Shown here: piece by piece, positions 1 to 64,000 of the stretch
How the letters are laid out: each line of letters starts with the position of its first letter
How positions within the stretch are numbered: position 1 is the first letter of the stretch
The notes under the pieces: generated by a model
The model's input: the letters and a program-made list of their open reading frames with translations, nothing else
The model's database searches: none
Told to the model about the DNA's origin: nothing
Assembly: GCA_965222065.1 (NCBI GenBank)
Contig: OZ244933.1
Location: 1,912,538 to 1,976,537 of the forward strand
From: Pseudomonadales bacterium
Lineage (GTDB): Bacteria; Pseudomonadota; Gammaproteobacteria; Pseudomonadales; GM7GCV1
Length of the DNA: 64,000 nucleotides
Direction: 5' to 3'
Position numbers and translations under genes: made by a program

Positions 1-25
1 GGCACTCTCAGTGCCGTTCGGGCGA

Positions 26-1390
26 CTATATCTTGCGGAATTGCAGCACAAAGCAGGTGCCGCCAGATTCATTGGATTCTGCTTTAACAGAGCCATTGTG
101 CAGCTTCATTATCTCTTGAACGATGGCCAGACCCAGGCCGGCACTGCCTGATGCACTTTCAGTGTTTTTGCCGCGCCAGAAGCGTTCGAACAGGTGCTCA
201 AGCTCTTCCTGTGGAATACCGGGGCCCTGATCACAAACGCTGATGCTGCCTTCCGATGAAACCCGGACATCAATCCGTTTACCGGGATCACTGTAGGCAA
301 TCGCGTTTTCAATCAGGTTGCGCAGTGCATCTTCCATTGCCGGCATGTTGCCCCGGACCAGGACGTTTTCTTCCGGCTCGGACAGCTCAATTTCCTTGCC
401 GGCCTTTATCGCCATTAACGCCATCATTTCCAGTACCTGGCGGGCTACCTGGCCCAGATCAACGGTGCTATCGATATCCAGATCCAGGTTATCCAGTCGG
501 GCGGTGTGTAAAAGCTGGGAGACCAGCCGATTCATGCGGGCCACATCCTGGCGCAGCTTTCTCACCTGATCGCTATCTTCCATGCTATCCAGTGCCCCGG
601 TCACAATGGTTAGCGGTGTGCGCAATTCGTGTGCCGCATTGGCAGTAAAGCGACGCTGGGTTTCAAAGCCTTCCTCAAGTCGATCGAGTGCGCTGTTCAC
701 GGCCTTGACCAGGGGAGATATTTCGCTGGGTAAATTCCTGGTTCCCAGTCGCACGGAAAGGGATTCAGGGTTGATGGCGGCCGCCTCTTTTGCCGTGATT
801 CGTAATGGCTTTAATCCGCTGCGAATAGCAAACACGCCAACCATCAGGGTCACCAGGATAAAGAGGGGTAAGATCCAGAGACCTTGCTCAATAACGTCTT
901 CCAGCAGGGCGTCCAGCAATTCCTGGTCTTGCCGTTCTGGCTCGGTAACAATCACTACGAGGCGGCCTATGTCCGTGCTTTCATGGGAGATCAGGCCGAA
1001 ATACTGCTGGCTCAATTCGCCGAATCCGTCGAGCTGAAAGGTCGTGTGCTCGTCATTTTTATGTATTTCCCGGGAAAGAATCTCCGACCGGAATAACGGG
1101 TCTGATTCGGCCAAAACCCTGTGTTCGGAATCCAGCACCAGATACTCGGTACCCACATTGAGCCAGCCTCTGTCGATGAGCTCATCAATATCATCCAGGT
1201 TGCCTTCGTCTTCCAGCTCTTCCGCCAGCTCCTCGGCGAGATCGTAGAAATCACGTCGATTGAGAGTGTCTACCAGGTTATAACTGAGATAGGCAAAAAA
1301 TCCCGACAGGATCATTGTGGCCAGAAGCAAGAGGGCACCAAGACGGGTTGCCAGGCGAACCTGGAGCGAGTTCAGGCGAAACCTGTTCAT
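26..1390 (-). CDS. Two-component sensor histidine kinase (TM-periplasmic-TM, HAMP, HisKA, HATPase_c)
   Basis: 454-aa ORF. H-box 'ANAAHELRTPLT', N-box 'NLIENAIAYS', G2 'GLGLAIVQEIM'. Hydrophobic N-terminal helix and a second helix before the HAMP region. Overlaps the upstream response-regulator gene by 4 nt. Confidence 0.9.
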   Translation of the reverse strand: MNRFRLNSLQVRLATRLGALLLLATMILSGFFAYLSYNLVDTLNRRDFYDLAEELAEELEDEGNLDDIDELIDRGWLNVGTEYLVLDSEHRVLAESDPLFRSEILSREIHKNDEHTTFQLDGFGELSQQYFGLISHESTDIGRLVVIVTEPERQDQELLDALLEDVIEQGLWILPLFILVTLMVGVFAIRSGLKPLRITAKEAAAINPESLSVRLGTRNLPSEISPLVKAVNSALDRLEEGFETQRRFTANAAHELRTPLTIVTGALDSMEDSDQVRKLRQDVARMNRLVSQLLHTARLDNLDLDIDSTVDLGQVARQVLEMMALMAIKAGKEIELSEPEENVLVRGNMPAMEDALRNLIENAIAYSDPGKRIDVRVSSEGSISVCDQGPGIPQEELEHLFERFWRGKNTESASGSAGLGLAIVQEIMKLHNGSVKAESNESGGTCFVLQFRKI

Positions 1391-2064
1391 GATTTTTCCT
1401 CGGCAAGGATATAGCCCACACCGCGGACTGTATGGATTTGTGTGGATGCGCCGGCTTTCTCCAGTTTGCGCCGCAGATGGTGAACATGCACTGCCACCGC
1501 ATTGGATTCCAGCTCTTCGCCCAATCCGTATAGTTTTTCTTCCAGCAATTCTTTTGATACCACCCGCCCAACTCGACGCATCAGGTTTTCCAGTAACGCG
1601 GTTTCCCGTCTAGACAGATCTACAGAACGGCTATCTACCTGGGTATCGCGTGCCAGGGTGTCCAGCGCTACATTGCCTGCCGTAAGGACGGAGCCCAGTG
1701 CGCCTCCGGGCCTGCGCAATAACGCCTTGATACGCGAAATAAGTTCAGAAGCGGCAAACGGCTTGACCAGATAGTCATCTGCGCCAAGATCCAGGCCCTT
1801 GACCCGATCTTCTATTGCATCGCGTGCTGTCAGTATCAGAACGGGGACCTGCATTCCCTGATTGCGTATCTGTTTGAGCAGTTCGATGCCATCAAAATCC
1901 GGCAAACCGAGATCTAGAATCACGGCGTCGTAGGGAATATTGCGCAGGGCATCCAGCCCATGGGAGCCTTTGGATACGGCATCCACAGTAAAACCGGCCT
2001 TGCGAAAATTATCGGTAAGAATTTCCACAATCCGGTTTTCATCTTCAACTATGAGTAATCGCAA
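1387..2064 (-). CDS. OmpR/PhoB-family response regulator (receiver + winged helix)
   Basis: 225-aa ORF 'MRLLIVEDE...DAVILDLGLPDFDG...LTARD...KPF'. C-terminal winged-helix motif 'VHVHHLRRKL...IHTVRGVGY'. Overlaps the kinase gene. Confidence 0.92.
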   Translation of the reverse strand: MRLLIVEDENRIVEILTDNFRKAGFTVDAVSKGSHGLDALRNIPYDAVILDLGLPDFDGIELLKQIRNQGMQVPVLILTARDAIEDRVKGLDLGADDYLVKPFAASELISRIKALLRRPGGALGSVLTAGNVALDTLARDTQVDSRSVDLSRRETALLENLMRRVGRVVSKELLEEKLYGLGEELESNAVAVHVHHLRRKLEKAGASTQIHTVRGVGYILAEEKS

Positions 2065-2223
2065 GTGCGGCTCCCTGGATCAGTTCGCTAAAAAATCTGG
2101 TCGCAGATTAAGTGGCAATCATTATGGTTGTTTTAACAGTCCGCGTTTTTAGCGAAATTGTTTTCATAATACTGTCTTAAAGAACCGCAGCAATACTCCG
2201 CCGAAATCTTCAGGGAGTATGAC

Positions 2224-4368
2224 ATGGCGCGTTTAACAATTTTTAATGCTGCCTTGCTGGCAGTATCACTACTTTGTCCGCTTGTTGCCCTGGCCCAGGG
2301 CCAGACCAGCAGCGCACCCGGCGTATTGGTCACTGACGGTGGCAACCGCGTGATATATACCGCTGAATATTTCAGTCAATACAGCGTGGTTACAGCCGAA
2401 GACCAGATTTACCGCATACCCGGTGTCCAGGATCTACTTGATGGGGGTAGCGATGATGAAGACCGCGGGTTTGGCAGTGGCGGAGCCCAGATTTTGATTA
2501 ATGGCAGCCGCATTTCCGGCAAATCCAATGATGTTGGCTCGGTGCTGGAGCGAATCCAGGCAAGACAGGTGTTGCAGATTGAGGTTATCCGCGGTTCGGT
2601 CCCCGGACTGGATGTCCGAAGCCAGGGACGAGTGTTAAACGTGGTTCTTGAGGAAAGAATTGATACGGGTTACGGATCATTCACAGCAGGACTGGAGCAC
2701 TATAGAGGAGGAGAGCTGGGTGGTGGCAGCAAGCTAAGCTATAGCAGCAACATTGGGGCAATGAGCTATCTATTGTCTCTTGAGGGCCAGTTGAGCCAGG
2801 ATCCGGAAACCGCCGATGATCTTTTTTTTACGGAAGCCGGGAGCCTCATTGAGCGGGAAACCGAGATCGCTGATGAAGAAACCAGGTCATATGTCCTGTC
2901 TGCCAATACCAGCTATGAATTCATTAATGGCAGCTCGCTAAATCTCAATGCCCAGTTTACCCACGAGGATGAGTCGGGTAGTGAACTGACCCGGGGGTAT
3001 CTGGTAACAGGGAATACTGAGACAGATGATGGCGGCCGACTGAGTGAAGAAAACAATCCCGAAGATAGCTGGGAAATAGGAGGTGACTATCGTTATAACC
3101 TGGCGAATGGTCATACCTGGACTACATTATTTATTTATTCCCATTCCTCCAGCAGTGAAGATGGTTCTTTCTATCGTATTCCTGTCGGTAGTCATGCCGA
3201 ACTGGATGAATTGCAGGTTGAAGAAGGCCAGAGTACTGAAAAAATAGTGCGTAGCGCATACGAGTGGAATATAGGCGAGAACCACTTGCTGGAATCCGGC
3301 ATGGAAATGGCCATCAATACTTCTGAGGAAGATGCCAGGTTGTTTGAGAGAGAGAATGGCAACCTGGTTGAAGTAACCCTGTTTAACCAGGCATCGGATA
3401 TCAGGGAAACCCGTTACGAAGCCTTTACCAGCTATTCCTGGCAAGCCACGGAACAATTTCTTATGGAAAGCTCTGTGGATCTGGAGTATTCAGAAATTGA
3501 ACAACAGGGAGGTGACGTTAACCGTGTTCGCGACTTTATTTATCCCAAGCCCCGACTGGTGTTGAGCTACGACCTGAATGATCAGGTACAGGTTCGTAGT
3601 CGTGTGGAGCGCACGGTGAGCCAGCTGGATTTTGGTGATTTTGTCGCCAGTTTTGTCAACGATGACAATCGTTCCGATGTCATTACTGCCGGCAACCCCG
3701 AGCTTGAGCCTGAAAAAGCCTGGGAATACGAACTGACCTATGAGCGTCAGTTGCCTGATGACCTGGGGATCTTTTCAATTACGGCGCTCTATGCCGATAT
3801 CTCTGATCATCTGGCGACGGTTCCCTTTCTTGTCGAAACCGACGAAGGGAGCGAAGTCCGCACCGCTCCTGGCAATCTCGGAGATGCCTATGATGCCGAA
3901 ATAGAATTCAATGGCAGCGTGCGACTGGATTGGCTCAATATCCCCGGGGGTGTGCTTGACCTGGGTCTGGAAATTGAGCGCAACCGGGTGACCGATCCCT
4001 TTACTGGAGAACGACGCCCGCTGGATGAAAGTGAAAAATACAACTGGACACTGGCCTATCGACAGGATCTGGACTGGAAAGGTTTGTCTTATGGCGTTGA
4101 GGCCAGCAACCAGGCAGCAATGCCCAAGTATGACCTGGACTATTGGCAGGAAGAAGACGAGGGCCTGGCACTGGATTTCTTCGCGGAATTACAACCGATG
4201 CCTAACCTGACCCTGCGATTTGAGGCAGAAAATCTTCTGGACGCGAGGGAACAGCGGATTCGTTATCAATATGTCGATAGCCGTGCTGACAGCCCACTGG
4301 AAAGACTCGAACAACGCAGTAGTTACACAGGGCGGGAATTTGAGCTGAGTGTCCAGTGGGCTTTTTAG
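2224..4368 (+). CDS. TonB-dependent outer-membrane receptor
   Basis: 714-aa ORF with a signal peptide ending 'ALAQG'. Plug-like N-terminus ('ILINGSRISGKSN', 'IEVIRGSVPGLDV'). Long beta-rich body and a terminal aromatic residue ('SVQWAF'). Divergent from the two-component pair. Confidence 0.85.
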   Translation: MARLTIFNAALLAVSLLCPLVALAQGQTSSAPGVLVTDGGNRVIYTAEYFSQYSVVTAEDQIYRIPGVQDLLDGGSDDEDRGFGSGGAQILINGSRISGKSNDVGSVLERIQARQVLQIEVIRGSVPGLDVRSQGRVLNVVLEERIDTGYGSFTAGLEHYRGGELGGGSKLSYSSNIGAMSYLLSLEGQLSQDPETADDLFFTEAGSLIERETEIADEETRSYVLSANTSYEFINGSSLNLNAQFTHEDESGSELTRGYLVTGNTETDDGGRLSEENNPEDSWEIGGDYRYNLANGHTWTTLFIYSHSSSSEDGSFYRIPVGSHAELDELQVEEGQSTEKIVRSAYEWNIGENHLLESGMEMAINTSEEDARLFERENGNLVEVTLFNQASDIRETRYEAFTSYSWQATEQFLMESSVDLEYSEIEQQGGDVNRVRDFIYPKPRLVLSYDLNDQVQVRSRVERTVSQLDFGDFVASFVNDDNRSDVITAGNPELEPEKAWEYELTYERQLPDDLGIFSITALYADISDHLATVPFLVETDEGSEVRTAPGNLGDAYDAEIEFNGSVRLDWLNIPGGVLDLGLEIERNRVTDPFTGERRPLDESEKYNWTLAYRQDLDWKGLSYGVEASNQAAMPKYDLDYWQEEDEGLALDFFAELQPMPNLTLRFEAENLLDAREQRIRYQYVDSRADSPLERLEQRSSYTGREFELSVQWAF

Positions 4369-4482
4369 GTTTATTGCTCAAACGGTTCCAATCCCAACAC
4401 TGGATGATATAAGTACGCTTGCAGCCCGGGTTATGGTAGAAAACCGGATACCGGATAAAGCTAGAAAAAAGGGTGGTAGTGA

Positions 4483-5979
4483 ATGGACAGCAGCGAGTGT
4501 GTACTGGTTATTGATCAGGGAACAACAAGTAGCCGCGCGATTGTCTTCGATCAAGGCCCTGCCATTGTTGCAATAGCCCAGGAAGAATTCCCCCAGATTT
4601 ATCCAGCGGATGGCCAGGTTGAGCACGACCCCGAAGATATCTGGAGCACAGTCCTTTCTGTGTCGCGGCAGGCCTTCAAAGAGGCTGAGCAGCAAGGGTT
4701 TCGGGTTGTTGCCATAGGTATTTCCAACCAGCGTGAGACCACGGTTGTCTGGGATAGGGCCACAGGTGAGGTCATCTATAACGCGATAGTCTGGCAGGAT
4801 CGCCGCACATCCCGCGTATGTAGTGAACTTAAAGCGCAAAACCTGGAGCCGGTTATACAGGCCAAAACCGGTTTACTGCTTGATCCCTATTTTTCTGCCA
4901 CCAAGGTGTCCTGGATACTGGATCATGTGGAAGGTGCCCGGCAAAAAGCAGAAAAACGGGAACTGGCATTCGGTACGATCGACAGTTTTTTGCTCTGGAG
5001 ACTGACCGGCGGGCAATATCACCGCACCGATGCGACCAATGCGTCGCGCACCAGCCTGTACAACATTCATTCGGGCACCTGGGATAAGGAGTTGCTGGAT
5101 ATTTTCCGCGTTCCGCAAACCCTGTTGCCAGAGGTGCTGGATTGCGATGCGCAATTTGGTGAGACAAGCCAGGAGTTATTTGGGCGCTGCATTCCCATTA
5201 CCGGTATTGCCGGAGATCAACAGGCTGCCGGTATTGGTCAGTGCTGTTTTGACAAAGGCGATATCAAAAGCACTTACGGGACAGGCTGTTTTGTCCTGAT
5301 GAACTCTGGCGATGCCGCGCTGCAATCGCAAAACCGAATGCTGACCACCGTCGCCTATCAGCTTGATGGGAAACCCACTTATGCGATGGAGGGCTCCATC
5401 TTCATGGCCGGGGCGGCGCTTCAGTGGTTGCGTGACGGGTTGGGCATTATTGAGCACGCTGCCGATACCGAGCGTATGTCGGCCAGCCTGGCTGGTAACG
5501 CCGGGGTTTACCTGGTTCCTGCATTTACCGGACTTGGGGTGCCTTATTGGGAGCCCGATGCCAGGGGAGCCATTTTTGGATTGACCAGGGCGACGGGTCC
5601 GGAAGAAATTGTTCGGGCAACACTGGAGTCTATTGGCTATCAAACGGCTGATTTGTTTGCTGCCTTGGCAAGGGACGGGATCTCACCAAAAACCTTGCGA
5701 GTTGATGGAGGCATGGTGGCCAACAACTGGTTTCTGCAATTTTTGGCCGATATTTTGGATACAAAAGTCTGTCGCCCGGCGATTCTGGAAACGACGGCGT
5801 TGGGGGCGGCTTATCTCGCTGGCCACCAAAACGGGTTGTATGGAAGTTTTGAAACGATCAAAAAACGCTGGTGTGCTGAAGCTGAATTCAATCCGGCGTT
5901 AAGTGAGCATGAACGAAAGAGGTTGCTATCCGGCTGGCATGATGCAGTACAGCGGGTTCTTGCTCCACGGGCCGGCTAG
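4483..5979 (+). CDS. glpK: Glycerol kinase
   Basis: 498 aa. N-terminus '[17 protein letters not shown]', '[13 protein letters not shown]', 'WQDRRT' and 'GDQQAA' are all typical FGGY/GlpK motifs. Followed by glpD. Confidence 0.95.
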
Positions 5980-6000
5980 ACTCCCGTTCAAGGTCCTGCC

Positions 6001-7608
6001 ATGAATCTGCGACAAACCAACATTGAAAAACTTAAGCAGGACACGTTTGATGTCCTGGTTTTGGGCGGCGGAATAAATGGTGCCGTGTCGGCTGCCGCGC
6101 TATCGGCAAAGGGTGCCAGGGTGGCCTTGATTGATCGGGGCGACTTTGCCGGAGACACCAGCTCCAACTCGTCAAACCTTGCCTGGGGCGGTATAAAGTA
6201 TCTAGAAAGGCATGAATATTTGCTGGTAAACCGGCTCTGCAAGAGTCGTAACCTTTTGATGCGCAGCTATCCCTCGTCGGTCAGGGAAATCCGCTTTTTG
6301 ACCAGTATTCAAAAAGAATTTCGGTTGTCGCCCTGGTTTGTCTATTTGGGCTGTTTGGCCTACTGGCTGTTGGGCTATCTGCATACAAGAGCACCGAAAT
6401 ACCTGTCGGCCAAAGATTTAAAAAACCGCGAACCCCTTATTGATGCAAGCAATGCAGCGGGTGGGGTCGAGTACTCCGATGCCTATTTCTACGACAATGA
6501 CGCCCGTTTCGTTTTTAATTTTATCCGGACCAGTCTGGACCTCGGCTGTGCGGCGGCCAACTATGTCGAGTCTGTTGAGACGGTCAGGGAAGATGGGCTC
6601 TGGAAGGCGTCGGTCAAAGACCATATTGGCCAGTCGACGTTCAACATAAGTGCCAAGGTGTTGATCAATGCCTGCGGCCCTCATGTAGACCGACAGAACC
6701 AGATGTCTGGTGAGAAAACCAGCCACCGTCACCTGTTTTCCAAAGGGGTGCACCTGATAGTCGATCGCCTTGTGGATCAGCAACGCGTCCTGGCGTTTTT
6801 TGCCAGTGATGGCCGGCTGTTCTTTGTTATACCCATGGGGCCAAAAACCTGTATTGGCACCACAGATAACCAGGTAAAAACACCCTCGGCCGAGGTCACT
6901 GATGAAGACCGCCAATTCATTCTGGACAATGTGAATCACTTTTTGGCCCTGGACGATCCCCTGACCAGGAAAGACATTATCTCTGAGCGTTGTGGGGTCC
7001 GGCCGCTGGCCACCCAGGGTGACAGGGACGTCGCGGACTGGGTCAAATTATCACGAAAGCATGTGATAGAAGTGAATAAGAAGCATCACCACCTGAGCAT
7101 CTTCGGGGGAAAGCTGACGGACTGTATTAATGTCGGCAATGAAATTGCCGAGCATGTCAGTTCACTGGGCCTGGAGCTCTCTCCCAAACGCAATCGCTGG
7201 TATGGCGAGCCGGATAAAAAAATAAAACAGGCATTTTTTCACAGGGCCAGATTGACGGGGCTGGATACCCGGGTGTTGCCCAACACCTCCGAGACCATTG
7301 CCGATCGACTGTGGCGTCGTTATGGGGACAGGGCGATAGACCTGCTTGAGGCGATAGACCGTGACCCGGAACAGGCTGAGCGACTGATTGAGCGCTCCGA
7401 TTTTCTGCGTTGCGAAATTGAGCATGTCGCCAGGCATGAAATGGTGACCAGACTCAATGATTTTTTAAGGCGCCGCTCAAGGATATCCCAGGTGGTGCGA
7501 CATCAGGAGTTGGTTAACTCGCCCGGGCTGCAGAAGGTATGTGAAATTTTGTTCGGGGACCAGGCTGAAGAAAAATTACAGGAATACCTGCATTCCAAGA
7601 ATAGCTAA
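6001..7608 (+). CDS. glpD: FAD-dependent glycerol-3-phosphate dehydrogenase
   Basis: 535 aa. FAD fold 'FDVLVLGGGINGAVSAAALSAKG' and 'GDTSSNSSNLAWGGIKYLE'. Adjacent to glpK. Confidence 0.9.
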   Translation: MNLRQTNIEKLKQDTFDVLVLGGGINGAVSAAALSAKGARVALIDRGDFAGDTSSNSSNLAWGGIKYLERHEYLLVNRLCKSRNLLMRSYPSSVREIRFLTSIQKEFRLSPWFVYLGCLAYWLLGYLHTRAPKYLSAKDLKNREPLIDASNAAGGVEYSDAYFYDNDARFVFNFIRTSLDLGCAAANYVESVETVREDGLWKASVKDHIGQSTFNISAKVLINACGPHVDRQNQMSGEKTSHRHLFSKGVHLIVDRLVDQQRVLAFFASDGRLFFVIPMGPKTCIGTTDNQVKTPSAEVTDEDRQFILDNVNHFLALDDPLTRKDIISERCGVRPLATQGDRDVADWVKLSRKHVIEVNKKHHHLSIFGGKLTDCINVGNEIAEHVSSLGLELSPKRNRWYGEPDKKIKQAFFHRARLTGLDTRVLPNTSETIADRLWRRYGDRAIDLLEAIDRDPEQAERLIERSDFLRCEIEHVARHEMVTRLNDFLRRRSRISQVVRHQELVNSPGLQKVCEILFGDQAEEKLQEYLHSKNS

Positions 7609-7805
7609 TTTTCAGGCCTGAAACTTGGTTTCCAATAGAGAGCCATAGCTACCCTAATATGTTGTGGTTTAGTCTGTTTTACGACCTGTACGCAAGAATA
7701 CTTATCATCGAAAAAAACGAATTTAATGAACGGAATATTCGAATTGATCGATGATTTTTATTGCGTAAAAATCCCGGTAAATGACTAACTAATGATGAGA
7801 GACGC

Positions 7806-8129
7806 ATGAACGCACCTTTATACTGTAAGAGTTCTGCTAAAGAGGATAGCTTTGTAAACGCATTGGATGTTCCCATAATGGATGGGCTATACAGCGCTGA
7901 TGATTCTCGTGAGCCGGTATTAAAGTTGTTAATTGATCTACAGAATTACCATCAGGTGCGCAACTTTAGCCACAGGGAACGGTTTGGTAAGCCAGATCCC
8001 TGGTCGGAAAAAATGCTGGCTAATCTAGCGGAGGCAATTACCAACGCCAAGCAAATTATTGAGGACGCACGCTATAGCGACAGGCCTATTTCAGTAGAGT
8101 CTTCAATCAGGATAAAAATGCCGCAGTGA
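7806..8129 (+). CDS. Hypothetical protein (no recognisable motif)
   Basis: 107-aa ORF in a lower-GC spacer between glpD and the mrp cluster. Supported only by ORF length. Confidence 0.3.
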   Translation: MNAPLYCKSSAKEDSFVNALDVPIMDGLYSADDSREPVLKLLIDLQNYHQVRNFSHRERFGKPDPWSEKMLANLAEAITNAKQIIEDARYSDRPISVESSIRIKMPQ

Positions 8130-8843
8130 TTGTTTTGGTGCAATAGAAATCAGCCAGGAAAAAGGAATCAGAAATTGTATTGCTGTTAAAGATATTCTAA
8201 CCCTGTCATAGGGCAACCAAAAAATAGCGTGAATATACTTCCGCTGAGCGTGCAATACGAACCCTTATGCCCATGATTGTATGCGGCCTACTCGCTATAC
8301 AGAACTTTACTTTGGCGATCCTGTGCTGCTCAAAGAATTAACTATTAATTTCGTCAACGGTCATGGTCAAAGCAGCGATCTAACATAAACATGTTGGCGC
8401 GACATGCTTTGTATGCGTTACCGAAGAAGCACTATCCTTGCGAACCTGAATCAATAACCTTGTTTTTTGACGCGGCACTTACAGCATGCTTTATAAGCGT
8501 GGTTGACCTGCTTGCACTCCCCAGGTTACTTGCTTGATATTGTCTCATCGTTAATAGAATCTAGTGAGATGATCAGTCCAAACGAAAAAATGACGTCTTG
8601 GCTTGAAAGTTTGGTTTTAAAAATCTACGCTCTGTTCGTTCCATCAAGGCTGGCCTATGCGTCGGAAAAAATAATGAATTATTTTCTTTGGTTCCGGAAT
8701 ACTGCCATTATCCATATCGGTGGTGCGCAGGTCTTCATTCTGCGGGTGGTCATATTTACAGTGGTCAATAGTGTCGAAAAATATAATTGGAATGCAGTTG
8801 ATAGCTTGCTTCGCTGCGACTCTTCTCGTGGAAAACTAAAGCA

Positions 8844-9338
8844 ATGGTAACCAAATACACTTCGACGCCAAGACAGTTATTCGGCGCTTTTATCGTTTTG
8901 ATGGTTAGCTGGCTCCTGTGGTCTGGGCTTTACAAGCCGTTGTTGATAGGTTTGGGTTTTTTCTCTTGTCTTTTGAGTCTCTGGTTAGCGAGGAGAACCG
9001 GCTTTTTCCGTCACGCCATGAAACTTTCTGCGCTGTTACGACTACCTGCTCTGTGGTGTTGGATACTGAAAGAGGTGGTAGCGTCCAGTATTGAGGTAGC
9101 ACGAATTGTGCTGTCACCATCGCTGCCAATCCAGCCCGAATTAGTTGAGCTCCCCAGCGCTGAAAAAGCTGATTCTGCCAAGGTGATTCTCGGTAATTCC
9201 ATCACGCTATCGCCAGGCACAGTCACTATTGATATTAATGAAGATCGTTTGCTGGTGCATTGTTTGTCCGCCAGCAGCGCTGCTTCACTTCGCAGTGGCG
9301 AAGTTGAGCGCCGTGTTGCCCGCCTGAAGATCAACTAA
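8844..9338 (+). CDS. mrpE: Mrp/Mnh-type cation:proton antiporter subunit E
   Basis: 164 aa with two N-terminal TM helices. 'LGNSITLSPGTVTIDINEDRLLVHCL' matches the MnhE signature. First gene of a tightly packed or overlapping cluster. Confidence 0.8.
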   Translation: MVTKYTSTPRQLFGAFIVLMVSWLLWSGLYKPLLIGLGFFSCLLSLWLARRTGFFRHAMKLSALLRLPALWCWILKEVVASSIEVARIVLSPSLPIQPELVELPSAEKADSAKVILGNSITLSPGTVTIDINEDRLLVHCLSASSAASLRSGEVERRVARLKIN

Positions 9339-9340
9339 TT

Positions 9341-9601
9341 ATGTATCTTGTAGTCTCCCTGGCAATCCTGATGACTATGGTGCTGGCATTGGCCCGTGCG
9401 CTGAGAGGTCCCACCATTTATGATAGGGTTTTGGCGGTCAATCTCTTTGGCACCAAAACCGCGTTACTGCTTTCAGTGCTTGCTTTCCTTAATAATCGCC
9501 CCGATTTTCTTGACCTGGCTTTGGCCTATGCCCTGATTAATCTGGTGGGTATTTTTGCAGTGCTGCAATTCATTCAGATGAAATTTCGAAAGCCTGACTA
9601 G
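9341..9601 (+). CDS. mrpF: Mrp/Mnh antiporter subunit F
   Basis: 86 aa, three hydrophobic helices. 'LRGPTIYDRVLAVNLFGTK' matches the MnhF motif. Confidence 0.8.
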   Translation: MYLVVSLAILMTMVLALARALRGPTIYDRVLAVNLFGTKTALLLSVLAFLNNRPDFLDLALAYALINLVGIFAVLQFIQMKFRKPD

Positions 9602-9611
9602 GCGTAGGTAT

Positions 9612-9962
9612 ATGGTTGATACGGTACTGGATATTCTCAGCTGGATTCTGCTTTGTACGGGCGGTGCTTTTGTGTTGATTGGTGGAATCGGCGCGTTACG
9701 CCTCCCTAATTTTTACACTCGCCTGCATGCCGCCAGCCTGACTGAGACCATGGCGAGCATCCTGATTTTTACCGGCATAGTCTTGCAGGCGGGCTTTACA
9801 CTTGCGGCTTTAAAACTGGGCGCTATCATGGTCTTCCTTCTCCTTACTGCGCCCACAGCCAGCTACGCGCTGGGTAATGCAGCGTTGCTGTCGGGCATGC
9901 GGCCCGATGCTCAGCTAAACGTGCAGCAAGGCTTGCAAAGACGGGAGGAAAGCGACTCATGA
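9612..9962 (+). CDS. mrpG: Mrp/Mnh antiporter subunit G
   Basis: 116 aa. 'GGIGALRLPNFYTRLHAASLTET' is the MnhG/PhaG signature. Confidence 0.85.
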   Translation: MVDTVLDILSWILLCTGGAFVLIGGIGALRLPNFYTRLHAASLTETMASILIFTGIVLQAGFTLAALKLGAIMVFLLLTAPTASYALGNAALLSGMRPDAQLNVQQGLQRREESDS

Positions 9963-10933
9963 TTATTGTTTTCGCTTTGTTCCTGCTGTCATTGCTGGTG
10001 GTTTCGGCACTGGCGATCGTACATACGGAGAACCTTTTTGTTGCAGTGATGCTAACCTCTATTTTTAGTCTGCTGATGGCCGCTAATTTTTTTATCCTCG
10101 ACGCAGCGGACGTTGCACTGACCGAGGCAGCTGTAGGGGCGGGTATAACGACAGTTATCTTCCTCTCAGCCCTGGCGCTGACCACTGAACGCGAGAAGGC
10201 GTATAAATCCAGTCAACGCTTGGCTATGGTTGTCGTAGCGGTACTAGGTAGTTTGATTATCTACGCTACCTTCGACAAACCTCGTTTGGGCGATCCTGAT
10301 GCGCCCGTTCATCAACATGTGGCGCCATGGTATCTGGAAAACACCCCAGTCTATATGGATTTCCCTAATGTGGTGACGGCCATACTAGGCAGTTTTCGAG
10401 GCTACGATACGTTGGGTGAAGTGTTCGTGGTGTTCGCCGCCTGTATTGGCGTGCTATTTATTCTCGGCGTCAAGCCGCCGCAAGGCAGTATGTATGATCC
10501 GGAGGCTTCGGGTTTACGGCATCACCTTATCCCGCAAATGGTGGGACGTCTTTTAATACCCTTTATCGTATTGTTTGGCCTGTACGTGCAGTTTCATGGT
10601 GAATATGGTCCGGGCGGCGGGTTTCAGGCAGGAGCGCTGATTGCCTCTGGAGTTATCCTCTATGCCTTACTGGAGGGCGAGGCCGCTGCACTTCGAGTAT
10701 TGCCCCAGCATGTACTCATGGGCCTGACGATAGGCGGTGCCACCTTGTACGGTGGGGTAGGCGTCGTATCTATGCTGCTAGGTGGAAATTTCCTCGAGTA
10801 TTCCGTGCTTCTTGCTGACCCGGTTAGTGGGCAGCAAATCGGTATCCTGTTGATAGAAGCTGGTGTTGGCATGGCCGTTTGCGGCGCCTTGCTTAGTATC
10901 TTTCATGCGTTTGCATCAAGGCCAGTGAAATAA
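9959..10933 (+). CDS. mrpB: Fused MrpA-C-terminal (DUF4040/MbhD-like) + MrpB (MnhB) membrane subunit
   Basis: 324 aa. N-terminal part 'FILDAADVALTEAAVGAGITTVIFL' is DUF4040-like. C-terminal part 'YVQFHGEYGPGGGFQAGALIASG' is MnhB-like. Start overlaps the mrpG stop. Confidence 0.75.
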   Translation: MIIVFALFLLSLLVVSALAIVHTENLFVAVMLTSIFSLLMAANFFILDAADVALTEAAVGAGITTVIFLSALALTTEREKAYKSSQRLAMVVVAVLGSLIIYATFDKPRLGDPDAPVHQHVAPWYLENTPVYMDFPNVVTAILGSFRGYDTLGEVFVVFAACIGVLFILGVKPPQGSMYDPEASGLRHHLIPQMVGRLLIPFIVLFGLYVQFHGEYGPGGGFQAGALIASGVILYALLEGEAAALRVLPQHVLMGLTIGGATLYGGVGVVSMLLGGNFLEYSVLLADPVSGQQIGILLIEAGVGMAVCGALLSIFHAFASRPVK

Positions 10934-11292
10934 TGAATTTGTTCGATTTGCTTGGTTTCTTTAACTACTGGGTGTTCGCGATTGTGCTCACAGTAGGGTT
11001 GTACACTGTGATTGCAAAAGCCAATCTGATAAAAAAGTTGATTGGATTGTCGATTTTTCAATCTGCTGTGTTTCTTATGTACATCACTATGGACAAGGTA
11101 GAAGGGGGGACCGCGCCGATCATTCAGAAAGGAGTAGAAAACCAGGTTTTTTCTAACCCACTACCTCAGGTGCTAATTCTTACTGCTATCGTAGTAGGCG
11201 TTTCCACGCTCGCTCTGGGGTTGGCAATAGTCGTTCGCATTTACGAAACTTACGGCACCATCGAAGACGACGAAATACTGGGCTTGGACTGA
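10933..11292 (+). CDS. mrpC: Mrp antiporter subunit C (NuoK-like)
   Basis: 119 aa, three TM helices. 'LIKKLIGLSIFQSAVFLMYI' and 'LPQVLILTAIVVGVSTLALGLAIV' are typical of MnhC/NuoK. Confidence 0.8.
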   Translation: MNLFDLLGFFNYWVFAIVLTVGLYTVIAKANLIKKLIGLSIFQSAVFLMYITMDKVEGGTAPIIQKGVENQVFSNPLPQVLILTAIVVGVSTLALGLAIVVRIYETYGTIEDDEILGLD

Positions 11293-11296
11293 TTGC

Positions 11297-12784
11297 ATGG
11301 ATTTGACTTCCCATTTGCCTGCACTTCAGGTCATAGTGCCGATGCTATGTTCTCCGTTAATTCTGCTGCTGAAACCGCGGGGCCTGGCTTGGGCTGGAGC
11401 TACTTTGGTAGCTCTTTGCAGCTTTGCTATTGCAGTAAATATGGCCTTTGCTGTTGTTGGCGGAAAGGAATTCAGCTACGACATGGGCGGTTGGGAAGCG
11501 CCCTACGGTATCGCCCTGTCGGTAGATGCATTTAGTGCACTGGTGCTACTGATAGTTAACGGTGCTGCAACTATGGCATTGCTTGCAGCCCGGCCTAGTA
11601 TTGATCAGCAGATTGAACAGGAACGCCAGCCACTATTTTATTCTGCGTTTTTACTGGCCCTTGCCGGTCTTACCGGTATTGTGGTTTCTGCAGATGCCTT
11701 CAATATTTTTGTCTTCATGGAGATATCCTCGCTGGCCAGCTATGTTCTAGTAGCTGGAGGCCCTGACCGACGCGCTTTATCTGCGGTGTTTAAATATCTG
11801 ATCATGGGAACGATTGGTGCCACCTTCTACCTGATTGGGGTGGGCATGATCTATATGATGACCGGCACGCTCAATCTGGCAGATATGGAAGCGCGAATTG
11901 GCGGAGTTACTGATATCAACCCGATCCTGGCAGCGGCGGGCTTTATCACCGTTGGCCTGGCTCTCAAGGCCGCCGTGTTTCCGTTACACGTTTGGTTACC
12001 CAATGCCTATTCCCAAGCACCGCACATCGTCACTGTATTCCTTGCCTCCTGTGCGACCAAGGTGGCGATTTATGTGCTTATACGTTTTGATTTCTTTGTG
12101 TTTCAGGCCAATCTCGATGCGCACGACCTGCAATTTTCAACCTTCTTGATGCCCCTGGCTATAGTCGGCATTCTTGTGCCCTCTGCCGTGGCGATTTTTG
12201 AAGGGCACATTAAGCGGCTGCTGGCCATGTCTTCTGTGGCTCAGATTGGCTACATTATTCTGGGGGCCAGTTTTGTTACGACAGTGGGACTGACCGCTTC
12301 GGCAACTCACATGTTTAACCATGCTCTCGCGAAGGGAGGGTTGTTTTTGGCTATTGCCGGGCTGGCTTGCCATTATCGCGACCTGCGTCTGGATCAGCTC
12401 GCCGGTGCTGCCCGCACAATGCCCTGGACGGCAGCGGCCGTAGTAATTTGCGGTCTTAGCCTGGTGGGTGTTCCGGGTACGGCCGGCTTTATCAGTAAGT
12501 GGCTGCTTATTGATGCAGCCGTGGAAAAGGGAGGCTTCTCCTGGTTACTGGTTGTCATTATCCTCGTTAGCTCGCTGATGGCACTGGCTTATGTTAGCCG
12601 CATCATCGGGACTTTATACTTCAAACCGGCGGTAGTTTCCCAAGCCCCCCGCGAAGCACCTATACAACTGCTTCTTGTCACTGGACTGGTGGCGCTGGCC
12701 AATATTGTCTTTGGGCTTTTCCCCTCATTTCCGCTGGCTTTGTCAAGTAATGCGGCTGAATTACTGTTGGGACACATTCTGTGA
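11297..12784 (+). CDS. mrpD: Mrp antiporter subunit D (NuoM/N-like proton-conducting subunit), copy 1
   Basis: 495-aa polytopic protein. 'FMEISSLASYVLV', 'HVWLPNAYSQAPHIVTVFLA' and 'KRLLAMSSVAQIGYI' are motifs of the Proton_antipo_M family. Confidence 0.85.
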   Translation: MDLTSHLPALQVIVPMLCSPLILLLKPRGLAWAGATLVALCSFAIAVNMAFAVVGGKEFSYDMGGWEAPYGIALSVDAFSALVLLIVNGAATMALLAARPSIDQQIEQERQPLFYSAFLLALAGLTGIVVSADAFNIFVFMEISSLASYVLVAGGPDRRALSAVFKYLIMGTIGATFYLIGVGMIYMMTGTLNLADMEARIGGVTDINPILAAAGFITVGLALKAAVFPLHVWLPNAYSQAPHIVTVFLASCATKVAIYVLIRFDFFVFQANLDAHDLQFSTFLMPLAIVGILVPSAVAIFEGHIKRLLAMSSVAQIGYIILGASFVTTVGLTASATHMFNHALAKGGLFLAIAGLACHYRDLRLDQLAGAARTMPWTAAAVVICGLSLVGVPGTAGFISKWLLIDAAVEKGGFSWLLVVIILVSSLMALAYVSRIIGTLYFKPAVVSQAPREAPIQLLLVTGLVALANIVFGLFPSFPLALSSNAAELLLGHIL

Positions 12785-14250
12785 ACGCTGATAACACCAT
12801 CATCCTGGCCATCCTGGTGCCACTGATTACAGCAGCGGGTATTCAACTGGCAGGTCGTGTGTCGGATAACTTGCGAGAAAGTGTGACACTGCTCGGTGCT
12901 GCCGCGCTGGCATGGGTTGTTTGGGGCATGCTGCCAGAGATATTCAGCGGCGAACAACCGGGCTGGACAGCCGGTGACTTGCTGCCGGGAATAGCACTGG
13001 CATTTAAAGTGGAACCACTTGGCATGTTGTTCGCTGCCCTGGCTTCTGGACTTTGGATCATCAATTCAATTTACAGTATTGGTTACATGCGCGGCAATAA
13101 TGAAAAAAATCAGACGCGCTTTTATACCTGTTTTGCACTGTCGCTTGCGGCGACCATGGGCATTGCTTTTGCCGGTAATCTGCTCACCTTGTTCCTGTTT
13201 TATGAAATGTTGACGCTTTCGACGTTCCCATTGGTATCTCACAAAGGGGATGAATCCACCGTTCGTTCAGCGCGGGTATATCTGGGAATTTTGCTCTTTA
13301 CGTCAATCGGGCTTTTACTTCCCGCCATTATCTGGACCTATCACATTGCCGGCACAGGTGATTTCACGACCGGAGGAATACTTGAGGGCAAGGCTTCCGG
13401 GCCTGTTATCGGCTTACTATTGGCACTGTATTTGTTTGGTGTTGGTAAAGCGGCGGTGATGCCGGTTCACCGCTGGCTGCCTGCGGCGATGGTAGCACCT
13501 ACCCCGGTAAGTGCATTGTTGCACGCGGTCGCGGTCGTTAAAGCTGGTGTGTTTGCCGTGACCAAAATAATTGTCTATATCTTTGGCGTCGATTTCCTGT
13601 TTAGCTCTGGCAGCGCAGGATGGTTGGTCTACGTCGCGGCATTTACGATTATTGCTGCCAGTGTGGTGGCAATGTACCAGACTAACTTAAAGCGACTGCT
13701 AGCCTATTCGACGGTTGCGCAGTTGTCTTATGTGGTGATGGCCGCTGCCGTGCTGAAACCGCTTGCGGAGATCGGTGCAGCAATTCACATGGTGGCGCAT
13801 GCCTTTGGTAAAATTACCTTGTTCTTTGCTGCTGGTGCAATTTATACCGCCTCCAAAAAAACTGAATTGTATCAGTTGCGGGGTATCGGTCGACGCATGC
13901 CCTGGACAATGGCTGCTTTCACAATTGGCGCGCTCAGCATGATTGGTGTGCCGCCCACGGGCGGGTTTGTGTCCAAGTGGTACATTCTGGCTGGCTCTTT
14001 TCAGGCAGACAACTTCCTGGCAATTTTTACCATCATCGCCAGTACGGTGCTAAACGCAGCATACTTTCTACCAATTATTTTTATGGCCTGGCTTGTCGAT
14101 GAACCTTCCGGGGGAAAGGAGCACGGTGAGGCGCCGCCGCTGGTCGTACTTGCGCTTTGCCTTACGGCCTTAATGACCCTGGGATTCTTTTTCTTCAACG
14201 GACCAGTGATCGAACTGGAACAACAGCTGGTTAAGGGGATGCTGCCATGA
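12781..14250 (+). CDS. Mrp antiporter subunit D-like (NuoM/N-like), copy 2
   Basis: 489 aa. 'FYEMLTLSTFPLV', 'HRWLPAAMVAPTPVSALLHAVAVVKAG' and 'KRLLAYSTVAQLSYV'. Overlaps the preceding gene by 4 nt. Confidence 0.85.
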   Translation: MNADNTIILAILVPLITAAGIQLAGRVSDNLRESVTLLGAAALAWVVWGMLPEIFSGEQPGWTAGDLLPGIALAFKVEPLGMLFAALASGLWIINSIYSIGYMRGNNEKNQTRFYTCFALSLAATMGIAFAGNLLTLFLFYEMLTLSTFPLVSHKGDESTVRSARVYLGILLFTSIGLLLPAIIWTYHIAGTGDFTTGGILEGKASGPVIGLLLALYLFGVGKAAVMPVHRWLPAAMVAPTPVSALLHAVAVVKAGVFAVTKIIVYIFGVDFLFSSGSAGWLVYVAAFTIIAASVVAMYQTNLKRLLAYSTVAQLSYVVMAAAVLKPLAEIGAAIHMVAHAFGKITLFFAAGAIYTASKKTELYQLRGIGRRMPWTMAAFTIGALSMIGVPPTGGFVSKWYILAGSFQADNFLAIFTIIASTVLNAAYFLPIIFMAWLVDEPSGGKEHGEAPPLVVLALCLTALMTLGFFFFNGPVIELEQQLVKGMLP

Positions 14251-14516
14251 AGGAGCATGAAAAGAAGCATTGGTTGTACCAGGCTGCGACAGTGAGAAAA
14301 CTTTGGTGGGTGTTTTCTACTGTATTGGCACTAACGGTTTTTGTGCAATTAGTGGTGCACATAAAAGGTTACTTCACGGTTGATGGTTGGTTTGGATTTG
14401 GTGCTGTGTACGGTTTTCTTAGCTGCTTGCTAATGGTGTTATTCGCTAAGGTGCTGGGTGTATTTCTGAAGCGCCCTAACAACTATTATTCTGCGGAGCG
14501 AGACGACGATGATTAA
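14247..14516 (+). CDS. Small two-TM membrane protein embedded in the mrp cluster
   Basis: 89 aa with two hydrophobic helices and an acidic tail 'ERDDDD'. Start overlaps the upstream stop (ATGA). Its end overlaps the next start by 8 nt, which implies co-translation with the cluster. Confidence 0.55.
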   Translation: MKEHEKKHWLYQAATVRKLWWVFSTVLALTVFVQLVVHIKGYFTVDGWFGFGAVYGFLSCLLMVLFAKVLGVFLKRPNNYYSAERDDDD

Positions 14517-16215
14517 TCTCATCTCACCCGCTCTGATTATGGTGGTGGCGGCCCTGGCCATTGGTTTGGCTCGGGGGCACTTGCGTACAGCCATTGTGCT
14601 GTTGGCCCCTGTGCTGACATTGTGGGCTGTTTGGCAAGTGCCTGATGGTGTGCAGGACACAGTGCGTTTTCTGTCCTACCAGATCGAACCTGTGGAGGGC
14701 AGTCCCCTAAGGCGTTTGTTTGCGACAATTTTTGTGCTGATGGCGTTTGTTGGGGGGCTTTTTGCATTCCGCCTGGCGAAATGGTACGAGTTAGCCGCTG
14801 CCTTTTTTTATGCCGCTGGTGCCATCGGAGTGAGCTTTGCTGGCGACCTGATTTCGTTGTTTGTTTATTGGGAACTGATGGCGTTATTTTCCACAGTAGT
14901 AGTTTGGTGTGGCGGTACGGCTGCTTCTCGTGCGGCTGGCATCCGTTACGCTATTCTGCATTTGCTAGGCGGTGTGGTGCTTAAGGTCGGTATCGAAGGT
15001 GTCGTGGTCAGTACCGGTTCCATACAAATCACCCCCATGCTGGCGGAAGATTTTAATAGTTGGATGATACTTTGCGGCATCCTTATCAACGCTGCGGCTC
15101 CCCCCCTGTCTGCCTGGCTGGCGGATGCTTATCCTGAATCGAGCCCGACCGGTTCGGTATTTCTTTCCGCTTTTACCACCAAGACTGCGGTATTGGCTTT
15201 GATTCTGCTGTTCCCGGGAGAGAAGGTATTGATTGGTATTGGGCTGTTTATGGTGATGTACGGAATTATCTATGCGCTCTTGGAAAACGATATTCGCCGT
15301 ATTCTGGCCTATTCGGTGGTCAATCAGGTTGGCTTTATGGTCTGCGCAGTCGGTATTGGTACGCAGCTGGCGATAAATGGTGCCACAGCCCACGCCTTTG
15401 CTCATATTGTTTACAAGGCGCTGCTGTTCATGAGCGCTGGTGTAGTGATTTACCGTACCGGTAAAAACCGCTGTACTGAGCTAGGTGGTCTGTTTCAATC
15501 CATGCCAATAACGACTATCTGCTGCATTATTGGCGCACTGTCCATTTCCAGCTTCCCCCTTACATCGGGTTTTACAACCAAGAGCCTAATTTCCCAAGCG
15601 GCAGCGAACAATGGACTTATGTGGGTATATATGCTCCTCACAGCAGCGTCCGCAGGTGTTTTCTTGCATGCGGGAATTAAATTTCCCTGGTTTGTATTTT
15701 TTCAGAAAGACTCAGGCCTGCGTCCGAAAGATGCACCCTGGAATATGGCGCTTGCCATGATTATCTTCTCAGTAATTTGTTTGCTGTTGGGTATGTTCCC
15801 TGAATGGCTTTACCGTTTCTTGCCCTATGAGATGGACTATCAGGCATACACCGCCGGCAAGGTTGTGTTCTATTTGCAGTTATTGCTTTTCTCCGGGCTA
15901 GCCTTTTTCTTGTTCTTGCCGTTAATGAAGCGCACTGAAACAATTAGTCTGGATGTTGATTGGTTATGGCGTGTAGCTGCGCCCGCGTTAGTACGACATT
16001 TGGCTAGGGCAATAGCACCTCTGAAAAAACTTGGATTGAGGCTGGATTCAGTTAGTCGAAATTTGCTAAACCACCTGACATCCCGTTATTTTGGACAGCC
16101 TCAAATCATGGACCGAAAGGAGCGTGCTCTATTTGCGCGTTCCTGGCCAATCGGCACCACCGCGCTCTGGATAGCTATCCTGCTATCGGTATACGTTTTG
16201 CTTTACTATATCTGA
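14509..16215 (+). CDS. mrpA: NuoL/MrpA-N-terminal-like antiporter subunit with C-terminal lateral-helix-plus-anchor extension
   Basis: 568 aa. 'YWELMALFS', 'LADAYPESSPTGSVFLSAFTTK' and 'RRILAYSVVNQVGFM'. The last ~95 aa are a long amphipathic stretch ('WLWRVAAPALVRHLARAIAPLKKLGLRLDSV...') ending in one TM helix ('TTALWIAILLSVYVLLYYI'), as in NuoL/MrpA. Confidence 0.75.
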   Translation: MINLISPALIMVVAALAIGLARGHLRTAIVLLAPVLTLWAVWQVPDGVQDTVRFLSYQIEPVEGSPLRRLFATIFVLMAFVGGLFAFRLAKWYELAAAFFYAAGAIGVSFAGDLISLFVYWELMALFSTVVVWCGGTAASRAAGIRYAILHLLGGVVLKVGIEGVVVSTGSIQITPMLAEDFNSWMILCGILINAAAPPLSAWLADAYPESSPTGSVFLSAFTTKTAVLALILLFPGEKVLIGIGLFMVMYGIIYALLENDIRRILAYSVVNQVGFMVCAVGIGTQLAINGATAHAFAHIVYKALLFMSAGVVIYRTGKNRCTELGGLFQSMPITTICCIIGALSISSFPLTSGFTTKSLISQAAANNGLMWVYMLLTAASAGVFLHAGIKFPWFVFFQKDSGLRPKDAPWNMALAMIIFSVICLLLGMFPEWLYRFLPYEMDYQAYTAGKVVFYLQLLLFSGLAFFLFLPLMKRTETISLDVDWLWRVAAPALVRHLARAIAPLKKLGLRLDSVSRNLLNHLTSRYFGQPQIMDRKERALFARSWPIGTTALWIAILLSVYVLLYYI

Positions 16216-16262
16216 TGCTCTTGATAGAACAGGTTTAGGTAACAAATTGAACTTGTGAAATT

Positions 16263-16281
16263 TGGTGCCCAGGAGAGGACT
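16263..16281. repeat. Distal att repeat (copy of the tRNA-Leu 3' end)
   Basis: 19/19 identity with 27159-27177. Sequences diverge immediately on both sides. Confidence 0.85.
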
Positions 16282-16413
16282 GGGCAAATGGCAACCCTTA
16301 AAAATGATTTTTCTAAGCACCTAAGGTGTTGATTCTAAATGAAATGGTAGCATTGGGCGGATGTGCTACCAATTCAATAAAACAAAGGCTTTCCGAAGCA
16401 TCTAGATACTAAA

Positions 16414-16433
16414 TAGTAGCAGTTTTAGTAGCA
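16414..16433 (+). repeat. Two TAGTAGCA repeats 12 bp apart (putative integrase arm-type sites, distal end)
   Basis: TAGTAGCA at 16414-16421 and 16426-16433. The same octamer recurs with the same 12-bp phasing at 27054-27061 and 27066-27073, plus TGTAGCA at 27043-27049, at the integrase end. Confidence 0.5.
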
Positions 16434-16583
16434 GAACTGTTGGCGGGTAGTTTTGCATCAAAGATTAAGTCAATAGATTAGATAAGAAATTATTTTAGAG
16501 AAAGAACAAATCAGCCGAAGAGTATTTATTAATTATTTAAGAAAGCATAAAAAATACTTTTCTATTTTGAATTTCAAAACGAA

Positions 16584-16596
16584 TTGCAAATTGCAA
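16584..16596 (+). promoter_or_regulatory. LuxO-type enhancer-binding-protein box TTGCA-AAT-TGCAA
   Basis: TTGCAAATTGCAA is a perfect match to the TTGCA-W3-TGCAA palindrome reported for Vibrio LuxO at qrr promoters. It lies ~63 bp upstream of a sigma-54-like element and ~116 bp upstream of the first island ORF. A LuxO-like activator is encoded in the same operon. Confidence 0.5.
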
Positions 16597-16658
16597 ATTT
16601 ATAGATTCTCCAGCCCACAAAAATTTATAACCCATTGAAATTTATGTGTTTTTCGTTT

Positions 16659-16674
16659 TGGCATGCTATTTGTA
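16659..16674 (+). promoter_or_regulatory. Candidate sigma-54 (-24/-12) promoter TGGCAT-N5-TTGTA
   Basis: TGGCATGCTATTTGTA compared with consensus TGGCAC-N5-TTGCW. The GG is correctly placed. The -12 element reads TTGT rather than TTGC. It lies 38 nt upstream of the ATG at 16712, with a GAGGG RBS in between. Confidence 0.4.
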
Positions 16675-16711
16675 TAAGTGACGTGCAAATTAGCCAATTG
16701 AGGGAAATACA

Positions 16712-17089
16712 ATGAATCTTTCTTTGCACCAAATTGAAAACACTTTTGATAAAAGGCTGCCGTCGGAAAATAACCCAAACAGCTTGTTGCTTGTAAATTT
16801 GTCAAAAATTAACAGAGGCGTTTCAAGTTCCTTTTGTAACTTGGTGGTTATTGATGCCAGTGAGCCGGATGCCGCCTCCCGCGCGCTTTCGGTAATCCTG
16901 CCAATCTATAAAATCGCTGGGCAAAAAAAGTTTTTGCTAGTGATCAATGGGGTTCGCAATACTCTTCAGGGCCCTTCAATTTTCAAGCAAATATTAGAGC
17001 TTGTATCTTACTTGCCGGATATATCTCTTAACTATCTAGGCGATACACCTTCCAGAAAATATCTTTCTGAATTACTTATAGAAAATTAA
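16712..17089 (+). CDS. Hypothetical protein, first gene of the island operon
   Basis: 125 aa with a good RBS (GAGGG 8 nt upstream). 'VVIDASEPD...LLVINGVRN...LNYLGDTP' faintly recalls the C-terminal half of MinD/ParA ATPases, but there is no Walker A motif. Confidence 0.5.
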   Translation: MNLSLHQIENTFDKRLPSENNPNSLLLVNLSKINRGVSSSFCNLVVIDASEPDAASRALSVILPIYKIAGQKKFLLVINGVRNTLQGPSIFKQILELVSYLPDISLNYLGDTPSRKYLSELLIEN

Positions 17090-17129
17090 AACGGCTTCTG
17101 GTTTTCATAAAAATAGGGCGAAAAAGAAG

Positions 17130-17813
17130 ATGAAAAATATCATTTTCTTGATGGGCTTGGCACTTTCATCTGGATGTTCCTACTATCCTTCCACCCTCGG
17201 GCCAGTTCATCCCACTCCCGCGGGGGAATTCATCAAGTGTATAAGCGAAGAGACGCATCACTTGCCAACCTGTTATTGCAATGAATACGCAGTTAAAGCT
17301 AACCCCGAAAGAGAAAAAGTTTGTTTTGCTGCAGAGCGGTCAGATTTAAAAATTCTGGCTAGTGAAACTATTTCAAAAGAAGACTGGTTATTTGATTTCC
17401 GCGTAGAAACCGCCAAGCTAGAAAAATACGAGCCTGATGTAAATGAGTTCTGGTCCAATAATACCTTGGATTATTTGCAAGGTAACGAATTCACCGATGA
17501 TTGTGATGGGCTTGACAGCATACTGGATGTCCTTTTCTTGTTAGGTGAGTTTAGGCTGGAACAGTTGGCGAAAATACTTATGCAAGTTACAGATAATAAT
17601 CCAGAAACACCTAGATATCATTATGTCGCAGCTGTGTGGGTTGCCGGTGATTGGCTAATTTTGGATCAATCCTCTGCGGCACCATTATATCTGTCTAAGA
17701 TCACTGCCTATGGCTCAGCCCCACTCACTGTTTTAGCGCACCGTCGTCTTAATGACAGGAAATGGCGAGAGGGCTTGCCGCCTAATGTGCGTACGTTAGC
17801 TGGATACTGGTAA
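17130..17813 (+). CDS. Lipoprotein, putative transglutaminase-like cysteine peptidase (BTLCP/LapG-like)
   Basis: 227 aa with lipobox 'LALSSGC'. 'DDCDGLDSILDVLFLLG' followed by 'HYVAAVWVAGDWLILDQ' fits the BTLCP Cys...His-x15-Asp arrangement (family pattern GDCEDYA ... HaVL...lvLDN). Confidence 0.45.
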   Translation: MKNIIFLMGLALSSGCSYYPSTLGPVHPTPAGEFIKCISEETHHLPTCYCNEYAVKANPEREKVCFAAERSDLKILASETISKEDWLFDFRVETAKLEKYEPDVNEFWSNNTLDYLQGNEFTDDCDGLDSILDVLFLLGEFRLEQLAKILMQVTDNNPETPRYHYVAAVWVAGDWLILDQSSAAPLYLSKITAYGSAPLTVLAHRRLNDRKWREGLPPNVRTLAGYW

Positions 17814-17820
17814 AGCTGCT

Positions 17821-19221
17821 ATGCAAAAGGCCATTAAAGATTATGTCCCATCAGTCTTGGTTGTCGAAGATAGTATTTCGGCGGCTCGGCTTTATGAAAT
17901 TCATCTTCAGGCGATGGGCCTGGAAGTAGAAGTGGCCAATACTTCAAGAGAGGCAATTTTTCTTTGCCAGACAAAGAGCTTTGACTTGGTCTTTTTAGAC
18001 GTTGAGTTACCGGATGGCTCGGGCCTTGATATTGCAGATCAGCTTAGTGGGATAAATACCAGAGTAATTGTTATTACTGCGCTTGATACCGCGCAAATAG
18101 CGATTGAGGCTATGAAAAAAGGTGTTTTTGAGTTTTTGGTTAAACCGGTTGATGAGACTCGAATCAAGGCAGTTGTTAAACAAGCGTTGGGTGATATCAA
18201 AACAACTGCCAGCGTTAAGAGTCAAAAAGTAATAGGTGCGTCTGACGCTATTCAGGTCGTGTATCGAATGATTGATGCGGCTGCGAAAAGTGATGTATCG
18301 ATATTTATTACAGGAGAAAGTGGAACTGGAAAAGAGCTGGCAGCCATCGCAATACACGAACAAAGCGCAAAAGCAAATGAAACGTTCCATGCAATAAATT
18401 GCGCGGCAATTCCTGATGAATTAATGGAAAGTGAAATTTTTGGCCATAAAAAGGGAGCTTTTTCAGGTGCACATTTCGATAGAAACGGCGCGGCAAGTAT
18501 AGCGGATAAAGGCACGCTCTTTCTTGATGAAATTTGTGAGATGAGTCTTGATGTTCAGAAAAAGATGCTGCGCTTTCTGCAAACTGGCGAATATCAAAAA
18601 GTAGGGAGCGATTCCAAAGAACAAGCAGATGTGCGAATAATCTGCGCTACAAATAAAAATCCATTGGATGAGGTTCAGGCCGGAAGGTTTCGGCTGGATC
18701 TCTACTACCGGCTTCATGTCATTCCAATTCACTTACCTCCTTTGAGGGAGCGTAAAGGTGATATCAAATTAATCGCGGATTATTTCTTATACAAATATTC
18801 AAGGCAGGAAAATAAAAATTTCAAAGCTTTTTCGGAGGAAGCCTATGAGCAGTTATTTACATACTCCTGGCCTGGAAATATTCGTGAGTTACAGAATGTC
18901 ATACAGAACATTGTTGTTTTAAATAATGGAACAGAGGTGCAGGCAAATATGCTTCCTGTTTTATTCAAGGATGTCGGCGCAATCGGTTCAGGACAATCCC
19001 CAGTCGATACCGCAGTAACAAGGTCAGAGATAAATTTGGCCAACTTGGAACCCAATAGTGAAATGTTTGGGGATGGAAAAATTTTGCCCTTACGTGCTGC
19101 TGAAAAAATTCTTATTAATCAGGCAGTAGATTTATGTGAAGGGAATATTCCCTTGGCTGCTGCCAAACTCGGGCTTGCCCCGTCGACCTTGTACAGAAAG
19201 CTAGCATCAGAGAAACAATAA
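17821..19221 (+). CDS. Sigma-54-dependent response regulator (receiver + AAA+ + Fis-type HTH), LuxO/NtrC-like
   Basis: 466 aa. Receiver 'VLVVEDS...DLVFLDVELPDGSG'. Walker A 'GESGTGKE'. Sigma-54 contact loop 'GAFSGA'. 'RIICATN', 'FRLDLYYRL' and 'WPGNIRELQN'. C-terminal HTH 'AAAKLGLAPSTLYRKL'. Confidence 0.92.
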   Translation: MQKAIKDYVPSVLVVEDSISAARLYEIHLQAMGLEVEVANTSREAIFLCQTKSFDLVFLDVELPDGSGLDIADQLSGINTRVIVITALDTAQIAIEAMKKGVFEFLVKPVDETRIKAVVKQALGDIKTTASVKSQKVIGASDAIQVVYRMIDAAAKSDVSIFITGESGTGKELAAIAIHEQSAKANETFHAINCAAIPDELMESEIFGHKKGAFSGAHFDRNGAASIADKGTLFLDEICEMSLDVQKKMLRFLQTGEYQKVGSDSKEQADVRIICATNKNPLDEVQAGRFRLDLYYRLHVIPIHLPPLRERKGDIKLIADYFLYKYSRQENKNFKAFSEEAYEQLFTYSWPGNIRELQNVIQNIVVLNNGTEVQANMLPVLFKDVGAIGSGQSPVDTAVTRSEINLANLEPNSEMFGDGKILPLRAAEKILINQAVDLCEGNIPLAAAKLGLAPSTLYRKLASEKQ

Positions 19222-19796
19222 TGTATGGCCTAGTAAATAAAGCGATAAAGGACATGATACTTGAGAGATATGGAGAGACTATTTGGGATCAGACACTGGA
19301 AGAATCAGGTTTAGATATAGATTGTTTTATAAGCATGAATCAATACAACGATTCATATACATACGCACTTGTAGCCGCAGCATCAAAAACTTTGAAAATG
19401 CCGGGGAACGACTTTTTAGAAGATTTAGGCCACTATTGGTCTACGGTTACTGGCCCTAAAAGTTATAAAACATTGATGGACCTAACTGGTAAAGATCTTA
19501 TTAGTTTTTTAAGTAACTTAAATACACTTCATGAGCGAATTACCTCTACCTTTGTTGGTTACACGCCGCCCTACTTTAAAGTATTTCCTGATGAGGATGG
19601 TTTTATTGTCAGATACCAAAGCAAGCGTGAAGGACTACTGCATTTTGTTATTGGACTAATACAAGGTCTTGCTGACTCTTTCGCACAAAAAATAAAAATA
19701 GCTGAAGTTAACCAATGTGCTTCTAAGTCAGGTGAGACATGGCTAATAAAAGTTTTAATAGCCAATAATAATCAACAATCTTTCAGGCCATCATAA
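19221..19796 (+). CDS. hnoX: H-NOX (heme nitric oxide/oxygen-binding) sensor protein
   Basis: 191 aa starting 'MYGLVNKAIKDMI'. Proximal His104 ('NTLHERI'). Pro116/117 ('TPPYF'). Y-x-S-x-R heme-propionate motif 'YQSKR' (Y132/S134/R136). Start overlaps the stop of the upstream gene. Confidence 0.9.
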   Translation: MYGLVNKAIKDMILERYGETIWDQTLEESGLDIDCFISMNQYNDSYTYALVAAASKTLKMPGNDFLEDLGHYWSTVTGPKSYKTLMDLTGKDLISFLSNLNTLHERITSTFVGYTPPYFKVFPDEDGFIVRYQSKREGLLHFVIGLIQGLADSFAQKIKIAEVNQCASKSGETWLIKVLIANNNQQSFRPS

Positions 19797-19798
19797 AA

Positions 19799-21376
19799 AT
19801 GGACCTGGATGTCATAAACCAGATCTCGACGGTAAGTTTTTCGCTGGATAGCCACCTGAGAGTGTCAAGGACAAGTAAATTGTTACAAAAAGCCTGCCCA
19901 AATCTGGAAGGTGGGAGACTGCTTGATTTTTTTGAGGTAAGAAGGCCCGAGATTAATCATTATCAGGATTTTGTTAGAAATGCGAATGAGTTGATACTTG
20001 CCGTTTCAAAGGAGGGGGATTTCGCTTTTCGCGGCCAATTTATTTTATCTTCCGATCTGGATGGTGAACTTAAATTTGTGGGCACCCCATGGCTTTCATG
20101 GATGGCATCAAACAGCGATTTTTCTTTGAGCATAAATGATTTTCCACCTTTTGATGCTCAGCTGGACTATTTAGTCTACTTAACTACGGAAAAGCAGCGT
20201 CGTAAAGAATTGGATAGTTTGAATTGCGAGCTAAAAAAAGCAAAAGAAGCATTAGAGAGCACTTTACAGTCGCAATCAGAGTTGTTTTCAATGATGAGCC
20301 ATGAAATGGGAACACAAATAGCCTCTATTGATGCGGCTATTAATCTGATTCAGGAGAAAGAGTTAAATGAATCCGATACAAGCTTTGTCCAAATTTCAAG
20401 AAACGCGATAAAGAATCTTAGGATCATTTTTGATCAGGCACTAAATTATTCAAAATTAAAGCACAAGGGCCTTAAAAATGAACCAATAGTTTTTGAACCT
20501 GAGGAGCTATTAGCGTCAATATTGGAACCCTTCTCATCAATGATAGACGAGTCTCGCGTCAGGCTGAATTATAACTATACCGGTCCCAAAGCAATTTTTG
20601 CCGATGCCATGAAAATAAAGCACGTTTTATCAAACTTAGTTGATAACGCGCTCAAACATACTGAAAAAGGCAGCATCAATATTTTGTTTGATTTTCAGGT
20701 AGAAAGACAAAAAATTCGTTTTCGGGTTGCTGACTCGGGTAAGGGGATTCCGGTTGATCAACAACAATATATATTTTCCGAGTACTGGACATCTAAAAGT
20801 TACATAAGTAGTGACATAGGTACAGGCTTGGGTTTGGCCATTTGTAAAAAAATGCTTGACTGCATGGGTGGTAGCATTTGTTTTGAAAGCATAGAAAACA
20901 AAGGAAGTTGCTTTTATGTTGAATTGCCAGCCATGTTGGCAGACGGTTTAGATAATAATCATAGCTATCAAACAGAAGAAGTTCCTAAAGAACCGTCTTT
21001 AGGGTATGAGCAACCTAAAGGCAAATTGCTACTGGTGGATGACAACATGACAAATTGTTATCTAACTCAACTTCATTTAAATGCCCAGGGTTTTGAGGTT
21101 GAGATTGCAACAGATGGCAGACAGGCAATAGAAAAAGTCCAGCAAGATAAATTCGATCTGATTCTGATGGACATCTCTATGCCCGATATGGATGGCATAG
21201 AAGCGGCGAAACGAATCCGGGAGTTAGAACAAGGAGTGCATTTGCCAATTATAGCTTTTTCAGCTTTTGACGATGTAGAAAAGCAGTTTAATTTGAAAGA
21301 AATAGGTATATCTAACATTTTGCACAAGCCCGCAGAGATTTCAGAAATAAAAAACATAATTCAACAATATGTTTAA
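19799..21376 (+). CDS. Hybrid histidine kinase with N-terminal HNOBA/PAS-like domain (HNOBA-coiled coil-HisKA-HATPase-REC)
   Basis: 525 aa. The N-terminus aligns with the sGC HNOBA region ('FFEVRRPEINHYQDFV...LAVSKEGDFAFRGQ...KFVGTPW...INDFPPFDAQLDYLVYL'). H-box 'MMSHEMGTQ', N-box 'LVDNALKHT', 'DSGKGI' and 'GTGLGLAICK'. Receiver 'LLLVDDN...DLILMDISMPDMDG'. Confidence 0.88.
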   Translation: MDLDVINQISTVSFSLDSHLRVSRTSKLLQKACPNLEGGRLLDFFEVRRPEINHYQDFVRNANELILAVSKEGDFAFRGQFILSSDLDGELKFVGTPWLSWMASNSDFSLSINDFPPFDAQLDYLVYLTTEKQRRKELDSLNCELKKAKEALESTLQSQSELFSMMSHEMGTQIASIDAAINLIQEKELNESDTSFVQISRNAIKNLRIIFDQALNYSKLKHKGLKNEPIVFEPEELLASILEPFSSMIDESRVRLNYNYTGPKAIFADAMKIKHVLSNLVDNALKHTEKGSINILFDFQVERQKIRFRVADSGKGIPVDQQQYIFSEYWTSKSYISSDIGTGLGLAICKKMLDCMGGSICFESIENKGSCFYVELPAMLADGLDNNHSYQTEEVPKEPSLGYEQPKGKLLLVDDNMTNCYLTQLHLNAQGFEVEIATDGRQAIEKVQQDKFDLILMDISMPDMDGIEAAKRIRELEQGVHLPIIAFSAFDDVEKQFNLKEIGISNILHKPAEISEIKNIIQQYV

Positions 21377-21390
21377 GGTATGAATTTTCT

Positions 21391-21750
21391 ATGTACGATG
21401 AACCAGAACTTTTTTCAGAAAGTATTTCCAGGAAGTTCATCAATGATTTTGGTTTTGTGAAATATCTTTCTTTGATTGAGTTATTTTTACTTGAATTGGA
21501 AGAAAAAACTGAAAGCATAGAAAAAGCAATGGATGATGAAAATATGGACGGTGTTAGAAAAATTGCTCATTCATTAATCGCTTCATCTAAAGCTGTTGGA
21601 ATGATTCAGCTTTCAAAAAAATTTCAAGATATACAAGAAGTCGCAGGGATTGGTAATGCAAGTCAAACTTATAACGAAATACGCGAAATGCTATTTTTAA
21701 AAGATGAGTCTTTAAATGAGTTGCATAATTTCTTGGCGACTCAAAAGTGA
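21391..21750 (+). CDS. Histidine phosphotransfer (Hpt) protein
   Basis: 119 aa, helical. 'VRKIAHSLIASSKAVGMIQL' matches the Hpt 'HxLKGSSxxxG' motif. Lies 14 nt downstream of the hybrid kinase. Confidence 0.75.
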   Translation: MYDEPELFSESISRKFINDFGFVKYLSLIELFLLELEEKTESIEKAMDDENMDGVRKIAHSLIASSKAVGMIQLSKKFQDIQEVAGIGNASQTYNEIREMLFLKDESLNELHNFLATQK

Positions 21751-21767
21751 TAGGGGTTTGCCCCTAT
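21750..21767 (+). terminator. Hairpin directly after the Hpt stop codon (possible operon terminator)
   Basis: ATAGGGG-TTTG-CCCCTAT, a 7-bp perfect stem. No downstream T-run, so intrinsic-terminator status is uncertain. Confidence 0.3.
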
Positions 21768-22017
21768 CCAGTAGCGATGTTTGTTAATTCAAGCGTTTCA
21801 ACAAAATCAATACTAGAAGTTGGAAATATCTATCTGCATGGTTTTTTGCAGCATGTTTAAAATTTTGCTGTTTTATATCTATCCTTGAACATCGTCTATG
21901 TATTTCGTTTCTAATTTTCTATAGGCATATTTCAAATAGCTTTTTTATTTTTTACCTTTTTGGCAAAGACGAAAGGCTAAAAGCTTTGAAGAGGGTTATT
22001 AATATTAGTTTCTTTTG

Positions 22018-22131
22018 GTATCAATAAATCACCGATTTATGATGCATCTAAATGCTATCCTAATTGGTATCAAAAATTTATCTAATTGACTATTTGATAC
22101 TATCATAATATGATACCCCGATAAATGATAC
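22018..22131. repeat. Array of five TGATAC/GTATCA half-sites upstream of the serine recombinase gene
   Basis: GTATCA at 22018-22023 and 22067-22072. TGATAC at 22095-22100, 22111-22116 and 22126-22131. Extended contexts TTGGTATCAA(T/A)AAAT and A(T)TTGATAC(T/C). The array ends 19 bp before the ATG at 22150. Confidence 0.6.
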
Positions 22132-22149
22132 TATCTATCGGGAGCCCTT

Positions 22150-22734
22150 ATGTCACGTACATTTGCATACTGTCGTGTATCTACGACAGAACAGAATACA
22201 GATAACCAAATTCAAGCTATTTCAGCAGCAGGATATGATATTGATCCTAATAGGATTGTCTCTGAATCTATTTCAGGTTCTGTACAAGCTTTAAAGCGTC
22301 CAAAATTCAAAACTCTTGTAGAGCACCAGCTAGAGCCCAGTGATTGCTTAGTGGTGCTCAAGCTAGATCGTTTAGGGCGAGATAATATCGATGTCCAACA
22401 AACAGTTCAGATGTTGGCAGACAGGTCGGTTAAACTCGTTTGCTTAGATTTACCTGTATCGGATCTATCAAGTTCTGAAGGAAAGCTCATGTTGCAAATG
22501 TTTTCGGCTTTCGCAGAATTTGAGCGAAATAGAATTAGAGAACGCACTCTAGAGGGGCTGAGAAGGGCTGAGAGCGAAGGTAAGAAACTAGGAAGGCCAA
22601 AGGCTGTAAAAACAACAAAAGCGGTGCAGAGAGCAAAAGAAGAAGGTCTAAGCCAATCAAGAGTAGCAGCTAAGCTTGGTCTTGGAATAGCAACTGTAAA
22701 AAGACATTGGAATGTCAAGGAAGAAGCATTGTGA
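22150..22734 (+). CDS. Serine recombinase (resolvase/invertase family)
   Basis: 194 aa. 'FAYCRVSTTEQNTDNQ' holds the catalytic Ser. 'LVVLKLDRLGRD' and 'SAFAEFERNRIRERT'. C-terminal HTH 'SQSRVAAKLGLGIATVKR'. Confidence 0.92.
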   Translation: MSRTFAYCRVSTTEQNTDNQIQAISAAGYDIDPNRIVSESISGSVQALKRPKFKTLVEHQLEPSDCLVVLKLDRLGRDNIDVQQTVQMLADRSVKLVCLDLPVSDLSSSEGKLMLQMFSAFAEFERNRIRERTLEGLRRAESEGKKLGRPKAVKTTKAVQRAKEEGLSQSRVAAKLGLGIATVKRHWNVKEEAL

Positions 22735-23972
22735 AGAATGATGAACGCAGGGCACCCTTTACAAAGTTCAATTACGCCCTTGAAGTTAAATCCCCTGTTT
22801 TTGATAAATATGTTGATGATTTATTTGCACGGTTAAATATCACTCACCAAAAGCAAGCAAGGGCGAGAGCGCTCCGAGCAATCCTTTTAAACCTGATATT
22901 TAGTTTTTATGATTCGGTAGGTGTTTACAGGACAACATCATATACGCCCTGTAAAAGAGAAAATCCTTTTTCCATTGGGCAAAGAGCACTTTGCTCAGTA
23001 CTGGATCTTTTAGAGAGTAATAAATATATCCATCAGGCAATCGGTGACAAAACAAAGGATACGATAACAACGATTAAATTTTGTGACTCTCTTAGAGAGG
23101 AGCTAAGAGAAAATAATATTCTCGCTTATTGGGAAATGCCTGGTGGCTTGATACTTACATCAAAAGGAGACCCAGTCGTTCTTAAAACTAAAAAAGACAA
23201 AGATAATAATGAGAATGGCCGAACGATTGATTATGAAGACAGTGCCTATACAAGGAGAGTAAGAAAAGGTCTAAAGGAGTATCAGAGCTTCATGCAGGAA
23301 TATGAAATCTGGCTTGAGTATGAAAATGGGGAGATGAGTGAGCTACCAGAGTTTTCAGTTAAAAGGACTTTTAACAACTCATGCTTTAGTCAAGGCGGGA
23401 GAATCTCAGGTTATTGGGTATCAATACCAAAAGGAGAGAGGAAGTTCTTAAGAATTGAAGATGAAAAATGTAAGGAATATGACCTAGAGGCTAGTGGACT
23501 TAATTTTTTATATCGAAGAGTTACTGGTAAGCCATGTCCAAATAAAGAGCCCTATGCTGCTGAGTTTAAGGGAAAACAGATTCCTAGAAAATTTAGTAAG
23601 CTTTATCTGAATGTTGCTCAGAATACAAAGAAAAATGGAATGCATAATGCTTACATGGAAGAATTAGAAAAAAGAGCTCAAAAAAAAGAATTTAATTCAC
23701 TGGAGCTGAGCTGGAGCGATTTTTGTAGTGCCATCGAATCCAAGCATAAACCTATCCTAGATTATCTGTACCAACCAAAAATAGGAATGGAGACTCAATG
23801 GTGTGAGTCTGAGTTTGTTTTTATTTGTTTGGGTAAACTGATAAATGAAGGGATTCCAGTATTGCCCGTATATGATTCTTTTATAGTCAGGGAATTAGAC
23901 TTTGATAAAACGAAAAAACTAGTTAGTGATACGTTAGAACAGAATATGGAGGATTACCTTATAGCAGTCTAA
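22707..23972 (+). CDS. Uncharacterised island protein (possible replication/initiator-type protein)
   Basis: 421-aa ORF whose track start is TTG. An in-frame GTG at 22731 overlaps the recombinase stop (GTGA) and is an equally likely start. Motifs 'FSQGGRISGYWVSIPKGERKFLRIEDEKCKEYDLEASGLNFLY' and 'IPVLPVYDSFIV' are noted. No firm family assignment. Confidence 0.5.
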   Translation: MECQGRSIVKNDERRAPFTKFNYALEVKSPVFDKYVDDLFARLNITHQKQARARALRAILLNLIFSFYDSVGVYRTTSYTPCKRENPFSIGQRALCSVLDLLESNKYIHQAIGDKTKDTITTIKFCDSLREELRENNILAYWEMPGGLILTSKGDPVVLKTKKDKDNNENGRTIDYEDSAYTRRVRKGLKEYQSFMQEYEIWLEYENGEMSELPEFSVKRTFNNSCFSQGGRISGYWVSIPKGERKFLRIEDEKCKEYDLEASGLNFLYRRVTGKPCPNKEPYAAEFKGKQIPRKFSKLYLNVAQNTKKNGMHNAYMEELEKRAQKKEFNSLELSWSDFCSAIESKHKPILDYLYQPKIGMETQWCESEFVFICLGKLINEGIPVLPVYDSFIVRELDFDKTKKLVSDTLEQNMEDYLIAV

Positions 23973-24190
23973 AGATACCCCTACTACGTAGGAGGAATAT
24001 AGTAGTTAGAAGGGGGGGGGTAGGTTATTGTTATTGAAGAAATGTATGAAAGGGAAACAGTATTAGGAGAGGGTTTCACCCCTCCAATTAGAGAGACGTT
24101 TCTCAAAAATATCTGTTTATGTGTTCAACCAACCTAGTTGATACAAGCCTGAGTATCTCAGAATTCTAAAATATCGTCTTTAGTTTAAGA

Positions 24191-25354
24191 CTATGCTGAT
24201 AATTCCAGAGAATTTGTCCAATTTTCAAATTCTTTATCAATCGACCCTGCTTTAACTATTAGATATTTATCATGTGTTTTATCACTTATGTTTTCGGCTA
24301 CTTTTTCTAAATCAACAGGCCTATTGTGAAAACTATTTTTTAATTCCTCCAATATATAGCAGATCATATAGTCTTCTAAGTAGAGGTCTAGAGGTCGTTT
24401 TTTTCTTGCTTCAATAAAAAGTTCAGCTATTGCTCTACTACCTGCTTTAGTATCGCTGTAGGTGCTGATGCTTTCATCTACTCTTCTTACCAATAGATCC
24501 CGGTACTGTAGAAGTTTTCCCTGAAGCTTGTCGATTTTTGCGTACTTTTTATTGAGTGTATCCGTCGCCTCTTTTAGAGCTTTGATTGAATTAGGAAATT
24601 TCATAGGCTGTGAAGTATCGTCGACCTCAATAACAGCATCGATAAGACTGAGGATTGTAAAAGCTTTGTTTTTGACTAAATTTAGTATGGAGTCATTAAA
24701 ACAAGTCATCCTATGCGGACGGTGTAATCCTATTGAGCCAATCCCGCTTCCTTTAGGAGAGATATCAAGGTCTTCATACAAAGCGGGAATATTTCCCATG
24801 TATGGAAACCAGCTAGAGCAGATGTACTTGTCTATAAAATTAGCTGCTCTTTGTGACAGCTCTGTAGATGTTTCTATTAATTTCAGAAAATCATTACTCA
24901 GTGTGTAGTCGCCAAAGGTTGAATTGGGATACAACCAAAGATAGAACTTTGAATAGTTGAGTTCGATTGTATTTTCGAGGTTTAAGAGGCGTAACTGGCT
25001 GTCTAGTGTTTTAGAGAAGTATTCCATCCTCCTGTAGTGCTTGTCTAAAACATAGCTTTTATGCATCTGCTCAGAACGTCGTGTAGTAAGTTCTAATGTC
25101 CATAGAGCCAAAAGTCCGCCAAGCATCCAAAAAGGGAATTTGTATTTATTTAAAAAGTTATCAAAACACTCAGAACGAAAGCATGGTTTGGAAAAATCGC
25201 TGGCAGTAATTGCAATAAAAGATGAAAGGCATATGACTAGTGATGCATAAAATAAAAACTTGATTAACTGTTTTCCGGGCATCAGTAATTTACCTAACCA
25301 GACTAGAGTTGCGAGAACTCCTATAAGTAAAACAATTAAAGCTATCCAAAGCAT
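24191..25354 (-). CDS. Uncharacterised membrane-anchored island protein
   Basis: 387 aa. About three N-terminal hydrophobic helices ('LWIALIVLLIGVLATLVWL', 'FLFYASLVICLSSFIAITA', 'FWMLGGLLALWTL') followed by a ~290-aa soluble helical region with no motif I recognise. Confidence 0.55.
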   Translation of the reverse strand: MLWIALIVLLIGVLATLVWLGKLLMPGKQLIKFLFYASLVICLSSFIAITASDFSKPCFRSECFDNFLNKYKFPFWMLGGLLALWTLELTTRRSEQMHKSYVLDKHYRRMEYFSKTLDSQLRLLNLENTIELNYSKFYLWLYPNSTFGDYTLSNDFLKLIETSTELSQRAANFIDKYICSSWFPYMGNIPALYEDLDISPKGSGIGSIGLHRPHRMTCFNDSILNLVKNKAFTILSLIDAVIEVDDTSQPMKFPNSIKALKEATDTLNKKYAKIDKLQGKLLQYRDLLVRRVDESISTYSDTKAGSRAIAELFIEARKKRPLDLYLEDYMICYILEELKNSFHNRPVDLEKVAENISDKTHDKYLIVKAGSIDKEFENWTNSLELSA

Positions 25355-25370
25355 TGTAATTCCCTTGTTT

Positions 25371-27074
25371 TTAAGAATTCACTAAAGTCATTCCTTTCCA
25401 GCCATCCTTAAGATGTGAAATGTCTAGCCCTTTAAAAATCAGCTTTTCCTGTTCCTTGTAATAGCTAGGCATTAACTTTTCTAGGTGGTGATCTTCATGA
25501 CGGTGAATATAGCCTGACATATCGATGTCTGAACTTACCTTATGACCTACCATTACTTCGACAATTTTTTGATTTAGTGAACAGTATTCGAGAGCTTGAG
25601 TTATATAGGTTGGGCGAAAGCTATAAAGAGTCTTTTTCTGCTCTATAAAATCTTCAGGCAAATAACCACTTCTGTATCTTTGGTTCCACCACTTACTAGC
25701 TTGATCGCTAGCTTTTCTTATTCCTCCAGTGATGCCTCCAAGCATTCTTTTATGCCCCAAGCGAAACATTTCGGAAACATATTCATCAAATCCAAGTTCA
25801 AGAATGGCTGGATGTAAAGGTATTGCTCGTCTAGCTGACTCAGTTTTGATTTCAAGCCCATCTTCTGGATCATCGGTTATTAGTAAACACTTAACTCCAG
25901 CATATTCTTTGACATCAGAAATTCTTGCTTGTACCAATTCACCTGGTCTGGCTCCAGTATAAAGGCACATGATTGGTAGCCACCAATGAGAAGCAGTTGT
26001 TGTTTTTCTTTGGTGATAAGTGCTGTCGCTAACGTAAAGGTCACTGCCAAAGATCGTATTTAGATCTTCAATTGTGAAGTCTTTAGTAGGCTGACTATTA
26101 GTTTGAATAGTTACCGTATGAAAAGGATTTTGTGATACTAACTCCTTGGCACATAACCATTTATAAACAGTCCTAGCAAATCCAAGTTTTTCACTGATTG
26201 ACCTATTGCTTAAACATTCGGAAGCAGGCAAATCCATATCAATTAACTGCTTAGCATCTAGACCTGGATATTTATGTGATCTATGGGTAGGAATTTTCTT
26301 TAGGCTATCTCGGAAGTTACAAGCGTCATCATATTTAACTTTATCAACTGGAATATCGCCTAAGATAAAAACTAAATCTCTAAAAGTAGTTCTATATTCA
26401 TTTTTTGTAGTTTCTCTAATTGGCCTACCAGCTTCCTTATTGATAAGAAAATCTTCTATTACTTCCGAAAGCTTAGGTTTGTCTTTATTAGGAGAATTAG
26501 AAGATATTACTTTTTGGGGTGAAATCGATAATTGAGAAGATTCATTTTCCATCTCTTGAATTGAGCTTTTTGCATGTAAACTAATCAGCTCATCAAGTGC
26601 TTTGCCCTTTCCTGGAAGTTTGTATCCTATCTCGCCTAAATCAATTTCTAGGCTATTCAAACTGTTTTCAAAAGCTTCTCTAGCCTCTGCAGTATCTGGT
26701 TCAACTTGATATTCAATAGCCTCCCGTAATCCTCGATATGATTTGAGCCAGGCATCTAAATGTCTTTTGTAGGCATCTATATGCGTAAGGCTAGAAAAGC
26801 GGCCTTTTATTGGATCAGGAGGCTGGCTGGAGTAAAGCTGTTTAAGCTCAGCCATAACTTCTTGGTAATTATCGTCTGTTACTGCTTTCACTTTTTGAAT
26901 CCATCCTTCGTAGGCTTCTAATTTTCTGACAGCTTCATAGAGATTGTCAGTTTTGAGAGATCTTAGTATCTCCCTTTGGCCTAGTTTCTTTCTTAGCTTT
27001 GTTGGAATCTGCCAGCGAAAGTAATAGATATTGCCGCGTTTTTGTAGCAGTTTTAGTAGCAAAATTAGTAGCAA
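25371..27074 (-). CDS. int: Tyrosine recombinase/integrase
   Basis: 567 aa. N-terminal 'GNIYYFRWQIPTKLRKKLGQREILRSLKT' is the arm-binding type common in island integrases. Catalytic region 'TGARPGEL', 'ESARRAIPLHP', 'LYSFRPTYIT', 'MVGHK' and 'YIH'. No ATG at the 5' end; TTG starts at 27074 or 27062. Adjacent to tRNA-Leu. Confidence 0.88.
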   Translation of the reverse strand: MLLILLLKLLQKRGNIYYFRWQIPTKLRKKLGQREILRSLKTDNLYEAVRKLEAYEGWIQKVKAVTDDNYQEVMAELKQLYSSQPPDPIKGRFSSLTHIDAYKRHLDAWLKSYRGLREAIEYQVEPDTAEAREAFENSLNSLEIDLGEIGYKLPGKGKALDELISLHAKSSIQEMENESSQLSISPQKVISSNSPNKDKPKLSEVIEDFLINKEAGRPIRETTKNEYRTTFRDLVFILGDIPVDKVKYDDACNFRDSLKKIPTHRSHKYPGLDAKQLIDMDLPASECLSNRSISEKLGFARTVYKWLCAKELVSQNPFHTVTIQTNSQPTKDFTIEDLNTIFGSDLYVSDSTYHQRKTTTASHWWLPIMCLYTGARPGELVQARISDVKEYAGVKCLLITDDPEDGLEIKTESARRAIPLHPAILELGFDEYVSEMFRLGHKRMLGGITGGIRKASDQASKWWNQRYRSGYLPEDFIEQKKTLYSFRPTYITQALEYCSLNQKIVEVMVGHKVSSDIDMSGYIHRHEDHHLEKLMPSYYKEQEKLIFKGLDISHLKDGWKGMTLVNS

Positions 27075-27158
27075 ACCTCATATCGATAATGATGAGTTTG
27101 CTCAGAAAATCAATAAGGTACTGACTTATAAGAGGATTCTTTGTCAGTGGAATTGCTA

Positions 27159-27245
27159 TGGTGCCCAGGAGAGGACTTGAACCTCCACGACCTTGCGGTC
27201 ACCAGCACCTGAAGCTGGCGCGTCTACCAATTCCGCCACCTGGGC
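27159..27245 (-). tRNA. tRNA-Leu (anticodon CAG), type II with long variable arm, CCA encoded
   Basis: Reverse complement reads GCCCAGGTGGCGGAATTGGTAGACGCGCCAGCTTCAGGTGCTGGTGACCGCAAGGTCGTGGAGGTTCAAGTCCTCTCCTGGGCACCA. Acceptor stem GCCCAGG/CCTGGGC. Anticodon stem CCAGC/GCTGG with loop TTCAGGT. T-loop GGTTCAAGTCC. Confidence 0.93.
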
Positions 27246-27292
27246 AAGGTGTCTCGAAGGCCTGACAACAAGCCCTCGGAAAAGGGACGCGC

Positions 27293-27321
27293 ACTTTACT
27301 CAGAGCCTGTTTTTTTGTCAA
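27293..27321 (-). promoter_or_regulatory. Candidate sigma-70 promoter for tRNA-Leu (TTGACA-N17-TAAAGT)
   Basis: On the minus strand TTGACA (27321-27316) and TAAAGT (27298-27293) are separated by 17 nt. The pair lies ~45 nt upstream of the tRNA 5' end. Confidence 0.4.
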
Positions 27322-27389
27322 TCGCGGGATAGAAAAAACCCGCGGGAAACGCAAGTAAGCTCAGGTTGTCCACCAGCGAGTGGCAAGGC

Positions 27390-27866
27390 TTAACTTTTTC
27401 CGGACTCCAGCCTGGCACGAGATTCCTGATAGGCCTGGTAGTCGGGTACCTTGGTGATCAGGCTTCGGTTAAACATGGGGCTGCTCACCAGCAAATCAGC
27501 GGTGGCTTCGTTACATGCTACGGGGATGTTCCACACAGCCGCCAGCCGCAGAAGGGCCTTGACGTCCGGATCGTGGGGCAGGGGTTCAAAGGGGTCCCAG
27601 AAAAAAATCAGGACGTCAATCTTGCCTTCGGCAATGGCCGCCCCAATCTGCTGGTCACCGCCCATGGGGCCGGATAAGAATTTGCCAATATCCGTACCCA
27701 ACTCAGCTTCCATGAGACTGCCTGTTGTCCCCGTGGCAGAAAGCTTGTGCCGGGTGAGAACTTCCTTGTTCGCCAGTGCCCACGTGAGCAAGTCTTGCTT
27801 GCGGTTGTCGTGGGCAATCAGGGCGATGTTTTTTTCAATAGCTATTTCGCGATCTTTGTACTTCAT
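27390..27866 (-). CDS. mgsA: Methylglyoxal synthase
   Basis: 158 aa. 'IALIAHDNRKQDL', 'LSATGTTG', 'GPMGGDQQIGA', 'IDVLIFFWDP' and 'PHDPDVKALLRLAAVWNIPVA' are near-identical to E. coli MgsA motifs. Confidence 0.95.
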   Translation of the reverse strand: MKYKDREIAIEKNIALIAHDNRKQDLLTWALANKEVLTRHKLSATGTTGSLMEAELGTDIGKFLSGPMGGDQQIGAAIAEGKIDVLIFFWDPFEPLPHDPDVKALLRLAAVWNIPVACNEATADLLVSSPMFNRSLITKVPDYQAYQESRARLESGKS

Positions 27867-27906
27867 GATTTATTAATCACATCAATCGCAAACAGACTGC
27901 AGGTGA

Positions 27907-28908
27907 CTAGATTTGACTGGCCAGTACTCCTGCCGTATCGAGCATGCGATTGGAGAAACCCCATTCGTTGTCATACCAGCCCAGTACTTTAACCTGTTTG
28001 CCGATCACTTTGGTCTGTTTTAAGTCGGCAATAGAGGAGGCAGGGTTATGGTTGAAGTCGATGCTGACCAGGGGAAGTTCGTTAATTTCCAGCACGCCCT
28101 TGTATTTCTCGGCACCGGCTTTCAGTGCAGCGTTAATTTCTTCAACGCTGGTCTCTTTTTTGGCTTCAAAGGTCAGGTCGAGCAGGGAGACATTGATCAC
28201 CGGAACGCGAATGGCCAGGCCATCCAACTTGCCGGCAAGTTCCGGAAGCACCAGGCCAACCGCAGCGGCAGCACCGGTCTTGGTAGGAATCAATGACTGG
28301 GTAGCCGAACGTGCCCGGTAAACATCACTGTGGTAAACGTCAGAGAGGTTCTGGTCGTTGGTGTAGGCATGGACGGTGTTGGCCAGGCCGCACTCAATGC
28401 CGACGGCATCATTGAGGGTCGCTGCAATAGGTGCCAGACAGTTCGTGGTACATGACGCATTGGACACCACGGTGTGCTCGGGTTTAAGCACATCATGATT
28501 GACGCCGTAAACGATGGTGGCATCCACGTTTTTGCCCGGCGCGGAGATCAGTACTTTTTTGGCGCCCGCTTCAATGTGTGCTGAGGCTGTTTCCTTGCTG
28601 GTAAAAATGCCGGTACATTCCATGACCAGGTCAACGCCTTCTGATGCCCAGGGAAGATTGGCAGGAGAGCGTTCGCTAAAGCACTTAATCTTGTGATTGC
28701 CGACCTGGATGGTTTGGCCATCGGTCGAGACATCAAGGCCCAGTGTTCCGTGAACCGAGTCGTATTTCAGCAGATGGGCATTCAGAGTGGGATCACCCAG
28801 ATCGTTAATGGCGACAATTTCGAAATTGGTTTCGTTTTGGCGCTCAAGCCAAGCCCTCAGGACATTTCTTCCGATGCGGCCAAAGCCATTAATGGCTACC
28901 TTGGTCAT
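27907..28908 (-). CDS. gap: Glyceraldehyde-3-phosphate dehydrogenase
   Basis: 333 aa. '[16 protein letters not shown]', active site '[12 protein letters not shown]' and '[11 protein letters not shown]'. Confidence 0.95.
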
Positions 28909-29049
28909 GTATTACCCTCTAACAGTCTAAAAGCGCAACTATGCTACATTTTCTTTGCGTAATTGCAATATAGTTACATAAATGTATGAGATATTCCGCG
29001 CATAAAATCGCCATTGCGCCGAATGCCTTACTCACCTAAACTCCCCCCC

Positions 29050-29270
29050 AACCTGCTTGAGGTGCCTGAACCGGATACTGCCTTGTATTCGTTGGTCAGG
29101 TTAAACGGGAACTGTGGTGATTCTGTGTCAGAAGTTAAGGTAGACACAGCCCAATCCACGGCTGCCCCCGCAACGGTGATGGACGTTTTCAACTTTTATA
29201 GATAGCGCCCTAAGCCCGATACCGGCCTGCAAAGTAGCGAGCTTGAACTCCCTGTCCTGATAGGGAGTTC
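29050..29270 (+). promoter_or_regulatory. Cobalamin (B12) riboswitch leader of btuB
   Basis: Conserved core 'TTAAACGGGAACTGTGGTGA' and 'GCTGCCCCCGCAACGGTGA'. B12-box-like 'AAGCCCGATACCGGCCTGC' at 29212-29230. Followed by a 9-bp hairpin GAACTCCCT/AGGGAGTTC (29245-29270). Located upstream of a TonB-dependent receptor and cob genes. Confidence 0.8.
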
Positions 29271-29413
29271 TCCAAGACGAAGCGGAGGGCTTTGTCGTGG
29301 GCCGTCACTGTTTTGATATCCCCGCATTTTCCTCCCTCAGTCGCGAACGTCTGGGCCGCATCCTCATGGGTTTGCTCCGGACAATTGTTGTTTTACGCAA
29401 TTGAGGAATACTT

Positions 29414-31276
29414 ATGAATAACAATAAATTTAAAGTGGCGTTGACCACTGCCATCTTCTCTTTACCTGTCGCTGCACAGGAATCAACTGCAACTCAACCC
29501 GAAGGACTGGAAGAGGTGGTCATCACTTCCAGCCGGGTCGAACAACCGCTTCGTGAAGTGGCAACCTCAGTCTCCGTGATCACCCGCGAGGACTTGGAGC
29601 TTAAGGGTTATACCTCGCTGGCCGATGTGCTCAGAACCCAGACCAGCATTGGCGTAAGTAACCAGGGGGGCACCGGGGCGGTGACCAGTCTGCGTATCCG
29701 CGGTGAAGAAGGCTACCGAACCCTGGTCATGATTGATGGGGTGGATATGTCTGACCCTACTGGAACCCAGGTTGGTCCGCTGGTCCAGAATCTGGCCAAT
29801 ACCCAGGACATTGAACGTATTGAAATCCTGCGCGGGGCACAAGGCTTCCTTTATGGTGCGGATGCTGGTGGAGTCATCAATGTGATTACCCGAAGTGGCA
29901 CGGAAGGTCTTTCCGGAAATGCGTCCGTAGAGACCGGTGCGGACGGAACCATGAATCTTGGCGGTAATGTACGCGGGGGCACGGATAACCTGGATTTTTC
30001 CCTGGCGGTGACCGATACATCCACAGATGGGTTTAATTCGCGATCGGACGACACGGTTCTGCAAGATGATGACGGTGCAGAAAATACCAGTATTCATTTT
30101 AAGGGTGGCATGAAAATCAGCCCGGACCTGTCGGCGACACTGGTTTACCGGGATATCGACGCGGTCAGTGAATATGACAGCTGCTATACCGCCACGTCGA
30201 CACTCTCCAATGACTGCCTGGGCGAAACCAGGCATGAAACTGCCAGGCTCAGCCTGGACTATGTGACCGGCGTGGTTGGCCACACATTTGCCTATGCTGT
30301 CACGGACGTCCAGCGCGATTATTTCACTGAAAATACATTAAGTTACGGCACTGAGGGTAAGACCTCCCAGGCGGAGTATGTTGGCAACCTGCAAATTTCG
30401 GATAGCCAGCAGTTGGTGTTTGGGTCGGATTACCAGAAGGATGAAATCTCGGCGACCGGCAGCGAGTCCGACCAGGACCAACTGGGCGTTTTTGCTGAGT
30501 ATCAAAGCGGGTTTAACGAGGTTGTATTTGTTACCGCGGGTCTGCGCTACGACGATAATTCGGATTTTGGCAAGCACATCAGTTACCGGGCTTCTGCTGC
30601 CTTCGTACAGGATTTGGCCTCTGGCGACAGTATTAAATACCGAGCCACCTACGGCACCGGCTTTCGGGCGCCCAGTCTCAGTGAAGTTGCCTACAACGCA
30701 GGCCCCTTTGGCAATGGTGTTTCCCTGAAAGAAGAAACTAGCAGGGGATATGACCTGGGTGTGGATTACCTGATGCAAAATGGAGCGGAAATTCAGGTGA
30801 CTTACTTCGATCAGGAAATTGATAACGAAATCTATTTTGATCTGGTGACCTTTGGCGGCTATCTGCAAACCGGGGACCGGTCGACTTCCCGGGGTGTGGA
30901 AACCGCTGTTGAGTACCCGGTCAGCTCGCAAGTAAGCCTGATTGCCAATCACACCTATAACAAGACAGAAGACAGCACAGGAGACATTCGGGTGCGTCGC
31001 CCCAGGCATTTGGCCAACCTGGGAGTAGAGTTTGCGCTGCTGGACGCGCGCCTGAATATCCTTGCCAATGTGCGTGTGGCGCGCGATGCCGTGGATAATG
31101 GATCCGTGCCGCTGGATGACTACGAAGTGATTGATCTCAGTGCCAATTATCGATTGGCCAATGGTCTGGAGGCCTTTGGCCGCATTGAAAACCTGGCCGA
31201 TGAAGACTACGAGGAGGTGACGGGTTATAACACCCGCGATCGTTCGTTTTATGCGGGTATGCGCTACCGCTTCTAG
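29414..31276 (+). CDS. btuB: TonB-dependent vitamin B12 receptor
   Basis: 620 aa with signal peptide 'FSLPVAAQE' and TonB-box/plug 'EEVVITSSRVEQPL'. 'IEILRGAQGFLYGADAGGVINVIT'. C-terminal 'AGMRYRF'. Riboswitch upstream. Confidence 0.88.
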   Translation: MNNNKFKVALTTAIFSLPVAAQESTATQPEGLEEVVITSSRVEQPLREVATSVSVITREDLELKGYTSLADVLRTQTSIGVSNQGGTGAVTSLRIRGEEGYRTLVMIDGVDMSDPTGTQVGPLVQNLANTQDIERIEILRGAQGFLYGADAGGVINVITRSGTEGLSGNASVETGADGTMNLGGNVRGGTDNLDFSLAVTDTSTDGFNSRSDDTVLQDDDGAENTSIHFKGGMKISPDLSATLVYRDIDAVSEYDSCYTATSTLSNDCLGETRHETARLSLDYVTGVVGHTFAYAVTDVQRDYFTENTLSYGTEGKTSQAEYVGNLQISDSQQLVFGSDYQKDEISATGSESDQDQLGVFAEYQSGFNEVVFVTAGLRYDDNSDFGKHISYRASAAFVQDLASGDSIKYRATYGTGFRAPSLSEVAYNAGPFGNGVSLKEETSRGYDLGVDYLMQNGAEIQVTYFDQEIDNEIYFDLVTFGGYLQTGDRSTSRGVETAVEYPVSSQVSLIANHTYNKTEDSTGDIRVRRPRHLANLGVEFALLDARLNILANVRVARDAVDNGSVPLDDYEVIDLSANYRLANGLEAFGRIENLADEDYEEVTGYNTRDRSFYAGMRYRF

Positions 31277-31430
31277 GACCAGCTAGCTAATTCGCTATGG
31301 CGTCGTTAAATTTGACCTCAGAATGCTCATTTATTTTTTATAAAATCCGCTTCTTTGATCAAATTTGCCTGGCCATCCCTTCAACGCTAACGCTGGTCTA
31401 TTCATATAGATTCTTCGGATACTGAACAGA

Positions 31431-32030
31431 ATGGATAAAAACCAAAAACACAAACAGGCCATGCAAAAACAGAAGGCCCGGGTCGATGCCCATATTGAAG
31501 CGGCGGATGTGGACCGGGGCGTTCTGGTATTGCTCACAGGAAATGGCAAGGGCAAGAGCAGTTCGGCGTTCGGGATGGTCATGCGCGCACTGGGCTATGG
31601 ACACAAGGTTGGTGTGGTGCAATTTATCAAGGGCCAGCAGCTTTCGGGTGAGGAGATCTATCTCAAGGAGCATTGCCCGCAGGTAAGTTTTTACCAGATG
31701 GGAACAGGGTTCACCTGGAACACCCAGGACCGAACGTCAGATATTGAGGCGGCCGAACGCACCTGGGCGCAGGCCGCGCCGATGCTTGGCGACCCGTCCT
31801 ATGACCTGGTGGTGCTCGACGAGATTACCTACATGATTGCCTACAAGTACCTGGACGAAAACATGATCCTGGACGCGCTTAAAAACCGTCCGGAACACCA
31901 GAGCGTGGTGGTCACCGGGCGCGGCGGTGGTTCGGCACTTCAGGAATTGGCCGATACGGTGTCGGAAGTCAGGGAAACAAAGCATGCCTTTAAGTCGGGC
32001 ATCATGGCCAGGAAGGGAGTGGATTATTAG
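31431..32030 (+). CDS. cobO: Cob(I)yrinic acid a,c-diamide adenosyltransferase
   Basis: 199 aa. P-loop '[12 protein letters not shown]', 'VVQFIKG' and 'LVVLDEITY' are typical of BtuR/CobO. Confidence 0.9.
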
Positions 32031-32040
32031 CCGCGCGCTG

Positions 32041-33540
32041 ATGGTTCAGGGCACCACATCCGATGCTGGCAAGACCACATTGGTGGCGGCGCTTTGCCGC
32101 GTTTTTGCACGCCAGGGGGTAAGGGTTGCGCCTTTTAAACCCCAGAATATGGCGCTAAACAGTGCGGTGACCCCGGAAGGTGGTGAAATCGGTCGCTCCC
32201 AGGCCTTGCAGGCCCTGGCGGCGAACATCGAGGCGCACACGGATATGAACCCGATTTTGCTCAAGCCCAACTCGGATACCGGGGCGCAGATTATTGTTCA
32301 TGGAAAGGCACTAACGACCATGGAGGCCCGCGAGTACCAGGCCTTCAAGGGCAAAGGGCTGGAATACGCGCTGGACTCCTATCGTCGACTGTCCGCCAGT
32401 TACGAACTGGTATTGGTCGAAGGCGCCGGAAGCCCCGCAGAGATCAACTTGCGGGACAGGGATATTGCCAATATGGGTTTTGCCGAAGCCGTGGATTGTC
32501 CGGTGATTCTGGTGGCAGACATTGATCGTGGCGGCGTCTTCGCCCACTTGATAGGAACCCTGTCTTTGCTGTCTGAGTCTGAACAGCGTCGTGTTGTGGG
32601 TTTTGTGATCAATCGATTTCGCGGTGATTTGTCCATTCTGGAGCCCGGGCTGACCTGGCTGGAAGAAAAAACCGGCAAGCCCGTACTTGGCGTACTTCCC
32701 TATTTGTCTAATTTGCGGCTCGACCAGGAAGATGCGATTGATAGCAGTCAGGATCTAGCTGCAACAAATGAAGATCCTTCGTCTCTAGGCAGGCTGAAAG
32801 TAAAAGTCCCGGTCTTCCCGCGAATCAGCAACCACACGGATTTTGATGGATTGCGAATGCACCCACAGGTGGACCTGGAGTTTATCGGGGAAGGCGGGGA
32901 GCTCTCTGGCGCCGACTTGATCATCCTGCCCGGTTCCAAGAGTGTTCGCGCCGATCTCCAGTGGCTCAAGAGCCAGGGATTTGTTGAGCAGATTGCGCGG
33001 CATCTGCGCTACGGCGGAAAATTGTTGGGTATCTGTGGCGGCTTCCAGATGCTTGGCAACACGCTCCTGGATCCCCAGGGGATTGAAGGCTCGCCAGGAG
33101 AATCAGAAGGAATGGGATTACTGGATATCTCGACAGAGCTGGGGCCGGAAAAAATACTTAAACGGGTTTCCGGTGCGCTTGCCTTTGGAGAGGAGGCCCA
33201 GCTGGAGGGCTATGAAATCCACTGTGGTCAAACAACGGGCGCTGCACTGAAGAAGCCATTTGCCCTGGTCGATGGTGAGCAGGATGGTGTGGTCAGCGAG
33301 GACGGTAATATCCTGGGCACCTACATTCATGGGTTGTTTGATCAACCGGATGCATTGGGTGCGCTTTTGCAGTGGGCGGGGTTACAGGACATCGTGAGGC
33401 TTCATCGAGCGGCCTTGCGTGAGTCTGAACTAAACCGGCTGGCGGATATGCTGGAAAGCCATATGGACTGGACAAAATTTACCCAGGCAACCGGGCTGGA
33501 TGCCCCGGGGGCTGATCTTTGCTCGGTCTCGGGAGTCTGA
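32041..33540 (+). CDS. cobQ: Cobyric acid synthase
   Basis: Start chosen at '[20 protein letters not shown]'; the track ORF begins at 31927 inside cobO. '[14 protein letters not shown]' and the glutamine amidotransferase motif '[10 protein letters not shown]'. Confidence 0.9.
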
Positions 33541-34570
33541 ATTGCGTTTGCTTGAGGGCAACAAATTCTGCTGGCTACTGCTAGCCAGCATACTGCCTGT
33601 TATGTTGCTGGCCATTGCTGTCGGGCCGGTCGATTTTTCCATGGCGGACCTGTTCAGCGGACAAAACACCCAGTCGGCGTTGATCCTTTGGGAAATTCGA
33701 ATCCCGCGCGCATTGCTCTCGGCGCTGGTCGGCGCGGTACTGGCCGTCTCGGGTGCAGTGATGCAAGGGCTGTTTCGCAACCCATTGGCCGACCCCAGCC
33801 TGATTGGGGTCAGTGCCGGAGCCTCCGTGGGCGCCAGCCTGGCCATTCTGACGGGGGGGTATCTGGCAACGTTTCTGGGCGGATGGCTTTCGGTATCGAC
33901 CCTCAGTGGCCTTTCATTGATCTCTATTGGCGCGTTTATTGGCGGGGCAGGGGCTGTGATCCTGGTTTACCGCTTGTCGACGTCGCCCTACCAGGGAACA
34001 TCCGTTGCCACCATGTTATTGGTCGGCATCGCCATCAGCGCCCTGGCGGCGGCCCTGAATAACCTGATGAGTTTTATGGCAAACAATGAAATGTTGCGTC
34101 GCATGAGCCTGTGGCAAATGGGCAACCTGGATTTGGCTAACTGGAACCGGGTCTGGCTTTGCGCAGCGATGCTGGGGCTCTTCCTGCTTTTATTGCGTGG
34201 CCAGGCAAACAACCTGAATGCCTTGCTGTTGGGCGAATCTGAAGCGCGTCACCTGGGGGTGAATGTGCAGGTAATGAAACGCCGGATTATTCTGCTGTCC
34301 GCACTGGGAGTGGGTGTTTCCACGGCACTGGCGGGGACAATCGCCTTTGTCGGATTGATCGTGCCCCACATGGTTCGTCTGATTTCCGGTCCGGACCATC
34401 GCAGCCTGTTGCTGGCCTCCGGGTTGCTCGGTGCCATATTGCTGGTATTGGCTGACCTGCTGGCGCGCCTGGTTATCGCTCCCGCTGAGTTGCCAGTGGG
34501 GGTCATTACCGCATTTTTGGGCGTGCCCTTTTTTATCTACCTGTTGAGGCAAACAAAAAATGCCCGGTAA
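33500..34570 (+). CDS. btuC: ABC transporter permease, FecCD/BtuC family
   Basis: 356-aa polytopic protein. '[43 protein letters not shown]' and '[16 protein letters not shown]'. The 5' end overlaps cobQ by 41 nt, so the true start may be later. Confidence 0.85.
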
Positions 34571-35363
34571 AACGCACCCATTGTTGCAGATCGATGCAGC
34601 GACGGTGGATATCGGTGATGTTCGCTTGCTGGATCGGGTCAGCCTGTCGCTGGAGCCGGGTGAGGTCATGGCCCTGGTCGGTCCCAACGGGGCCGGCAAG
34701 AGTACCCTGATTCGCGCCATCTCCGGTGAGCAGCCGCTGTCTTCCGGGCAAATCATCTTTCATGGTCAGGCGATGCAGGACTGGCCATTATCCTCGCTGG
34801 CCGTCCATGCCGCCTTTATGCCACAACAGTCAGTCCTGGCATTCCCTTTTACGGCCAGGGAGGTGGTGGCGCTGGGGCGAATCCCGCATTCGTCGGGATA
34901 CCTGGTCGATACGCAAGTGGTCGATGAGGTGCTGGATCGCCTTGATGTCCGGCATCTGGCTGACCGTATTTATCCCCGTTTATCCGGCGGCGAACGCCAG
35001 AGAGTACAGCTGGCTCGGGTACTGGCACAGATATGGAATCCGGCGAAAAAAACGCGCTTGCTAGTGCTTGATGAACCGACATCCAATTTTGATTTGGCAC
35101 ACCAGCAACTGGTGATCAATCTGTTGCGTGATGTCGCCAGCCAGGGCATATCGGTGCTGGTGGTTATGCACGATCTTAACCTGGCGTTAAGCTGTGCCGA
35201 TCGTATCGCCTTGCTTTGTTGTGGTCAGTTGCAAGCAGTAGGACAGCCGGAGTCTGTCCTTACGGAAGCCAATATCCGACAGGGTTTCGGTGTGAACGCC
35301 CGCTTTGTTGAGGATGGTTCAACTGGCCAAAAACATCTGGTATTTACCGGAGTGACACATTGA
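34560..35363 (+). CDS. btuD: ABC transporter ATP-binding protein (BtuD/HmuV-like)
   Basis: 267 aa. Walker A 'GPNGAGKST', signature 'LSGGERQRVQLARV' and Walker B 'LLVLDEPTS'. Confidence 0.88.
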   Translation: MPGKTHPLLQIDAATVDIGDVRLLDRVSLSLEPGEVMALVGPNGAGKSTLIRAISGEQPLSSGQIIFHGQAMQDWPLSSLAVHAAFMPQQSVLAFPFTAREVVALGRIPHSSGYLVDTQVVDEVLDRLDVRHLADRIYPRLSGGERQRVQLARVLAQIWNPAKKTRLLVLDEPTSNFDLAHQQLVINLLRDVASQGISVLVVMHDLNLALSCADRIALLCCGQLQAVGQPESVLTEANIRQGFGVNARFVEDGSTGQKHLVFTGVTH

Positions 35364-36208
35364 AGAGCGCTGTACGCCACATTATTTTGTTAGCCATGCT
35401 GCTTTTTTCGGCCTTGGCGAGCAGCCAGGAACGCATCATCAGCCTTGCGCCACATATCACTGAATTACTGTTTTCGGTGGGGGCGGGAGATGACATTGTC
35501 GGTGTCATGAGTCATAGCAATTATCCCGAGGCGGCCAGGGCTATCCCGGTGATCGGCACCAATGAAAAACTCAACTATGAGCAGATTATTTCGCTTCGAC
35601 CCACCCTGGTCGTCGGCTGGGAAGGGGGGAACAGTTCCGATGCCATGGCCCGTTTAAGATCGCTGGGCATTCGGGTGGAAAGTCACAACCCGCATACGCT
35701 GGAAGACGTGGGTGAAAGCTTGCGCTGGATCGGTGAAATCAGTGGGCACCAGTCAGAGGGACAGGCTGAGAGTGAAAAGTATTTTGCCCGCTTGGCCGAG
35801 CTTAGGAGAGCTTATGCCGACAAACAGGAATTATCTGTTTATTACCAGATCTGGCATGAACCCCAGATGACCGTAAATGGCGATCATCTGATTTCGGATG
35901 TCATTCGCCTTTGTCGTGGTCGCAATGTCTTTTCAGGCGCCATCCCGCTGGTGCCAAGAATCAGTATGGAGTCGGTTATTCAACGTAACCCGGATGTCAT
36001 TCTGATGGCCGGTGAGCCCGGAGCACAGCCTGACCGGCTGGCAGGTTGGCAGCGCTGGACGTCATTGCCGGCAGTAGCTAATGACCACCTGTATGAAGTT
36101 CACCCCGACCTTTTACATCGGCACAGTGCCCGTATTCTGGACGGAACGGAAAAGGCCTGTCAGGCACTGGATAGTGCCCGCTCCGAAATACAAAGAGAGA
36201 GCAAGTAG
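35360..36208 (+). CDS. btuF: Periplasmic cobalamin-binding protein
   Basis: 282 aa with a signal peptide. 'ERIISLAPHITELLFSVGAGDDIVGV' and 'RPTLVVGW' fit the BtuF/class 8 substrate-binding fold. Last gene of the B12 locus. Confidence 0.8.
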   Translation: MKSAVRHIILLAMLLFSALASSQERIISLAPHITELLFSVGAGDDIVGVMSHSNYPEAARAIPVIGTNEKLNYEQIISLRPTLVVGWEGGNSSDAMARLRSLGIRVESHNPHTLEDVGESLRWIGEISGHQSEGQAESEKYFARLAELRRAYADKQELSVYYQIWHEPQMTVNGDHLISDVIRLCRGRNVFSGAIPLVPRISMESVIQRNPDVILMAGEPGAQPDRLAGWQRWTSLPAVANDHLYEVHPDLLHRHSARILDGTEKACQALDSARSEIQRESK

Positions 36209-36228
36209 AAGGTCCGTAGCCCGCTGAT

Positions 36229-36627
36229 TTAGTGCGGAGCGCTTTGGTCTTCTGCGCTTAGCGTTTCAATAATGCGTTTGTAGTTGCGGATGGCATCCTG
36301 CTCGGTTGCCGGGTCGGCGTTTTCAAAGAAACGCTTGATTTCGGCAACGGCCTCCATGGCTTTACCTTGACTCCAAAGGGCGTTGTACAGGCCGGTCGAC
36401 GCTTTGCTGTCGCCCGGGAACATCAGCACCAGCTGTTCAAAAACAACCGCTGCCTCCGGGTATTTTTCCTCGCAAAAATACGAGCCTCCCAGCATATAAA
36501 GGGCTGCACTGTTATGTGGCTCTGCACGTAACAATTCCAGCAGGATCCCCTGGGCTCGGGCTTCATTTTTTTCGTCGGAAGCCGCCTTGGCCTCCAGCAG
36601 CATGGCATCGGAATCAGAATCAGTCAT
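36229..36627 (-). CDS. TPR-repeat protein
   Basis: 132 aa, all-helical, with Ala/Tyr/Gly spacing typical of TPR ('ALYMLGGSYFCEEKYPEAAVVFEQL', 'GLYNALWSQGKAMEA'). Confidence 0.6.
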   Translation of the reverse strand: MTDSDSDAMLLEAKAASDEKNEARAQGILLELLRAEPHNSAALYMLGGSYFCEEKYPEAAVVFEQLVLMFPGDSKASTGLYNALWSQGKAMEAVAEIKRFFENADPATEQDAIRNYKRIIETLSAEDQSAPH

Positions 36628-36641
36628 GTCTCGGTGTGGAT

Positions 36642-37280
36642 TTAAATGTCTATGGGTTCGATAAGCCGTTTGCTGTTGTTCAGCACGTTGGCAACATCTC
36701 TTGACACAGGATAGTGCATGATTGGTGGTGATGTCAGGTCGAGTAGCATGGATTGCGTGTCACGGGTGTCGATATCCAGCCAGAGTCGGGCAGACTCCGG
36801 AGTCAGCAGAACCGGCATGCGGGGATGAATGTTGGCGATATCGTCGTCGGCAGGGCGGGTGATCATGGTGCAGGAGTAAAGCCCCTCCGGTCCCCACTTG
36901 TCGTAAATACCGGCGACGACCAGTCCCTGGCGATCCCTGGCCTGGAAGAAATAGGGTTGTCTGTCGCCTTTTGGACCGGTCCATTCGTAATAGCCCAGCA
37001 TGGGAATCAGGCAGCGCTGTTTGTTCTCCCAGGCGTCACGAAAGGCGGGCTTTTCATGGATCGATTCAACCTGGGCCTTAAACGTGGCGTATTCCGAGAC
37101 AAATTCACTGGACCAGTGGGGGATCAGACCCCAGCGCATGGCTTTTCCCGCAGGAGAGCGGAACGCCGCAATGGTCTGGCCGGGTGAGACATTGTAGCCG
37201 TAATCGATATCTGGCCAGATTTTGAGAAAGTCAGACCACCCGGATAAGGGTGGCGTCTTGTTGGCAAATCGCCCGGGCAT
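36642..37280 (-). CDS. SRAP (SOS-response-associated peptidase/YedK) family protein lacking the catalytic Cys2
   Basis: 212 aa. Aligns along its length with YedK ('YNVSPGQ', 'GYYEW', 'NIHPRMPVLL', 'YPVSRDVANVLNN'). It begins MPGRF (ATG CCC GGG) instead of the invariant MCGRF. The 'NARVE' motif reads 'KAQVE'. Confidence 0.8.
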   Translation of the reverse strand: MPGRFANKTPPLSGWSDFLKIWPDIDYGYNVSPGQTIAAFRSPAGKAMRWGLIPHWSSEFVSEYATFKAQVESIHEKPAFRDAWENKQRCLIPMLGYYEWTGPKGDRQPYFFQARDRQGLVVAGIYDKWGPEGLYSCTMITRPADDDIANIHPRMPVLLTPESARLWLDIDTRDTQSMLLDLTSPPIMHYPVSRDVANVLNNSKRLIEPIDI

Positions 37281-37288
37281 AAAGGAAT

Positions 37289-38356
37289 TTAGTGAGTAAA
37301 GCGCTCGAGATGCTCAGGGCCCCTGGCCTGTAGCTTGATTAGATGCTGGTGCGCCAGTCGCAGTGCAGAGGTCGGGCTCGCAGGAGGATTGTCTTTTGGG
37401 AACTGCACGATGGCGATGCTGACAGTCATCGGGTTGCCTTCAAGGCCCTTGATGTTAAGGGCTTTAAAGCCGGTCTGGATTTTGGTGGAAACATATTTCA
37501 GCTTTTCATCGTCCACATGATCGAAAATCACCATAAAACCGACACCGTGGGTTCGACCGATGGAAAAGTGCTGGTTGGGGGGCAGCAGGGAAGAAATGGT
37601 ATTGGCTGCCTGAATCAGAAGTGCATCGCCTGCTTCTTCTCCGTTGGCATCGTTGTATTCCACAAAGCCATCAATCCCGACAGATATTATGCCCGGCAGC
37701 TCCTTGTCGAGCTCCTGGGCTTTTTTGGTTTTCTCCCAAAACAGATTGCGCAAAAAATAACGATTCGGCAGGCCGGTTAGCTCATCCAGGCTGGATTTTC
37801 CCCTGAATATCGATATCAGCTTTTCCTGATGTCTGCTGAGATAAATGACCCCGGTGGCAACAATAATGGCGTTGAGAATCAGTGTTGCCGCATTCAGTAA
37901 ATCCATCGTGCTGGCGTCCCTTATCTGGAGGCCAGGTGCAAGAATGGTGATGGCCGCAATTGCCATGGCAATAATGATACTGTGGACAATGGCTGCATTG
38001 GCGGACATCGTCAGGGCGCAAAGGGCCGGAAGCAGGGCAATAAAGTGGGAGGCCGGGGTGTTGATGCCGTCCTGGGTGTAGCAGGTTGCGATCAGCATGA
38101 CCAGTAACCCACCCAACAACATATGTGGTGCCAGCCAATAATACTGATGCCAGCGGGAGATAACATAGGACAGAATAAGGTAAGACAGGAACAGCGCCTG
38201 TACATGAATAGGGAATAACGGCTCTCGCCCGGAAATAACCTGTGGAAGTGTAAAGGCCACCACCAGGAGGCCCCCGATAACGACCCAGACGAATCGCAAC
38301 ATCTTCCTGCGATGCGAATGAAGGTCTAATGCGATAAAGCTTTGACCAACAGACAT
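37289..38356 (-). CDS. Membrane protein with C-terminal degenerate GGDEF domain
   Basis: 355 aa with ~6 N-terminal TM helices. GGDEF-domain start 'DELTGLPNRYFL' and 'ISVGIDGFVEYNDANGEEAGDALL'. The signature position reads 'GRTHGVGFMVIF' (HGVGF instead of GGDEF/GGEEF). Confidence 0.8.
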   Translation of the reverse strand: MSVGQSFIALDLHSHRRKMLRFVWVVIGGLLVVAFTLPQVISGREPLFPIHVQALFLSYLILSYVISRWHQYYWLAPHMLLGGLLVMLIATCYTQDGINTPASHFIALLPALCALTMSANAAIVHSIIIAMAIAAITILAPGLQIRDASTMDLLNAATLILNAIIVATGVIYLSRHQEKLISIFRGKSSLDELTGLPNRYFLRNLFWEKTKKAQELDKELPGIISVGIDGFVEYNDANGEEAGDALLIQAANTISSLLPPNQHFSIGRTHGVGFMVIFDHVDDEKLKYVSTKIQTGFKALNIKGLEGNPMTVSIAIVQFPKDNPPASPTSALRLAHQHLIKLQARGPEHLERFTH

Positions 38357-38466
38357 TGTATGTTTCCTTTACTTGACTTGCTAAATTAGCACATTGTGTC
38401 CAATTTACTAATCGTATTTAGTCAAAAGTCTTCCAGCAGCCTGTTCCTTGTATAAGAATAACCAAT

Positions 38467-39237
38467 ATGCCAACTCTGGTTATTCAGTCTCACAAGGAAC
38501 CTCTGCCCTATGAATGGTTGGCAGTATGCCTGCAATCCGTTCGTAATTGGAGTGCCGAAAACAACTTCGAGTACCGCTTTCTGGATGATGCATTATTCGA
38601 TTGGGTGCCAGAAAATATCCGGACGCGGTTTAACCAGCGAAATGTGGTGCTCTCTGATCTGGCCAGGCTTAAAGTCATTCAGGCATGCCTTGCGGAAGGT
38701 TATGAGCGGGTCGTTTGGCTCGATGCAGATACGCTGGTCTTTCGACCGGAGCAGTTTGTATTGCCGGTGTCTGGACAGTTGCCCGAGGGATACATGCTCG
38801 GAAGGGAGGTCTGGGTTCAGTCCCGGCCGGATAACCCCAACAAGCTGCAAGTCCATAAAAAAGTACAGAATGCATTTTTATTATTTGATCGCCGGAACCA
38901 CTTTCTTGATTTTTATGCGGATCAGGCCGAACGGATGCTATCTACCGCAGCGCTGAGCGTGCCCCCGCAATTTATTGGACCCAAACTGTTGACCGCATTG
39001 CACAATATTATCCGCTGCCCGGTGATGGAAACCGTGGGCATGTTGAGCCCGGAAGTGATTAGGGATCTGTTGTCAGAAGGCCGGCGGACATGCGCACTGA
39101 ACCTGTTTACCAAGCGATCAGATGCCCGTTTGGTGGCAGCTAATCTCTGCGGGTCTTCCATCGAATCAGGCGCTATATCCAATCAACAGATGGAGCAGGT
39201 TTGCGAGATTCTTGTGCAGCCATCTGTTTGTCTGTAG
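38467..39237 (+). CDS. Hypothetical protein, possible DXD-motif glycosyltransferase
   Basis: 256 aa. 'SDLARLKVIQACLAEGYERVVWLDADTLVF' resembles the GT32-type 'sDxxRyxxL...GGxYxDxD' region. Otherwise unassigned. Confidence 0.35.
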   Translation: MPTLVIQSHKEPLPYEWLAVCLQSVRNWSAENNFEYRFLDDALFDWVPENIRTRFNQRNVVLSDLARLKVIQACLAEGYERVVWLDADTLVFRPEQFVLPVSGQLPEGYMLGREVWVQSRPDNPNKLQVHKKVQNAFLLFDRRNHFLDFYADQAERMLSTAALSVPPQFIGPKLLTALHNIIRCPVMETVGMLSPEVIRDLLSEGRRTCALNLFTKRSDARLVAANLCGSSIESGAISNQQMEQVCEILVQPSVCL

Positions 39238-41495
39238 AAATCCCTATACAATGTGCGGAAATTTCACATCCCCGACTGAACTTGTCAAAAACACAATCAT
39301 CTGAATCTGCTCGACTCATTGGCCCGGTAAGGGCGCTCAATGATGGATACGGATTTGTCGACATTGAGAATCATGATCGAATTTCCCTGGGCAAGCAGGA
39401 TATGCGCCGGGTGTTCCCCAACGATATCGTGGAAGTCCGCGTCGGTTCGACCGACCGGAAAGGTCGCTTGCAGGGCCGAATTGTCGATATCCTCGAGCGC
39501 AATACCCGTGAGCTGGTTGGGCGCTTCAATGATGAGCATGGCCTCTGCTATGTGAAACCCAACAATAGCCGTATTAGTCACGATATCCAGATCCCCAAAA
39601 AACATACTGCCGGGGCGAAATCCGGCCAGATAGTGGTGGCGGAAATTACTGAACAGCCCGGAGAATTTGCGCCGGCAATCGGACGGATTAAGGAAATCCT
39701 CGGTGAGGAGCTCTCGGCAGGCATGGAAATCCAGGTCGCGTTACGCGAGTTCGGCATTCCCCATGAGTGGCCAGAGTCTGTGGAGGATGAAGCCGATGCC
39801 CTGGGGGCAACCGTAAAACCGGCACACAAAAAACATCGGGTCGACCTGCGTAAACTGCCTTTTGTCACCATTGATGGTGAGGATGCCAGGGATTTTGACG
39901 ACGCGGTTTTTGTCGAGCGGGATGGCCTGGGCTGGAAGCTCTGGGTAGCGATTGCCGATGTTTCCCATTATGTAAAACCCGGGTCGGCACTGGACCAGGA
40001 AGCCCAGCAGAGGGCTACGTCGGTATATTTCCCGGATTATGTGGTGCCCATGCTGCCCGAGGTGCTGTCCAATGGCCTTTGCTCATTGAACCCGAACGTG
40101 GATCGCCTGGCGCTGGTTAGTGAAATCAAGATTGATAGCAAGGGCAACCTGGTCGATTTTCGATACTCGGAAGCAGTCATCCGTTCGCATGAGCGCTTGA
40201 CCTATACACGGGTAGCCAATGCACTGGAAGAAAGAAGCCAGGCGCAAACCCCGGAACGTGACAGCCTGGGCCCGTTGTGCCAGCAGATTGATGAATTGCA
40301 CGCTCTCTACAAGGTGCTTTTTCGGGCGAGACAGAAACGCGGTGCCATGGAGTTTGAAAGTGTCGAGGTGCGTTTCGAATTTAATGCGGATCGGAAAATT
40401 GAAAAAATTGTACCGATGGTGCGCAACGATGCACATAAACTCATTGAGGAGTGCATGCTCTGTGCCAATATCTGTGCTGCACAATTCCTGATCCGCAACA
40501 AGATTCCCGGCCTGTTCCGGGTACACCTGCCTCCGGCGAATGAGAAATTGGAAGCCTTGCGCAATTATTTGTCAGAGGCGGGCCTGTGGCTGGGAGGTGG
40601 CGAACAGCCGACGACCAGCGACTTCTACAAGCTTTCCGAAGCCATGGGCGACCGGGCGGACAAGCACCTGATCCAGATGCAGATACTGCGTAGCCAGCAG
40701 CAAGCGGTATACCAACCGGAAAACAAGGGACACTTTGGCCTGGCGTATGAAGCGTACGCGCACTCTACCTCGCCTATTCGGCGCTATCCGGATTTGCTGG
40801 TTCACCGGGCTATTCGGTCGGTGATTCGTTCAGGAAAGAAAGCATTCCATGTCCGCCGGGTCGAGGGAGCACCAGCCCTGCCTGCCAAAAAGAGCTACCC
40901 CTATGATCTGGAGTCGCTGGAAGCGTTGGGGCAAACCTGCTCCGCTTATGAACGACGCGCCGAAGATGCCACCCGTGATGTCGCCCAATGGCTCAAGTGT
41001 GAGTATCTTCAGAAGCACGTGGGTGATCGCTTTATGGGGGTCATTTCCACGGTGACCCAATTCGGTATCTTTGTCGAGCTGGCTGATCTTTACATTGAAG
41101 GGCTGGTGCACATTACCAACCTGCCCAATGACTATTACGAGTATGATTCCGCCAACCAGATATTGATTGGTGAAAGTACTAGGCGTACATTTAAAATTGG
41201 CGACAAGGCAATGGTCCAGGTTGCCAGGGTTGATCTTGATGAACGCAAGATAGATTTTGAGTTGACCAATTCCTCGGGAAACTCGGATCCAAAGGGAAAT
41301 AATGTTCAGGAATCGGGGAGCGGGTATTCCGGTCGCAAGAGCCGAGCGCTTTCCAATCGAACTCTTGAGAGCTCTTTGTCAGATGGAGCAAAGTCCAACA
41401 AAAAGCGTGGCCCCCGAAAAGATAAAAAAACACGCAAAGCCAGTATGAAAAAATCGGGAGCACGTCAAAGTAGAAAGAGTCGCAGGGGAAAATGA
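39201..41495 (+). CDS. rnr: Ribonuclease R (RNB family 3'-5' exoribonuclease with S1 domain and Lys-rich tail)
   Basis: Cold-shock-like 'NDGYGFVDIEN'. RNB motifs 'FVTIDGEDARDFDDAV', 'VAIADVSHYV', 'SVYFPDYVVPMLPE' and 'HFGLAYEAYAHSTSPIRRYPDLLVHR'. S1 domain 'GVISTVTQFGIFVEL' and a basic tail. No ATG at the 5' end (TTG at 39201 or 39282). Followed by rlmB. Confidence 0.9.
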   Translation: MRDSCAAICLSVEIPIQCAEISHPRLNLSKTQSSESARLIGPVRALNDGYGFVDIENHDRISLGKQDMRRVFPNDIVEVRVGSTDRKGRLQGRIVDILERNTRELVGRFNDEHGLCYVKPNNSRISHDIQIPKKHTAGAKSGQIVVAEITEQPGEFAPAIGRIKEILGEELSAGMEIQVALREFGIPHEWPESVEDEADALGATVKPAHKKHRVDLRKLPFVTIDGEDARDFDDAVFVERDGLGWKLWVAIADVSHYVKPGSALDQEAQQRATSVYFPDYVVPMLPEVLSNGLCSLNPNVDRLALVSEIKIDSKGNLVDFRYSEAVIRSHERLTYTRVANALEERSQAQTPERDSLGPLCQQIDELHALYKVLFRARQKRGAMEFESVEVRFEFNADRKIEKIVPMVRNDAHKLIEECMLCANICAAQFLIRNKIPGLFRVHLPPANEKLEALRNYLSEAGLWLGGGEQPTTSDFYKLSEAMGDRADKHLIQMQILRSQQQAVYQPENKGHFGLAYEAYAHSTSPIRRYPDLLVHRAIRSVIRSGKKAFHVRRVEGAPALPAKKSYPYDLESLEALGQTCSAYERRAEDATRDVAQWLKCEYLQKHVGDRFMGVISTVTQFGIFVELADLYIEGLVHITNLPNDYYEYDSANQILIGESTRRTFKIGDKAMVQVARVDLDERKIDFELTNSSGNSDPKGNNVQESGSGYSGRKSRALSNRTLESSLSDGAKSNKKRGPRKDKKTRKASMKKSGARQSRKSRRGK

Positions 41496-42256
41496 CATTA
41501 GACGTAGCAACCGATTTGATTATTGGTTTTCATGCTGTCCAGGCCTTGTTAAAAACCAGGCCGGAACGAGCGCACGAGCTGATGGTTGCCGAGGGGCGTA
41601 ACGATCAGCGTCTGTTAAAAACCATCAGTCTTGCCCAGCGCAACAATGTTCCCATTGTTCGCCTGCCTTCCAGTGAACTGGATGCCTACGCCCATCATGA
41701 ACGTCACCAGGGCTGCATCCTGAAAGCAGACAAGGGCAAAATGTACGACGAGAAGTGGGTGGTCGATTTTCTCACAAGTCTTGATTACGCCCCTTTGGTG
41801 CTGGTGCTGGATGGCATTACCGATCCGCATAATCTGGGCGCCTGCCTTCGTAGTGCCGACGCCGCTGGTGTCGATGCAGTGATCGCGCCGCGCGATAAAT
41901 CAGCCGGGCTGACACCCATTGCCCGTAAAGTCGCCTGCGGTGCAGCTGAAACTGTGCCATTTGTTTTAGTTACCAATCTCAGTCGCATACTTAAAAAGCT
42001 GCAGAAAAATGGCTTTTGGATTTGCGGTGCGGCCGGTGAAGCTGAACAGACGATGTGTGATATTGACCTGACGGCACCGATTGCCCTGGTCATGGGCAGC
42101 GAAGACCGGGGACTGCGCCGGTTAACTCGCGAATCCTGTGACCACCTGATCCGGATTCCAATGCAGGGCACGGTAGAAAGCCTGAATGTCTCTGTGGCCA
42201 CCGGCATCATGCTCTTCGAAGCGTTGCGTCAGCGAAGCGGTAGTCCCTGCCTCTGA
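41492..42256 (+). CDS. rlmB: 23S rRNA (guanosine-2'-O)-methyltransferase, SpoU/TrmH family
   Basis: 254 aa. 'LVLDGITDPHNLGACLRSADAAGV' and 'IPMQGTVESLNVSVATGIMLFE'. ATGA overlap with rnr, the conserved rnr-rlmB synteny. Confidence 0.88.
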   Translation: MTLDVATDLIIGFHAVQALLKTRPERAHELMVAEGRNDQRLLKTISLAQRNNVPIVRLPSSELDAYAHHERHQGCILKADKGKMYDEKWVVDFLTSLDYAPLVLVLDGITDPHNLGACLRSADAAGVDAVIAPRDKSAGLTPIARKVACGAAETVPFVLVTNLSRILKKLQKNGFWICGAAGEAEQTMCDIDLTAPIALVMGSEDRGLRRLTRESCDHLIRIPMQGTVESLNVSVATGIMLFEALRQRSGSPCL

Positions 42257-42408
42257 CGTTCGCCACGCTTATTTAAGTCTTGCAAAAGGCGCGCCGAACG
42301 CCTAGAATCGCGCGCCCCTGAGATCGGGACTCAACCCCCGATCCCAGCTCCTTGCCTCACCGCGCCCAAAGGGTTGATGGGAGGCTGTTTAATCCACGAG
42401 GAGAAACA

Positions 42409-42900
42409 ATGAGACATTACGAAATCGTGTTCATGGTCCACCCGGACCAGAGCGAGCAAGTGCCGGCTATGATCGAGCGCTACAGCAAGGCCATCACCGA
42501 CGACAAGGGTACTGTACACCGTGTCGAAGACTGGGGTCGCCGCCAGCTTGCTTACCCAATCCAGAAAATTCACAAGGCGCACTACGTCATGCTGAACGTA
42601 GAGTGCACCAAGGGTGCTCTGGAAGAATTAACCACCAACTTCCGATACAACGACGCGGTTTTGCGCAATCTGGTTATTGCCCGTGAAAAGGCCGAGCTTG
42701 AGGAATCCCTCATCATGAAAGCCGAGCGCGAAGAAAAAGAGCGTGATTCAGCCCGGGCCGCCGCTGCCGAAGCACGAGCTGCTTCTGATCAGGCCGCCGC
42801 AGCAACGGAAGACAACAGTGATAATGACGAGGCTGATGAAGCCGAGGAAGCAAACGAAGAGCAGGCTTCCGAAGAAACTGCAGATGAGGAGGACAAGTAA
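42409..42900 (+). CDS. rpsF: 30S ribosomal protein S6 with long acidic C-terminal tail
   Basis: Start set at '[18 protein letters not shown]' (ATG 42409, with RBS GAGGAG upstream). The track ORF start at 42352 is upstream of the conserved N-terminus. Confidence 0.93.
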
Positions 42901-43127
42901 TGGCCAGATTTTCACGTCGCCGCAAATTCTGCCGCTTCACAGCTGAAGGCGTAGAAAGTATTGATTACAAAGATCTCGATACGTTGAAGCAATACATTGG
43001 TGAGAACGGCAAGATCGTTCCCAGCCGCATCACCGGTACCAAGGCACGTTACCAGCGTCAGTTGGCCACAGCGATTAAACGCGCGCGCTACCTGGCACTG
43101 CTGCCTTACACCGACAACCACAAATAA
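42900..43127 (+). CDS. rpsR: 30S ribosomal protein S18
   Basis: 75 aa. '[28 protein letters not shown]...[11 protein letters not shown]'. TAATG overlap with rpsF. Confidence 0.95.
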
Positions 43128-43140
43128 TTGGAGTTGTAGG

Positions 43141-43590
43141 ATGCAAGTAATTCTTTTGGAAAAAATTGGTCGCCTGGGCAATATCGGCGACCAGGTCGAT
43201 GTTAAATCCGGTTATGGCCGCAACTTCCTAGTGCCCCAGGGAAAAGCAGTTCCTGCTACACCTGAGAACATTGCCATGTTTGAAGAGCGCCGAGCCGAGC
43301 TGGAAGCAGCATCTGCTGAAAAACTGACCGCTGCTGAAGGCCGTGCAAAGCTTATTGAGCAAATTGGTGAGATCAGTATCGTTGCCAATGCCAGTGAAGA
43401 GGGCAAGCTTTTTGGTTCTGTCGGTACGCGTGAAATCGCCGATGCAGTGACCGCCGCAGGCCAGGAAATAGAAAAGGCCGAAGTGCTCCTTCCTGAAGGG
43501 GTAATTCGCGAGGTCGGCGAGTACCAGATTGATCTCCAATTGCACTCTGATGTGACCACGACGATCAAGTTGGTGGTAACTGCCGAGTAA
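43141..43590 (+). CDS. rplI: 50S ribosomal protein L9
   Basis: Start at '[37 protein letters not shown]' (ATG 43141). The track start at 42997 is spurious. Confidence 0.95.
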
Positions 43591-43627
43591 ATTTATGGCG
43601 ATCAGCAGGTTTTACCTGCTTGATAGA

Positions 43628-43666
43628 AACCGGAATGGCCTTCGTGGTGATTCCGGTTTTTTTTTA
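43628..43666 (+). terminator. Rho-independent terminator after rplI
   Basis: AACCGGAAT-(13 nt loop)-ATTCCGGTT followed by a run of T residues. Confidence 0.8.
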
Positions 43667-43742
43667 TTGGTACGAAAGGCTAGAATAGTCTCGCTATGGC
43701 TTGGGGGAATTCCCGGGCCCAGGTCAAAGGCGGAATGTTTGC

Positions 43743-44444
43743 ATGACTTCTGAAGTTCGCGTCCGGACGCGTGTAAGACCCAAAAACGGGCGCAAGTTTA
43801 TTCTGGTGGCCAACTCCAAGGGCGGAAGTGGTAAAAGTACCCTGGCGACCAATCTGGCAGCAGCCTATGCAAGGCTGGGATTTGATACCTCGCTGGTTGA
43901 CTGTGACCAGCAGCGTTCATCAATGGCCTGGATGGAAATGCGACCGCCCATTGCCCCGCCGATTACCGCCGTTAGCGGTTGTGCCGAGGTCGGGGTCCCC
44001 CAGCTGGACTGGGCGTTGCGGGTTTCACCTGATACCAGTCGTGTTATTGTTGACAGTCCCGGAGCAATGCGTGATCAGCGCCTGTACGATACCCTGCAAA
44101 AGGTCGATTATATTCTGGTGCCTGTATTACCCTCAGCAGTCGATATCCGGGCGACTACCGAGTTTTTGAAGGAAGTTTATATTTCGCCGGGCTTCCGGAC
44201 ATCAAACAAGCGACTTTTTGTGATTGGCAATCGAGTGGACAAGCGCAACAAATATTTTCATCAGCTGAGCCGGTTTCTTAAGCGTATGGGTTCCCACGAA
44301 GTGATGACCTTGCCAGACTCCTATGTGTTTTTGCGATGTGCCGACGAAGGTATTGGTGTTGCCGATCTGCATGATTCGCCCCGTTACGAAGAACCACGTA
44401 CAGCCATGCTTAAGATTATTAACGCGATCGAAACCAGGATATGA
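43743..44444 (+). CDS. ParA/MinD-family P-loop ATPase (orphan, no parB/parS seen)
   Basis: Deviant Walker A 'ANSKGGSGKSTLATNLA', 'VIVDSPG' and 'VIGNRVDKRN'. ATG at 43743 preferred over the TTG at 43701. Stop overlaps the dnaB start (ATGA). Confidence 0.8.
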   Translation: MTSEVRVRTRVRPKNGRKFILVANSKGGSGKSTLATNLAAAYARLGFDTSLVDCDQQRSSMAWMEMRPPIAPPITAVSGCAEVGVPQLDWALRVSPDTSRVIVDSPGAMRDQRLYDTLQKVDYILVPVLPSAVDIRATTEFLKEVYISPGFRTSNKRLFVIGNRVDKRNKYFHQLSRFLKRMGSHEVMTLPDSYVFLRCADEGIGVADLHDSPRYEEPRTAMLKIINAIETRI

Positions 44445-45844
44445 CTGAAAACGTCGTCAATATCTCGGACTCCGAGCCATCTCCCCGTCGTGGCTCAGGC
44501 CCCCTGCCGCATTCGATAGAAGCCGAGGCCGCCGTGATTGGTGGACTTATGCTGGCCGGTGACAAAGCCTACGACACCATTGCCAGTCTGGTGCAAAAAG
44601 AAGATTTCTATGATGCCCGGCACCAGCAAATTTTTGATTCGCTTGGCCGCCTGGCTGAAGAGCAGCAACCCTTCGATCCCATTACCATCTGCGATGAGCT
44701 CAACAGCCGTAAACAGCTAAATAAGGCCGGGGGAGCCAATTACGTCTCTGAACTGGCAGCGAACACCCCAAGCGCGGCAAATATCGAGGCCTATGCGCGT
44801 ATTGTTAGTGAACAGGCCACGCTTAGAAAACTGATAGGCGCGGCCAGTGACATTATCAGCCTTAGCCGAAATCCCGACGGGGCTTCGGCAGATTCCCTGT
44901 TATCTTCAGCGGAACAGAGCTTTCTGGAGATTTCGGAAGGCCGGCCGCGTGATAATGGATTTATCAATGTCGACAGTCTGCTCAAGGGAGCGATTGATCG
45001 AATTGAGGAGCTTTACGAGTCGGGCAATACCATCACCGGCATTACCACTGGCTTTACCGACCTTGATGAAAAAACTTCGGGCTGGCAGCGAGCCGACCTG
45101 GTTGTGATCGCTGCCCGTCCCTCCATGGGTAAAACCGCCCTGGCACTGAACATGGTGGAGTCAGCGTTGTTTTCATCCGACAAGCCGGTACTGGTTTTTA
45201 GCCTGGAAATGCCTGCAGATGCCCTGGTGATGCGCTTGCTCGCGTCCATCGGCAAGATACAGCTCAAGCATATCCGCGACGGCAACCTCACCGGAGATGA
45301 TTGGGACAAGCTCGCCAAGGCTGCGGCCAAGCTCAAGGGCAGGAAACTGTTTATCGATGATACGCCCGGGTTAACGCCTACAGACGTGCGTGCTCGTGTG
45401 CGCCGGCTGACTAGAGAGCAGGGCACTAATCCCGCCATGGTGATGCTCGATTATCTCCAGTTAATGACCACGGCGAGCCCAACAGAAGGCCGGGTCCAGG
45501 AAATCTCGGAAATTTCCCGCTCCATGAAACAGGTGGCCCGGGAATTTGACTGCCCGCTGTTGGCGCTATCACAGCTCAACCGGGGAGTGGAGCAACGTCC
45601 CAACAAGCGGCCAATGAATTCTGACCTTCGGGAATCCGGGGCCATCGAGCAGGACGCCGACGTCATCGTATTTATCTATCGCGATGAATACTACAACGAA
45701 GACAGTCAGGACAAAGGCATCGCTGAAATCATTATTGGTAAACAGCGTAACGGTGAAATAGGCACCGTGCGTTTGCAGTTCCAGGGTGAATACACCCGCT
45801 TTAATAATCTGGCGCCGGAATTCCGGGCACCGGAACACGACTAA
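44441..45844 (+). CDS. dnaB: Replicative DNA helicase
   Basis: 467 aa. 'PHSIEAEAAVIGGLM', Walker A 'ARPSMGKTALALN', 'LSQLNRGVEQRPNKRPMNSDLRESGAIEQDAD' and 'IIIGKQRNG'. Confidence 0.95.
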   Translation: MTENVVNISDSEPSPRRGSGPLPHSIEAEAAVIGGLMLAGDKAYDTIASLVQKEDFYDARHQQIFDSLGRLAEEQQPFDPITICDELNSRKQLNKAGGANYVSELAANTPSAANIEAYARIVSEQATLRKLIGAASDIISLSRNPDGASADSLLSSAEQSFLEISEGRPRDNGFINVDSLLKGAIDRIEELYESGNTITGITTGFTDLDEKTSGWQRADLVVIAARPSMGKTALALNMVESALFSSDKPVLVFSLEMPADALVMRLLASIGKIQLKHIRDGNLTGDDWDKLAKAAAKLKGRKLFIDDTPGLTPTDVRARVRRLTREQGTNPAMVMLDYLQLMTTASPTEGRVQEISEISRSMKQVAREFDCPLLALSQLNRGVEQRPNKRPMNSDLRESGAIEQDADVIVFIYRDEYYNEDSQDKGIAEIIIGKQRNGEIGTVRLQFQGEYTRFNNLAPEFRAPEHD

Positions 45845-45863
45845 CCCGCTAAATACTCCCGCT

Positions 45864-46724
45864 ATGGCCCTTCAGGTAATCCGAGGCATCAGCCAGCTTC
45901 GCTCTGTACTAAATAAACATCGTTTTCAGGGGGAAAGCGTTGCCCTGGTTCCGACGATGGGCAACCTGCATGAAGGTCACATGGCCCTGATTCGCGAGGC
46001 GCACAATCACGGCGAGGTGGTGGTTGCCAGCATATTTGTCAACCCGCTCCAGTTTGGATTGAATGAAGACTGGGATCAGTATCCCCGTACCTTTGAGTCC
46101 GATGTGGCCAAGCTGAACGAGGAGCGCTGTCACTACCTGTTTTTTCCCACAGACGAGGAAATGTACCCCAACGGCATGGAGAGCCAGACCCGCGTATTCT
46201 GTCCCACCATGACCGATGTCCTGTGCGGAGCCACACGCCCCGGCCATTTCGAGGGAGTCACCACCGTCGTAACCAAACTGTTCCATATCGTCGATCCTGA
46301 CGTCGCCATCTTTGGAGAAAAAGACTGGCAGCAGCTCGCCGTCATCCGCCGGATGGTGGCAGACCTCTGTATGCGGGTCAAAATCATTGGCGCACCCATC
46401 GCCCGCGATCATGACGGCCTGGCCCTGAGCTCAAGAAATGCATTTATTACGCCGCAAGAACGACCCAAAGCCAACCAGTTAAACAAGTCGCTGGAGTGGG
46501 CCAAATCCAAAATCCTCGACGGAGAGCGGGATTACGGACAGCTGGAAGCGCAGGCCAAACAACAGATCCTTGACGCCGGTTTCCGACCCGATTATTTTTC
46601 TGTGTGCAATGCACAAAATTTAACGCCAGCGCTGGACGAGGACACTGATTTGGCTATACTGGGCGCCCTTTTTACCGAGGGCGCGCGTCTTATCGACAAC
46701 GTCCGTTTGAAAATATCAAGGTAA
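45864..46724 (+). CDS. panC: Pantoate--beta-alanine ligase
   Basis: Start at 'MALQVIRGI' (ATG 45864). '[16 protein letters not shown]', '[11 protein letters not shown]' and 'GEKDWQQL'. Confidence 0.93.
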
Positions 46725-46737
46725 GTACTTACTGACC

Positions 46738-47118
46738 ATGTTAACCAATATGCTCAAGGCAAAACTTCATCTCGCAGCGGTTACCCAGGCCGAACTGCAC
46801 TACGATGGTTCCTGCGCCATCGATGAAGATCTCATCGAAGCCGCCGGACTGCGCGAGTTCGAAGCCATTGATATTTACAATGTAAATAATGGTGAGCGAT
46901 TTACCACCTACATTATTAAAGGCCAACGTGGCTCCAGAATGATCTCCATGAACGGTGCCGCTGCGCGCAAAGTGCAAGTAGGTGATCGAGTCATCATCGC
47001 CGCCTATGGCCAATACAGTGAAGAAGAGCTGAAAAGCTTTAAGCCAAAGCTGGTTTATCTGGACGAAGGTAACAATATTGTCCGGACCAATAAGTCCATC
47101 CCCGTCCAGGCCGTTTAA
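46738..47118 (+). CDS. panD: Aspartate 1-decarboxylase
   Basis: 126 aa. '[28 protein letters not shown]' contains the self-processing Gly-Ser site. 'NGERFTTY' and 'NGAAAR'. Confidence 0.95.
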
Positions 47119-47164
47119 AGCAACTGCGCTCGGCTGGGCTGCGTTAAAAGACTCACTCAAACTC

Positions 47165-47302
47165 CTCATTTACGTCTTGTAAACTCCGGGTTTTCTTTCG
47201 GCTTTTGCCTTGCCCAGCCTTTGCTCGTGATGCTTTAAATATGTTGATCTTAAATCGGGTTCTCGAACACCAATTTGCCTTGTACTGCCTTCACTCATTA
47301 CG
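47165..47302 (+). repeat. Noncoding ~137-bp repeat, copy 1
   Basis: Aligns with 47343-47481 at a 178-bp offset. The first ~95 nt differ at 3 positions; the last ~40 nt are more diverged. No ORF on either strand. Confidence 0.85.
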
Positions 47303-47342
47303 TTCTAGAAATGTAAATTAACTGAGTGTTGTTTTTAAGCTC

Positions 47343-47481
47343 CATATTTACGTCTTGTAAACTCCGGGTTTTCTTTCGGCTTTTGCCTTGCCCGGCCTTT
47401 GCTCTTGATGCCTTAAATATGTTGATCTTAAATCGGATTCGCGCTCGCCAATTTTTCCTCGTCTTGCCTGCACTCATAACG
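47343..47481 (+). repeat. Noncoding ~137-bp repeat, copy 2
   Basis: Same as copy 1. Both contain CGGCTTTTGCCTTGCC, with GG and GC spaced as in sigma-54 promoters. Confidence 0.85.
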
Positions 47482-47602
47482 CGTCAAACTTGGTGAGAGA
47501 GTAAGACTTATCCGAACGCCAAATTTGCGTTTTCAGGGTTGCACGCTGATTAAGCTGCGGGCTTAATGTGTATACAACTTTCCCTTACAAATCCAACGAT
47601 AA

Positions 47603-48487
47603 ATGAGCCTGATCGACAGTTTTATTGCCAAACACCATTTGCCCGAGAGTTTCCGTGAGGTTGCAGAACGCTTTTATTTGCCCCTTTGCCATCAGGTAAA
47701 AGAATGGCGGACGGATCAGCAAAGCCAGACGGATGATGGGCCGCTGGTGCTGGGAATTAACGGTGCCCAGGGCACGGGAAAATCGACCCTGGCGGATTTT
47801 ATTGCCGACGTTCTTACACAAGAGGACGGGGCCGAAGTGGCGGTATTGTCGATAGATGATTTTTACCTGACGAAAGAAGACCGTAATCGACTGGCGAAAG
47901 ATATACACCCTCTGCTGGCAACACGCGGGGTTCCCGGAACCCATGATTTACCCCTGGCGTTTAACACCATGAATGCCCTGAAGGCAGGTGAGTCAGGGGT
48001 ATCGCTCCCGCGATTTGCCAAGTCGGTAGATGACCGCGCCCCTGAGGATATCTGGCCAATGACAGAGGGCCCGGTCGACCTGATTATTCTGGAGGGCTGG
48101 TGTGTAGGCTCCATCCCGGAAGCCGAGGAGTCCCTGGAAGAGCCAATCAATGAACTGGAATCAGAAGAGGACCAGGCAGCCTACTGGCGTACTTATGTGA
48201 ACGATTGTCTCAAGGGCGAATACCAGGTGCTCTACGGAATGCTCGATAGGCTGATTATGCTCAAGGCGCCCAATTTTGAATCAGTGTTTAACTGGCGGCT
48301 GGAGCAGGAGCAAAAGCTTCGGGCCAAAGTGGGTCACGATGCTGAAGGCATTATGAACGAAGAGCAGATAGCCCGCTTTATCCAGCATTATGAACGGCTG
48401 ACTCGACATAACCTGGAAGTCTTGCCTGACGTGGCAGACAAGGTATTGCATCTAAAGCCTGATCACAGCATTAGAGATGATAATTAG
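47603..48487 (+). CDS. P-loop kinase (glycerate 3-kinase/uridine-kinase-like family)
   Basis: 294 aa. Walker A 'GINGAQGTGKSTLADFI', 'LSIDDFYLT', 'RGVPGTHD' and 'LIILEGWCVG' resemble the GLYK/TDA10-type kinases. Substrate not determinable. Confidence 0.55.
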   Translation: MSLIDSFIAKHHLPESFREVAERFYLPLCHQVKEWRTDQQSQTDDGPLVLGINGAQGTGKSTLADFIADVLTQEDGAEVAVLSIDDFYLTKEDRNRLAKDIHPLLATRGVPGTHDLPLAFNTMNALKAGESGVSLPRFAKSVDDRAPEDIWPMTEGPVDLIILEGWCVGSIPEAEESLEEPINELESEEDQAAYWRTYVNDCLKGEYQVLYGMLDRLIMLKAPNFESVFNWRLEQEQKLRAKVGHDAEGIMNEEQIARFIQHYERLTRHNLEVLPDVADKVLHLKPDHSIRDDN

Positions 48488-48589
48488 CTGTTTTTTTCTG
48501 CAAACAGGGCTTTTTTGACAATAAGTTACGAGCGGGCGTAATCTCGCCCGTCAGATTTTCTATCAATCGGGGATGAGAAGAAAAAAGAC

Positions 48590-49465
48590 ATGAAAATTTC
48601 AACAAAAACACTATCTGCTGTCGTTTCCGTGGCATGGTTTTTCGCTGTTCCTGCCAGTGCGCAGGGAATTGATGACCGTATTCTGCATAACGACCCGGCC
48701 AATTATCGCCTGGCCGAAGCCCCGCACGCCGGGGCGGGCCCGCTGGATTACACAGCTATTATTGATCGTGGCGAACTGGCAACGGACTTCCTCTATCTGC
48801 ACGCGGGGCGTCTTCTGCCTAAAGGTGGAATCGGGCATCATTTTCACCACAGCAAAGAGGAAATGTACGTCATTCTCAATGGGGAAGCAGAATTTACCGT
48901 GGATGGTCGTACGTCCCTAATCCAGGCCCCCGTAGTGGTTCCCAACAAGTTGGGCAGTTCTCACGCGGTCGTCAATACAACAGATGAATCACTGCGCTGG
49001 TTAAATTTTGCGGTGGCCAAGGAGAATGCCAAGGGAGGATCCTTTGATCTGGGGGATGATCGCGTTGGCGTGCCCCTCGATCCGGTGCCCGTTTTTGTGT
49101 ATTCACGTCTGGATCAGGAGTCTCACCAGCGAGAGGTGTTTACACAATCCGATGAGCGTGTGCATTACACCCGGATACTGGGTCCCGATATTTTTACTAC
49201 CAACTGGAATCATGTCGACCAAATCATTCTCCCCGCCGGTAGTTCGTCTGACTCACGCCAACTGGTGGGTATGGAAGAGGTCTACTATGTGATGGAGGGT
49301 TCCGGCGCGGTTTCCATTGATGGGGCGACGGCCTCAATCGAAATGGACGACGCTTTTTCAATTACGATGGGCGAGACGGTTTCGGTTTCCAATAACGGCT
49401 CGGAAGATCTCAAGGTTCTGGTTATAGGCATTGCCGAGGATAAGGACTCGATACCAGCAGAATGA
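48590..49465 (+). CDS. Secreted cupin-domain (bicupin-like) protein
   Basis: 291 aa with signal peptide 'AVVSVAWFFAVPASAQG'. Cupin motif 'GGIGHHFHHSKEEMYVILNGEAEF' and a second beta-barrel-like half ('EEVYYVMEGSGAVSIDG'). Confidence 0.6.
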   Translation: MKISTKTLSAVVSVAWFFAVPASAQGIDDRILHNDPANYRLAEAPHAGAGPLDYTAIIDRGELATDFLYLHAGRLLPKGGIGHHFHHSKEEMYVILNGEAEFTVDGRTSLIQAPVVVPNKLGSSHAVVNTTDESLRWLNFAVAKENAKGGSFDLGDDRVGVPLDPVPVFVYSRLDQESHQREVFTQSDERVHYTRILGPDIFTTNWNHVDQIILPAGSSSDSRQLVGMEEVYYVMEGSGAVSIDGATASIEMDDAFSITMGETVSVSNNGSEDLKVLVIGIAEDKDSIPAE

Positions 49466-49506
49466 TTCCAGGGCGATTTCCTAAGCCCAATAAATCGAAA
49501 GTCCAA

Positions 49507-49537
49507 TAAAAAGGCCCGCATTTACGCGGGCCTTTTT
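49507..49537. terminator. Bidirectional rho-independent terminator between convergent genes
   Basis: AAAAA-GGCCCGC-ATTTAC-GCGGGCC-TTTTT. A-run and T-run flank a 7-bp GC stem. Confidence 0.8.
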
Positions 49538-50366
49538 AGTCAGATAATGCCGTTTCTCTTGCCAACATGGCATGTTTCCGGGTCTGGCCCCAGCGATAAC
49601 CTCCCAGCTCGCCATCACCCCGAAGAACCCGATGACAGGGGATGATCATTCCAATCGGATTGGCACCTATGGCGGTACCTACCGCGCGAGATGCGGCCGG
49701 TTTGCCAATCGCCCTGGCAATCTGGCCGTAAGAGGCAACCCTGCCGGATTGAATATTAAGCAGTGCACGCCAGACGCTAACCTGGAAATTGGTACCGCGA
49801 ACCCAGAGTGAAATTGGTGTCCGAGCGTTTTTACTTGTACTAAATAACCGGTTAGCCGTGACAGCAGCCCATTCGAAATTTTCATTAATACTTGCATGTG
49901 GCCATTGCCGGCACAGCACTTTAAGAGGGTCATGCATTGCCTTCTGGTCAATAAAATCCAGCTGGCAGATTCCCCGGGTTGTTTGGGCCAGAAATATTTG
50001 ACCAAATACGGTCTGGTGATAACCGTAATCAATGGATAGCCCTTGTCCCATATGGCGGTACTCTGAGGGGGTAACCGCTTCGATATGAACAAAATGGTCG
50101 TACAAACGGGAACTGCTGCTAAGGCCCACTTCATAGCTTGTACGCAGGGATGAGCTATCCTGTGATTTTAGAAGTTGTTTTGCCCGTTCCAGGGTGAGTG
50201 TTTGCAGGTATCGTTTCGGCGTGACCCCGGCCCAGCGGCTAAACAGGCGCTGAAAGTGGTATTCGCTAAGGTGGACCGACGCGGCAATGTCAGCCAGTGA
50301 TGGTTGTTTGTCGACATTTGCGCGAATGTAGTCAATGGCCCTGGCAATTTTGTCGTAGTCAGACAT
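49536..50366 (-). CDS. AraC-type HTH fused to methylated-DNA--protein-cysteine methyltransferase (Ada/Ogt-like)
   Basis: 276 aa. N-terminal AraC HTH 'LADIAASVHLSEYHFQRLFSRWAGVTPKRYLQ'. C-terminal MGMT active site 'IIPCHRVL'. Confidence 0.85.
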   Translation of the reverse strand: MSDYDKIARAIDYIRANVDKQPSLADIAASVHLSEYHFQRLFSRWAGVTPKRYLQTLTLERAKQLLKSQDSSSLRTSYEVGLSSSSRLYDHFVHIEAVTPSEYRHMGQGLSIDYGYHQTVFGQIFLAQTTRGICQLDFIDQKAMHDPLKVLCRQWPHASINENFEWAAVTANRLFSTSKNARTPISLWVRGTNFQVSVWRALLNIQSGRVASYGQIARAIGKPAASRAVGTAIGANPIGMIIPCHRVLRGDGELGGYRWGQTRKHAMLARETALSD

Positions 50367-50437
50367 ATTGGATTAACCTGCTGGGGTTTGGCCTATTATT
50401 TGCCGGAGAGCAGGCATAATCCATCCGGATCTTGCTA

Positions 50438-50881
50438 TCAGTTTCTGGCCAGGATTTGATCCAGCCGATTGGCAAAGGCTTGTCGGTCCGTATGGTTAAA
50501 CGGTGGTGATCCGCCGGTTTCCACGCCGGAAGAACGGAGTTGATCCATAAAGTCCCGCATGTTCAGGCGCGCGCCGATATTGTTCTTCGTGTACAGCTCC
50601 CCGCGGGGGCTGAGCGCCTGGGCACCCTTGGCAATAACGTCGGAAGCCAGGGGAATATCGGCAGTAATCACAAGATCGCCTGCCTCAACCCTCTGGACAA
50701 TTTCGTTATCGGCGACGTCAAATCCCCTGGGAACCTGGATAGATTGTATGAATCTGGACTTCGGAACGCCTATGTACTGGTTGGCCACCAGGATGACCTG
50801 TATTTCCCTGCGTTGGGCCGCGCGAAAGAGAATCTCCTTCACAGGTACCGGGCAGGCATCGGCATCGACATAAATCTTCAG
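50438..50881 (-). CDS. yaiI: YaiI/YqxD family protein (UPF0178/DUF188), probable CTG start
   Basis: The track ORF starts at M 50842. The in-frame upstream codons CTG-AAG-ATT-TAT-GTC-GAT-GCC-GAT-GCC-TGC-CCG encode '[11 protein letters not shown]', the conserved family N-terminus (E. coli YaiI begins MTIWVDADACP). The CTG overlaps the TGA of the upstream gene. Confidence 0.75.
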
Positions 50882-51414
50882 TGCTTTATCGCTCCGATGA
50901 CTTCAAGCAATCTGCTTTTGTACTCACCTGTCAGCTTGCCCGTGTCCTCGTCATAGTGGTCGTTAAAGTTGGGGATAGACAGGTGGGCCTTGATCTCAGT
51001 GCCAAAACGCGGAAAGGCGTTCAGGGCAATATCCATCACAGTGGCGCCGCCCCGGCCGCCGGGTGATGTAGACAGCAGGATCATGGGGGTGTCCTGGAAG
51101 ACTTGCTTTTCGATCCGGGTACACCAGTCAAACAGGTTTTTCCAGGCAGCGGGGAAGTTGCCATTGTGCTCCGCGGTGGAGACAACCAGTAAATCGGCAC
51201 CGGCAATTTTGGCAAGAAACTGTTTGGCCAGTTCAGCCTGTCCAATCTCGGCTTCGCGATCGACGCTAAAAAGCGGGATTTCATAATCGTTCAGGTCGAG
51301 GATTTCTATCTGGGTACTATCTTTGGCTTCGTCAATAAGGCTGGCTGCATAGGTGGCCAGTTTTTTGTTGATGGAATTCCGGCTGCTACTGGTAGAAAAG
51401 GCGATAACTTTCAA
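50878..51414 (-). CDS. NAD(P)H-dependent FMN reductase family flavoprotein
   Basis: 178 aa. Flavodoxin-like '[20 protein letters not shown]', '[19 protein letters not shown]' and 'STSPGGRGG'. Confidence 0.7.
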
Positions 51415-51475
51415 GAAAATTCCCCGGTATGTCTAATGAATGAATGGATATGTACGAGATTAACGGTCAAAGGGA

Positions 51476-51796
51476 TTAGTACTGACTTTTTGGCATATGA
51501 ACCACCAGTCCCTCGAGTTCTTCCGTCACTTCAATCTGGCATGAAAGCCGGCTGTTCTCCTGCATCTCGGAAGACATTTCCAGCATCAGCTGTTCTTCTT
51601 CGGAGGCTGTACCGGTCTTGTCTATCCAGGTGTCTTCGACAATGCAGTGGCAGGTTGCGCAGGCACAGGCGCCACCGCATTCGCCGATAATACCGTCAAT
51701 CATATTGTCCACGGCCCCCTGCATGACACTGTCGCCAACCGGAACGTCCGCTTCAAAGGCGTTGCCCTTGTGATCAATGTAAGTAATAAGTGGCAT
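51476..51796 (-). CDS. [2Fe-2S] ferredoxin, adrenodoxin/putidaredoxin type
   Basis: 106 aa. 'GECGGACACATCHC' plus the distal Cys in 'SRLSCQI'. Confidence 0.9.
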   Translation of the reverse strand: MPLITYIDHKGNAFEADVPVGDSVMQGAVDNMIDGIIGECGGACACATCHCIVEDTWIDKTGTASEEEQLMLEMSSEMQENSRLSCQIEVTEELEGLVVHMPKSQY

Positions 51797-51828
51797 GATG
51801 AGATTTCTCCTGATAAATCGTCGGTATT

Positions 51829-53103
51829 CTATTTAATGAGCTCAAGCATCTGTTTTGCTTCCAGAGTCTCGTCAGCAAGCTGTTCGGCACTTAATGCCCG
51901 GTCGTTTTTCAGCATCAGCTGTGCCAAACGAAATTCCATGGGGCGATTAATACAATCGGCAGCCACCAGTTTGCCGTCTAAAAAGTACCATGCAACAAAA
52001 CTGCGTGAATTTTCACTATCGCCGCGGATAATCACTCTGTCGTAATCATCATTTAATCCTGCCATTTGCAGTTTCAGGTCGTATTGGTCCGACCAGAACC
52101 AGGGCACGGAACAATAGGGTTTGATTTTGTCGCACATGGTTGCAGCCGCTGTTATGGCCTGCTCGGTTGCATTGGGTACGGATTCCAGTCGCAGGAGACG
52201 GTTGTAAATGGTATTGGGGTGCCGTGTGCAATCGCCCGCCGCAACGATGTTGCGATCGACTTCTGTGGCGGCATATTCGTCGACTATGATCCCGTCATCT
52301 ACCGGAATCCCGGCAGCCTCTGCCAGTTCGGTATTCGGGGTAATACCAATGCCGATGATTACCAGATCTGCCAGAAAGCGCTTGCCACTTTTGCAGATCA
52401 CGCTTTCTACCCTGTCGCTTCCTTCAAAGGAGTCCGGTTTCTCGCGGGTATGTATTTGCACACCTTCTTCCCGGTGAATTCGCGTGTAGAAGTCCGATAC
52501 GACCGGTGCGGTTACCCGGCGCAATACCCGGCTGGAATGTACCAGCACATCCACTGCCATACCCATCTTGCGTAGCAAGGCGGCCGCCTCGAGTCCAATA
52601 TAACCACCGCCTATGATAACGGCTCGCCCGCCGTGTTTGATGTCCTGCCTGATGGCGTCGGCATCACCCAGATCACGGAGGTAATGAATGCCAGGAAGGT
52701 GGCTTCCCGGGATAGCCAGTTTACGGACGCGTGCCCCCGTGCAGAGTGCCAGTTTGTCGTAGCTCAGTTTGTTGCCGTTACTCAGCGTAACGCTATTGGT
52801 TTCCCGGTCAATGTGTTCGGCACTTGTGTTGAGCAACCACTCGACCCCCAGCTTCTCGTAGGCTGCCGGTTTTCGAATCATCAGGTTATCCAGCGATTTT
52901 TCGCCACGAAGATAGGTCTTGGAAAGAGGCGGACGATGATAGGGGAGATGAGGAGCTTCCGAGACGGCGATGATACGTCCTTCCCAGCCTTCCTGGCGCA
53001 GGCCGGGAATGAGCTGCGCAGAGGCATGGCTGCCGCCGATAATCACGGCAGTTGAATCAGGGTTCATTTCCGGGTTCGTTACATGTGGTTTATTACAGGG
53101 CAA
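51829..53103 (-). CDS. FAD/NAD(P)H-dependent ferredoxin reductase
   Basis: 424 aa. FAD fold 'AVIIGGSHASAQL' and NAD fold 'AVIIGGGYIGLEAAA'. 'AAGDC' and 'WFWSDQYD' are typical of putidaredoxin/rubredoxin reductases. An internal Met ('MNPDST') is an alternative start. Confidence 0.85.
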   Translation of the reverse strand: MPCNKPHVTNPEMNPDSTAVIIGGSHASAQLIPGLRQEGWEGRIIAVSEAPHLPYHRPPLSKTYLRGEKSLDNLMIRKPAAYEKLGVEWLLNTSAEHIDRETNSVTLSNGNKLSYDKLALCTGARVRKLAIPGSHLPGIHYLRDLGDADAIRQDIKHGGRAVIIGGGYIGLEAAALLRKMGMAVDVLVHSSRVLRRVTAPVVSDFYTRIHREEGVQIHTREKPDSFEGSDRVESVICKSGKRFLADLVIIGIGITPNTELAEAAGIPVDDGIIVDEYAATEVDRNIVAAGDCTRHPNTIYNRLLRLESVPNATEQAITAAATMCDKIKPYCSVPWFWSDQYDLKLQMAGLNDDYDRVIIRGDSENSRSFVAWYFLDGKLVAADCINRPMEFRLAQLMLKNDRALSAEQLADETLEAKQMLELIK

Positions 53104-53248
53104 AGAGTAACCCAGTAGACAAGTGTCGACGAGGTCTATTGAGTAAAAAAGTTAAAGTTGGCAACTGTCACTGATGCACAGTGATTGCCCCTCTCGCTAA
53201 CATATGATTTCCTAGACTGCATAATTATTTGATTTAGGGAGGCAGGAG

Positions 53249-55186
53249 ATGTCCGAGCAAAAGTTTTATCAGGTTCCCGCGGCATTGGCAGATAGCGCTT
53301 ATATCAACCCGGTGCAGTATGAACGCCTTTACCGGGAATCTGTCGAACAGCCCGAGCGTTTCTGGTCACGTCATGCACAGGAATTTCTGTCCTGGAGCAA
53401 GCCATTTGAACAGGTTTTTGAGGGCGGCTTTGAAGATGCGCGTGTTCGCTGGTTCTCGGGTGGTCAGCTCAATGTCTGTGTGAACTGCGTGGATCGCCAC
53501 CTGGAAGAACGCGCTGATCAGGTTGCCATTATTTGGGAGGGAGATGACCCCAAAGACAGCAGGGAAATCACCTTTGCCGAACTGCACAGAGAGGTCAGCC
53601 GTCTGGGTAATGTGCTCAGGGCCAATGGCGTTAAAAAAGGGGATCGGGTGTGTATCTATATGCCCATGATTCCCGAGGCTGCTTACGCCATGCTTGCCTG
53701 TGCACGGATTGGGGCTGTCCACTCGGTGGTGTTTGGCGGGTTTTCCCCCAGCTCCCTGGCAGACCGTATTCACGATTCGGATTGCCAGGTAGTCATTACT
53801 GCCGATGAGGGCATTCGTGGCGGGAAGATCATTCCGTTAAAAGCAAATACCGACAAGGCGCTGGAGAGCTGTGCCAATGTACGGGCCTGCCTGGTGGTCA
53901 AGCGCACCGGAGGTGACATTCACTGGGAGGAAGGGCGTGACCTCTGGTACCACGAGCAGATGGAATCCGTCAGCGACGATTGCGAGCCGGAAGTCATGGA
54001 TGCCGAAGATCCCCTGTTTATCCTCTATACATCGGGTTCTACCGGAAAACCCAAAGGGGTTCTGCACACCAGTGCCGGTTATCTTCTGCAATCGGCCATG
54101 ACCTTTAAATACGTCTTTGACTACAAAGACGGTGAGACCTACTGGTGTACGGCTGATGTCGGCTGGATTACCGGGCACACTTATATTGTGTATGGGCCCT
54201 TGGCCGTCGCCGCAAAAACGCTGATGTTTGAAGGGGTTCCTACCTATCCCGATGCCAGCCGATGCTGGCAGGTTTGTGACAAGCACCGGGTTGCCCAGTT
54301 TTATACAGCCCCGACGGCATTGCGGGCATTGATGGGACAGGGAAATGAGTACGTCACCAAAACTTCACGCGATTCCCTGCGCATTCTTGGTACGGTGGGT
54401 GAACCTATTAATCCGGAGGCCTGGCAGTGGTATTACCATGTGGTCGGTGAGGACCGATGTCCGATTATGGATACCTGGTGGCAAACCGAAACCGGGGCTC
54501 ACATGCTGACTCCGCTACCAGGAGCGACGGGTCTAAAACCAGGCTCGGCAACCAAACCCTTCTTTGGTGTGCAGCCAGCCCTTCTGGATGAAAATGGCAA
54601 GGAAGTTGAAGGCGAAGGTGCTGGTGCCCTGTGCATTAAGCATAGCTGGCCCAGCCAGATGCGAACGGTATATGGCGACCATCAGCGCATGATTGACACC
54701 TATTTTTCCACCTATAAGGGCTATTACTTCACAGGCGACGGTGCGCGCCGCGATGCGGACGGGTATTACTGGATTACCGGCCGAATGGATGATGTGCTCA
54801 ACGTTAGTGGGCATCGCATGGGGACAGCCGAGGTGGAGAGTGCATTGGTCTTGCACGACAAGGTTGCCGAAGCGGCTGTGGTCGGGTTCCCTCACGATAT
54901 CAAGGGGCAGGGCATCTACGCCTATGTGACCCTGATGACCGGGGAAAAGCCGGGTGAGGATCTGAAAAAAGAGTTGATCGATCTTTGCGTCCAGGAGATT
55001 GGCCCAATTGCCAAGCCCGACGCGATTCAATGGGCGCCCGGGCTGCCCAAGACCCGTTCGGGAAAAATCATGCGTCGTATTCTGCGCAAGATTGCCAGCA
55101 ATGAGCTGGATAACCTGGGCGATACCTCAACCCTGGCGGACCCGGCCGTCGTGGATCAATTAATCGAAAATCGGGTATCGAGTTAA
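53249..55186 (+). CDS. acs: Acetyl-CoA synthetase
   Basis: 645 aa. '[15 protein letters not shown]', '[14 protein letters not shown]', 'DTWWQTETG', '[20 protein letters not shown]' and '[11 protein letters not shown]'. Confidence 0.96.
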
Positions 55187-55192
55187 CCTAAA

Positions 55193-55224
55193 TGGGGTCA
55201 GGGTAAATTGTTGCCCTGACCCCA
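55193..55224. repeat. REP-like 32-nt palindromic element (TGGGGTCAGGG-N10-CCCTGACCCCA), copy 1
   Basis: 11-bp perfect stem located 7 nt after the acs stop. An identical stem recurs at 59082-59113 with a different loop. Confidence 0.85.
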
Positions 55225-55233
55225 ATTCTTCCA

Positions 55234-55806
55234 TTGATGGAAAATTTATTAACGGAAATAAGGGCTTGCAGACTCTGCGAGCCTGACCTTCCGCTCGGGG
55301 CCCGTCCGGTTATCCAGGCCAGTTCGTCGGCTAAAATCCTCATCGTTGGCCAGGCACCCGGACGACTGGTGCACCAGACGGGTTTGCCATTTAATGATCC
55401 CAGTGGAGACAGGCTAAGGGACTGGTTAGGGGTGGATCGCAAGGTGTTCTATGATGAAACCCGGATTGCCCTGGTCCCAATGGCGTTTTGTTTCCCCGGT
55501 ACCGGAAAATCCGGTGATTTACCTCCGCCGCCTCAATGCGCCCGAACCTGGAGATCGCAACTGATGGCCTCCTTGTCCCAGGTTGAGCTAACGATTGTTC
55601 TGGGCAAGTATGCGATTGGCTGGCATTTGCCTGAAGCCAGAAAACAGACGCTGACAGAAGTGGTTGCTGATTGGCGAACACATTGGCCGGAGCAACTGGC
55701 GTTACCGCATCCAAGCCCGCGCAATAATCTTTGGCTTAGACGAAATTCCTGGGTTGAGTCAGAGATCATACCCCTGCTCAGAAAGAGGGTTGCTAAGATA
55801 CTTTGA
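55234..55806 (+). CDS. Uracil-DNA glycosylase superfamily protein
   Basis: 190 aa. 'CRLC', 'ILIVGQAPG', 'GLPFNDPSGDRL' and 'LPHPSPRN' fit the UDG family 4/5-like layout. Confidence 0.75.
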   Translation: MMENLLTEIRACRLCEPDLPLGARPVIQASSSAKILIVGQAPGRLVHQTGLPFNDPSGDRLRDWLGVDRKVFYDETRIALVPMAFCFPGTGKSGDLPPPPQCARTWRSQLMASLSQVELTIVLGKYAIGWHLPEARKQTLTEVVADWRTHWPEQLALPHPSPRNNLWLRRNSWVESEIIPLLRKRVAKIL

Positions 55807-55823
55807 TGCAGTGCCGGATCGGC

Positions 55824-56459
55824 TTACAGGTCCAGCTGTTTGCGAATTTCCGCCAGCTTGCCCAGTCCTTCCTCTCTGGATACTTTGTTATCCGACTTGT
55901 CCGACCGTTCCCGGTCATCTTCCAGTTGTGGCACCTTGACTGTTTCGCCACGACTGATTTCCCCAAGCACGGTCTGGTAATTTCCGCGAAAGACGGGCAG
56001 GGCAAACTGCTCGGGGGTCGTGGATAAAAAATACCAGTCGGAGCGTCGCCCCGCCTCATAGACAGCGGGGTGGGACCATTCATGTTGTGCCTTGGGGCTC
56101 GGGGCGTTGCACGCTTCGACATAAGCCTGGTGAACGTCCGGAGCCCGGCAATCCTGTTCGGCACATCGAGCCAGCATCTGGTGCAGGGTAGGCAAATATT
56201 CCTGTTCTTCAATAATACGGCGAGTCGCCTGGAGCACCGTGTTTGCGCTATAACTCTTGAGGCTTTCAAACCAGAGTTTTTTCGCCTGGTTGAGCAATTC
56301 GCGATCATCCGAATAGGCTTTATAAAACTGGTTATGAAAATTGATTCGAAACAGGGTAAAGACCTGATTGATGGTTTCGATCAGGTCTGCCTGGTTATGG
56401 CTGTTCACTGGCCGGGAAGACTCAGGTTGCCCAGCTTCGGTCAGAGAGGTCTTCGACAA
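55824..56459 (-). CDS. Replication-protein-P-like (phage lambda P family) protein
   Basis: 211 aa. 'FTLFRINFHNQFYKAYSD...AKKLWFESLKSYSANTVLQATRRIIEEQEYLPTLHQMLARC' resembles my recollection of the lambda P family core. Overlaps the upstream DnaT-like gene by 38 nt. Confidence 0.4.
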   Translation of the reverse strand: MSKTSLTEAGQPESSRPVNSHNQADLIETINQVFTLFRINFHNQFYKAYSDDRELLNQAKKLWFESLKSYSANTVLQATRRIIEEQEYLPTLHQMLARCAEQDCRAPDVHQAYVEACNAPSPKAQHEWSHPAVYEAGRRSDWYFLSTTPEQFALPVFRGNYQTVLGEISRGETVKVPQLEDDRERSDKSDNKVSREEGLGKLAEIRKQLDL

Positions 56460-57543
56460 TGCTACGGTCTCTTAAGGAGTTTTCAGAGAGGTTTCGTTGC
56501 TGCCATTGCTTCTTGGCAAATTGCAGAAACAGCGTATTCCAGGATGGGCGCATTTCGTTGCGATCACGCCAGTACATAACAAATTCAGGCACCAGCTCCT
56601 GGGCAAATTTTGTGTCTATACGGGCTATGCGAAGCACGTCGTAGACGTCATCGCTGGGTTGCCAGTCAGCGGTCATCACCGTTGGGCGACTCTCGTTTTT
56701 TAATGTGTGCTGGTATTCCGCCCACTGCCGTTTCACATGATTAATAAAACGGGCATTCCAGGTGTTGCACTGGTCTCCTTTCTCTGACCAGTAAAGAATA
56801 AATTCGGGAATGGCATCTTCAATAAAGTTTCGATGAATACCCGCCTGGATTTCCAGAATCTCCAGGGCATCAGTCGAGGGCCGCCACTCGCGGGACATGG
56901 GTTTGGGTTCATTTTCCCGGGGTTGGTCCCAGCTTGAGGTATCCATTTTCCTGCTCTGGCTTTGGCGGGCCTCGAAATCACGCCATTTACGCAGTACATG
57001 GCTGACAAAGCGATTGCCCCAGGAATGCCTGGCTTCGCCCCGTTCACTCCAGTAATGGACAAATTCGGCTATCTGGTCATGGGCAAAGTGATTGGGCACT
57101 CCTTGCTGGGCCAGTAACCGCAAGGCATGCTCATCCGGACGCCAGTTGGGTGCCATGGCACCGGCCTGGGGTTTGGCAGGGTTGTGAGGCTCCGGTGAGT
57201 TGCTTACGGCAGGACGAGCGGGCTGGCTGTCTTCGTTAAAGGCATAACGGATCTCGCCGGACTCCCCCAGAGGTGCCGAGCTAATTAGAATGACACCCTG
57301 TTGGCGGAGGTTTTCGGCAATTCGCTGAATGTCAGTGGCTTTCCAAAAAGGTAACAGGGCCAGTAAATCCTGTGCTTTCAGGCTGTGCCATTGATATCGA
57401 CCACTGGCCCTGGCACTGCCCAGTGCACTCTCCATCGCGCCCTGATCGCTTAGGCACTGCAACAGAATGGCTTCTTCCAGACCCAGGGTGCTGGCCAGTT
57501 CGATAGAAAAAGCAATTTGGCGACTTGGGATCAGAAAGGACAT
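56422..57543 (-). CDS. Protein with three tandem DnaT-like DNA-binding repeats
   Basis: 373 aa with three ~54-aa repeats. 'WRPDEHALRLLAQQGVPNHFAHDQIAEFVHYWSERGEARHSWGNRFVSHVLRKW' (56983-57144). 'WRPSTDALEILEIQAGIHRNFIEDAIPEFILYWSEKGDQCNTWNARFINHVKRQW' (56722-56886). 'WQPSDDVYDVLRIARIDTKFAQELVPEFVMYWRDRNEMRPSWNTLFLQFAKKQW' (56503-56664). Confidence 0.6.
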   Translation of the reverse strand: MSFLIPSRQIAFSIELASTLGLEEAILLQCLSDQGAMESALGSARASGRYQWHSLKAQDLLALLPFWKATDIQRIAENLRQQGVILISSAPLGESGEIRYAFNEDSQPARPAVSNSPEPHNPAKPQAGAMAPNWRPDEHALRLLAQQGVPNHFAHDQIAEFVHYWSERGEARHSWGNRFVSHVLRKWRDFEARQSQSRKMDTSSWDQPRENEPKPMSREWRPSTDALEILEIQAGIHRNFIEDAIPEFILYWSEKGDQCNTWNARFINHVKRQWAEYQHTLKNESRPTVMTADWQPSDDVYDVLRIARIDTKFAQELVPEFVMYWRDRNEMRPSWNTLFLQFAKKQWQQRNLSENSLRDRSIVEDLSDRSWAT

Positions 57544-57697
57544 AGGGTTAGAAAATTGATCGATTCAAAACTGAATTCAAGAGTCTGCATGCTACACTCT
57601 GGTCGAAGTCTTGGCACTATCTGTGTGACGGCCTGGAACGCTGTGTAACATCTGAGAGCCAGATTAACGGCCAAATCCCATATTCAAATCAATAAAA

Positions 57698-59062
57698 ATG
57701 GCGAAATCCAAAACTGCTTTTGTTTGTACAGACTGTGGCGCTGACTACAGTAAATGGGCTGGTCAGTGTACGGCCTGTCAGGCCTGGAACACAATTTCAG
57801 AAGTTCGCCTGGGAAGCAGCAAACGAACCGCTGGATCCGGACGGGCCGGTTATGCCGGTGCCGTAAACAGCCTGGCCCAGCTTCTCTCCGAGGTTGAGTT
57901 TTCCGAGCTGGAGCGGCGCAATACCGGCTTTAATGAGCTGGACCGGGTCCTGGGTGGCGGCCTGGTGCCTGGCTCCAGCATCCTGATTGGTGGTGATCCA
58001 GGCGCGGGTAAAAGCACCTTGTTGCTCCAGGTGATGTGTGCATTGTCGGAGCAGGCAGAAACCCTGTATGTCACCGGGGAAGAATCGCCACAACAAGTGG
58101 CAATGCGTGCCCGACGCCTGGGCCTGAAGACAGACAAACTCAAAATACTTGCTGAGACGTCCCTGGAAAACCTGATGGCCCAGGTGGAAAACGATCGCCC
58201 GTCGATCATGGTGGTGGACTCCATACAGGTGATGTACAGGGAAGATATTACCTCGGCTCCGGGCAGTGTGAGCCAGGTACGTGAATGCGCTGCAGATCTC
58301 GTACGCTTTGCCAAACAAACCGAAACGGTGCTGTTCCTGGTGGGGCATGTGACGAAAGAGGGCAACCTGGCTGGTCCCCGTGTGCTGGAGCATATGATCG
58401 ACTGTTCCCTGATGCTGGATAGTTCCAGTGATTCCCGCTATCGCATGTTGCGCAGCCAGAAAAATCGCTTTGGCGCGGTTAATGAACTGGGGGTGTTTGC
58501 CATGGCGGACACTGGCCTGAAAGAAGTCAGCAATCCCTCTGCGATCTTCCTGACCCGGGCCGAGGAAGATTCTCCCGGCAGCCTGGTGACCGTCATCTGG
58601 GAGGGAACCCGTCCGCTGTTGGTTGAATTGCAGGCATTGGTAGACGATACACATTACAACAGTCCCCGGCGCGTGGTTGTCGGCCTGGACCAAAACCGAC
58701 TGGCCATGTTGCTTGCCGCTTTGCATCGACATGCCGGCATCGCCCTGTCAGACCAGGATGTCTTTGCCAATGTTGTCGGCGGCGTCAAGGTGACCGATAC
58801 CAGTGCCGATGTTCCCTTGCTGGTCGCCGCCTTGTCCAGCTTGCGCAGTCGGCCTTTGCCAAAGGATCTTGTGGCGTTTGGTGAAGTGGGGTTAACCGGC
58901 GAAATACGTCCCGTTGCCAATGGCCAGGAGCGCATTCGGGCTGCTGCCATGCACGGATTTAAACGTGCCATTGTCCCTTATGCCAATAAGCCCAAAAAGC
59001 CTGTTGATGGCATAGAGGTCATTGGTGTGAAAAATCTGTCCGAGGTTCTGGACGCGATATAA
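57698..59062 (+). CDS. radA: DNA repair protein RadA/Sms
   Basis: 454 aa. Zinc finger 'FVCTDCGADYSKWAGQCTACQAWNT', Walker A 'GGDPGAGKSTLLLQ', 'KNRFG' and a Lon-like C-terminus. Confidence 0.96.
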   Translation: MAKSKTAFVCTDCGADYSKWAGQCTACQAWNTISEVRLGSSKRTAGSGRAGYAGAVNSLAQLLSEVEFSELERRNTGFNELDRVLGGGLVPGSSILIGGDPGAGKSTLLLQVMCALSEQAETLYVTGEESPQQVAMRARRLGLKTDKLKILAETSLENLMAQVENDRPSIMVVDSIQVMYREDITSAPGSVSQVRECAADLVRFAKQTETVLFLVGHVTKEGNLAGPRVLEHMIDCSLMLDSSSDSRYRMLRSQKNRFGAVNELGVFAMADTGLKEVSNPSAIFLTRAEEDSPGSLVTVIWEGTRPLLVELQALVDDTHYNSPRRVVVGLDQNRLAMLLAALHRHAGIALSDQDVFANVVGGVKVTDTSADVPLLVAALSSLRSRPLPKDLVAFGEVGLTGEIRPVANGQERIRAAAMHGFKRAIVPYANKPKKPVDGIEVIGVKNLSEVLDAI

Positions 59063-59081
59063 ATCTCCAGAACAAAAATAT

Positions 59082-59113
59082 TGGGGTCAGGGTAAATATT
59101 CACCCTGACCCCA
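59082..59113. repeat. REP-like 32-nt palindromic element, copy 2 (between convergent radA and amtB)
   Basis: TGGGGTCAGGG-TAAATATTCA-CCCTGACCCCA. Same stem as 55193-55224. Confidence 0.85.
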
Positions 59114-59119
59114 TATTTA

Positions 59120-60430
59120 TCAGAGGTTTTCGATGTTATAGCCCCGTTCGTTGTGCTGGCATAGATCCAGCCCCTGGGTTTCTTCCTCTTCATTGACGCG
59201 CAGAGGGGTCAGTACACCGACCACCTTGAGGATGACAAAGGTGACGATGGCGGTATACACCAGCGTGGAGACAACACCAATGGCTTGTACGCCAAGCTGG
59301 CTGCCCATGGCCATTCCCTCGTTATAGCCCTGGCCGCTGAAAATGCCCAGTTGGTCGGAAGCAAATATTCCCGCCAGAAGGGTGCCAAGAATACCGCCGA
59401 CCCCATGCACAGGGAAAACGTCCAGCGAATCATCGATACGCAGCTTGAGCTTCATGGCCTGGGTGGCAAAGAAGCAGATGGTGCCTGCCATCAGACCGAT
59501 CAGCAGGGCACCGGCAGGTCCAACAAAGCCGGAGGCGGGGGTGATGGTTCCCAAGCCTGCTACCATGCCGGTAACGATACCTAAAACGGAAGCCTTGCCG
59601 AACTTGATCCACTCAACGGCCATCCAGGCAAGCGACCCGGCAGCCGCGGAAATATGGGTAACAAGAATGGCCATGCCGGCATCGCCATTGGCGGCCAGCG
59701 CCGACCCTCCGTTAAAACCAAACCAGCCGACCCAGAGCATGCCGGCTCCTGCCACGGTGATGGGCAAACTGTGGGGTACCAGGTGTGCGCTGGGAAATCC
59801 GCTTCGATTACCAATCACCAATGCGGCCACCAGGGCGCCAACCCCGGCGGTGATGTGCACGACTGTGCCGCCGGCAAAATCCAGCAGACCCATGTCGCCG
59901 AGCCAGCCTCCGCCCCATACCCAGTGACAAATGGGCGCATAGACCAGTACCAGCCAAAGGATGCTAAACAGACACATGGCAGAGAACCGCATGCGCTCGG
60001 CAAATCCGCCGACGATCAGTGCGGGTGTGATGATGGCAAACGTCATCTGGAACATGGCGAACACGGACTCGGGAATGTCCCCGGACATGGTGCTCTCCCC
60101 GATGCCGGAAAACAGGAAGTTGGATAACCCTCCTATGAAGGCGTTGGCTCCACCCCCGTCGCCAAAAGCCAGGCTGTAACCAATAAACAGCCAAACCAGG
60201 GAGGCGATGCAGGTGATGGCAAAACATTGCATCAGTACGGAGAGCACGTTCTTGCTTCGCACCAGGCCGCTATAAAAAAGCGAAAGTCCCGGAACCGTCA
60301 TAAACAACACCAGTGCCGTCGACGTCATAATCCAGGCGGTATTGGAGCTATCCAGGTCTTGTGCGATCAACAGCGAAGGAAACAGCAAGATAAGTGACCC
60401 TGTGGCAGTCACCAGATGTTTTAGATTCAT
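59120..60430 (-). CDS. amtB: Ammonium transporter
   Basis: 436 aa with a signal peptide. 'AWIMTSTALVLFMTVPGLSLFYSG', 'DFAGGTVVHITAG' and 'LDVFPVHGVGGILGTL'. Confidence 0.95.
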   Translation of the reverse strand: MNLKHLVTATGSLILLFPSLLIAQDLDSSNTAWIMTSTALVLFMTVPGLSLFYSGLVRSKNVLSVLMQCFAITCIASLVWLFIGYSLAFGDGGGANAFIGGLSNFLFSGIGESTMSGDIPESVFAMFQMTFAIITPALIVGGFAERMRFSAMCLFSILWLVLVYAPICHWVWGGGWLGDMGLLDFAGGTVVHITAGVGALVAALVIGNRSGFPSAHLVPHSLPITVAGAGMLWVGWFGFNGGSALAANGDAGMAILVTHISAAAGSLAWMAVEWIKFGKASVLGIVTGMVAGLGTITPASGFVGPAGALLIGLMAGTICFFATQAMKLKLRIDDSLDVFPVHGVGGILGTLLAGIFASDQLGIFSGQGYNEGMAMGSQLGVQAIGVVSTLVYTAIVTFVILKVVGVLTPLRVNEEEETQGLDLCQHNERGYNIENL

Positions 60431-60724
60431 TTTCCCCTCCTCAGGGCGGGAATAACGACCGTCCGCTGGCCGGTTCCCTTTGTTTTAATTTTTTACCTGT
60501 TGCAGCGGTATTCACTATTGTTGTGCTTGCGCACCGCCAGCGTGCAGAAAAATGAATCAAAACAGGGCATTAGTCAAACCCGTTGTGATAAACGGTCAGA
60601 GTGGCTGTTTGCTATAGCCGGGTATCAGCTCACATTTTTGGCAGGAAGAGGCAACTATTTATTAACAATTGTTGTAATTTTTCCTGTCGTCTTCCTAATG
60701 CAAACCTTGCTTTAGTATGCTTGC

Positions 60725-61381
60725 ATGACTGTGAGGAAAGGTTTTTCCATGAAGACTGCAATTATTCTGCTTTTGTCCGTCCTGCTGGTAAGTGGTTGTG
60801 CTTCCCGGGGTTCCGTGACGCCTGCCGATTCGGGGCCGCGGGCGGAAGAAGACTCAGGATATGCACAGTCGCTGCCCGCCTCAGATATGGGGGCATCCCG
60901 GAATTCCGGTCAGGGGCCATCGGGAGAACAGGAATCTGTGGATGACGCCCGCACCGGGGAAGCTGGAAATGAACGCCCCTATACCCGGGAGCTGACCCTG
61001 GAAGAAGAGATAGTTCGCTCCAGCCCGTCTGACGCCCCTACAGTCGAGGAAACAGAAGCCGATGGGACAGAAAATGAGCGCCCGGCAATTGACCTCAACA
61101 ACACCTTCACCCTGCAACTGGTCGCCATGGAGTCAATGGAGGGGGCAGTTAATTACGCGCAGCAATACCGTATTGACCCCCGGGAAGCGGGTGTGGCCCG
61201 AATACTCAGCCAGGGAAAAATTTATTTTGTCCTGGCCTATGGGGTATACGCGACTCACACGCAAGCCGAGCAAGCCAGCCTTGAATTGCAGCAGCAGGGC
61301 GTTCCGGAACCATGGATCAGGCGTTTGGGAACCCTGGAAAGGCTTTCCAGGGAAGCCAATGATGCCCAGCCAACACCCTAA
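60725..61381 (+). CDS. SPOR-domain lipoprotein
   Basis: 218 aa with lipobox 'LLVSGCAS'. Low-complexity acidic linker. C-terminal SPOR-like 'FTLQLVAMESMEGAVNYAQQY...IYFVLAYGVYATHTQAEQA'. Confidence 0.7.
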   Translation: MTVRKGFSMKTAIILLLSVLLVSGCASRGSVTPADSGPRAEEDSGYAQSLPASDMGASRNSGQGPSGEQESVDDARTGEAGNERPYTRELTLEEEIVRSSPSDAPTVEETEADGTENERPAIDLNNTFTLQLVAMESMEGAVNYAQQYRIDPREAGVARILSQGKIYFVLAYGVYATHTQAEQASLELQQQGVPEPWIRRLGTLERLSREANDAQPTP

Positions 61382-61385
61382 ATCT

Positions 61386-61799
61386 ATGAGCCATATAACT
61401 AGAAAATTAACACTGGCCGCCATATGCCTTTTATGCGTTTCAGCCGTTTTTGCGCAGTCTGAACCGGACCCGGGTGAATTTCTGGATAATCTGGGCCTTA
61501 CCGCTTCCCAGCGCGCGGAAATTAATGAGGTGCTTATCGGTGGCATGCAGTCTCTCGATGCCGTCAATCAGGAGTTGGACAAGCTGGGCAGTCTGCCTGA
61601 TGCCGGTGAACACAACCCCCAGGTTGAAGAAATGCGCATGGCACTGATTCAACAGAGATTTCGTCTGGCGCAGTCAATGGCGACCGATATTCTCAATGTG
61701 CTCAGCACGGAACAGTTAAGGAAATTTGATTTTGGTCACCTGTTTGATGCGCTGCCCGAACATATGGCTAAGAACAACACCTGGGAACAGGAACTCTAA
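61386..61799 (+). CDS. cpxP: Periplasmic LTXXQ-motif protein (CpxP/Spy family)
   Basis: Start at 'MSHITRKLTLAAICLLCVSAVFAQ' (ATG 61386); the longer track ORF overlaps the SPOR gene. Two LTXXQ-type motifs, 'LGLTASQRAEI' and 'VLSTEQLRKF'. Upstream of the cpxRA-like pair. Confidence 0.65.
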   Translation: MSHITRKLTLAAICLLCVSAVFAQSEPDPGEFLDNLGLTASQRAEINEVLIGGMQSLDAVNQELDKLGSLPDAGEHNPQVEEMRMALIQQRFRLAQSMATDILNVLSTEQLRKFDFGHLFDALPEHMAKNNTWEQEL

Positions 61800-61810
61800 A
61801 TAGCATAACA

Positions 61811-62161
61811 ATGGATAAAAAAATGGGGATTTGGGCGAAAACACTTGCCGTACTCGTCGTTACACTGGTGTGTGCATGTGCATCCAGTCGCTACTCGGAA
61901 CTTTACGAATTTTATCCAGTTGAAACAAAAACTGACAGTAAACTGTTTCGCTATGAGTTTATCCTTCGTCCTGAGCAAGGAACCAATAACTCGCGTGCGG
62001 TACCCCCTCCGGGATTTGCCGTGAGTTTTGATGATATGCGGGAAGAGCTGGAAAGGTACATGCAGGCAAACCCTTACTGTACGCAGGGTTACTTCATTTA
62101 CGACGAAAGTTTTGACGGAAATAAATACAGCCTGAGCGGAGAGTGCCAGGAATCAAAATAG
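61811..62161 (+). CDS. Small putative lipoprotein
   Basis: 116 aa. Signal/lipobox-like 'LAVLVVTLVCACASS'. No other motif. The stop abuts the cpxR-like start. Confidence 0.5.
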   Translation: MDKKMGIWAKTLAVLVVTLVCACASSRYSELYEFYPVETKTDSKLFRYEFILRPEQGTNNSRAVPPPGFAVSFDDMREELERYMQANPYCTQGYFIYDESFDGNKYSLSGECQESK

Positions 62162-62866
62162 ATGGCAGAAAAAAATTCTCACGTCCTGTTGGTCGATGAC
62201 GACACCGGCCTGACGTCGCTTCTCAACGAATACCTGTCGCAACAGGATTTTTATGTGAGCACGGCGGCCAACGCGCAGGAAGCAATTCAGTCCCTGGAGT
62301 CGGGCAGTCAGGTCGACCTGATTGTCCTCGATATTATGATGCCGGGCATGAGCGGCCTGGAATTGCTTTCAGTGATTCGGGCACGCTGGCAGATACCGGT
62401 CATCATGCTTACGGGGCGAGGTGAAGATATTGATCGTATTCTCGGCCTGGAAATGGGCGCCGATGACTATCTGGGCAAACCCTGTAACCCGCGTGAGCTG
62501 GCTGCCCGAATTCGGGCTGTATTGCGGCGTACTTCGCTGGAGACATCCGCACCATCGAACAGCGCGGATATTGAAATAGGGGATATTGTCCTTCGGCAAG
62601 GCTCGCGCTCTGTGACAGTCAAAGGCGAGAGGGTTGCTTTTACCACGGCTGAATTCGATGTGCTGTCGGAACTTATGAAAGAAGCCGGTTCGGTGGTCAG
62701 CCGCGAACACCTAACCAAGGTGGTGCTTCACCGCGAGCTGTCTCCCTATGATCGCAGTATTGATGTCCACGTCAGTCGCGTGCGCAATGCGTTGCGTCAA
62801 TGCCTGCCGGATAAAGAGCTGATTGTGACTATCCGGGGCGTTGGCTACCAGTTTGTTCGCAACTAG
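62162..62866 (+). CDS. cpxR: OmpR-family response regulator, CpxR-like
   Basis: 234 aa. 'VLLVDDDTGLTSLLNEYL', 'DLIVLDIMMPGMSG', 'PVIMLTGRGEDIDRILGLEMGADDYLGKPCNPRELAARIRAVLRR' closely parallels E. coli CpxR. C-terminal 'IVTIRGVGYQF'. Confidence 0.85.
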   Translation: MAEKNSHVLLVDDDTGLTSLLNEYLSQQDFYVSTAANAQEAIQSLESGSQVDLIVLDIMMPGMSGLELLSVIRARWQIPVIMLTGRGEDIDRILGLEMGADDYLGKPCNPRELAARIRAVLRRTSLETSAPSNSADIEIGDIVLRQGSRSVTVKGERVAFTTAEFDVLSELMKEAGSVVSREHLTKVVLHRELSPYDRSIDVHVSRVRNALRQCLPDKELIVTIRGVGYQFVRN

Positions 62867-62898
62867 CCAGCTATCCTTGCCTGGATGAAGCTCGTCCC

Positions 62899-64000
62899 AT
62901 GAAATTTCCCTCAATAAAGCACGTGCGCTCGCTGTTCTGGAAAGTTTTCCTGATTATCTGGATCACCAATATGCTGCTTATCGTGGCTGGCGCGCTGATG
63001 ATCCGGATGGAGTATATGGAGCGGTATCAGCGGCTGGTTGATGATGCCCGTATGCATGGTTTGACGGAATATATCGTGTCGCGCTATGAAGCCGGGATGG
63101 ATACTCGCGACTTTCGTCGTCCTGAGCAGCGCCGGGGCCGTTTTCCCCGCATTGTTATTCGCGACATGGATACGTCATTTATAGTTTTTAGCTCGCGCCA
63201 TGATCCGGAGAGTGTCTCAACCAATATTTACTGGGACTATGTCTCTCCCTCCAATGGGCACTATCGGGTCTATATTGAGGACAATCCTTTCTTTGATTAT
63301 GAAGAGCCTGAATTTCCCTTGTCCCTGGCAGCACTGGCATCTGTCATCACGGCGATCTTCAGTTTGTTGCTGACCTACCTGATTACGCGCCCGATCCTGA
63401 AACTGCGTGAGCATGTTGAAGGGCTCGGAGCAAATCTGTCAATTCCGCTCGAAAAACGTCTGCTGGAACGTCAGGATGAATTTGGCGAGCTCGCTCGCTC
63501 TATCGATGAAATGTCCGAACGGATTCGTGATCTGATTGATTCCAAGCAGCGCCTGTTTTTTGATATCTCCCATGAGCTCAGAGCTCCGCTGGCACGGATG
63601 CAGGTGGCGGCAGAAATCGTGCGTGACAGGGCTGAGCGCAATGGCGAAGACCTGGCAATCAATGACCGTGTAGATCGTGAAATCCGGGCACTGGATCAGC
63701 TCATTACCGAACTGATGAGCTATATCAAGGAAGATTTTGACCAGTTGCCAGTGGAAGATGTGGATCTCTGCACATTGGTGGAGACACTAATCGAGGATCA
63801 GGATTTTGCCATTTCCAGCCATAAACTGAGCTTCAATTGTGAGGTGGATAAGCCAAAGTTGCGTGCCCGGCCTGTACTCATTGAGCGGGCTGTCCGTAAT
63901 TTGCTGGAAAACGCCATTAAATATTCTCCTGAGAATTCCGAAGTGGCGGTGCATGTCAATCCGGCGGAGAAAGGTTACTCCATCTGTGTACAGGACTCAG
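62899..64000 (+). CDS. cpxA: Sensor histidine kinase, CpxA-like (3' end truncated by window)
   Basis: Hand-translated open frame from ATG 62899: 'MKFPSIKHVRSLFWKVFLIIWITNMLLIVAG...'. Second TM 'LAALASVITAIFSLLLTYLI'. HAMP region. H-box 'FFDISHELRAPLARMQ'. Not in the ORF track because no stop is reached. Confidence 0.85.
   Translation, partial: MKFPSIKHVRSLFWKVFLIIWITNMLLIVAGALMIRMEYMERYQRLVDDARMHGLTEYIVSRYEAGMDTRDFRRPEQRRGRFPRIVIRDMDTSFIVFSSRHDPESVSTNIYWDYVSPSNGHYRVYIEDNPFFDYEEPEFPLSLAALASVITAIFSLLLTYLITRPILKLREHVEGLGANLSIPLEKRLLERQDEFGELARSIDEMSERIRDLIDSKQRLFFDISHELRAPLARMQVAAEIVRDRAERNGEDLAINDRVDREIRALDQLITELMSYIKEDFDQLPVEDVDLCTLVETLIEDQDFAISSHKLSFNCEVDKPKLRARPVLIERAVRNLLENAIKYSPENSEVAVHVNPAEKGYSICVQDS

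Follow-up and report, generated by a model that had tools for sequence, protein, structure and literature searches.

A nine-gene Group 3 Mrp operon with three antiporter-like subunits in a Pseudomonadales bacterium

Group 3 Mrp systems and their relatives

Mrp systems that have no full-length mrpA, carry one or more mrpD-like genes and depart from the mrpA–G gene order have been classed as Group 3 (Ito 2017, PMC5703873; Haja 2021, PMC8415708). Two relatives in this group act in Na+/H+ exchange, namely Aphanothece mrpCD1D2EFGAB, for which Na+/H+ antiport was shown by complementation (PMC5703873), and Pyrococcus furiosus mrpEFGBB'CD (PMC8415708); some Mrp systems carry K+ or Ca2+ rather than Na+ (PMC5703873). 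The same set of membrane parts recurs in redox-driven complexes. Subunits MbhA–H of the archaeal Mbh complex correspond to MrpE–G, the C-terminal part of MrpA (MrpA-C), MrpB, MrpC and MrpD (PMC7419157), and in 'green' complex I two MrpD-like subunits stand in place of NuoL (PMC9040806; Degli Esposti & Martinez-Romero 2016; Yu et al. 2022).

Here we describe an operon from a 64-kb stretch of Pseudomonadales DNA (64,000 nucleotides, hereafter the window) that encodes, in order, MrpE, MrpF, MrpG, a fusion of MrpA-C with MrpB (AcB), MrpC, the antiporter-like subunits D1 and D2, a small membrane protein (X) and a third antiporter-like subunit, D3; a literature search returned no mrpD1/D2/D3 nomenclature, and these labels are used for convenience. 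The longest ORF of the operon is 568 aa, so that a full-length mrpA is lacking, three genes carry the Proton_antipo_M domain, and the order opens with E-F-G. Homologues of MrpA-N-type and MrpD-type subunits, MrpA-C, B, C, E, F and G are all encoded together. The operon thus falls within a class that is already established, Group 3 Mrp; hundreds of bacteria from the sea and from soil share its gene order, which makes the arrangement biologically coherent but not new in kind.

The stand-alone Mrp of P. furiosus likewise has no full-length mrpA and no redox module, and runs E-F-G, then B'/B (MbhD/E-like plus MnhB), C and D (PMC8415708); it differs in that a single MrpD follows C, whereas in the window B' and B are fused (324 aa) and three antiporter-like subunits and X are present. 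The P. furiosus MBS complex (6u8y: MbsA, B, C, D, E, G, H and H') is alike in that D1 resembles MbsH and D3 resembles MbsH', but it has the redox module MbsM/J/K/L/N and two antiporter-like subunits, whereas the window has no redox module and an additional D2 and X between the equivalents of H and H'. Group 1 and Group 2 Mrp complexes (Bacillus pseudofirmus 7qru, Anoxybacillus flavithermus 6z16, Dietzia 7d3u) have the same set of functional parts as the window, and the likeness extends to AcB, which aligns with the Dietzia MrpA-C plus MrpB, to the D3 model, which is structurally nearest to MrpA, and to TM8 of D2, where His plus Lys is of the MrpA type. However, the window encodes no single MrpA of ~800–960 aa that unites the antiporter-like core, the lateral helix and the MbhD/E-like C-terminal domain; its MrpA is divided over three genes, D2 holding the core, D3 the lateral helix together with TM16, and AcB the MrpA-C part. 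It has three antiporter-like subunits rather than two and places E-F-G first, in contrast to the order mrpA(B)CDEFG.

Compared by description, the cyanobacterial Group 3 systems (Aphanothece halophytica mrpCD1D2EFGAB; Synechocystis slr2006–2013, with NdhD5 and NdhD6) have more than one MrpD-like gene alongside short A and B genes and follow an order that is a circular permutation of E-F-G-A-B-C-D-D, and two D genes are reported for them as against three in the window. We take slr2008 to be a small hypothetical ORF within the Synechocystis mrp cluster slr2006–slr2013. By annotation, Ehrlichia chaffeensis has a similar inventory (F, G, a DUF4040 protein, B, C, E and three D-like proteins of 489–519 aa), and its antiporter genes, tested singly, complemented an antiporter-deficient Escherichia coli (PMC8395091); these genes are scattered over six loci, in contrast to the one operon of the window.

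Gene content, synteny and distribution

All nine genes were confirmed as co-directional plus-strand ORFs over positions 8844–16215, as a first-pass annotation of the sequence had proposed, with Pfam matches for all but X at scores far beyond chance (Table 1). The junctions G/AcB, AcB/C, D1/D2, D2/X and X/D3 abut or overlap by 1–8 nt. Additional family models agree for MrpG (TIGR01300, 76 bits against a cut-off of 63.1) and MrpC (NF005621, 126.2 bits, at its cut-off of 126).

Table 1. Genes of the mrp operon, with positions counted from the first letter of the window.
Gene	Coordinates	Strand	Length (aa)	Pfam match (E-value)	Remarks
mrpE	8844..9338	+	164	MNHE (3e-30)	
mrpF	9341..9601	+	86	MrpF_PhaF (1e-13)	sequence includes GPTIYDRVLAVN
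mrpG	9612..9962	+	116	PhaG_MnhG_YufB (5e-22)	
AcB (MrpA-C+MrpB fusion)	9959..10933	+	324	MbhD (2e-17), MbhE (8e-8), MnhB (1e-24), in that order	
mrpC	10933..11292	+	119	Oxidored_q2 (NuoK/MrpC) (2e-24)	NuoK-like
D1	11297..12784	+	495	Proton_antipo_M (9e-58)	antiporter-like subunit, MrpD/MbsH/NuoN-type
D2	12781..14250	+	489	Proton_antipo_N + Proton_antipo_M (4e-57)	antiporter-like subunit, MrpA-N/NuoL-type core; GTG start
X	14247..14516	+	89		two hydrophobic helices, conserved; no described family
D3	14509..16215	+	568	Proton_antipo_M (2e-41)	antiporter-like subunit

When compared with solved structures, each assignable subunit found its best sequence match in a chain of MBS (MbsA, B, C, D/E, G, H and H'; eight parts) or, for D2, in MbhH. 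Specifically, MrpE is closest to MbsA (6u8y_A, 4e-14), followed by MrpE of Bacillus (7qru_E, 5e-13), MrpF to MbsB (6u8y_B, 3e-9), MrpG to MbsC (7e-11) and MrpC to MbsG (5e-24). The gene order was earlier said to mirror the membrane module of archaeal Mbh, and this holds, as the correspondence with the Mrp-like module of Mbh and MBS is one-to-one.

In AcB, an MbhD-like segment (residues 12–75), an MbhE-like segment (116–181) and MrpB (191–312) follow one another, and the protein aligns with residues 606–908 of the Dietzia MrpA/B fusion as well as with MbsE, MbhD, MbhE and MbhF. Both the Pfam order and the Dietzia alignment agree with the first-pass annotation that this protein joins the C-terminal part of MrpA to MrpB, and the absence from the operon of any ORF longer than 568 aa agrees with its reading of MrpA as split. 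AcB falls in the equivalog family NF009161 (PRK12507; 403 bits against a cut-off of 272) and has more than 4800 homologues; among the matches listed, 120 of 120 are of similar length and have MbhD and MnhB, and MbhE is likewise present in nearly all of these 120. The gene order recurs with an unfused MrpB on two metagenome contigs of unknown taxonomy and one haloarchaeal plasmid.

The layout had also been described as unusual, and here the outcome is the opposite. A search seeded with an 11-sequence alignment placed relatives of D3 in at least 588 species genomes; of these, 80 loci from Gamma- and Alphaproteobacteria were examined, and the order E-F-G-AcB-C-D1-D2-X-D3 is kept, to the limits of each contig, in every one of them. 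D3, like AcB, is catalogued as an NCBIfam equivalog (NF009310, PRK12668; 673 bits against a cut-off of 564). The loci with organism names come mostly from marine and soil Proteobacteria, nearly all of them environmental; Shewanella frigidimarina and Haliea salexigens are cultured carriers. The gene cluster is ordinary, belonging with thousands of nearly identical Group 3 mrp operons, and is already named by NCBI family models. The annotation's reading was to fall if this were a common and already characterised Mrp subtype, and in part that is so: it is common and catalogued, while a search of the PDB and the literature found no solved structure or stoichiometry for the subtype, and the literature yielded no transport assay or other direct biochemical characterisation.

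Around the operon, glpK and glpD form the upstream flank and a low-GC island the downstream flank. A 115-aa ORF with a TTG start (8503–8850), which overlaps the start of mrpE, was rejected as spurious, having no family and being absent from the public annotation; it sits directly downstream of pseudogene remnants. Scans for promoters and terminators did no better than on shuffled sequence, with a 9/12 match at 8755–8782 as the only candidate. Across the 80 loci the sole recurrent neighbour in the flanks is a small Rap1a-like secreted protein.

Antiporter-like subunits and protein X

The three antiporter-like subunits differ in their affinities. D1 matches MbsH (2e-60), MrpD (7qru_D, 1e-49) and MbhH (3e-49), has the full set of Glu-TM5, Lys-TM7, Lys-TM8 and Lys-TM12 as read from the alignment, and groups with its relatives as a separate clade (74% support) in our phylogeny, a simple and crude neighbour-joining tree of Kimura distances. 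The Sphingobium MrpD in this tree is a badly extracted ORF, misaligned and without TM7, and is to be disregarded; for how D1 relates to canonical MrpD we rely on the PDB scores. D2, which lacks a C-terminal extension, has MbhH as its best PDB sequence match, with further matches to NdhF, NuoL, ND5 and MrpA, and is sister to NuoL plus MrpA in the same tree (76% bootstrap). Its alignment shows Glu-TM5, Lys-TM7, Lys-TM8 plus His, and Lys-TM12, and its TM8 motif, PVSALLHAVAVVKAG, combines His and Lys as does TM8 of MrpA (PMC7419157).

The MrpA-N/NuoL-type core is, on these sequence comparisons, D2 rather than the 568-aa D3. The first-pass annotation had placed two MrpD-like genes between the fusion gene and the last gene and had given the MrpA-N label to the latter. 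That label belongs by sequence to D2, and therefore the genes in between comprise one of MrpD/MbsH type, where the description stands, and one of MrpA-N/NuoL type, where the tree, the PDB matches and TM8 speak against it.

D3 is best placed in a clade of its own, with the archaeal MBS subunit MbsH' (6u8y_X, 4e-34) as its nearest solved relative and only 37% support in the neighbour-joining tree for its position relative to the other clades. Its C-terminus comprises TM15 (449–473), a predicted lateral amphipathic helix region (~484–542) and a terminal TM16 (547–567), and MbsH' itself has a helix HL and TMH15–16 (PMC8165549). In the AlphaFold2 model (mean pLDDT 83.7) the C-terminal region falls below 60, the lateral-helix region being of low confidence at 38–60. 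Foldseek searches with this model returned MrpA (7qru_A, TMq 0.80) at the top, then 6z16_A, NuoL, NdhF and MbsH', over 600–670 aligned columns, and the resemblance to MrpA and NuoL runs over the whole length, including the extension after TM14. The predicted architecture of D3 is thus L-like, with a C-terminus of the NuoL/MrpA kind, as had been proposed for this 568-aa subunit together with its lateral helix and terminal TM; what does not carry over is its identification as MrpA-N.

In charged residues the three subunits together match the Mrp/CPA3 pattern, D1 and D2 being complete and D3 complete except for Lys-TM7. At that position D3 has Asn194, and the following His is replaced by Ser201, while Glu-TM5, Lys-TM8, the His/His/Lys of TM11 and Lys-TM12 are kept and are invariant or nearly so among close relatives. 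In a sample of the D3 family (46 database representatives plus the window protein, 47 rows) the Lys-TM7 position is Lys in 16 and Asn in 23, so the loss of Lys is derived and widespread. This departure from the canonical proton-path residues may indicate that D3 is partly structural or works differently.

Protein X has no Pfam or NCBIfam match, but has 573 homologues in the database, and lies between D2 and D3 in 80 of the 80 related loci at 42–74% identity, with the conserved motif HWLxRP...G.F..D.W..F.A..GF..C..MV..AK.LG..LKR...YY. A 623-aa Halostagnicola D2 was considered as a possible D2+X fusion and rejected, since its tail, an acidic linker, does not resemble X. A homologue of X also lies between the two MrpD-like genes of the complex I operon on Sinorhizobium meliloti pSymA, which runs nuoJ, nuoK, a D2-like gene (50% identical), an 84-aa X-like ORF, a D3-like gene, nuoM and nuoN. 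The D2-like and D3-like proteins of pSymA fall within the D2 and D3 clades of the neighbour-joining tree, and the latter has Asn at the Lys-TM7 position, as does D3 of the window. The pSymA trio is part of an NADH dehydrogenase operon, whereas that of the window lies in an mrp operon that encodes MrpE, F and G and lacks nuo genes; although homologous, the D2-X-D3 trio of the window thus has mrpC upstream and non-nuo genes downstream, and the locus is not a green complex I.

Proposed assembly, function and alternatives

We interpret the operon as encoding a stand-alone Group 3 Mrp (CPA3) cation/proton antiporter of nine membrane proteins, and put the probability of this reading at roughly 0.8. 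Every canonical Mrp subunit function is encoded in one tightly coupled operon, which we count in its favour, and as no redox partner is conserved nearby, the complex is best read as a stand-alone antiporter that runs on the proton-motive force. What energises these proteins had been considered unclear; the ordinary answer is that a stand-alone Mrp is a secondary antiporter working on the proton- or sodium-motive force.

In the assembly we propose, all nine proteins would form one complex in which MrpE, F and G, the AcB fusion and MrpC make up a Na+ (or K+) translocation module, and D1, D2 and D3 a proton-conducting arm of three antiporter-like subunits. D1 would sit beside MrpC and MrpA-C, as MrpD, MbsH and NuoN do in solved complexes, D2 would come next and D3 would be distal, its lateral helix and terminal TM reaching back to clamp the arm as in NuoL, MrpA and MbsH'; X may act as a small accessory protein associated with D2 and D3. 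Protons would move inward through the antiporter-like subunits and drive cations outward through the E/F/G/B/C/A-C module, and the system might also run in reverse on a Na+ gradient. A role in Na+ and pH homeostasis of a marine gammaproteobacterium is plausible.

More speculatively, and at somewhat less than even odds, we suggest that this redox-independent antiporter, with X, a three-subunit proton arm clamped by the D3 lateral helix and a distal subunit without Lys-TM7, represents, in free-standing form, the complete membrane arm of complex I, and that D2-X-D3 was later transplanted in place of NuoL to give the four-pump green complex I.

The substitutions in D3 invite a more conservative picture, in which neither D3 nor X takes part in transport and both are structural, D3 clamping the complex and X helping to assemble it, so that the complex would be a two-pump Mrp like the canonical ones. 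Asn194 and Ser201 in place of Lys-TM7 and the neighbouring His, together with the widespread loss of this Lys in the D3 family sample, are what such a role might leave behind. We nevertheless think it unlikely, as Glu-TM5, Lys-TM8, the TM11 His/His/Lys and Lys-TM12 are retained, and as the same Asn variant occurs in the D3-like subunit of rhizobial complex I, which has been proposed to add a pumping site (PMC9040806).

Alternatively, the complex could act in vivo mainly as a converter between sodium- and proton-motive force (Na+ in, H+ out), or carry K+ or Ca2+ instead of extruding Na+. Inward Na+ movement coupled to outward H+ pumping has been proposed for the stand-alone Group 3 Mrp of P. 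furiosus (PMC8415708), roles in K+ and Ca2+ transport are assigned to Pha1 of S. meliloti and the Mrp of T. roseum, respectively (PMC5703873), and nearly all the named loci are environmental, many of them marine, where the inward Na+ gradient is large. Yet most characterised bacterial Mrp systems extrude Na+ (PMC5703873), and the sequence does not discriminate direction or ion; we regard this possibility as quite improbable.

Least probable is a redox-driven pump (MBH, MBS, Mbx, FHL or complex I-like) for which the nine proteins supply the membrane arm, its peripheral module being encoded elsewhere in the genome: the best solved-structure matches do all come from redox-driven archaeal complexes, MBS or, for D2, MBH, and a D2-X-D3 trio does lie between nuoK and nuoM in the S. 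meliloti pSymA complex I operon, which encodes the green complex I (PMC9040806), but the required NuoH/MbhM-like anchor and NuoB/D-like subunits are absent from the operon and the 64-kb window and do not recur beside the 80 loci, the named loci are mostly from marine and soil Proteobacteria, and in P. furiosus a stand-alone Mrp of like order, E-F-G-B-B'-C-D, functions with no redox partner (PMC8415708). More broadly, neither a hydrogenase nor a NuoH/B/C/D-like gene was found in the window, which bears out the earlier statement that no hydrogenase or oxidoreductase partner is adjacent; the operon and the window contain no NuoH-like anchor (MbhM/MbsM) and no J-, K-, L- or N-type NiFe-hydrogenase-like or Fe-S subunits, and across the 80 loci no such gene is recurrent on either side.

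The subtype retains its value as a structural and mechanistic target: it combines three antiporter-like subunits with a conserved small one that lacks annotation, and in its D2-X-D3 trio it has the module found in place of NuoL in the four-pump complex I of rhizobia. It bears on how far the H+/cation ratio depends on how many antiporter-like subunits a complex has, a ratio that may differ between arms of three and of two, and on the role of a distal subunit without Lys-TM7. Should three subunits raise the H+/Na+ ratio, this would fit both the frequency of the subtype among Proteobacteria of marine and saline habitats and its occurrence in a haloarchaeon.

Gene content and likely function of the operon

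Nine ORFs, all on the plus strand, occupy positions 8844–16215 with almost no intergenic space (ORF calling and translation), and stop and start codons overlap at G/AcB, AcB/C, D1/D2, D2/X and X/D3, which suggests that their translation is coupled. The first-pass annotation, made from the sequence alone, had described a nine-gene Mrp-type cluster here, and the ORFs and the Pfam and NCBIfam families agree with it, as do the published gene calls for the source contig, a metagenome assembly of 2.5 Mb, which include the same nine genes. Two products exceed the curated cut-offs of NCBIfam equivalogs, namely the AcB fusion (403 bits against 272, NF009161) and D3 (673 bits against 564, NF009310), while X, the small protein encoded between D2 and D3, has no family match in Pfam or NCBIfam.

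Genes of the operon (window positions) and the related trio of Sinorhizobium meliloti pSymA, with top PDB sequence matches
Feature	Position	Strand	Families, domains or context	Top PDB match	E
MrpE (E)	8844–9338	+	Pfam/NCBIfam	MbsA	4e-14
MrpF (F)	9341–9601	+	Pfam/NCBIfam	MbsB	3e-9
MrpG (G)	9612–9962	+	Pfam/NCBIfam	MbsC	7e-11
AcB fusion, 324 aa	9959–10933	+	MbhD, MbhE, MnhB in this order	MbsE	3e-17
MrpC/NuoK-like (C)	10933–11292	+	Pfam/NCBIfam	MbsG	5e-24
D1, 495 aa	11297–12784	+	Proton_antipo_M	MbsH	2e-60
D2, 489 aa	12781–14250	+	Proton_antipo_M	MbhH (6cfw_H)	1.5e-40
X, 89 aa	14247–14516	+	no family match		
D3, 568 aa	14509–16215	+	Proton_antipo_M	MbsH'	4e-34
pSymA D2-X-D3-like trio (comparison locus L086)	CP140953.1, 7107–14299		in nuoL place of second complex I operon		

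The operon belongs to an already known kind of system. Group 3 Mrp clusters lack a full-length mrpA, carry one or several mrpD genes and are irregular in order (Ito et al., 2017, PMC5703873; Haja et al., 2021, PMC8415708), examples being mrpEFGBB'CD of Pyrococcus furiosus, mrpFGBCDDAE of Microbacterium and mrpCD1D2EFGAB of Aphanothece (PMC5703873, PMC8415708), as well as a Nitrospira cluster in which mrpD is followed by two additional genes, NuoM- and NuoL-like (PMC7784846). By annotation, Ehrlichia chaffeensis has a gene inventory similar to that of the operon, scattered over its genome; these antiporter genes complemented antiporter-deficient E. coli (PMC8395091). For the subtype with three such subunits and X, our search of the literature and the PDB turned up neither a structure nor a stoichiometry nor any biochemical work.

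We consider it likely, with a probability of about 80%, that the operon encodes a stand-alone antiporter that exchanges cations for protons, is powered by the proton-motive force and contains three antiporter-like subunits; its assembly as a complex, spatial order, ion and stoichiometry we infer. The lack of an adjacent redox partner, noted at first pass, is confirmed: a screen of the 30 larger ORFs in the 64-kb window found none that is NuoH/MbhM-, NuoB/C/D-, hydrogenase- or formate dehydrogenase-like, and clustering of flanking ORFs found no redox module recurrent around 80 related loci.

Subunit identities and the division of MrpA

For every assignable subunit the top PDB sequence match is a P. 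furiosus chain, from MBS (6u8y) in all cases except D2. Given the published correspondence between the complexes (MbhA = MrpE, B = F, C = G, D+E = MrpA-C, F = MrpB, G = MrpC, H = MrpD; PMC7419157), the earlier mapping of the cluster onto the Mbh/Mbx membrane module holds. The AcB fusion further matches MbsD, MbhD, MbhE, MbhF and MrpB, and aligns to residues 606–908 of the Dietzia MrpA/B fusion; these matches, together with its domain order, show that the original reading of this protein as MrpA-C plus MrpB was correct. Behind MbsH, the runners-up for D1 are MrpD (7qru_D, 1e-49) and MbhH, and those for D2 behind MbhH are NdhF, NuoL, ND5 and MrpA.

Which protein stands for the N-terminal part of MrpA is a separate matter. 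By sequence, D2 is the MrpA-N type, on four grounds: it contains a Proton_antipo_N domain (Pfam); its PDB matches are L-type subunits; its TM8 motif, PVSALLHAVAVVKAG, holds the His and Lys pair described as MrpA-specific, NuoL retaining the His alone (Steiner and Sazanov, PMC7419157); and in a neighbour-joining tree NuoL of E. coli and MrpA of Sphingobium together form the sister group of its clade (76% bootstrap). D2 terminates past the 14-helix core and has no lateral helix. D3 has a TM8 of the MrpD/NuoM/N kind and forms a separate clade (99% support) whose position relative to the other clades the tree does not resolve. Beyond TM14, D3 continues with an extra TM (449–473), about 60 residues predicted to be mostly helical and partly amphipathic, and a terminal TM (547–567). 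Its AlphaFold2 model (mean pLDDT 83.7; confidence is high in the core and low at the C-terminus) finds as top structural matches MrpA (7qru_A, TMq 0.80; 6z16_A), NuoL, NdhF, HycC and MbsH' over 600–670 aligned columns, while MrpD-type chains align with the core only; in MBS, helix HL and TMH15–16 are carried by MbsH' (PMC8165549). Thus the 568-aa protein, initially labelled the NuoL-like N-terminal part of MrpA with a lateral helix, keeps that architecture but not that orthology, which passes to D2. The proposed split of MrpA stands, effectively in three pieces: D2 has the core type, D3 has the lateral helix and the anchor, and A-C is fused to B.

The proton-path residues were compared by alignment. 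D1 and D2 both retain Glu-TM5, Lys-TM7, Lys-TM8 and Lys-TM12. D3 retains Glu122, Lys225, the TM11 His/His/Lys and Lys358, but its Lys-TM7 is replaced by Asn194 and the next His by Ser201; the TM7 lysine is otherwise near-universal among antiporter-like subunits. In a sample of the D3 family, made up of the window protein and 46 database representatives 35–51% identical to it, the Lys-TM7 position is Asn in 23 of 47, Lys in 16 and His in 3. Asn is seen at this site in Shewanella, Haliea, Iodidimonas, the pSymA homologue of S. meliloti and Halostagnicola as well. Such counts and taxonomic spread indicate that the loss of Lys-TM7 is derived, old and tolerated.

Distribution and a module common with complex I

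The layout was at first considered unusual, which proves overstated. A pattern scan with one genome per species found a D3 relative in at least 588 genomes, and tblastn recovered the order E-F-G-AcB-C-D1-D2-X-D3, X included, in 80/80 loci (L002–L081, mostly named Gamma- or Alphaproteobacteria) where the contig reaches. Homologues of the AcB fusion number more than 4800 among 8000 scored candidates; the 120 listed (Halieaceae, Mangrovimicrobium, Seongchinamella, Shewanella, Oleispira, Oceanicoccus) are 78–100% identical to the window protein, all of similar length with MbhD and MnhB, and nearly all also with MbhE. D3 yields 805 clusters (50% identity) at E ≤ 1e-30, the best 150 of which all exceed 320 bits and are mostly of similar length; a profile search gave at least 8000 hits. 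Among more distant D3 homologues, two loci (L082, L084) have E-F-G-[MbhD+MbhE]-[MnhB]-C-D-D-x-D operons, and a Halostagnicola larsenii plasmid (L088; NZ_CP007058.1, 3312–11605) carries E-F-G-DUF4040-MnhB-C-D1-D2-D3, again with B unfused. Its annotation contains no separate X gene; its MrpE is 343 aa, and its 623-aa D2 has an acidic tail dissimilar to X. These unfused operons make the B'/B fusion a lineage variant of a ten-gene design that is old and widespread.

The best plasmid matches to D2 (50% identity) lie on Sinorhizobium, Ensifer and Rhizobium megaplasmids. Specifically, S. meliloti pSymA reads nuoJ-nuoK-[D2-like, 487 aa]-[84-aa hypothetical]-[D3-like, 586 aa]-nuoM-nuoN-nuoA, and so on. 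The D2-like and D3-like proteins nest within the D2 and D3 clades (neighbour-joining), and the 84-aa protein, annotated merely as hypothetical, has the C-terminal motif of X (pairwise, 43% identity over 35 residues, E = 5e-6). This nuo operon is the 'green complex I' of the literature. There, as relayed in PMC9040806, two MrpD-like subunits take the place of NuoL, and helix HL is on the second of them (Degli Esposti and Martinez-Romero, 2016). D2-X-D3 thus behaves as one module common to Group 3 Mrp and a four-pump complex I. The interest of the operon lies in this module, in its proposed three-pump architecture, in X as a small subunit that is conserved, and in the presumed distal subunit lacking Lys-TM7.

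Genomic surroundings

In the flanks of the 80 loci a single neighbour recurs (29 loci by clustering, about 32 by tblastn). Intact there, the gene directly precedes mrpE in the same orientation and specifies a secreted protein of 150–190 aa that contains Cys and has a Rap1a-like domain (PF18602, 3e-11). In the window this gene is left only as frameshifted fragments (about 8130–8470), with remnants such as 'AERAIRTLMP', 'ELYFGDPVLLKEL' and 'KKHYPCEP' in three different frames, and looks like a pseudogene.

Directly downstream of the operon, about 16200–27100, GC content is 36–40% against about 50–54% elsewhere. This stretch contains two ORFs that match no family, besides genes for a sigma-54 response regulator, H-NOX and Hpt proteins, a resolvase, a hybrid histidine kinase bearing an HNOBA domain and, on the minus strand, a 567-aa DUF6538 protein; it looks like an inserted island with an NO-sensing signalling module.

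The upstream flank contains a TonB-dependent receptor, glpK and glpD. A 115-aa TTG-start ORF (8503–8850) that overlaps the mrpE start codon has no family match, is absent from the public annotation and is unlikely to be a gene. A further ORF, of 107 aa and without a family match (7806–8129), is situated between glpD and the remnants of the pseudogene; the public annotation includes it in an 83-aa version.

Follow-up and report, generated by a model that had tools for sequence, protein, structure and literature searches.

A mobile H-NOX/LuxO-type cassette with a LapG-like lipoprotein and a P-loop-less FleN/FlhG relative as candidate outputs

H-NOX proteins are haem NO sensors with several described outputs, namely c-di-GMP enzymes, LuxO-Qrr quorum sensing in Vibrio and syp regulation in V. 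fischeri. In the Vibrio quorum-sensing branch, H-NOX stands beside a hybrid kinase, an Hpt protein and LuxO, an activator of REC/AAA+/HTH architecture whose box, TTGCAW3TGCAA, lies upstream of a sigma-54 promoter. H-NOX with NO bound causes the kinase HqsK to become a phosphatase, and LuxO is de-activated (PMC6759604). In V. cholerae, LuxO ChIP-seq recovered essentially qrr sites only (PMC10328515).

Two further protein groups are relevant to the locus described here. The LapG/BTLCP family (PF06035 Peptidase_C93, COG3672) includes LapG of P. fluorescens and L. pneumophila, DvhG of D. vulgaris and HvyA of Caulobacter. FleN of P. aeruginosa and FlhG are MinD-type ATPases that act as anti-activators of the sigma-54 activator FleQ/FlrA. 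Transcription of fleN is itself FleQ-dependent, and PspA-PspF is another activator/anti-activator feedback pair.

Herein, we describe a locus within a 64-kb stretch of DNA (the window) that brings counterparts of these systems together. It shares with the Vibrio branch an H-NOX beside a hybrid kinase, an Hpt and a LuxO-like REC/AAA+/HTH activator, and the same TTGCAW3TGCAA box upstream of a sigma-54 promoter. It differs in that the host is not a Vibrio and all of the parts form a single operon carried by a mobile island. Moreover, the apparent target in the cassette is its own protein-coding operon, whereas the target of Vibrio LuxO is the qrr sRNA. As to the host, its GAPDH had at best 60-68% identity to proteins from assorted Gamma- and Betaproteobacteria.

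The island, the cassette and its promoter region

The cassette comprises six genes in the order ORF125, ORF227, LuxO-like activator, H-NOX, hybrid kinase and Hpt. It belongs to an island of 10.9 kb that has inserted at a tRNA-Leu gene. The left 19-bp direct repeat of the island, attL (TGGTGCCCAGGAGAGGACT, 16263-16281), is a perfect repeat of 27159-27177, which is both the right repeat (attR) and the 3' end of tRNA-Leu(CAG) (27159-27245, minus strand). At attL, GC content drops from about 0.50 to about 0.38. The island also encodes a serine recombinase (resolvase; 22150-22734, plus strand; PF00239, E = 3e-35) and a protein (25371-27074, minus strand) that matched DUF6538 only and in which a recombinase catalytic domain was not detected. 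We assumed the DUF6538 protein to be the island integrase because it adjoins the tRNA/att end. A GC-rich hairpin at the operon end (21749-21768) is a possible terminator, a weak assignment because its T-run is on the minus strand only.

The entire cassette is a low-GC insert and was seen at two different chromosomal sites. The small gene and the lipoprotein gene are adjacent in at least three diverged lineages, those with long sequence context (the window and L005; L006 and L007; L001, L002 and L016), with a sigma-54 activator at most 2 kb from the pair in each. In our reading, the cassette is a self-contained, horizontally mobile NO-response unit in which ORF125 and ORF227 are promoter-proximal.

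The four regulator genes are on the plus strand. The LuxO-like response regulator and sigma-54 activator (17821-19221) has the REC/AAA+/HTH architecture of LuxO in Pfam, with a Fis-type HTH and with GAFSGA in its AAA+ domain at residue 212, where the canonical L1 loop of sigma-54 activators reads GAFTGA (PMC8528422). Its best NCBIfam match was LuxO, at 524 bits against an equivalog cut-off of 800 bits. The activator is followed by the H-NOX sensor (19221-19796; PF07700, E = 6e-43; YQSKR motif at residue 132), an H-NOX-associated hybrid histidine kinase with HNOBA, HisKA, HATPase and REC domains (19799-21376), and a LuxU-like Hpt phosphotransfer protein (21391-21750; PF01627), whose NCBIfam LuxU match was weak. 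In L001-type loci, the activator lacks a receiver domain.

Upstream of ORF125 lies a LuxO-type enhancer box, TTGCAAATTGCAA (16584-16596, plus strand), a palindrome that fits the TTGCAW3TGCAA consensus and is the sole perfect LuxO-box match in the 64 kb (0.04 expected). Among 99 loci, the LuxO box was confined to the six with an H-NOX/LuxO-like cassette, and it was upstream of the ORF125 homologue in 6/6 of these. The version of the box in L005 and L006, TTGCAATTTGCAA, matches exactly the qrr2/qrr4 sites of V. cholerae from LuxO ChIP-seq (PMC10328515). A sigma-54-type -24/-12 element, TGGCATGCTATTTGT (GG-N10-GT; 16659-16673, plus strand), was found 62 nt 3' of the box and 38 nt 5' of the ORF125 ATG. 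The block TTTTGGCATGnTAnTTGT was invariant in the window, L005, L006 and L011 with the flanking DNA diverged, and the -24/-12 block, at 53-54 nt from the start codon, was invariant across two lineages. L001-type loci carry a perfect sigma-54 consensus, TGGCACGCTTGTTGC. In the window, the -12 element is GT, which departs from the near-universal consensus GC, and the sigma-54 motif by itself is not significant (1 found versus 0.20 expected).

A Qrr-like sRNA 3' of the box was rejected, as Rfam Qrr models gave no match at E <= 10 in 15800-22500 and as a mere 38 nt lie between the -12 element and the ATG. We looked for an independent promoter for the regulator genes and found none; a purely self-activated operon would need basal expression. 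The initial annotation had proposed the two promoter-proximal genes as candidate outputs of the NO relay. The LuxO box and sigma-54 promoter 5' of ORF125, conserved in homologous cassettes, bear this out, and the LuxO-type sigma-54 activator encoded in the operon appears to activate ORF125 and ORF227 directly. The annotation had also envisaged NO-triggered biofilm dispersal, the sign of which is probably wrong. Because NO-bound H-NOX de-activates LuxO through the phosphatase state of HqsK in Vibrio (PMC6759604), the operon is, by analogy, probably turned off by NO, the opposite of the dispersal logic.

The lipoprotein ORF227 and its relation to LapG

Both promoter-proximal ORFs were confirmed at 16712-17089 (ORF125) and 17130-17813 (ORF227) on the plus strand. 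ORF227 is a lipoprotein in which a four-Cys module at the N-terminus precedes a transglutaminase-like (LapG-like) cysteine-protease domain at the C-terminus. Its dN/dS of 0.41 versus the sister strain L005 indicates purifying selection. From its sequence, residues up to C16 form a signal peptide with the lipobox LSSG-C16 (17130-17177; signal MKNIIFLMGLALSSG-C16), and the lipobox is kept in homologues as L[IVYS]GC, LTAC or LSSC. With Ser at +2, the E. coli rule predicts that the lipoprotein is sorted to the outer membrane. The Cys-rich module (17238-17324) consists of C37, H44-L-P, C48-x-C50 and C65, which are invariant in 6/6 close homologues; it is duplicated in the homologue P0010. C37, C48, C50 and C65 are four further Cys residues that are invariant within the lipoprotein subfamily.

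The predicted catalytic core (17445-17666), read from conserved columns in the LapG register, is E106-x-W108, D124-C125-D126 (codons 17499-17507), H164 (17619-17621) and D179 (17664-17666). A Cys...His-x15-Asp arrangement had been noted at 'DDCDG' (D123-D124-C125-D126-G127, codons 17496-17510) and at 'HYVAAVWVAGDWLILDQ', which begins at H164. These residues exist and are conserved, but the spacing is H-x14-D, with 14 residues between H164 and D179. Across 17 family members, C125, H164 and D124 do not vary and D126 hardly does. Position 179 is D in 6/6 close homologues and D, E, N, H or Q in distant ones.

The family is extremely rare. Only 15 relatives of ORF227 were found among 1.84 billion cluster representatives, a GTDB scan of 185,579 species genomes returned no relative, and searches of PLSDB plasmids and INPHARED phages were negative. 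A homologue search from a wide alignment recovered 8 proteins only, with a BTLCP domain in 0/8. Distant phage relatives are without a signal peptide and lie in nin-like accessory regions, not inside lysis cassettes; two adjoin endolysin genes. We took no functional clue from these phage neighbourhoods, as nin-like accessory regions with an occasional endolysin gene nearby are uninformative.

Two independent AF2 models were of moderate confidence (pLDDT 72.4 and 74.6). For both, six LapG chains were the top PDB matches, with a probability of 1.00, E-values of 9e-5 to 1.7e-3 and TM scores normalised to target of 0.45-0.54; the next PDB matches were at least 4-fold weaker in E-value. Other fold neighbours were the pseudomurein endoisopeptidase PeiP, TgpA and the CPR-C4 protease, and a phage COG3672/BTLCP protein was within the BFVD top 5, the best viral structural matches. 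In the models, the Cys precedes a helix, and the His and Asp lie within neighbouring strands or at their ends.

PF06035 had no match at E <= 10 to ORF227 or any of the 17 family members, and the positive controls LapG and DvhG scored 8.6e-16 and 1.3e-16, respectively. Sub-threshold Pfam matches to DUF553 and Transglut_core were common to the ORF227 family and true LapG. With hhalign against a four-sequence LapG/DvhG profile (PDB chains and a published supplement), E was 0.11, and the register placed W108, D124-C125-D126, H164 and D179 on the Trp of LapG D-Y-W, D-C-E, H and D, respectively. In a shuffle (permutation) test, four real LapG-type sequences ranked 6th to 87th of 4004, a marginal enrichment. 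PDB sequence-profile searches with the family returned nothing relevant, and neither ORF227 nor its family had a significant Pfam, NCBIfam, PHROGs or PADLOC family.

ORF227 and the LapG/BTLCP proteins have in common an export signal, the transglutaminase-like fold and a Trp upstream of the Cys. By sequence comparison, the Cys-His-Asp order is also shared, with similar spacing. HvyA likewise has H-x14-D spacing; its upstream Trp is essential, and Asn is tolerated at the third triad position (PMC4241560). Acidic residues flank the nucleophile in both, as D-C-D in ORF227 and D-C-E in LapG, and the conserved D124-C125-D126 parallels the calcium/nucleophile motif D316/C317/E318 of DvhG (PMC13090378), with D124 and D126 as candidate calcium-site residues. 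As a lipoprotein, ORF227 differs from the soluble LapG and from DvhG, which has a transmembrane anchor. Unlike LapG, ORF227 has the extra N-terminal four-Cys module and longer Trp-to-Cys and Cys-to-His spacers. Its control is apparently transcriptional, through sigma-54, and not by sequestration. A LapD-type c-di-GMP receptor, a type I secretion system and a LapA-like giant adhesin with a [T/A/P]AAG site were all absent from the 64-kb window, where the largest ORF (764 aa) is RNase R, and these partners were likewise absent from related loci.

The models support a transglutaminase-like cysteine protease fold for ORF227, with LapG as the nearest solved structure. We read ORF227 as a new, extremely rare LapG-like sister family and not as a LapG orthologue, because no sequence profile places it in BTLCP. 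Thus, the original suggestion of a BTLCP-like protein was supported in fold, with LapG ranked first in two models, and in active-site register, but not in family membership.

ORF125, a P-loop-less relative of FleN/FlhG

ORF125 (16712-17089, plus strand) encodes a cytoplasmic protein of 125 aa that is a P-loop-less homologue of FleN/FlhG residues about 149-225. It is also under purifying selection (dN/dS 0.11 versus L005). No Walker A motif of any form was found in it, and ORF125 and its family had no significant Pfam, NCBIfam, PHROGs or PADLOC family. Against the PDB, the ORF125 family profile matched FleN (E = 5e-7) and FlhG (E = 1e-5) and nothing else at E <= 0.1. As a single sequence, ORF125 matched FleN only (E = 0.38), and the L001 homologue alone gave E = 8e-6. 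Residues 46-122 align with FleN 149-225 over a beta-alpha-beta-alpha-beta core that ends in the motif Y-[LV]-G-x-[IVT]-P.

These profile matches indicate that ORF125 is homologous to FleN/FlhG. The weak likeness to the C-terminal half of MinD/ParA without a P-loop, reported previously, therefore holds and narrows to FleN/FlhG (profile E = 5e-7), significance being reached only with the family profile. The same annotation held that neither protein is a signalling protein, which is doubtful for ORF125, since every relative detected for it is an anti-activator of a sigma-54 activator.

In FleN, the main FleQ-binding parts are C-terminal residues 254-280 and helix alpha5, and the protein is active only as an ATP-bound dimer (PMC8528422). 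ORF125 ends at about FleN residue 228, so the C-terminal FleQ-binding stretch (FleN 254-280, RGHLE loop) is absent. Compared with FleN/FlhG, it also lacks the deviant Walker A, switch I, switch II and the membrane-targeting helix. It is less than half as long as FleN/FlhG, and it could not function as an ATP-driven dimer switch. Like FleN, ORF125 is genetically tied to a sigma-54 activator and to a promoter predicted to depend on it. Its likeness to the PspA-PspF pair is one of design principle, in that a protein encoded first in a sigma-54 operon may feed back on that operon's own activator; ORF125 is without homology to PspA, and an interaction between ORF125 and the activator is purely hypothetical. 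Two candidate correspondences were rejected. The motif 'KGHLD' in the L001 homologue was considered as the FleN RGHLE loop and is probably a chance resemblance, being neither conserved in L017 nor present in ORF125. A PilZ protein in L010 occupies the position equivalent to ORF125 but shows no similarity to it.

Proposed circuit, alternatives and implications

We propose a mobile NO cassette with a self-activated operon, in which a LapG-like hydrolase and a FleN-fold modulator are the outputs, and we consider this account fairly probable as a whole. The LuxO-type activator of the cassette would bind TTGCAAATTGCAA and fire the -24/-12 promoter 62 nt downstream, and ORF125 and ORF227 would therefore be direct outputs. 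The circuit would be self-regulating because the regulator genes follow in the same operon. By analogy with the Vibrio H-NOX/HqsK/LuxU/LuxO relay, the activator would be phosphorylated and active without NO, and NO on H-NOX would turn it off. ORF227 would be exported, lipidated and probably anchored in the outer membrane. There it may be an active cysteine hydrolase with the putative triad C125/H164/D179 and LapG/BTLCP as its nearest relative, D124 and D126 flanking the nucleophile where LapG binds calcium. It would most likely cleave or modify a specific periplasmic or surface protein. ORF125 would be a cytoplasmic relic of the FleN/FlhG fold without the ATPase site, most plausibly a protein-protein modulator that feeds back on the partner sigma-54 activator or interferes with a MinD-type ATPase.

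The substrate of ORF227 could be conceived otherwise. That it is a functional LapG, in line with the initial annotation, cutting a giant LapA-type adhesin at a di-alanine site in its N-terminal retention module, with the NO relay setting the amount of protease and hence attachment, would agree with LapG as nearest structure, with the signal for export to the periplasm and with the parallel between D-C-D and the D-C-E calcium/nucleophile motif (PMC13090378). We consider this distinctly improbable, given that ORF227 falls outside PF06035, where even the divergent DvhG scores 1e-16, and given that LapD, a type I secretion system and an adhesin are absent from the 64-kb window and all related loci. 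The cassette also transfers between genomes as a unit with no substrate gene aboard, the signal-less phage relatives cannot act on periplasmic adhesins, and the expected sign (operon off with NO) would have NO favour attachment, not dispersal. A different envelope target is possible, if somewhat unlikely: capsule or exopolysaccharide export, peptidoglycan-linked peptides or a lipoprotein, with ORF227 perhaps a hydrolase, a deamidase or a transglutaminase instead of an endoprotease of the LapG type. BTLCP targets are diverse, HvyA controlling capsulation in Caulobacter (PMC4241560), PeiP, TgpA and the CPR-C4 protease are also among the fold neighbours, and two phage relatives adjoin endolysin genes. 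Nevertheless, capsule or cell-wall genes are linked in no locus, the phage relatives are signal-less and sit in nin-like accessory regions outside lysis cassettes, and the present evidence does not discriminate between the candidate chemistries.

Other readings concern ORF125 and the promoter. ORF125 might be an anti-activator that exerts negative feedback by binding to the AAA+ domain of the sigma-54 activator in the cassette, as in FleN-FleQ and PspA-PspF, leaving ORF227 as the sole true effector. FleN and FlhG are the only detectable relatives of ORF125, and genes of its family always neighbour a sigma-54 activator gene and follow a sigma-54 promoter. Regulation in trans would suit the L001-type activator, which has no receiver domain, and the part of FleN represented in ORF125 contains positions in contact with the lid subdomain of FleQ (T174, R175, D201, D205 and V206). 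We still regard this as unlikely, since ORF125 has neither the main FleQ contacts of FleN (helix alpha5 and residues 254-280, which include the RGHLE loop) nor its ATP-dependent dimer, the 'KGHLD' tail motif of L001 recurs in neither L017 nor ORF125, and L010 has an unrelated PilZ protein at the ORF125 position. Finally, the pair might not be relay outputs at all, the box and -24/-12 element being fortuitous or serving another factor, and the two genes unrelated cargo or ORF227 a non-catalytic structural lipoprotein. The GT at -12 and the insignificance of the sigma-54 motif count in the window by itself would fit this, but box and promoter are kept in position and sequence where cassette intergenic DNA is otherwise unalignable. 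In addition, the LuxO box is limited to cassette loci among the 99, and the L001-type loci, which are independent, show a sigma-54 promoter that fits the consensus perfectly. At two insertion sites, ORF125 and ORF227 have moved together with the regulator genes, and C125 and H164 are invariant in 17/17 members including phage forms. These observations make the fortuitous reading very improbable.

The self-activated cassette with ORF125 and ORF227 as outputs is thus our preferred reading. A more specific form of it is a portable NO switch, in which an H-NOX-fed LuxO-type activator directly drives, in place of Qrr sRNAs or c-di-GMP enzymes, a new outer-membrane BTLCP-like protease that remodels a protein of the surface or periplasm, together with an ATPase-less FleN fragment acting in activator feedback or in titration of host FleN/FlhG. 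In this full form, we judge the switch quite unlikely.

Two undescribed families emerge from the locus, namely LapG-like lipoproteins (about 15 relatives plus signal-less phage relatives) and P-loop-less FleN-derived proteins. With sensor, relay, activator, promoter and two candidate effectors in one low-GC cassette, it offers an unusually clean and testable link from NO to effector. If true, the proposal would extend LuxO-type activators to the direct control of protein-coding genes outside Vibrio. If ORF125 is an anti-activator, the FleN-FleQ principle would be reused in a minimal, nucleotide-independent form, and if it titrates host FleN/FlhG, NO would be coupled to flagellar gene control. 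Should the portable-switch reading be true, the cassette would hold new 'half-MinD' regulators of sigma-54 activators and a new protease family, both mobile with their sensor.

The gene pair as proposed outputs of the NO relay

ORF125, the small cytoplasmic protein gene (16712-17089, +), and ORF227, the lipoprotein gene (17130-17813, +), are real genes, as the initial annotation had them, with dN/dS values of 0.11 and 0.41, respectively, against the sister strain L005. A sub-threshold Rfam match to the DnaX frameshift element (23 bits vs a gathering score of 35) lies over a GC-rich hairpin inside ORF125 (16859-16897) and is probably due to chance. Four regulator genes follow with gaps of at most 14 nt, one pair sharing a base: a REC/AAA+/HTH sigma-54 activator with LuxO as its best NCBIfam match (17821-19221, +), an H-NOX protein (19221-19796, +), an H-NOX-associated hybrid histidine kinase (19799-21376, +), and an Hpt protein (21391-21750, +).

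In silico evidence gives good support to the proposal that ORF125 and ORF227 are outputs of the NO relay. The window has a single perfect LuxO box, TTGCAAATTGCAA (16584-16596; 0.04 expected). In L005 and the related loci L006-L009, the box reads TTGCAATTTGCAA, the same as the V. cholerae qrr2 and qrr4 LuxO ChIP-seq sites (PMC10328515). Across 99 fetched loci, the box was confined to six cassette carriers, each time upstream of the ORF125 homologue. A predicted sigma-54 promoter, TGGCATGCTATTTGT, follows the box at a distance of 62 nt and precedes the ORF125 ATG by 38 nt. The -12 element upstream of ORF125 is GT, not GC, and the sigma-54 motif on its own was not significant within the window. 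Two lineages share the promoter block TTTTGGCATGnTAnTTGT unchanged, while the rest of their intergenic DNA has diverged. In L001-type loci, where the activator is a different one and H-NOX is absent, the same two genes are preceded by a perfect sigma-54 promoter, TGGCACGCTTGTTGC, and a 16-bp palindrome, AGTCAATTAATTGACT (L001 9292-9372). Each of the three lineages with long context has the pair within 2 kb of a sigma-54 activator. With the regulators downstream in the one operon, the output reading also implies autoregulation of the cassette. No Qrr-like RNA was found at the cassette.

Tandem CTCAATTTGCAA units in the enhancer region of L006 (9307-9360) and L007 (2329-2395) form extra LuxO half-sites, and their number varies by sample. 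The L001 activator (11569-12798) is of the sigma-54 type without a receiver domain. L001-type loci also have a divergent gene for a separate response regulator and, downstream, PAS-kinase and RR-GGDEF-EAL genes.

A LapG-like fold in a rare lipoprotein family

At its N-terminus, ORF227 has a lipoprotein signal (LSSG-C16), and it contains the motifs D123-D124-C125-D126 and H164-x14-D179. The Cys, His, and Asp residues annotated initially were thus present (C125, H164, and D179), with a His-Asp spacing of x14 instead of x15. Two AlphaFold2 models from different alignments reached pLDDT values of 72.4 and 74.6, the second run giving a pTM of 0.75 and five concordant models. In both, Cys125 immediately precedes a helix, His164 lies within a beta-strand, and the strand after it ends with Asp179. 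For both models, the top six Foldseek matches in the PDB were six LapG chains (4u65_E, 4fgq, 4fgo, 4fgp; E 9e-5 to 1.7e-3, probability 1.00, TM normalised to target 0.45-0.54). Other transglutaminase-like cysteine hydrolases came next, their E-values weaker by a factor of 4 or more. Rank 4 in a viral structure library was a phage protein annotated COG3672, the bacterial transglutaminase-like cysteine proteinases (BTLCP).

For sequence comparison, exact LapG sequences were taken from PDB alignments; the supplement of PMC13090378 provided those of V. cholerae LapG and of DvhG. The hhalign comparison of the ORF227 family with these sequences was not significant (E = 0.11); its 100-column alignment set W108, D124-C125-D126, H164, and D179 against the LapG W, D-C-E, H, and D. 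A shuffle test ranked the four genuine LapG-type sequences 6th, 12th, 40th, and 87th of 4004, a marginal result. True LapG and DvhG matched PF06035 (Peptidase_C93) at ~1e-16, plus weak Transglut_core and DUF553 matches, whereas these weak matches were the only Pfam matches of the ORF227 family. The calcium ligands needed for LapG and DvhG activity are the D and E flanking the nucleophile (PMC13090378). HvyA has an essential upstream Trp and H-x14-D spacing and tolerates Asn at the third triad position (PMC4241560); all three features match the ORF227-family pattern. Lipidation, an invariant four-Cys module (C37, C48, C50, and C65), and signal-less phage relatives are specific to the family. 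We therefore read ORF227 as LapG-like in fold but not as a BTLCP member by sequence; it falls into a new and rare family of the transglutaminase-like fold, with BTLCP as nearest relative.

ORF227 homologues numbered 5 in 5.8 billion protein clusters and 15 in an exhaustive scan of 1.84 billion representatives. No relatives were found in 185,579 species genomes or in PLSDB plasmids, and INPHARED phages gave no family match to the distant relative P0014. Pfam, NCBIfam, PHROGs, and PADLOC scans recognised neither ORF125 nor ORF227. Catalytic-domain relatives of ~160 aa without a signal occur in phage accessory regions. Those at L012 8001-8468, L013 8001-8483, L100 5959-6444, and L101 5968-6459 are in phage or prophage nin-like regions, some adjoining endolysin genes, and 20 IMG/VR contigs carry such relatives.

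The initial annotation had joined the LapG likeness to adhesin release and biofilm dispersal. That interpretation is supported in part: for the LapG-like fold, but not for BTLCP membership or for the adhesin-release or dispersal logic. The window contained no LapD, type I secretion system, giant adhesin, or flagellar gene, its remaining genes being housekeeping. In Vibrio, NO-bound H-NOX switches HqsK from kinase to phosphatase, and LuxO is de-activated (PMC6759604); by analogy, NO would turn the ORF125-ORF227 operon off. We infer this sign of NO control, as we do the substrate, chemistry, and calcium dependence of ORF227 and the role of ORF125.

ORF125 as a FleN/FlhG fragment

Database matches to ORF125 were near-identical sequences only, and its diverged homologues were obtained through synteny alone. 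In the PDB, a profile of six synteny-defined homologues had FleN (E = 5e-7) and FlhG (E = 1e-5) as its sole matches, with ORF125 residues 46-122 aligned to FleN residues 149-225. As single queries, the L001 homologue gave E = 8e-6 and ORF125 itself E = 0.38. By this profile, ORF125 is a FleN/FlhG fragment, and it has no Walker A motif, in agreement with the P-loop-less MinD/ParA-like protein described initially. FleN acts as anti-activator on FleQ, a sigma-54 activator, and contacts it mainly through residues 254-280 and helix alpha5 (PMC8528422). An anti-activator role for ORF125 is an attractive but weakly grounded hypothesis, because these contact surfaces and the ATP-dependent dimer are missing from it.

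The L001 homologue (9459-9995, 179 aa) is FleN-like, and its C-terminal tail contains 'KGHLD' (residues 150-154). This motif lies about as far from the core as the 'RGHLE' loop through which FleN contacts FleQ; L017 does not conserve 'KGHLD', and ORF125 lacks it. On the marine contig L010 (141-716), an unrelated 191-aa PilZ-domain protein occupies the ORF125 position directly upstream of the lipoprotein homologue, a hint of a connection with c-di-GMP or with flagellar control.

A mobile six-gene cassette

The cassette lies inside a 10.9-kb low-GC island (16263-27177; GC 0.34-0.42 inside vs 0.50-0.57 outside), integrated at the 3' end of tRNA-Leu(CAG) (27159-27245) and bounded by perfect 19-bp direct repeats (16263-16281 and 27159-27177), the right copy being the tRNA 3' end. 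The island also encodes a resolvase (22150-22734), a DUF6538 protein beside the tRNA (25371-27074, -), and two genes of unknown kind. A 387-aa island protein (24191-25354, -) matched PADLOC 2TM_IV weakly (E = 2.4e-7) and may be anti-phage defence cargo. Repeats of GTAGCAGTTTTAGTAGCA(G/A)AA just inside both ends (16416-16436 and 27044-27076) may be arm-type recombinase binding sites.

Island genes were compared with the mrp flank between the window and L005. Identity was 99.3-99.5% in the chromosomal backbone (dS 0.014-0.027) and 93.7-95.7% in the island (dS 0.12-0.18), a difference suggesting that island variants were acquired independently, or replaced, at one and the same att site. In L005, the attL region is duplicated, with copies ~110 bp apart. 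In L006 (9112-15778) and L007, the same six-gene cassette occupies another chromosomal site, flanked by a lipid-A acyltransferase gene and trkH; here too it is a low-GC insert (36-37% vs 49-50%), and it has no integrase. An IS3-family element truncates the lipoprotein gene near residue 199 and comes between it and the regulators, an arrangement present in at least four samples.

The mobile cassette, the FleN homology, and the LuxO box with its sigma-54 promoter are new additions that sharpen the earlier reading. The six genes move as one unit, an argument for their acting together.

Follow-up and report, generated by a model that had tools for sequence, protein, structure and literature searches.

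A naturally occurring SRAP-family protein with proline in place of the catalytic cysteine: a candidate abasic-site lyase or transient binder from marine Pseudomonadales

An uncultured marine lineage of Pseudomonadales carries a SRAP/YedK-family gene in which the cysteine nucleophile at residue 2 has been replaced by proline. The gene lies in the window analysed here, a 64,000-nucleotide stretch of contig OZ244933.1, and the product of its 212-aa open reading frame begins MPGRFANK (Table 1). The current model of SRAP/HMCES function rests wholly on Cys2 and the thiazolidine crosslink. Aravind et al. (2013) described the SRAP cysteine as 'absolutely conserved' and 'always the second amino acid', and a literature search, which was not exhaustive, found no published description of a natural non-Cys SRAP. 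Since residue 2 of the window protein has no thiol, a thiazolidine DNA-protein crosslink is chemically impossible. By analogy with engineered YedK mutants and with unrelated lyases, we propose, with a probability of about 0.45, that the window protein is a working member of the SRAP fold, with Pro in place of Cys as its N-terminal nucleophile, and that it may act as a turnover lyase at abasic (AP) sites in single-stranded DNA (ssDNA) or as a transient iminium former.

Table 1. Location of the SRAP gene, its diagnostic residues and its neighbours in the window
Feature	Position	Strand	Basis
SRAP/YedK-family gene, 212 aa, stop codon included	36642..37280	-	ORF, Pfam, AF2 model, dN/dS
Codon 2, CCC (Pro), replacing the family's Cys2 nucleophile	37275..37277	-	Read from DNA
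K68-A-Q70-V-E72, equivalent to YedK N75-A-R77-V-E	37065..37079	-	Read from DNA and YedK alignment
Y98-E99-W100; E99, equivalent to YedK Glu105, kept	36981..36989	-	YedK alignment
I-H152-P-R154-M-P, residues 151-156; His160 and Arg162 equivalents kept	36813..36830	-	YedK alignment
I125, Leu-to-Ile, convergent in the two marine Pro2 clades	36906..36908	-	Relatives' alignment
Internal Met48 codon, start of the public gene calls (165-aa product), probably mis-called	37139..37141	-	dN/dS of first 47 codons
Degenerate-GGDEF membrane protein, 355 aa, upstream neighbour; stop 8 nt before SRAP ATG	37289..38356	-	ORF, Pfam
TPR protein, 132 aa, downstream neighbour; starts 15 nt past SRAP stop	36229..36627	-	ORF, Pfam

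Pfam assigned the protein to SRAP (PF02586) with an E-value of 1.2e-50 and a score of 172.4 bits (cut-off 27.1), covering profile positions 3-214 of 214, and detected no domain besides SRAP. By sequence, its PDB matches were YedK and HMCES. The AF2 model has a pLDDT of 74 and a pTM of 0.78, and is weak precisely at residues 52-73, where pLDDT falls below 50. When this model was used to search the PDB with Foldseek, the top 21 matches were all SRAP proteins, the YedK-DNA complexes scoring a TM of 0.75 with an E-value of ~1e-14; the predicted fold is that of SRAP. Direct reading of the DNA together with the Pfam result bears out the sequence-only reading, which had described a SRAP/YedK homologue starting MPGRF, with Pro2 and with K-A-Q-V-E for N-A-R-V-E, that keeps the YEW and IHPRMP motifs.

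Residues were mapped by alignment to YedK, with K68 corresponding to Asn75, Q70 to Arg77, E99 to Glu105, T141 to Thr149, H152 to His160, R154 to Arg162, P33 to P40, W56 to W67, W100 to W106, and residue 125 being the Leu131 equivalent. The window protein shares with YedK and HMCES the family, the fold and the equivalents of G3-R4, Pro40, Trp67, Glu105, Trp106, Thr149, His160 and Arg162, and its residue 2 is predicted to be exposed, as theirs is, by a single Met removal. It differs from them in the replacement of Cys2 by Pro, of Asn75, the anchor of the N-terminus, by Lys and of Arg77 by Gln, and in that its gene lies outside an SOS or mutasome context. The phosphate-anchor set therefore differs at Gln70, with T141, R154, R4 and W56 kept. 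Judged from the alignment, the AP-site pocket and most of the ssDNA contacts of YedK appear to be preserved.

The window gene is genuine, purifying selection acts on its translated N-terminus, and Pro2 is fixed in the lineage; sequencing error and pseudogene are excluded. The same ATG CCC GGG was found in three independent assemblies (that of the window, a Logan short-read assembly and a 2.53-Mb ENA contig). We identified 12 distinct orthologues from the marine lineage (clade 1, 72-100% identity), and in all 12 residue 2 is Pro, the codon being CCC or CCT. This synonymous variation and the agreement of the assemblies uphold the earlier view that the codon is not a sequencing error, and the orthologues form a Pro2 subclade, for which the sequence-only reading had proposed to look. 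An alternative upstream start that would give an N-terminal Cys was ruled out, because the 11 in-frame codons between a TGA and the ATG (A-S-R-A-L-Y-S-L-N-S-F) contain no ATG, GTG or TTG and no Cys. By the NG86 method, dN/dS against the orthologues was 0.06-0.13 over the whole gene and 0.05-0.13 over codons 1-47, with dN of ~0.15-0.20 and synonymous sites that are saturated (pS 0.66-0.81). Constraint on the neighbouring genes is broadly similar, dN/dS being 0.03-0.14 in informative pairs.

Public databases give a different start. NCBI and ENA call the gene from Met48, which explains why the exact 212-aa product had no match in a public look-up, and no Shine-Dalgarno sequence was found upstream of the ATG at 37280. 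Both observations would fit an artefact, in which Pro2 is either an error at codon 2 or is never made because translation truly starts at Met48. We regard this as barely credible, given the identical assemblies, the constraint on residues 1-47 and the SRAP profile match that begins at position 3. Moreover, in most orthologues the SRAP ATG lies 5-8 nt past the stop of the upstream gene, a spacing that fits translational coupling. Mis-called starts are also systematic in this subfamily: P0043, P0053 and P0013 have MCGRF in frame just 5' of the called start. Many homologues that seemingly began with 'M.GW' at about residue 12, without MCGR, had suggested repeated N-terminal truncation, an idea that was rejected once the DNA of these same three showed MCGRF upstream. 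The Met48 start in public calls means that variants of the Pro2 type are easily hidden.

A second marine clade also has Pro2, here encoded by CCA, with Asp and His at the positions of K68 and Q70. Neighbor-joining (NJ) bootstraps recovered clade 1 as monophyletic in 100/100 replicates and clade 2 in 95/100, and never united them (0/100); Pro2 arose independently in the second clade. To compare the two, we took the 59 positions at which 85% or more of 46 Cys2 relatives agree. Fixed differences at these positions are only 2, 68 and 125 in clade 1 and 2, 68, 70, 78 and 125 in clade 2, an overlap of 3/3 with a chance probability of ~3e-4. Residue 125 is Ile in all Pro2 proteins of both clades (12/12 and 4/4); Leu occupies it in 44/46 of the Cys2 relatives and in every Ser2/Thr2 variant (3/3). 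Within clade 1, K68 is invariant in the 12 sequences and position 70 is Q, R or K. Residues G3, R4, P33, W56, E99, W100, T141, H152 and R154 are invariant in all Pro2, Ser2 and Thr2 variants, save that a single clade-2 sequence has Ser where YedK has Thr149. The claim that the changes are coordinated is supported, residue 2 having changed together with the N-A-R segment, but the association is not strict, as P0008 and P0013 retain Cys2 with K-A-Q, and Pro2 proteins from Xanthobacteraceae retain N-A-R.

The description of the window protein as a paralog was not borne out, the gene being a syntenic orthologue across a genus-level lineage. A scan of the 64-kb window found a single SRAP gene and no canonical MCGR copy, and a search of genome contigs with an alignment as query gave no match above 43% identity among the matches listed, which were generic SRAPs. 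Scanning metagenomes added only 2 orthologous loci.

What a SRAP protein may do without its thiol is indicated by engineered mutants of YedK. YedK C2A gives no DNA-protein crosslink (DPC). Its N-terminal amine enters a Schiff base that borohydride can trap, and the mutant cleaves AP-DNA (PMC9436759). Glu105 is required for this lyase activity (25-fold), His160 is less important and N75A has a modest effect (PMC9436759). The C2A and C2S mutants (Paulin, Cortez and Eichman, JBC 2022, PMC9436759; PDB 8D2M, which is among the best Foldseek structural matches to our model) share with the window protein a thiol-less SRAP scaffold, and in them the amine is the nucleophile, Glu105 is needed, and a Schiff base is followed by beta-elimination. 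However, these mutants were made in the laboratory, carry a primary amine and are slow lyases (reported rate constant 0.05), whereas the window protein occurs naturally, is under selection, and has a secondary amine and the extra changes K68, Q70 and I125.

Precedent for an N-terminal proline comes from lyases of the Nei/Fpg type, which use its secondary amine after Met removal, Nei2 doing so on ssDNA (PMC11323726). The resemblance is closest to mycobacterial Nei2, an AP beta-lyase of ssDNA: both proteins have an M-P N-terminus and an acidic residue plus a Lys in the pocket, and the N-terminal Pro of Nei2 is the proposed Schiff-base nucleophile at C1' on a single-stranded substrate. The folds, however, are unrelated. 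Neither Pfam nor the structure search found an Fpg/Nei N-terminal domain, an H2TH motif or a zinc or zincless finger in the window protein, and the analogy is mechanistic only; the protein is not a member of that family and glycosylase activity is not implied. Nei2 P2C is inactive (PMC11323726), indicating that the SRAP and Nei2 scaffolds tune their nucleophiles differently.

With YedK C2A and the N-terminal Pro of Fpg/Nei as precedents, a lyase or iminium former is our best guess. Methionine aminopeptidase would remove Met1 and expose Pro2, since proline at position 2 permits this removal, as it does in Fpg, Nei and Nei2. The protein would then bind an abasic site in ssDNA in the manner of YedK, Glu99 and His152 would open the sugar ring, and the secondary amine of Pro2 would attack C1' to give an iminium ion. 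This ion could not be trapped by ring closure, and would be resolved either by beta-elimination, with incision of the strand, or by hydrolysis. The protein would then work not as a suicide shield but as a lyase that turns over AP sites, or by binding them transiently and reversibly. Lys68, standing in for Asn75, and the loosened Arg77 position would adjust how the N-terminus is placed, how the proton is abstracted and how the product leaves. In YedK, Arg77 is one of three phosphate anchors (Arg77-Thr149-Arg162) and R77A abolishes ssDNA binding (PMC6821365). With Gln at the equivalent position, DNA binding by the window protein may therefore be weakened or altered, and compensation by K68 for the lost anchor is a conjecture. 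One consideration against a lyase is that cutting ssDNA at AP sites would make double-strand breaks at replication forks, which SRAP normally prevents. The sequence-only reading had called the protein 'probably non-crosslinking', which is right as far as the thiazolidine is concerned but probably too passive, given that Pro keeps a nucleophilic amine and that YedK C2A is an AP lyase. By this analogy, the chemistry is at least as likely to have changed as to have been lost.

A non-covalent AP-site reader would also be expected to keep Glu99 and His152, Glu105 of YedK supplying AP-site discrimination (PMC6821365). Such a protein would hold AP-DNA or ssDNA in the conserved SRAP groove with no covalent intermediate, Pro2 forming a neat N-terminal cap, and would serve in non-covalent protection, sensing or recruitment, for instance of the TPR neighbour. 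We consider this the main rival to the lyase reading, though a less probable one. The DNA contacts R4, W56, T141 and R154 and the discriminating Glu99 are invariant, a binder would show equal purifying selection, Asn75, whose role is to place the N-terminus for attack, is gone, and the inactivity of Nei2 P2C shows that N-terminal nucleophiles are not freely swapped between scaffolds. On the other hand, a binder should retain the Arg77 anchor, yet Q, R, K or H now stand at this position. Were residue 2 required only to be non-reactive, a bulky residue that blocks Met removal could be reached from TGY in one step, against two for Pro, and yet Pro arose at least six times (in Pro2-seeded and hence biased searches). 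A secondary amine placed beside the opened aldehyde, in the very pocket that makes YedK C2A reactive, is also unlikely to be inert.

Alternatively, the Pro2 pocket could act on some electrophile or nucleic acid other than an internal ssDNA AP site, candidates being 3'-PUA or 5'-dRP ends, formyl-pyrimidines, RNA abasic sites or a non-nucleic-acid carbonyl, as in the Pro1 tautomerase superfamily. The altered positions Asn75 and Arg77 are in contact with the sugar of the AP site and with the 5' phosphate, and the role of YedK Asn75 is larger at 3'-PUA ends than at internal AP sites. The genomic context of clade 1 (degenerate GGDEF, TPR and housekeeping genes) likewise contains no repair genes and gives no hint of DNA repair. 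We nevertheless judge such re-targeting unlikely: the remaining DNA-binding residues are unchanged, nothing positive points to any alternative substrate, and in Xanthobacteraceae a Pro2 SRAP with canonical N-A-R is encoded within a classical imuB-like/dnaE2/SRAP DNA-damage cassette. The window protein gave no Pfam or structural match to the beta-alpha-beta fold of the tautomerase superfamily, with which it has the N-terminal Pro alone in common.

Co-transcription or translational coupling of the GGDEF and SRAP genes is likely, and a scan for promoters and terminators around the SRAP gene, including the GGDEF-SRAP gap, found nothing above the shuffled expectation. The GGDEF-SRAP-TPR order is syntenic in all clade-1 loci, as is the entire housekeeping neighbourhood, and the TPR gene, present at each locus, has a dN of ~0.06-0.07 between orthologues. 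The contexts of the second marine Pro2 clade and of the nearest Cys2 relative are unrelated to that of clade 1. We attempted to read function from the three-gene arrangement and dropped it, since the whole neighbourhood is syntenic and the context of the other clade differs.

At least four further separate Pro2 cases were found in Xanthobacteraceae, in a search that was seeded by a Pro2 query and in which three Pro2 matches lay near the list cut-off, so that their frequency is biased upward. Each is a singleton at a tip of the tree, its nearest neighbours being Cys2 proteins of 86-93% identity, and one Arg2 tip (P0403) is placed likewise. This pattern would also fit short-lived loss-of-function alleles. 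Other SRAP loci have degenerate N-termini or lack Glu and His (P0271, L050 and L054). Both observations lend something to the reading that loss of Cys2 marks a gene on its way to becoming a pseudogene, which for the window gene we hold to be very improbable. In clade 1 omega is 0.06-0.13 at saturated synonymous sites, all reading frames are intact, Glu and His are invariant and the Pro codon varies synonymously, and on these sequence data decay appears largely refuted for that clade.

In total Pro2 has at least six origins, a count biased by the Pro2-seeded searches; the nearest 149 listed 50%-identity representatives to P0001 include no Pro2, one Ser2 and one Val2. The Val2 protein (P0271) has lost Glu and His as well. 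Where Glu and His are kept, Cys2 is replaced by Pro, Ser or Thr, all of which permit Met removal. The Ser2 and Thr2 variants neighbour the second Pro2 clade. Ser was considered as a mutational bridge from Cys to Pro and rejected, the observed Ser2 codon being AGC, which lies off any single-step path to CCA. Arg2 (P0403) is a possible bridge in Xanthobacteraceae, by TGC to CGC to CCC. T4 endonuclease V is an AP lyase with an N-terminal Thr. NEIL3 is an AP lyase with an N-terminal Val (PMC11323726). In both, whose folds are unrelated to SRAP, a small N-terminal residue supplies its alpha-amine as the nucleophile, which offers a parallel to the Ser2/Thr2 SRAPs; these are relatives of the window protein and not the protein itself.

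The existence of natural, selected and recurrent Pro2 SRAPs, and of Ser2 and Thr2 variants beside them, in which the remaining active site is kept, shows that the scaffold serves a purpose other than irreversible shielding. We tentatively suggest that, in these independent origins, SRAP proteins may have evolved repeatedly from suicide crosslinkers into N-terminal-Pro enzymes that act through a transient iminium, by ssDNA AP-lyase activity or reversible capture, with fixation and convergent re-tuning of the pocket (Asn75, Arg77 and the Leu131 equivalent) in the marine clades. Pro2 SRAPs are ready-made tests of whether a single residue decides between protection and cleavage of an abasic site in ssDNA, a question that bears on the stability of replication forks, on enzyme design and on how mutasomes work, with one Pro2 copy adjoining dnaE2. 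If the proposal is true, the SRAP scaffold would have converged on the catalytic solution of Fpg/Nei, and would provide a natural toggle between protecting and cutting at ssDNA abasic sites.

The SRAP/YedK-family gene, the only SRAP gene detected in a scan of the 64-kb window, encodes a 212-amino-acid protein in which, as read from the sequence, K-A-Q-V-E occupies residues 68-72, Y-E-W residues 98-100 and I-H-P-R-M-P residues 151-156. The sequence-only reading had described Pro2, an altered N-A-R-V-E segment and retained YEW and IHPRMP motifs, and the open reading frame, Pfam, the alignment with YedK and the fold show it to be accurate in every detail. It had also allowed that resequencing might give TGC at codon 2, or that an upstream start might place a Cys at the processed N-terminus. 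However, ATG CCC GGG and its surroundings are base-for-base identical in a Logan short-read assembly and an ENA 2.53-Mb contig, and the 11 in-frame codons between the preceding TGA and the ATG contain neither an alternative start codon nor a Cys. Public gene calls begin at Met48, but constraint on the protein sequence is clear across residues 1-47 and we therefore place the start at the ATG before Pro2. In most orthologues this ATG lies 5-8 nt after the stop of the upstream gene, an arrangement that, with no Shine-Dalgarno sequence, fits translational coupling.

Features of the window and of homologous loci (L handles, genome or metagenome loci; P handles, homologous proteins)
Feature	Location	Strand	Remark
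SRAP/YedK-family gene, 212 aa	36642..37280	-	ORF; protein begins MPGRFANKTPPLSGW
Codon 2, CCC (Pro)	37275-37277	-	read from DNA
Met48 codon	37139-37141	-	start in public gene calls of this genome, giving 165 aa
GGDEF neighbour, multi-pass membrane protein, 5' of SRAP	37289-38356	-	motif aligned by eye
Cobalamin riboswitch	29045-29244	+	Rfam RF00174, 50.5 bits
TonB-dependent receptor ORF	29414-31276		preceded by the riboswitch
247-aa ORF, Walker-A motif KGGSGKST	43701-44444	+	ParA/MinD-like by eye
Soil Xanthobacteraceae SRAPs, Pro2 and one Arg2	L051 5908-6579; L098 5001-5678		proteins P0408, P0434, P0451, P0403
SRAPs without recognisable MCGR in the open frame	L050 5893-6573; L054 5734-6621; L035 5872-6525		other MAGs
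Ser2/Thr2 SRAP set	L096 3857-4501		second non-Cys group
In-frame MCGRF 5' of called start	L090 4953-5000; L092 721-768; L097 about 1743-1802
TATAAT-like boxes tatatta, tatattt, tatact, tataat, cataat	L089 (about 975-997), L094/L095, L096, L090, L092, L097		by eye

The protein covers the Pfam SRAP profile (PF02586, E=1.2e-50) from position 3 to the end, and sequence comparison with solved structures places it closest to BT_1218, HMCES and YedK. An AlphaFold2 model built from 24 homologues (pLDDT 74, pTM 0.78; weak at residues 52-73) found no PDB matches other than SRAP structures; YedK-DNA complexes ranked highest (TM 0.75), and the YedK C2A Schiff-base structure 8D2M was among the best matches. 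By sequence and fold, then, it is a member of the SRAP family, and not of the Fpg/Nei or tautomerase families, with which it has only the N-terminal-proline principle in common. In a HMMER alignment with YedK (chain index plus one giving the residue number, checked on Pro40), K68 corresponds to Asn75, Q70 to Arg77, E99 to Glu105, W100 to Trp106, T141 to Thr149, H152 to His160, R154 to Arg162, W56 to Trp67 and P33 to Pro40. Of the catalytic features by which the family is defined, Cys2 and Asn75 are replaced and the Glu and His are kept, and the DNA anchor is mixed.

A Pro2 subclade, which the sequence-only reading had suggested looking for, does exist. Database relatives at 72-76% identity (P0002-P0006, P0124-P0126 and P0128) all begin MPGRF, and Pro2 is present in 12/12 distinct sequences of this group (clade 1), including the strain variant P0121 and the metagenomic locus L084. 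Gene order at these loci matches that of the window, running from RNase R through a 256-aa hypothetical protein, the GGDEF protein, SRAP and a TPR protein to btuF/D/C and the cobyrinate genes, and the proteins are therefore orthologues in one lineage, across whose genomes DnaB is at least 90% identical. The orthologues vary in their Pro codon, some having CCC and some CCT. Nei-Gojobori dN/dS, with synonymous sites near saturation, is 0.06-0.13 over the full gene and 0.05-0.13 within codons 1-47, and the flanking genes are broadly alike in informative pairs (GGDEF 0.07-0.14, TPR 0.03-0.08). A sequencing error or wrong start is contradicted by the identical assemblies, the CCC and CCT orthologues and the dN/dS of codons 1-47. 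Likewise, the selection data contradict gene decay as the reason for the loss of Cys2 in this clade.

The home subfamily is marine gammaproteobacterial, carries the signature ...W..LL..WP.V..SYN, and consists almost entirely of MCGR proteins with T-F-N-A-R. Searching with its homologue P0032 as query, we found a second non-Cys group (clade 2) nested among such sequences: four proteins with MPGRI and T-F-D-A-(H/Q), codon CCA; P0136, P0137 and P0150 with MSGRY and T-F-N-A-H, Ser codon AGC; and P0138 with MTGRY and T-H-N-A-H. The Ser2 and Thr2 proteins, with N-A-H for N-A-R, are sisters of the clade-2 Pro2 sequences; an N-terminal Ser or Thr could form a reversible oxazolidine or serve as a lyase nucleophile. 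In a neighbour-joining tree that left out the N-terminus and positions 68 and 70, clade 1 was monophyletic in 100 of 100 bootstraps, clade 2 with its Pro, Ser and Thr variants in 95, and the two together in none, indicating that Cys2 was lost independently in each. Across the 59 positions at which 46 full-length Cys2 relatives show conservation of 85% or more, clade 1 has fixed differences only at 2, 68 and 125, with position 70 relaxed (Q, R or K), and the clade-2 Pro sequences at 2, 68, 70, 78 and 125. All three clade-1 sites thus fall within the five of clade 2 (chance about 3e-4), and the Leu-to-Ile change at 125 accompanies Pro2 and not Ser2 or Thr2. The remaining equivalents of YedK catalytic and DNA-contact residues are invariant, apart from a single clade-2 sequence with Ser in place of the Thr149 equivalent. 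The coordinated changes proposed earlier are borne out within the clades, where residue 2 and the N-A-R segment are altered together, but the coupling is not absolute, as the homologues P0008 and P0013 keep Cys2 alongside K-A-Q. Pro2 is absent from all 149 of the 50%-identity representatives listed as nearest to the window protein, of which one has Ser2. Another of them, P0271 (259 aa), begins MVNRF, lacks the catalytic Glu (GYYIW) and His (VSRRQP) as well and, in contrast to the Pro2 proteins, looks like a dead, apparently fully inactivated SRAP.

Pro2 also arose in Xanthobacteraceae, independently of the marine clades. When the N-termini of 80 genome loci were checked, one MAG read ATG CCC GGC where relatives have ATG TGC GGC, and a search seeded with its protein returned three more MPGR proteins and one MRGR protein where all others were MCGR, a frequency that is inflated because the query was itself Pro2 and three Pro2 proteins stood near the bottom of the matches listed. 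The nearest neighbours of every non-Cys protein are Cys2 proteins at 86-93% identity, whereas the non-Cys proteins share only 75-85% with one another, and the losses are therefore separate events. N-A-R, GYYEW and LH.RMP are all canonical in these proteins, and the gene for one, P0451, directly follows an imuB-like gene and dnaE2, the SOS mutasome that is a classical SRAP gene context (Aravind et al. 2013). For these isolated tips decay is a possible explanation. The aberrant N-termini at L050, L054 and L035 may be frameshifts, pseudogenes or assembly errors.

Gene callers systematically mis-start the subfamily, the window gene included. Many homologues seemingly lack MCGR and start 'M.GW', but natural truncation was rejected because MCGRF(N/V)... 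lies in frame directly 5' of the called start in the DNA of three; the residue-2 state is consequently hidden in protein databases. By eye, free-standing SRAP genes of the subfamily have a TATAAT-like box only ~6-10 nt ahead of the ATG and lack a visible Shine-Dalgarno sequence, which suggests leaderless mRNAs; these would account for the mis-called starts. Elsewhere in the window, the GGDEF-domain neighbour reads, by eye, HG(V/D)G(F/L) for the expected GG(D/E)EF, as do its orthologues, and is therefore probably not an active diguanylate cyclase. Downstream of the cobalamin riboswitch and receptor are cob and btuCDF-type genes that end beside the TPR gene, and the ParA/MinD-like ORF is inserted between rplI and dnaB.

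In YedK, the Cys2 alpha-amine attacks C1' of the ring-opened abasic (AP) site to give a Schiff base, and the thiol closes the thiazolidine (PMC9436759, PMC6821365). Ring opening and formation of the Schiff base require Glu105, with a contribution from His160 and no more than a modest effect of N75A, and 8D2M is a crystal structure of the C2A Schiff base (PMC9436759). The phosphate on the 5' side of the lesion is fixed in place by Arg77, Thr149 and Arg162, and ssDNA binding is lost in the R77A, T149A and R162A mutants (PMC6821365). Lacking a thiol at residue 2, the window protein cannot, on chemical grounds, form a thiazolidine crosslink. Judged against these mutants, it would retain all that AP-site binding in ssDNA and iminium formation need, and the group replaced would be the one that traps the iminium; for this reason we prefer to see it as a turnover AP lyase or transient capture protein. 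Met1 would be removed to leave N-terminal Pro2, the AP site in ssDNA would be bound despite Gln70, and the Pro2 amine would form an iminium that resolves by beta-elimination or hydrolysis. In Nei/Fpg-type lyases, the ssDNA-specific Nei2 among them, exactly this Schiff-base chemistry is carried out by the secondary amine of a Pro that becomes N-terminal once methionine aminopeptidase has acted (PMC11323726). More speculatively, the relaxed Arg77 position would suit product release, and proton transfer could involve the charged residue that replaces Asn75, which is Lys in the window protein and Asp in clade 2. The weakness of the finding is that all reasoning about function relies on mutants studied biochemically in a homologue with 27% identity. 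The main rival, a non-covalent reader of AP sites or ssDNA, would agree with the conserved DNA contacts and Glu99 and with the loss of Asn75, but is a poorer match to the relaxed Arg77 position and to the recurrence of Pro, which takes two mutations from TGY; bulky residues that need only one would prevent Met removal and thereby leave the N-terminus silent. The protein may alternatively have been re-targeted to 3'-PUA, 5'-dRP or other carbonyls.

We found no description of natural non-Cys SRAPs in the literature searched, the coverage of which was incomplete, so that this is absence of evidence only. The strength of the case lies in its overall pattern, with a variant fixed under purifying selection, its repeated origin, and convergent changes that concentrate on the active site. 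The window protein should be filed as a divergent SRAP and not as a functional YedK orthologue, and the labels 'abasic site processing protein YedK' and 'SOS response-associated peptidase' would mislead.
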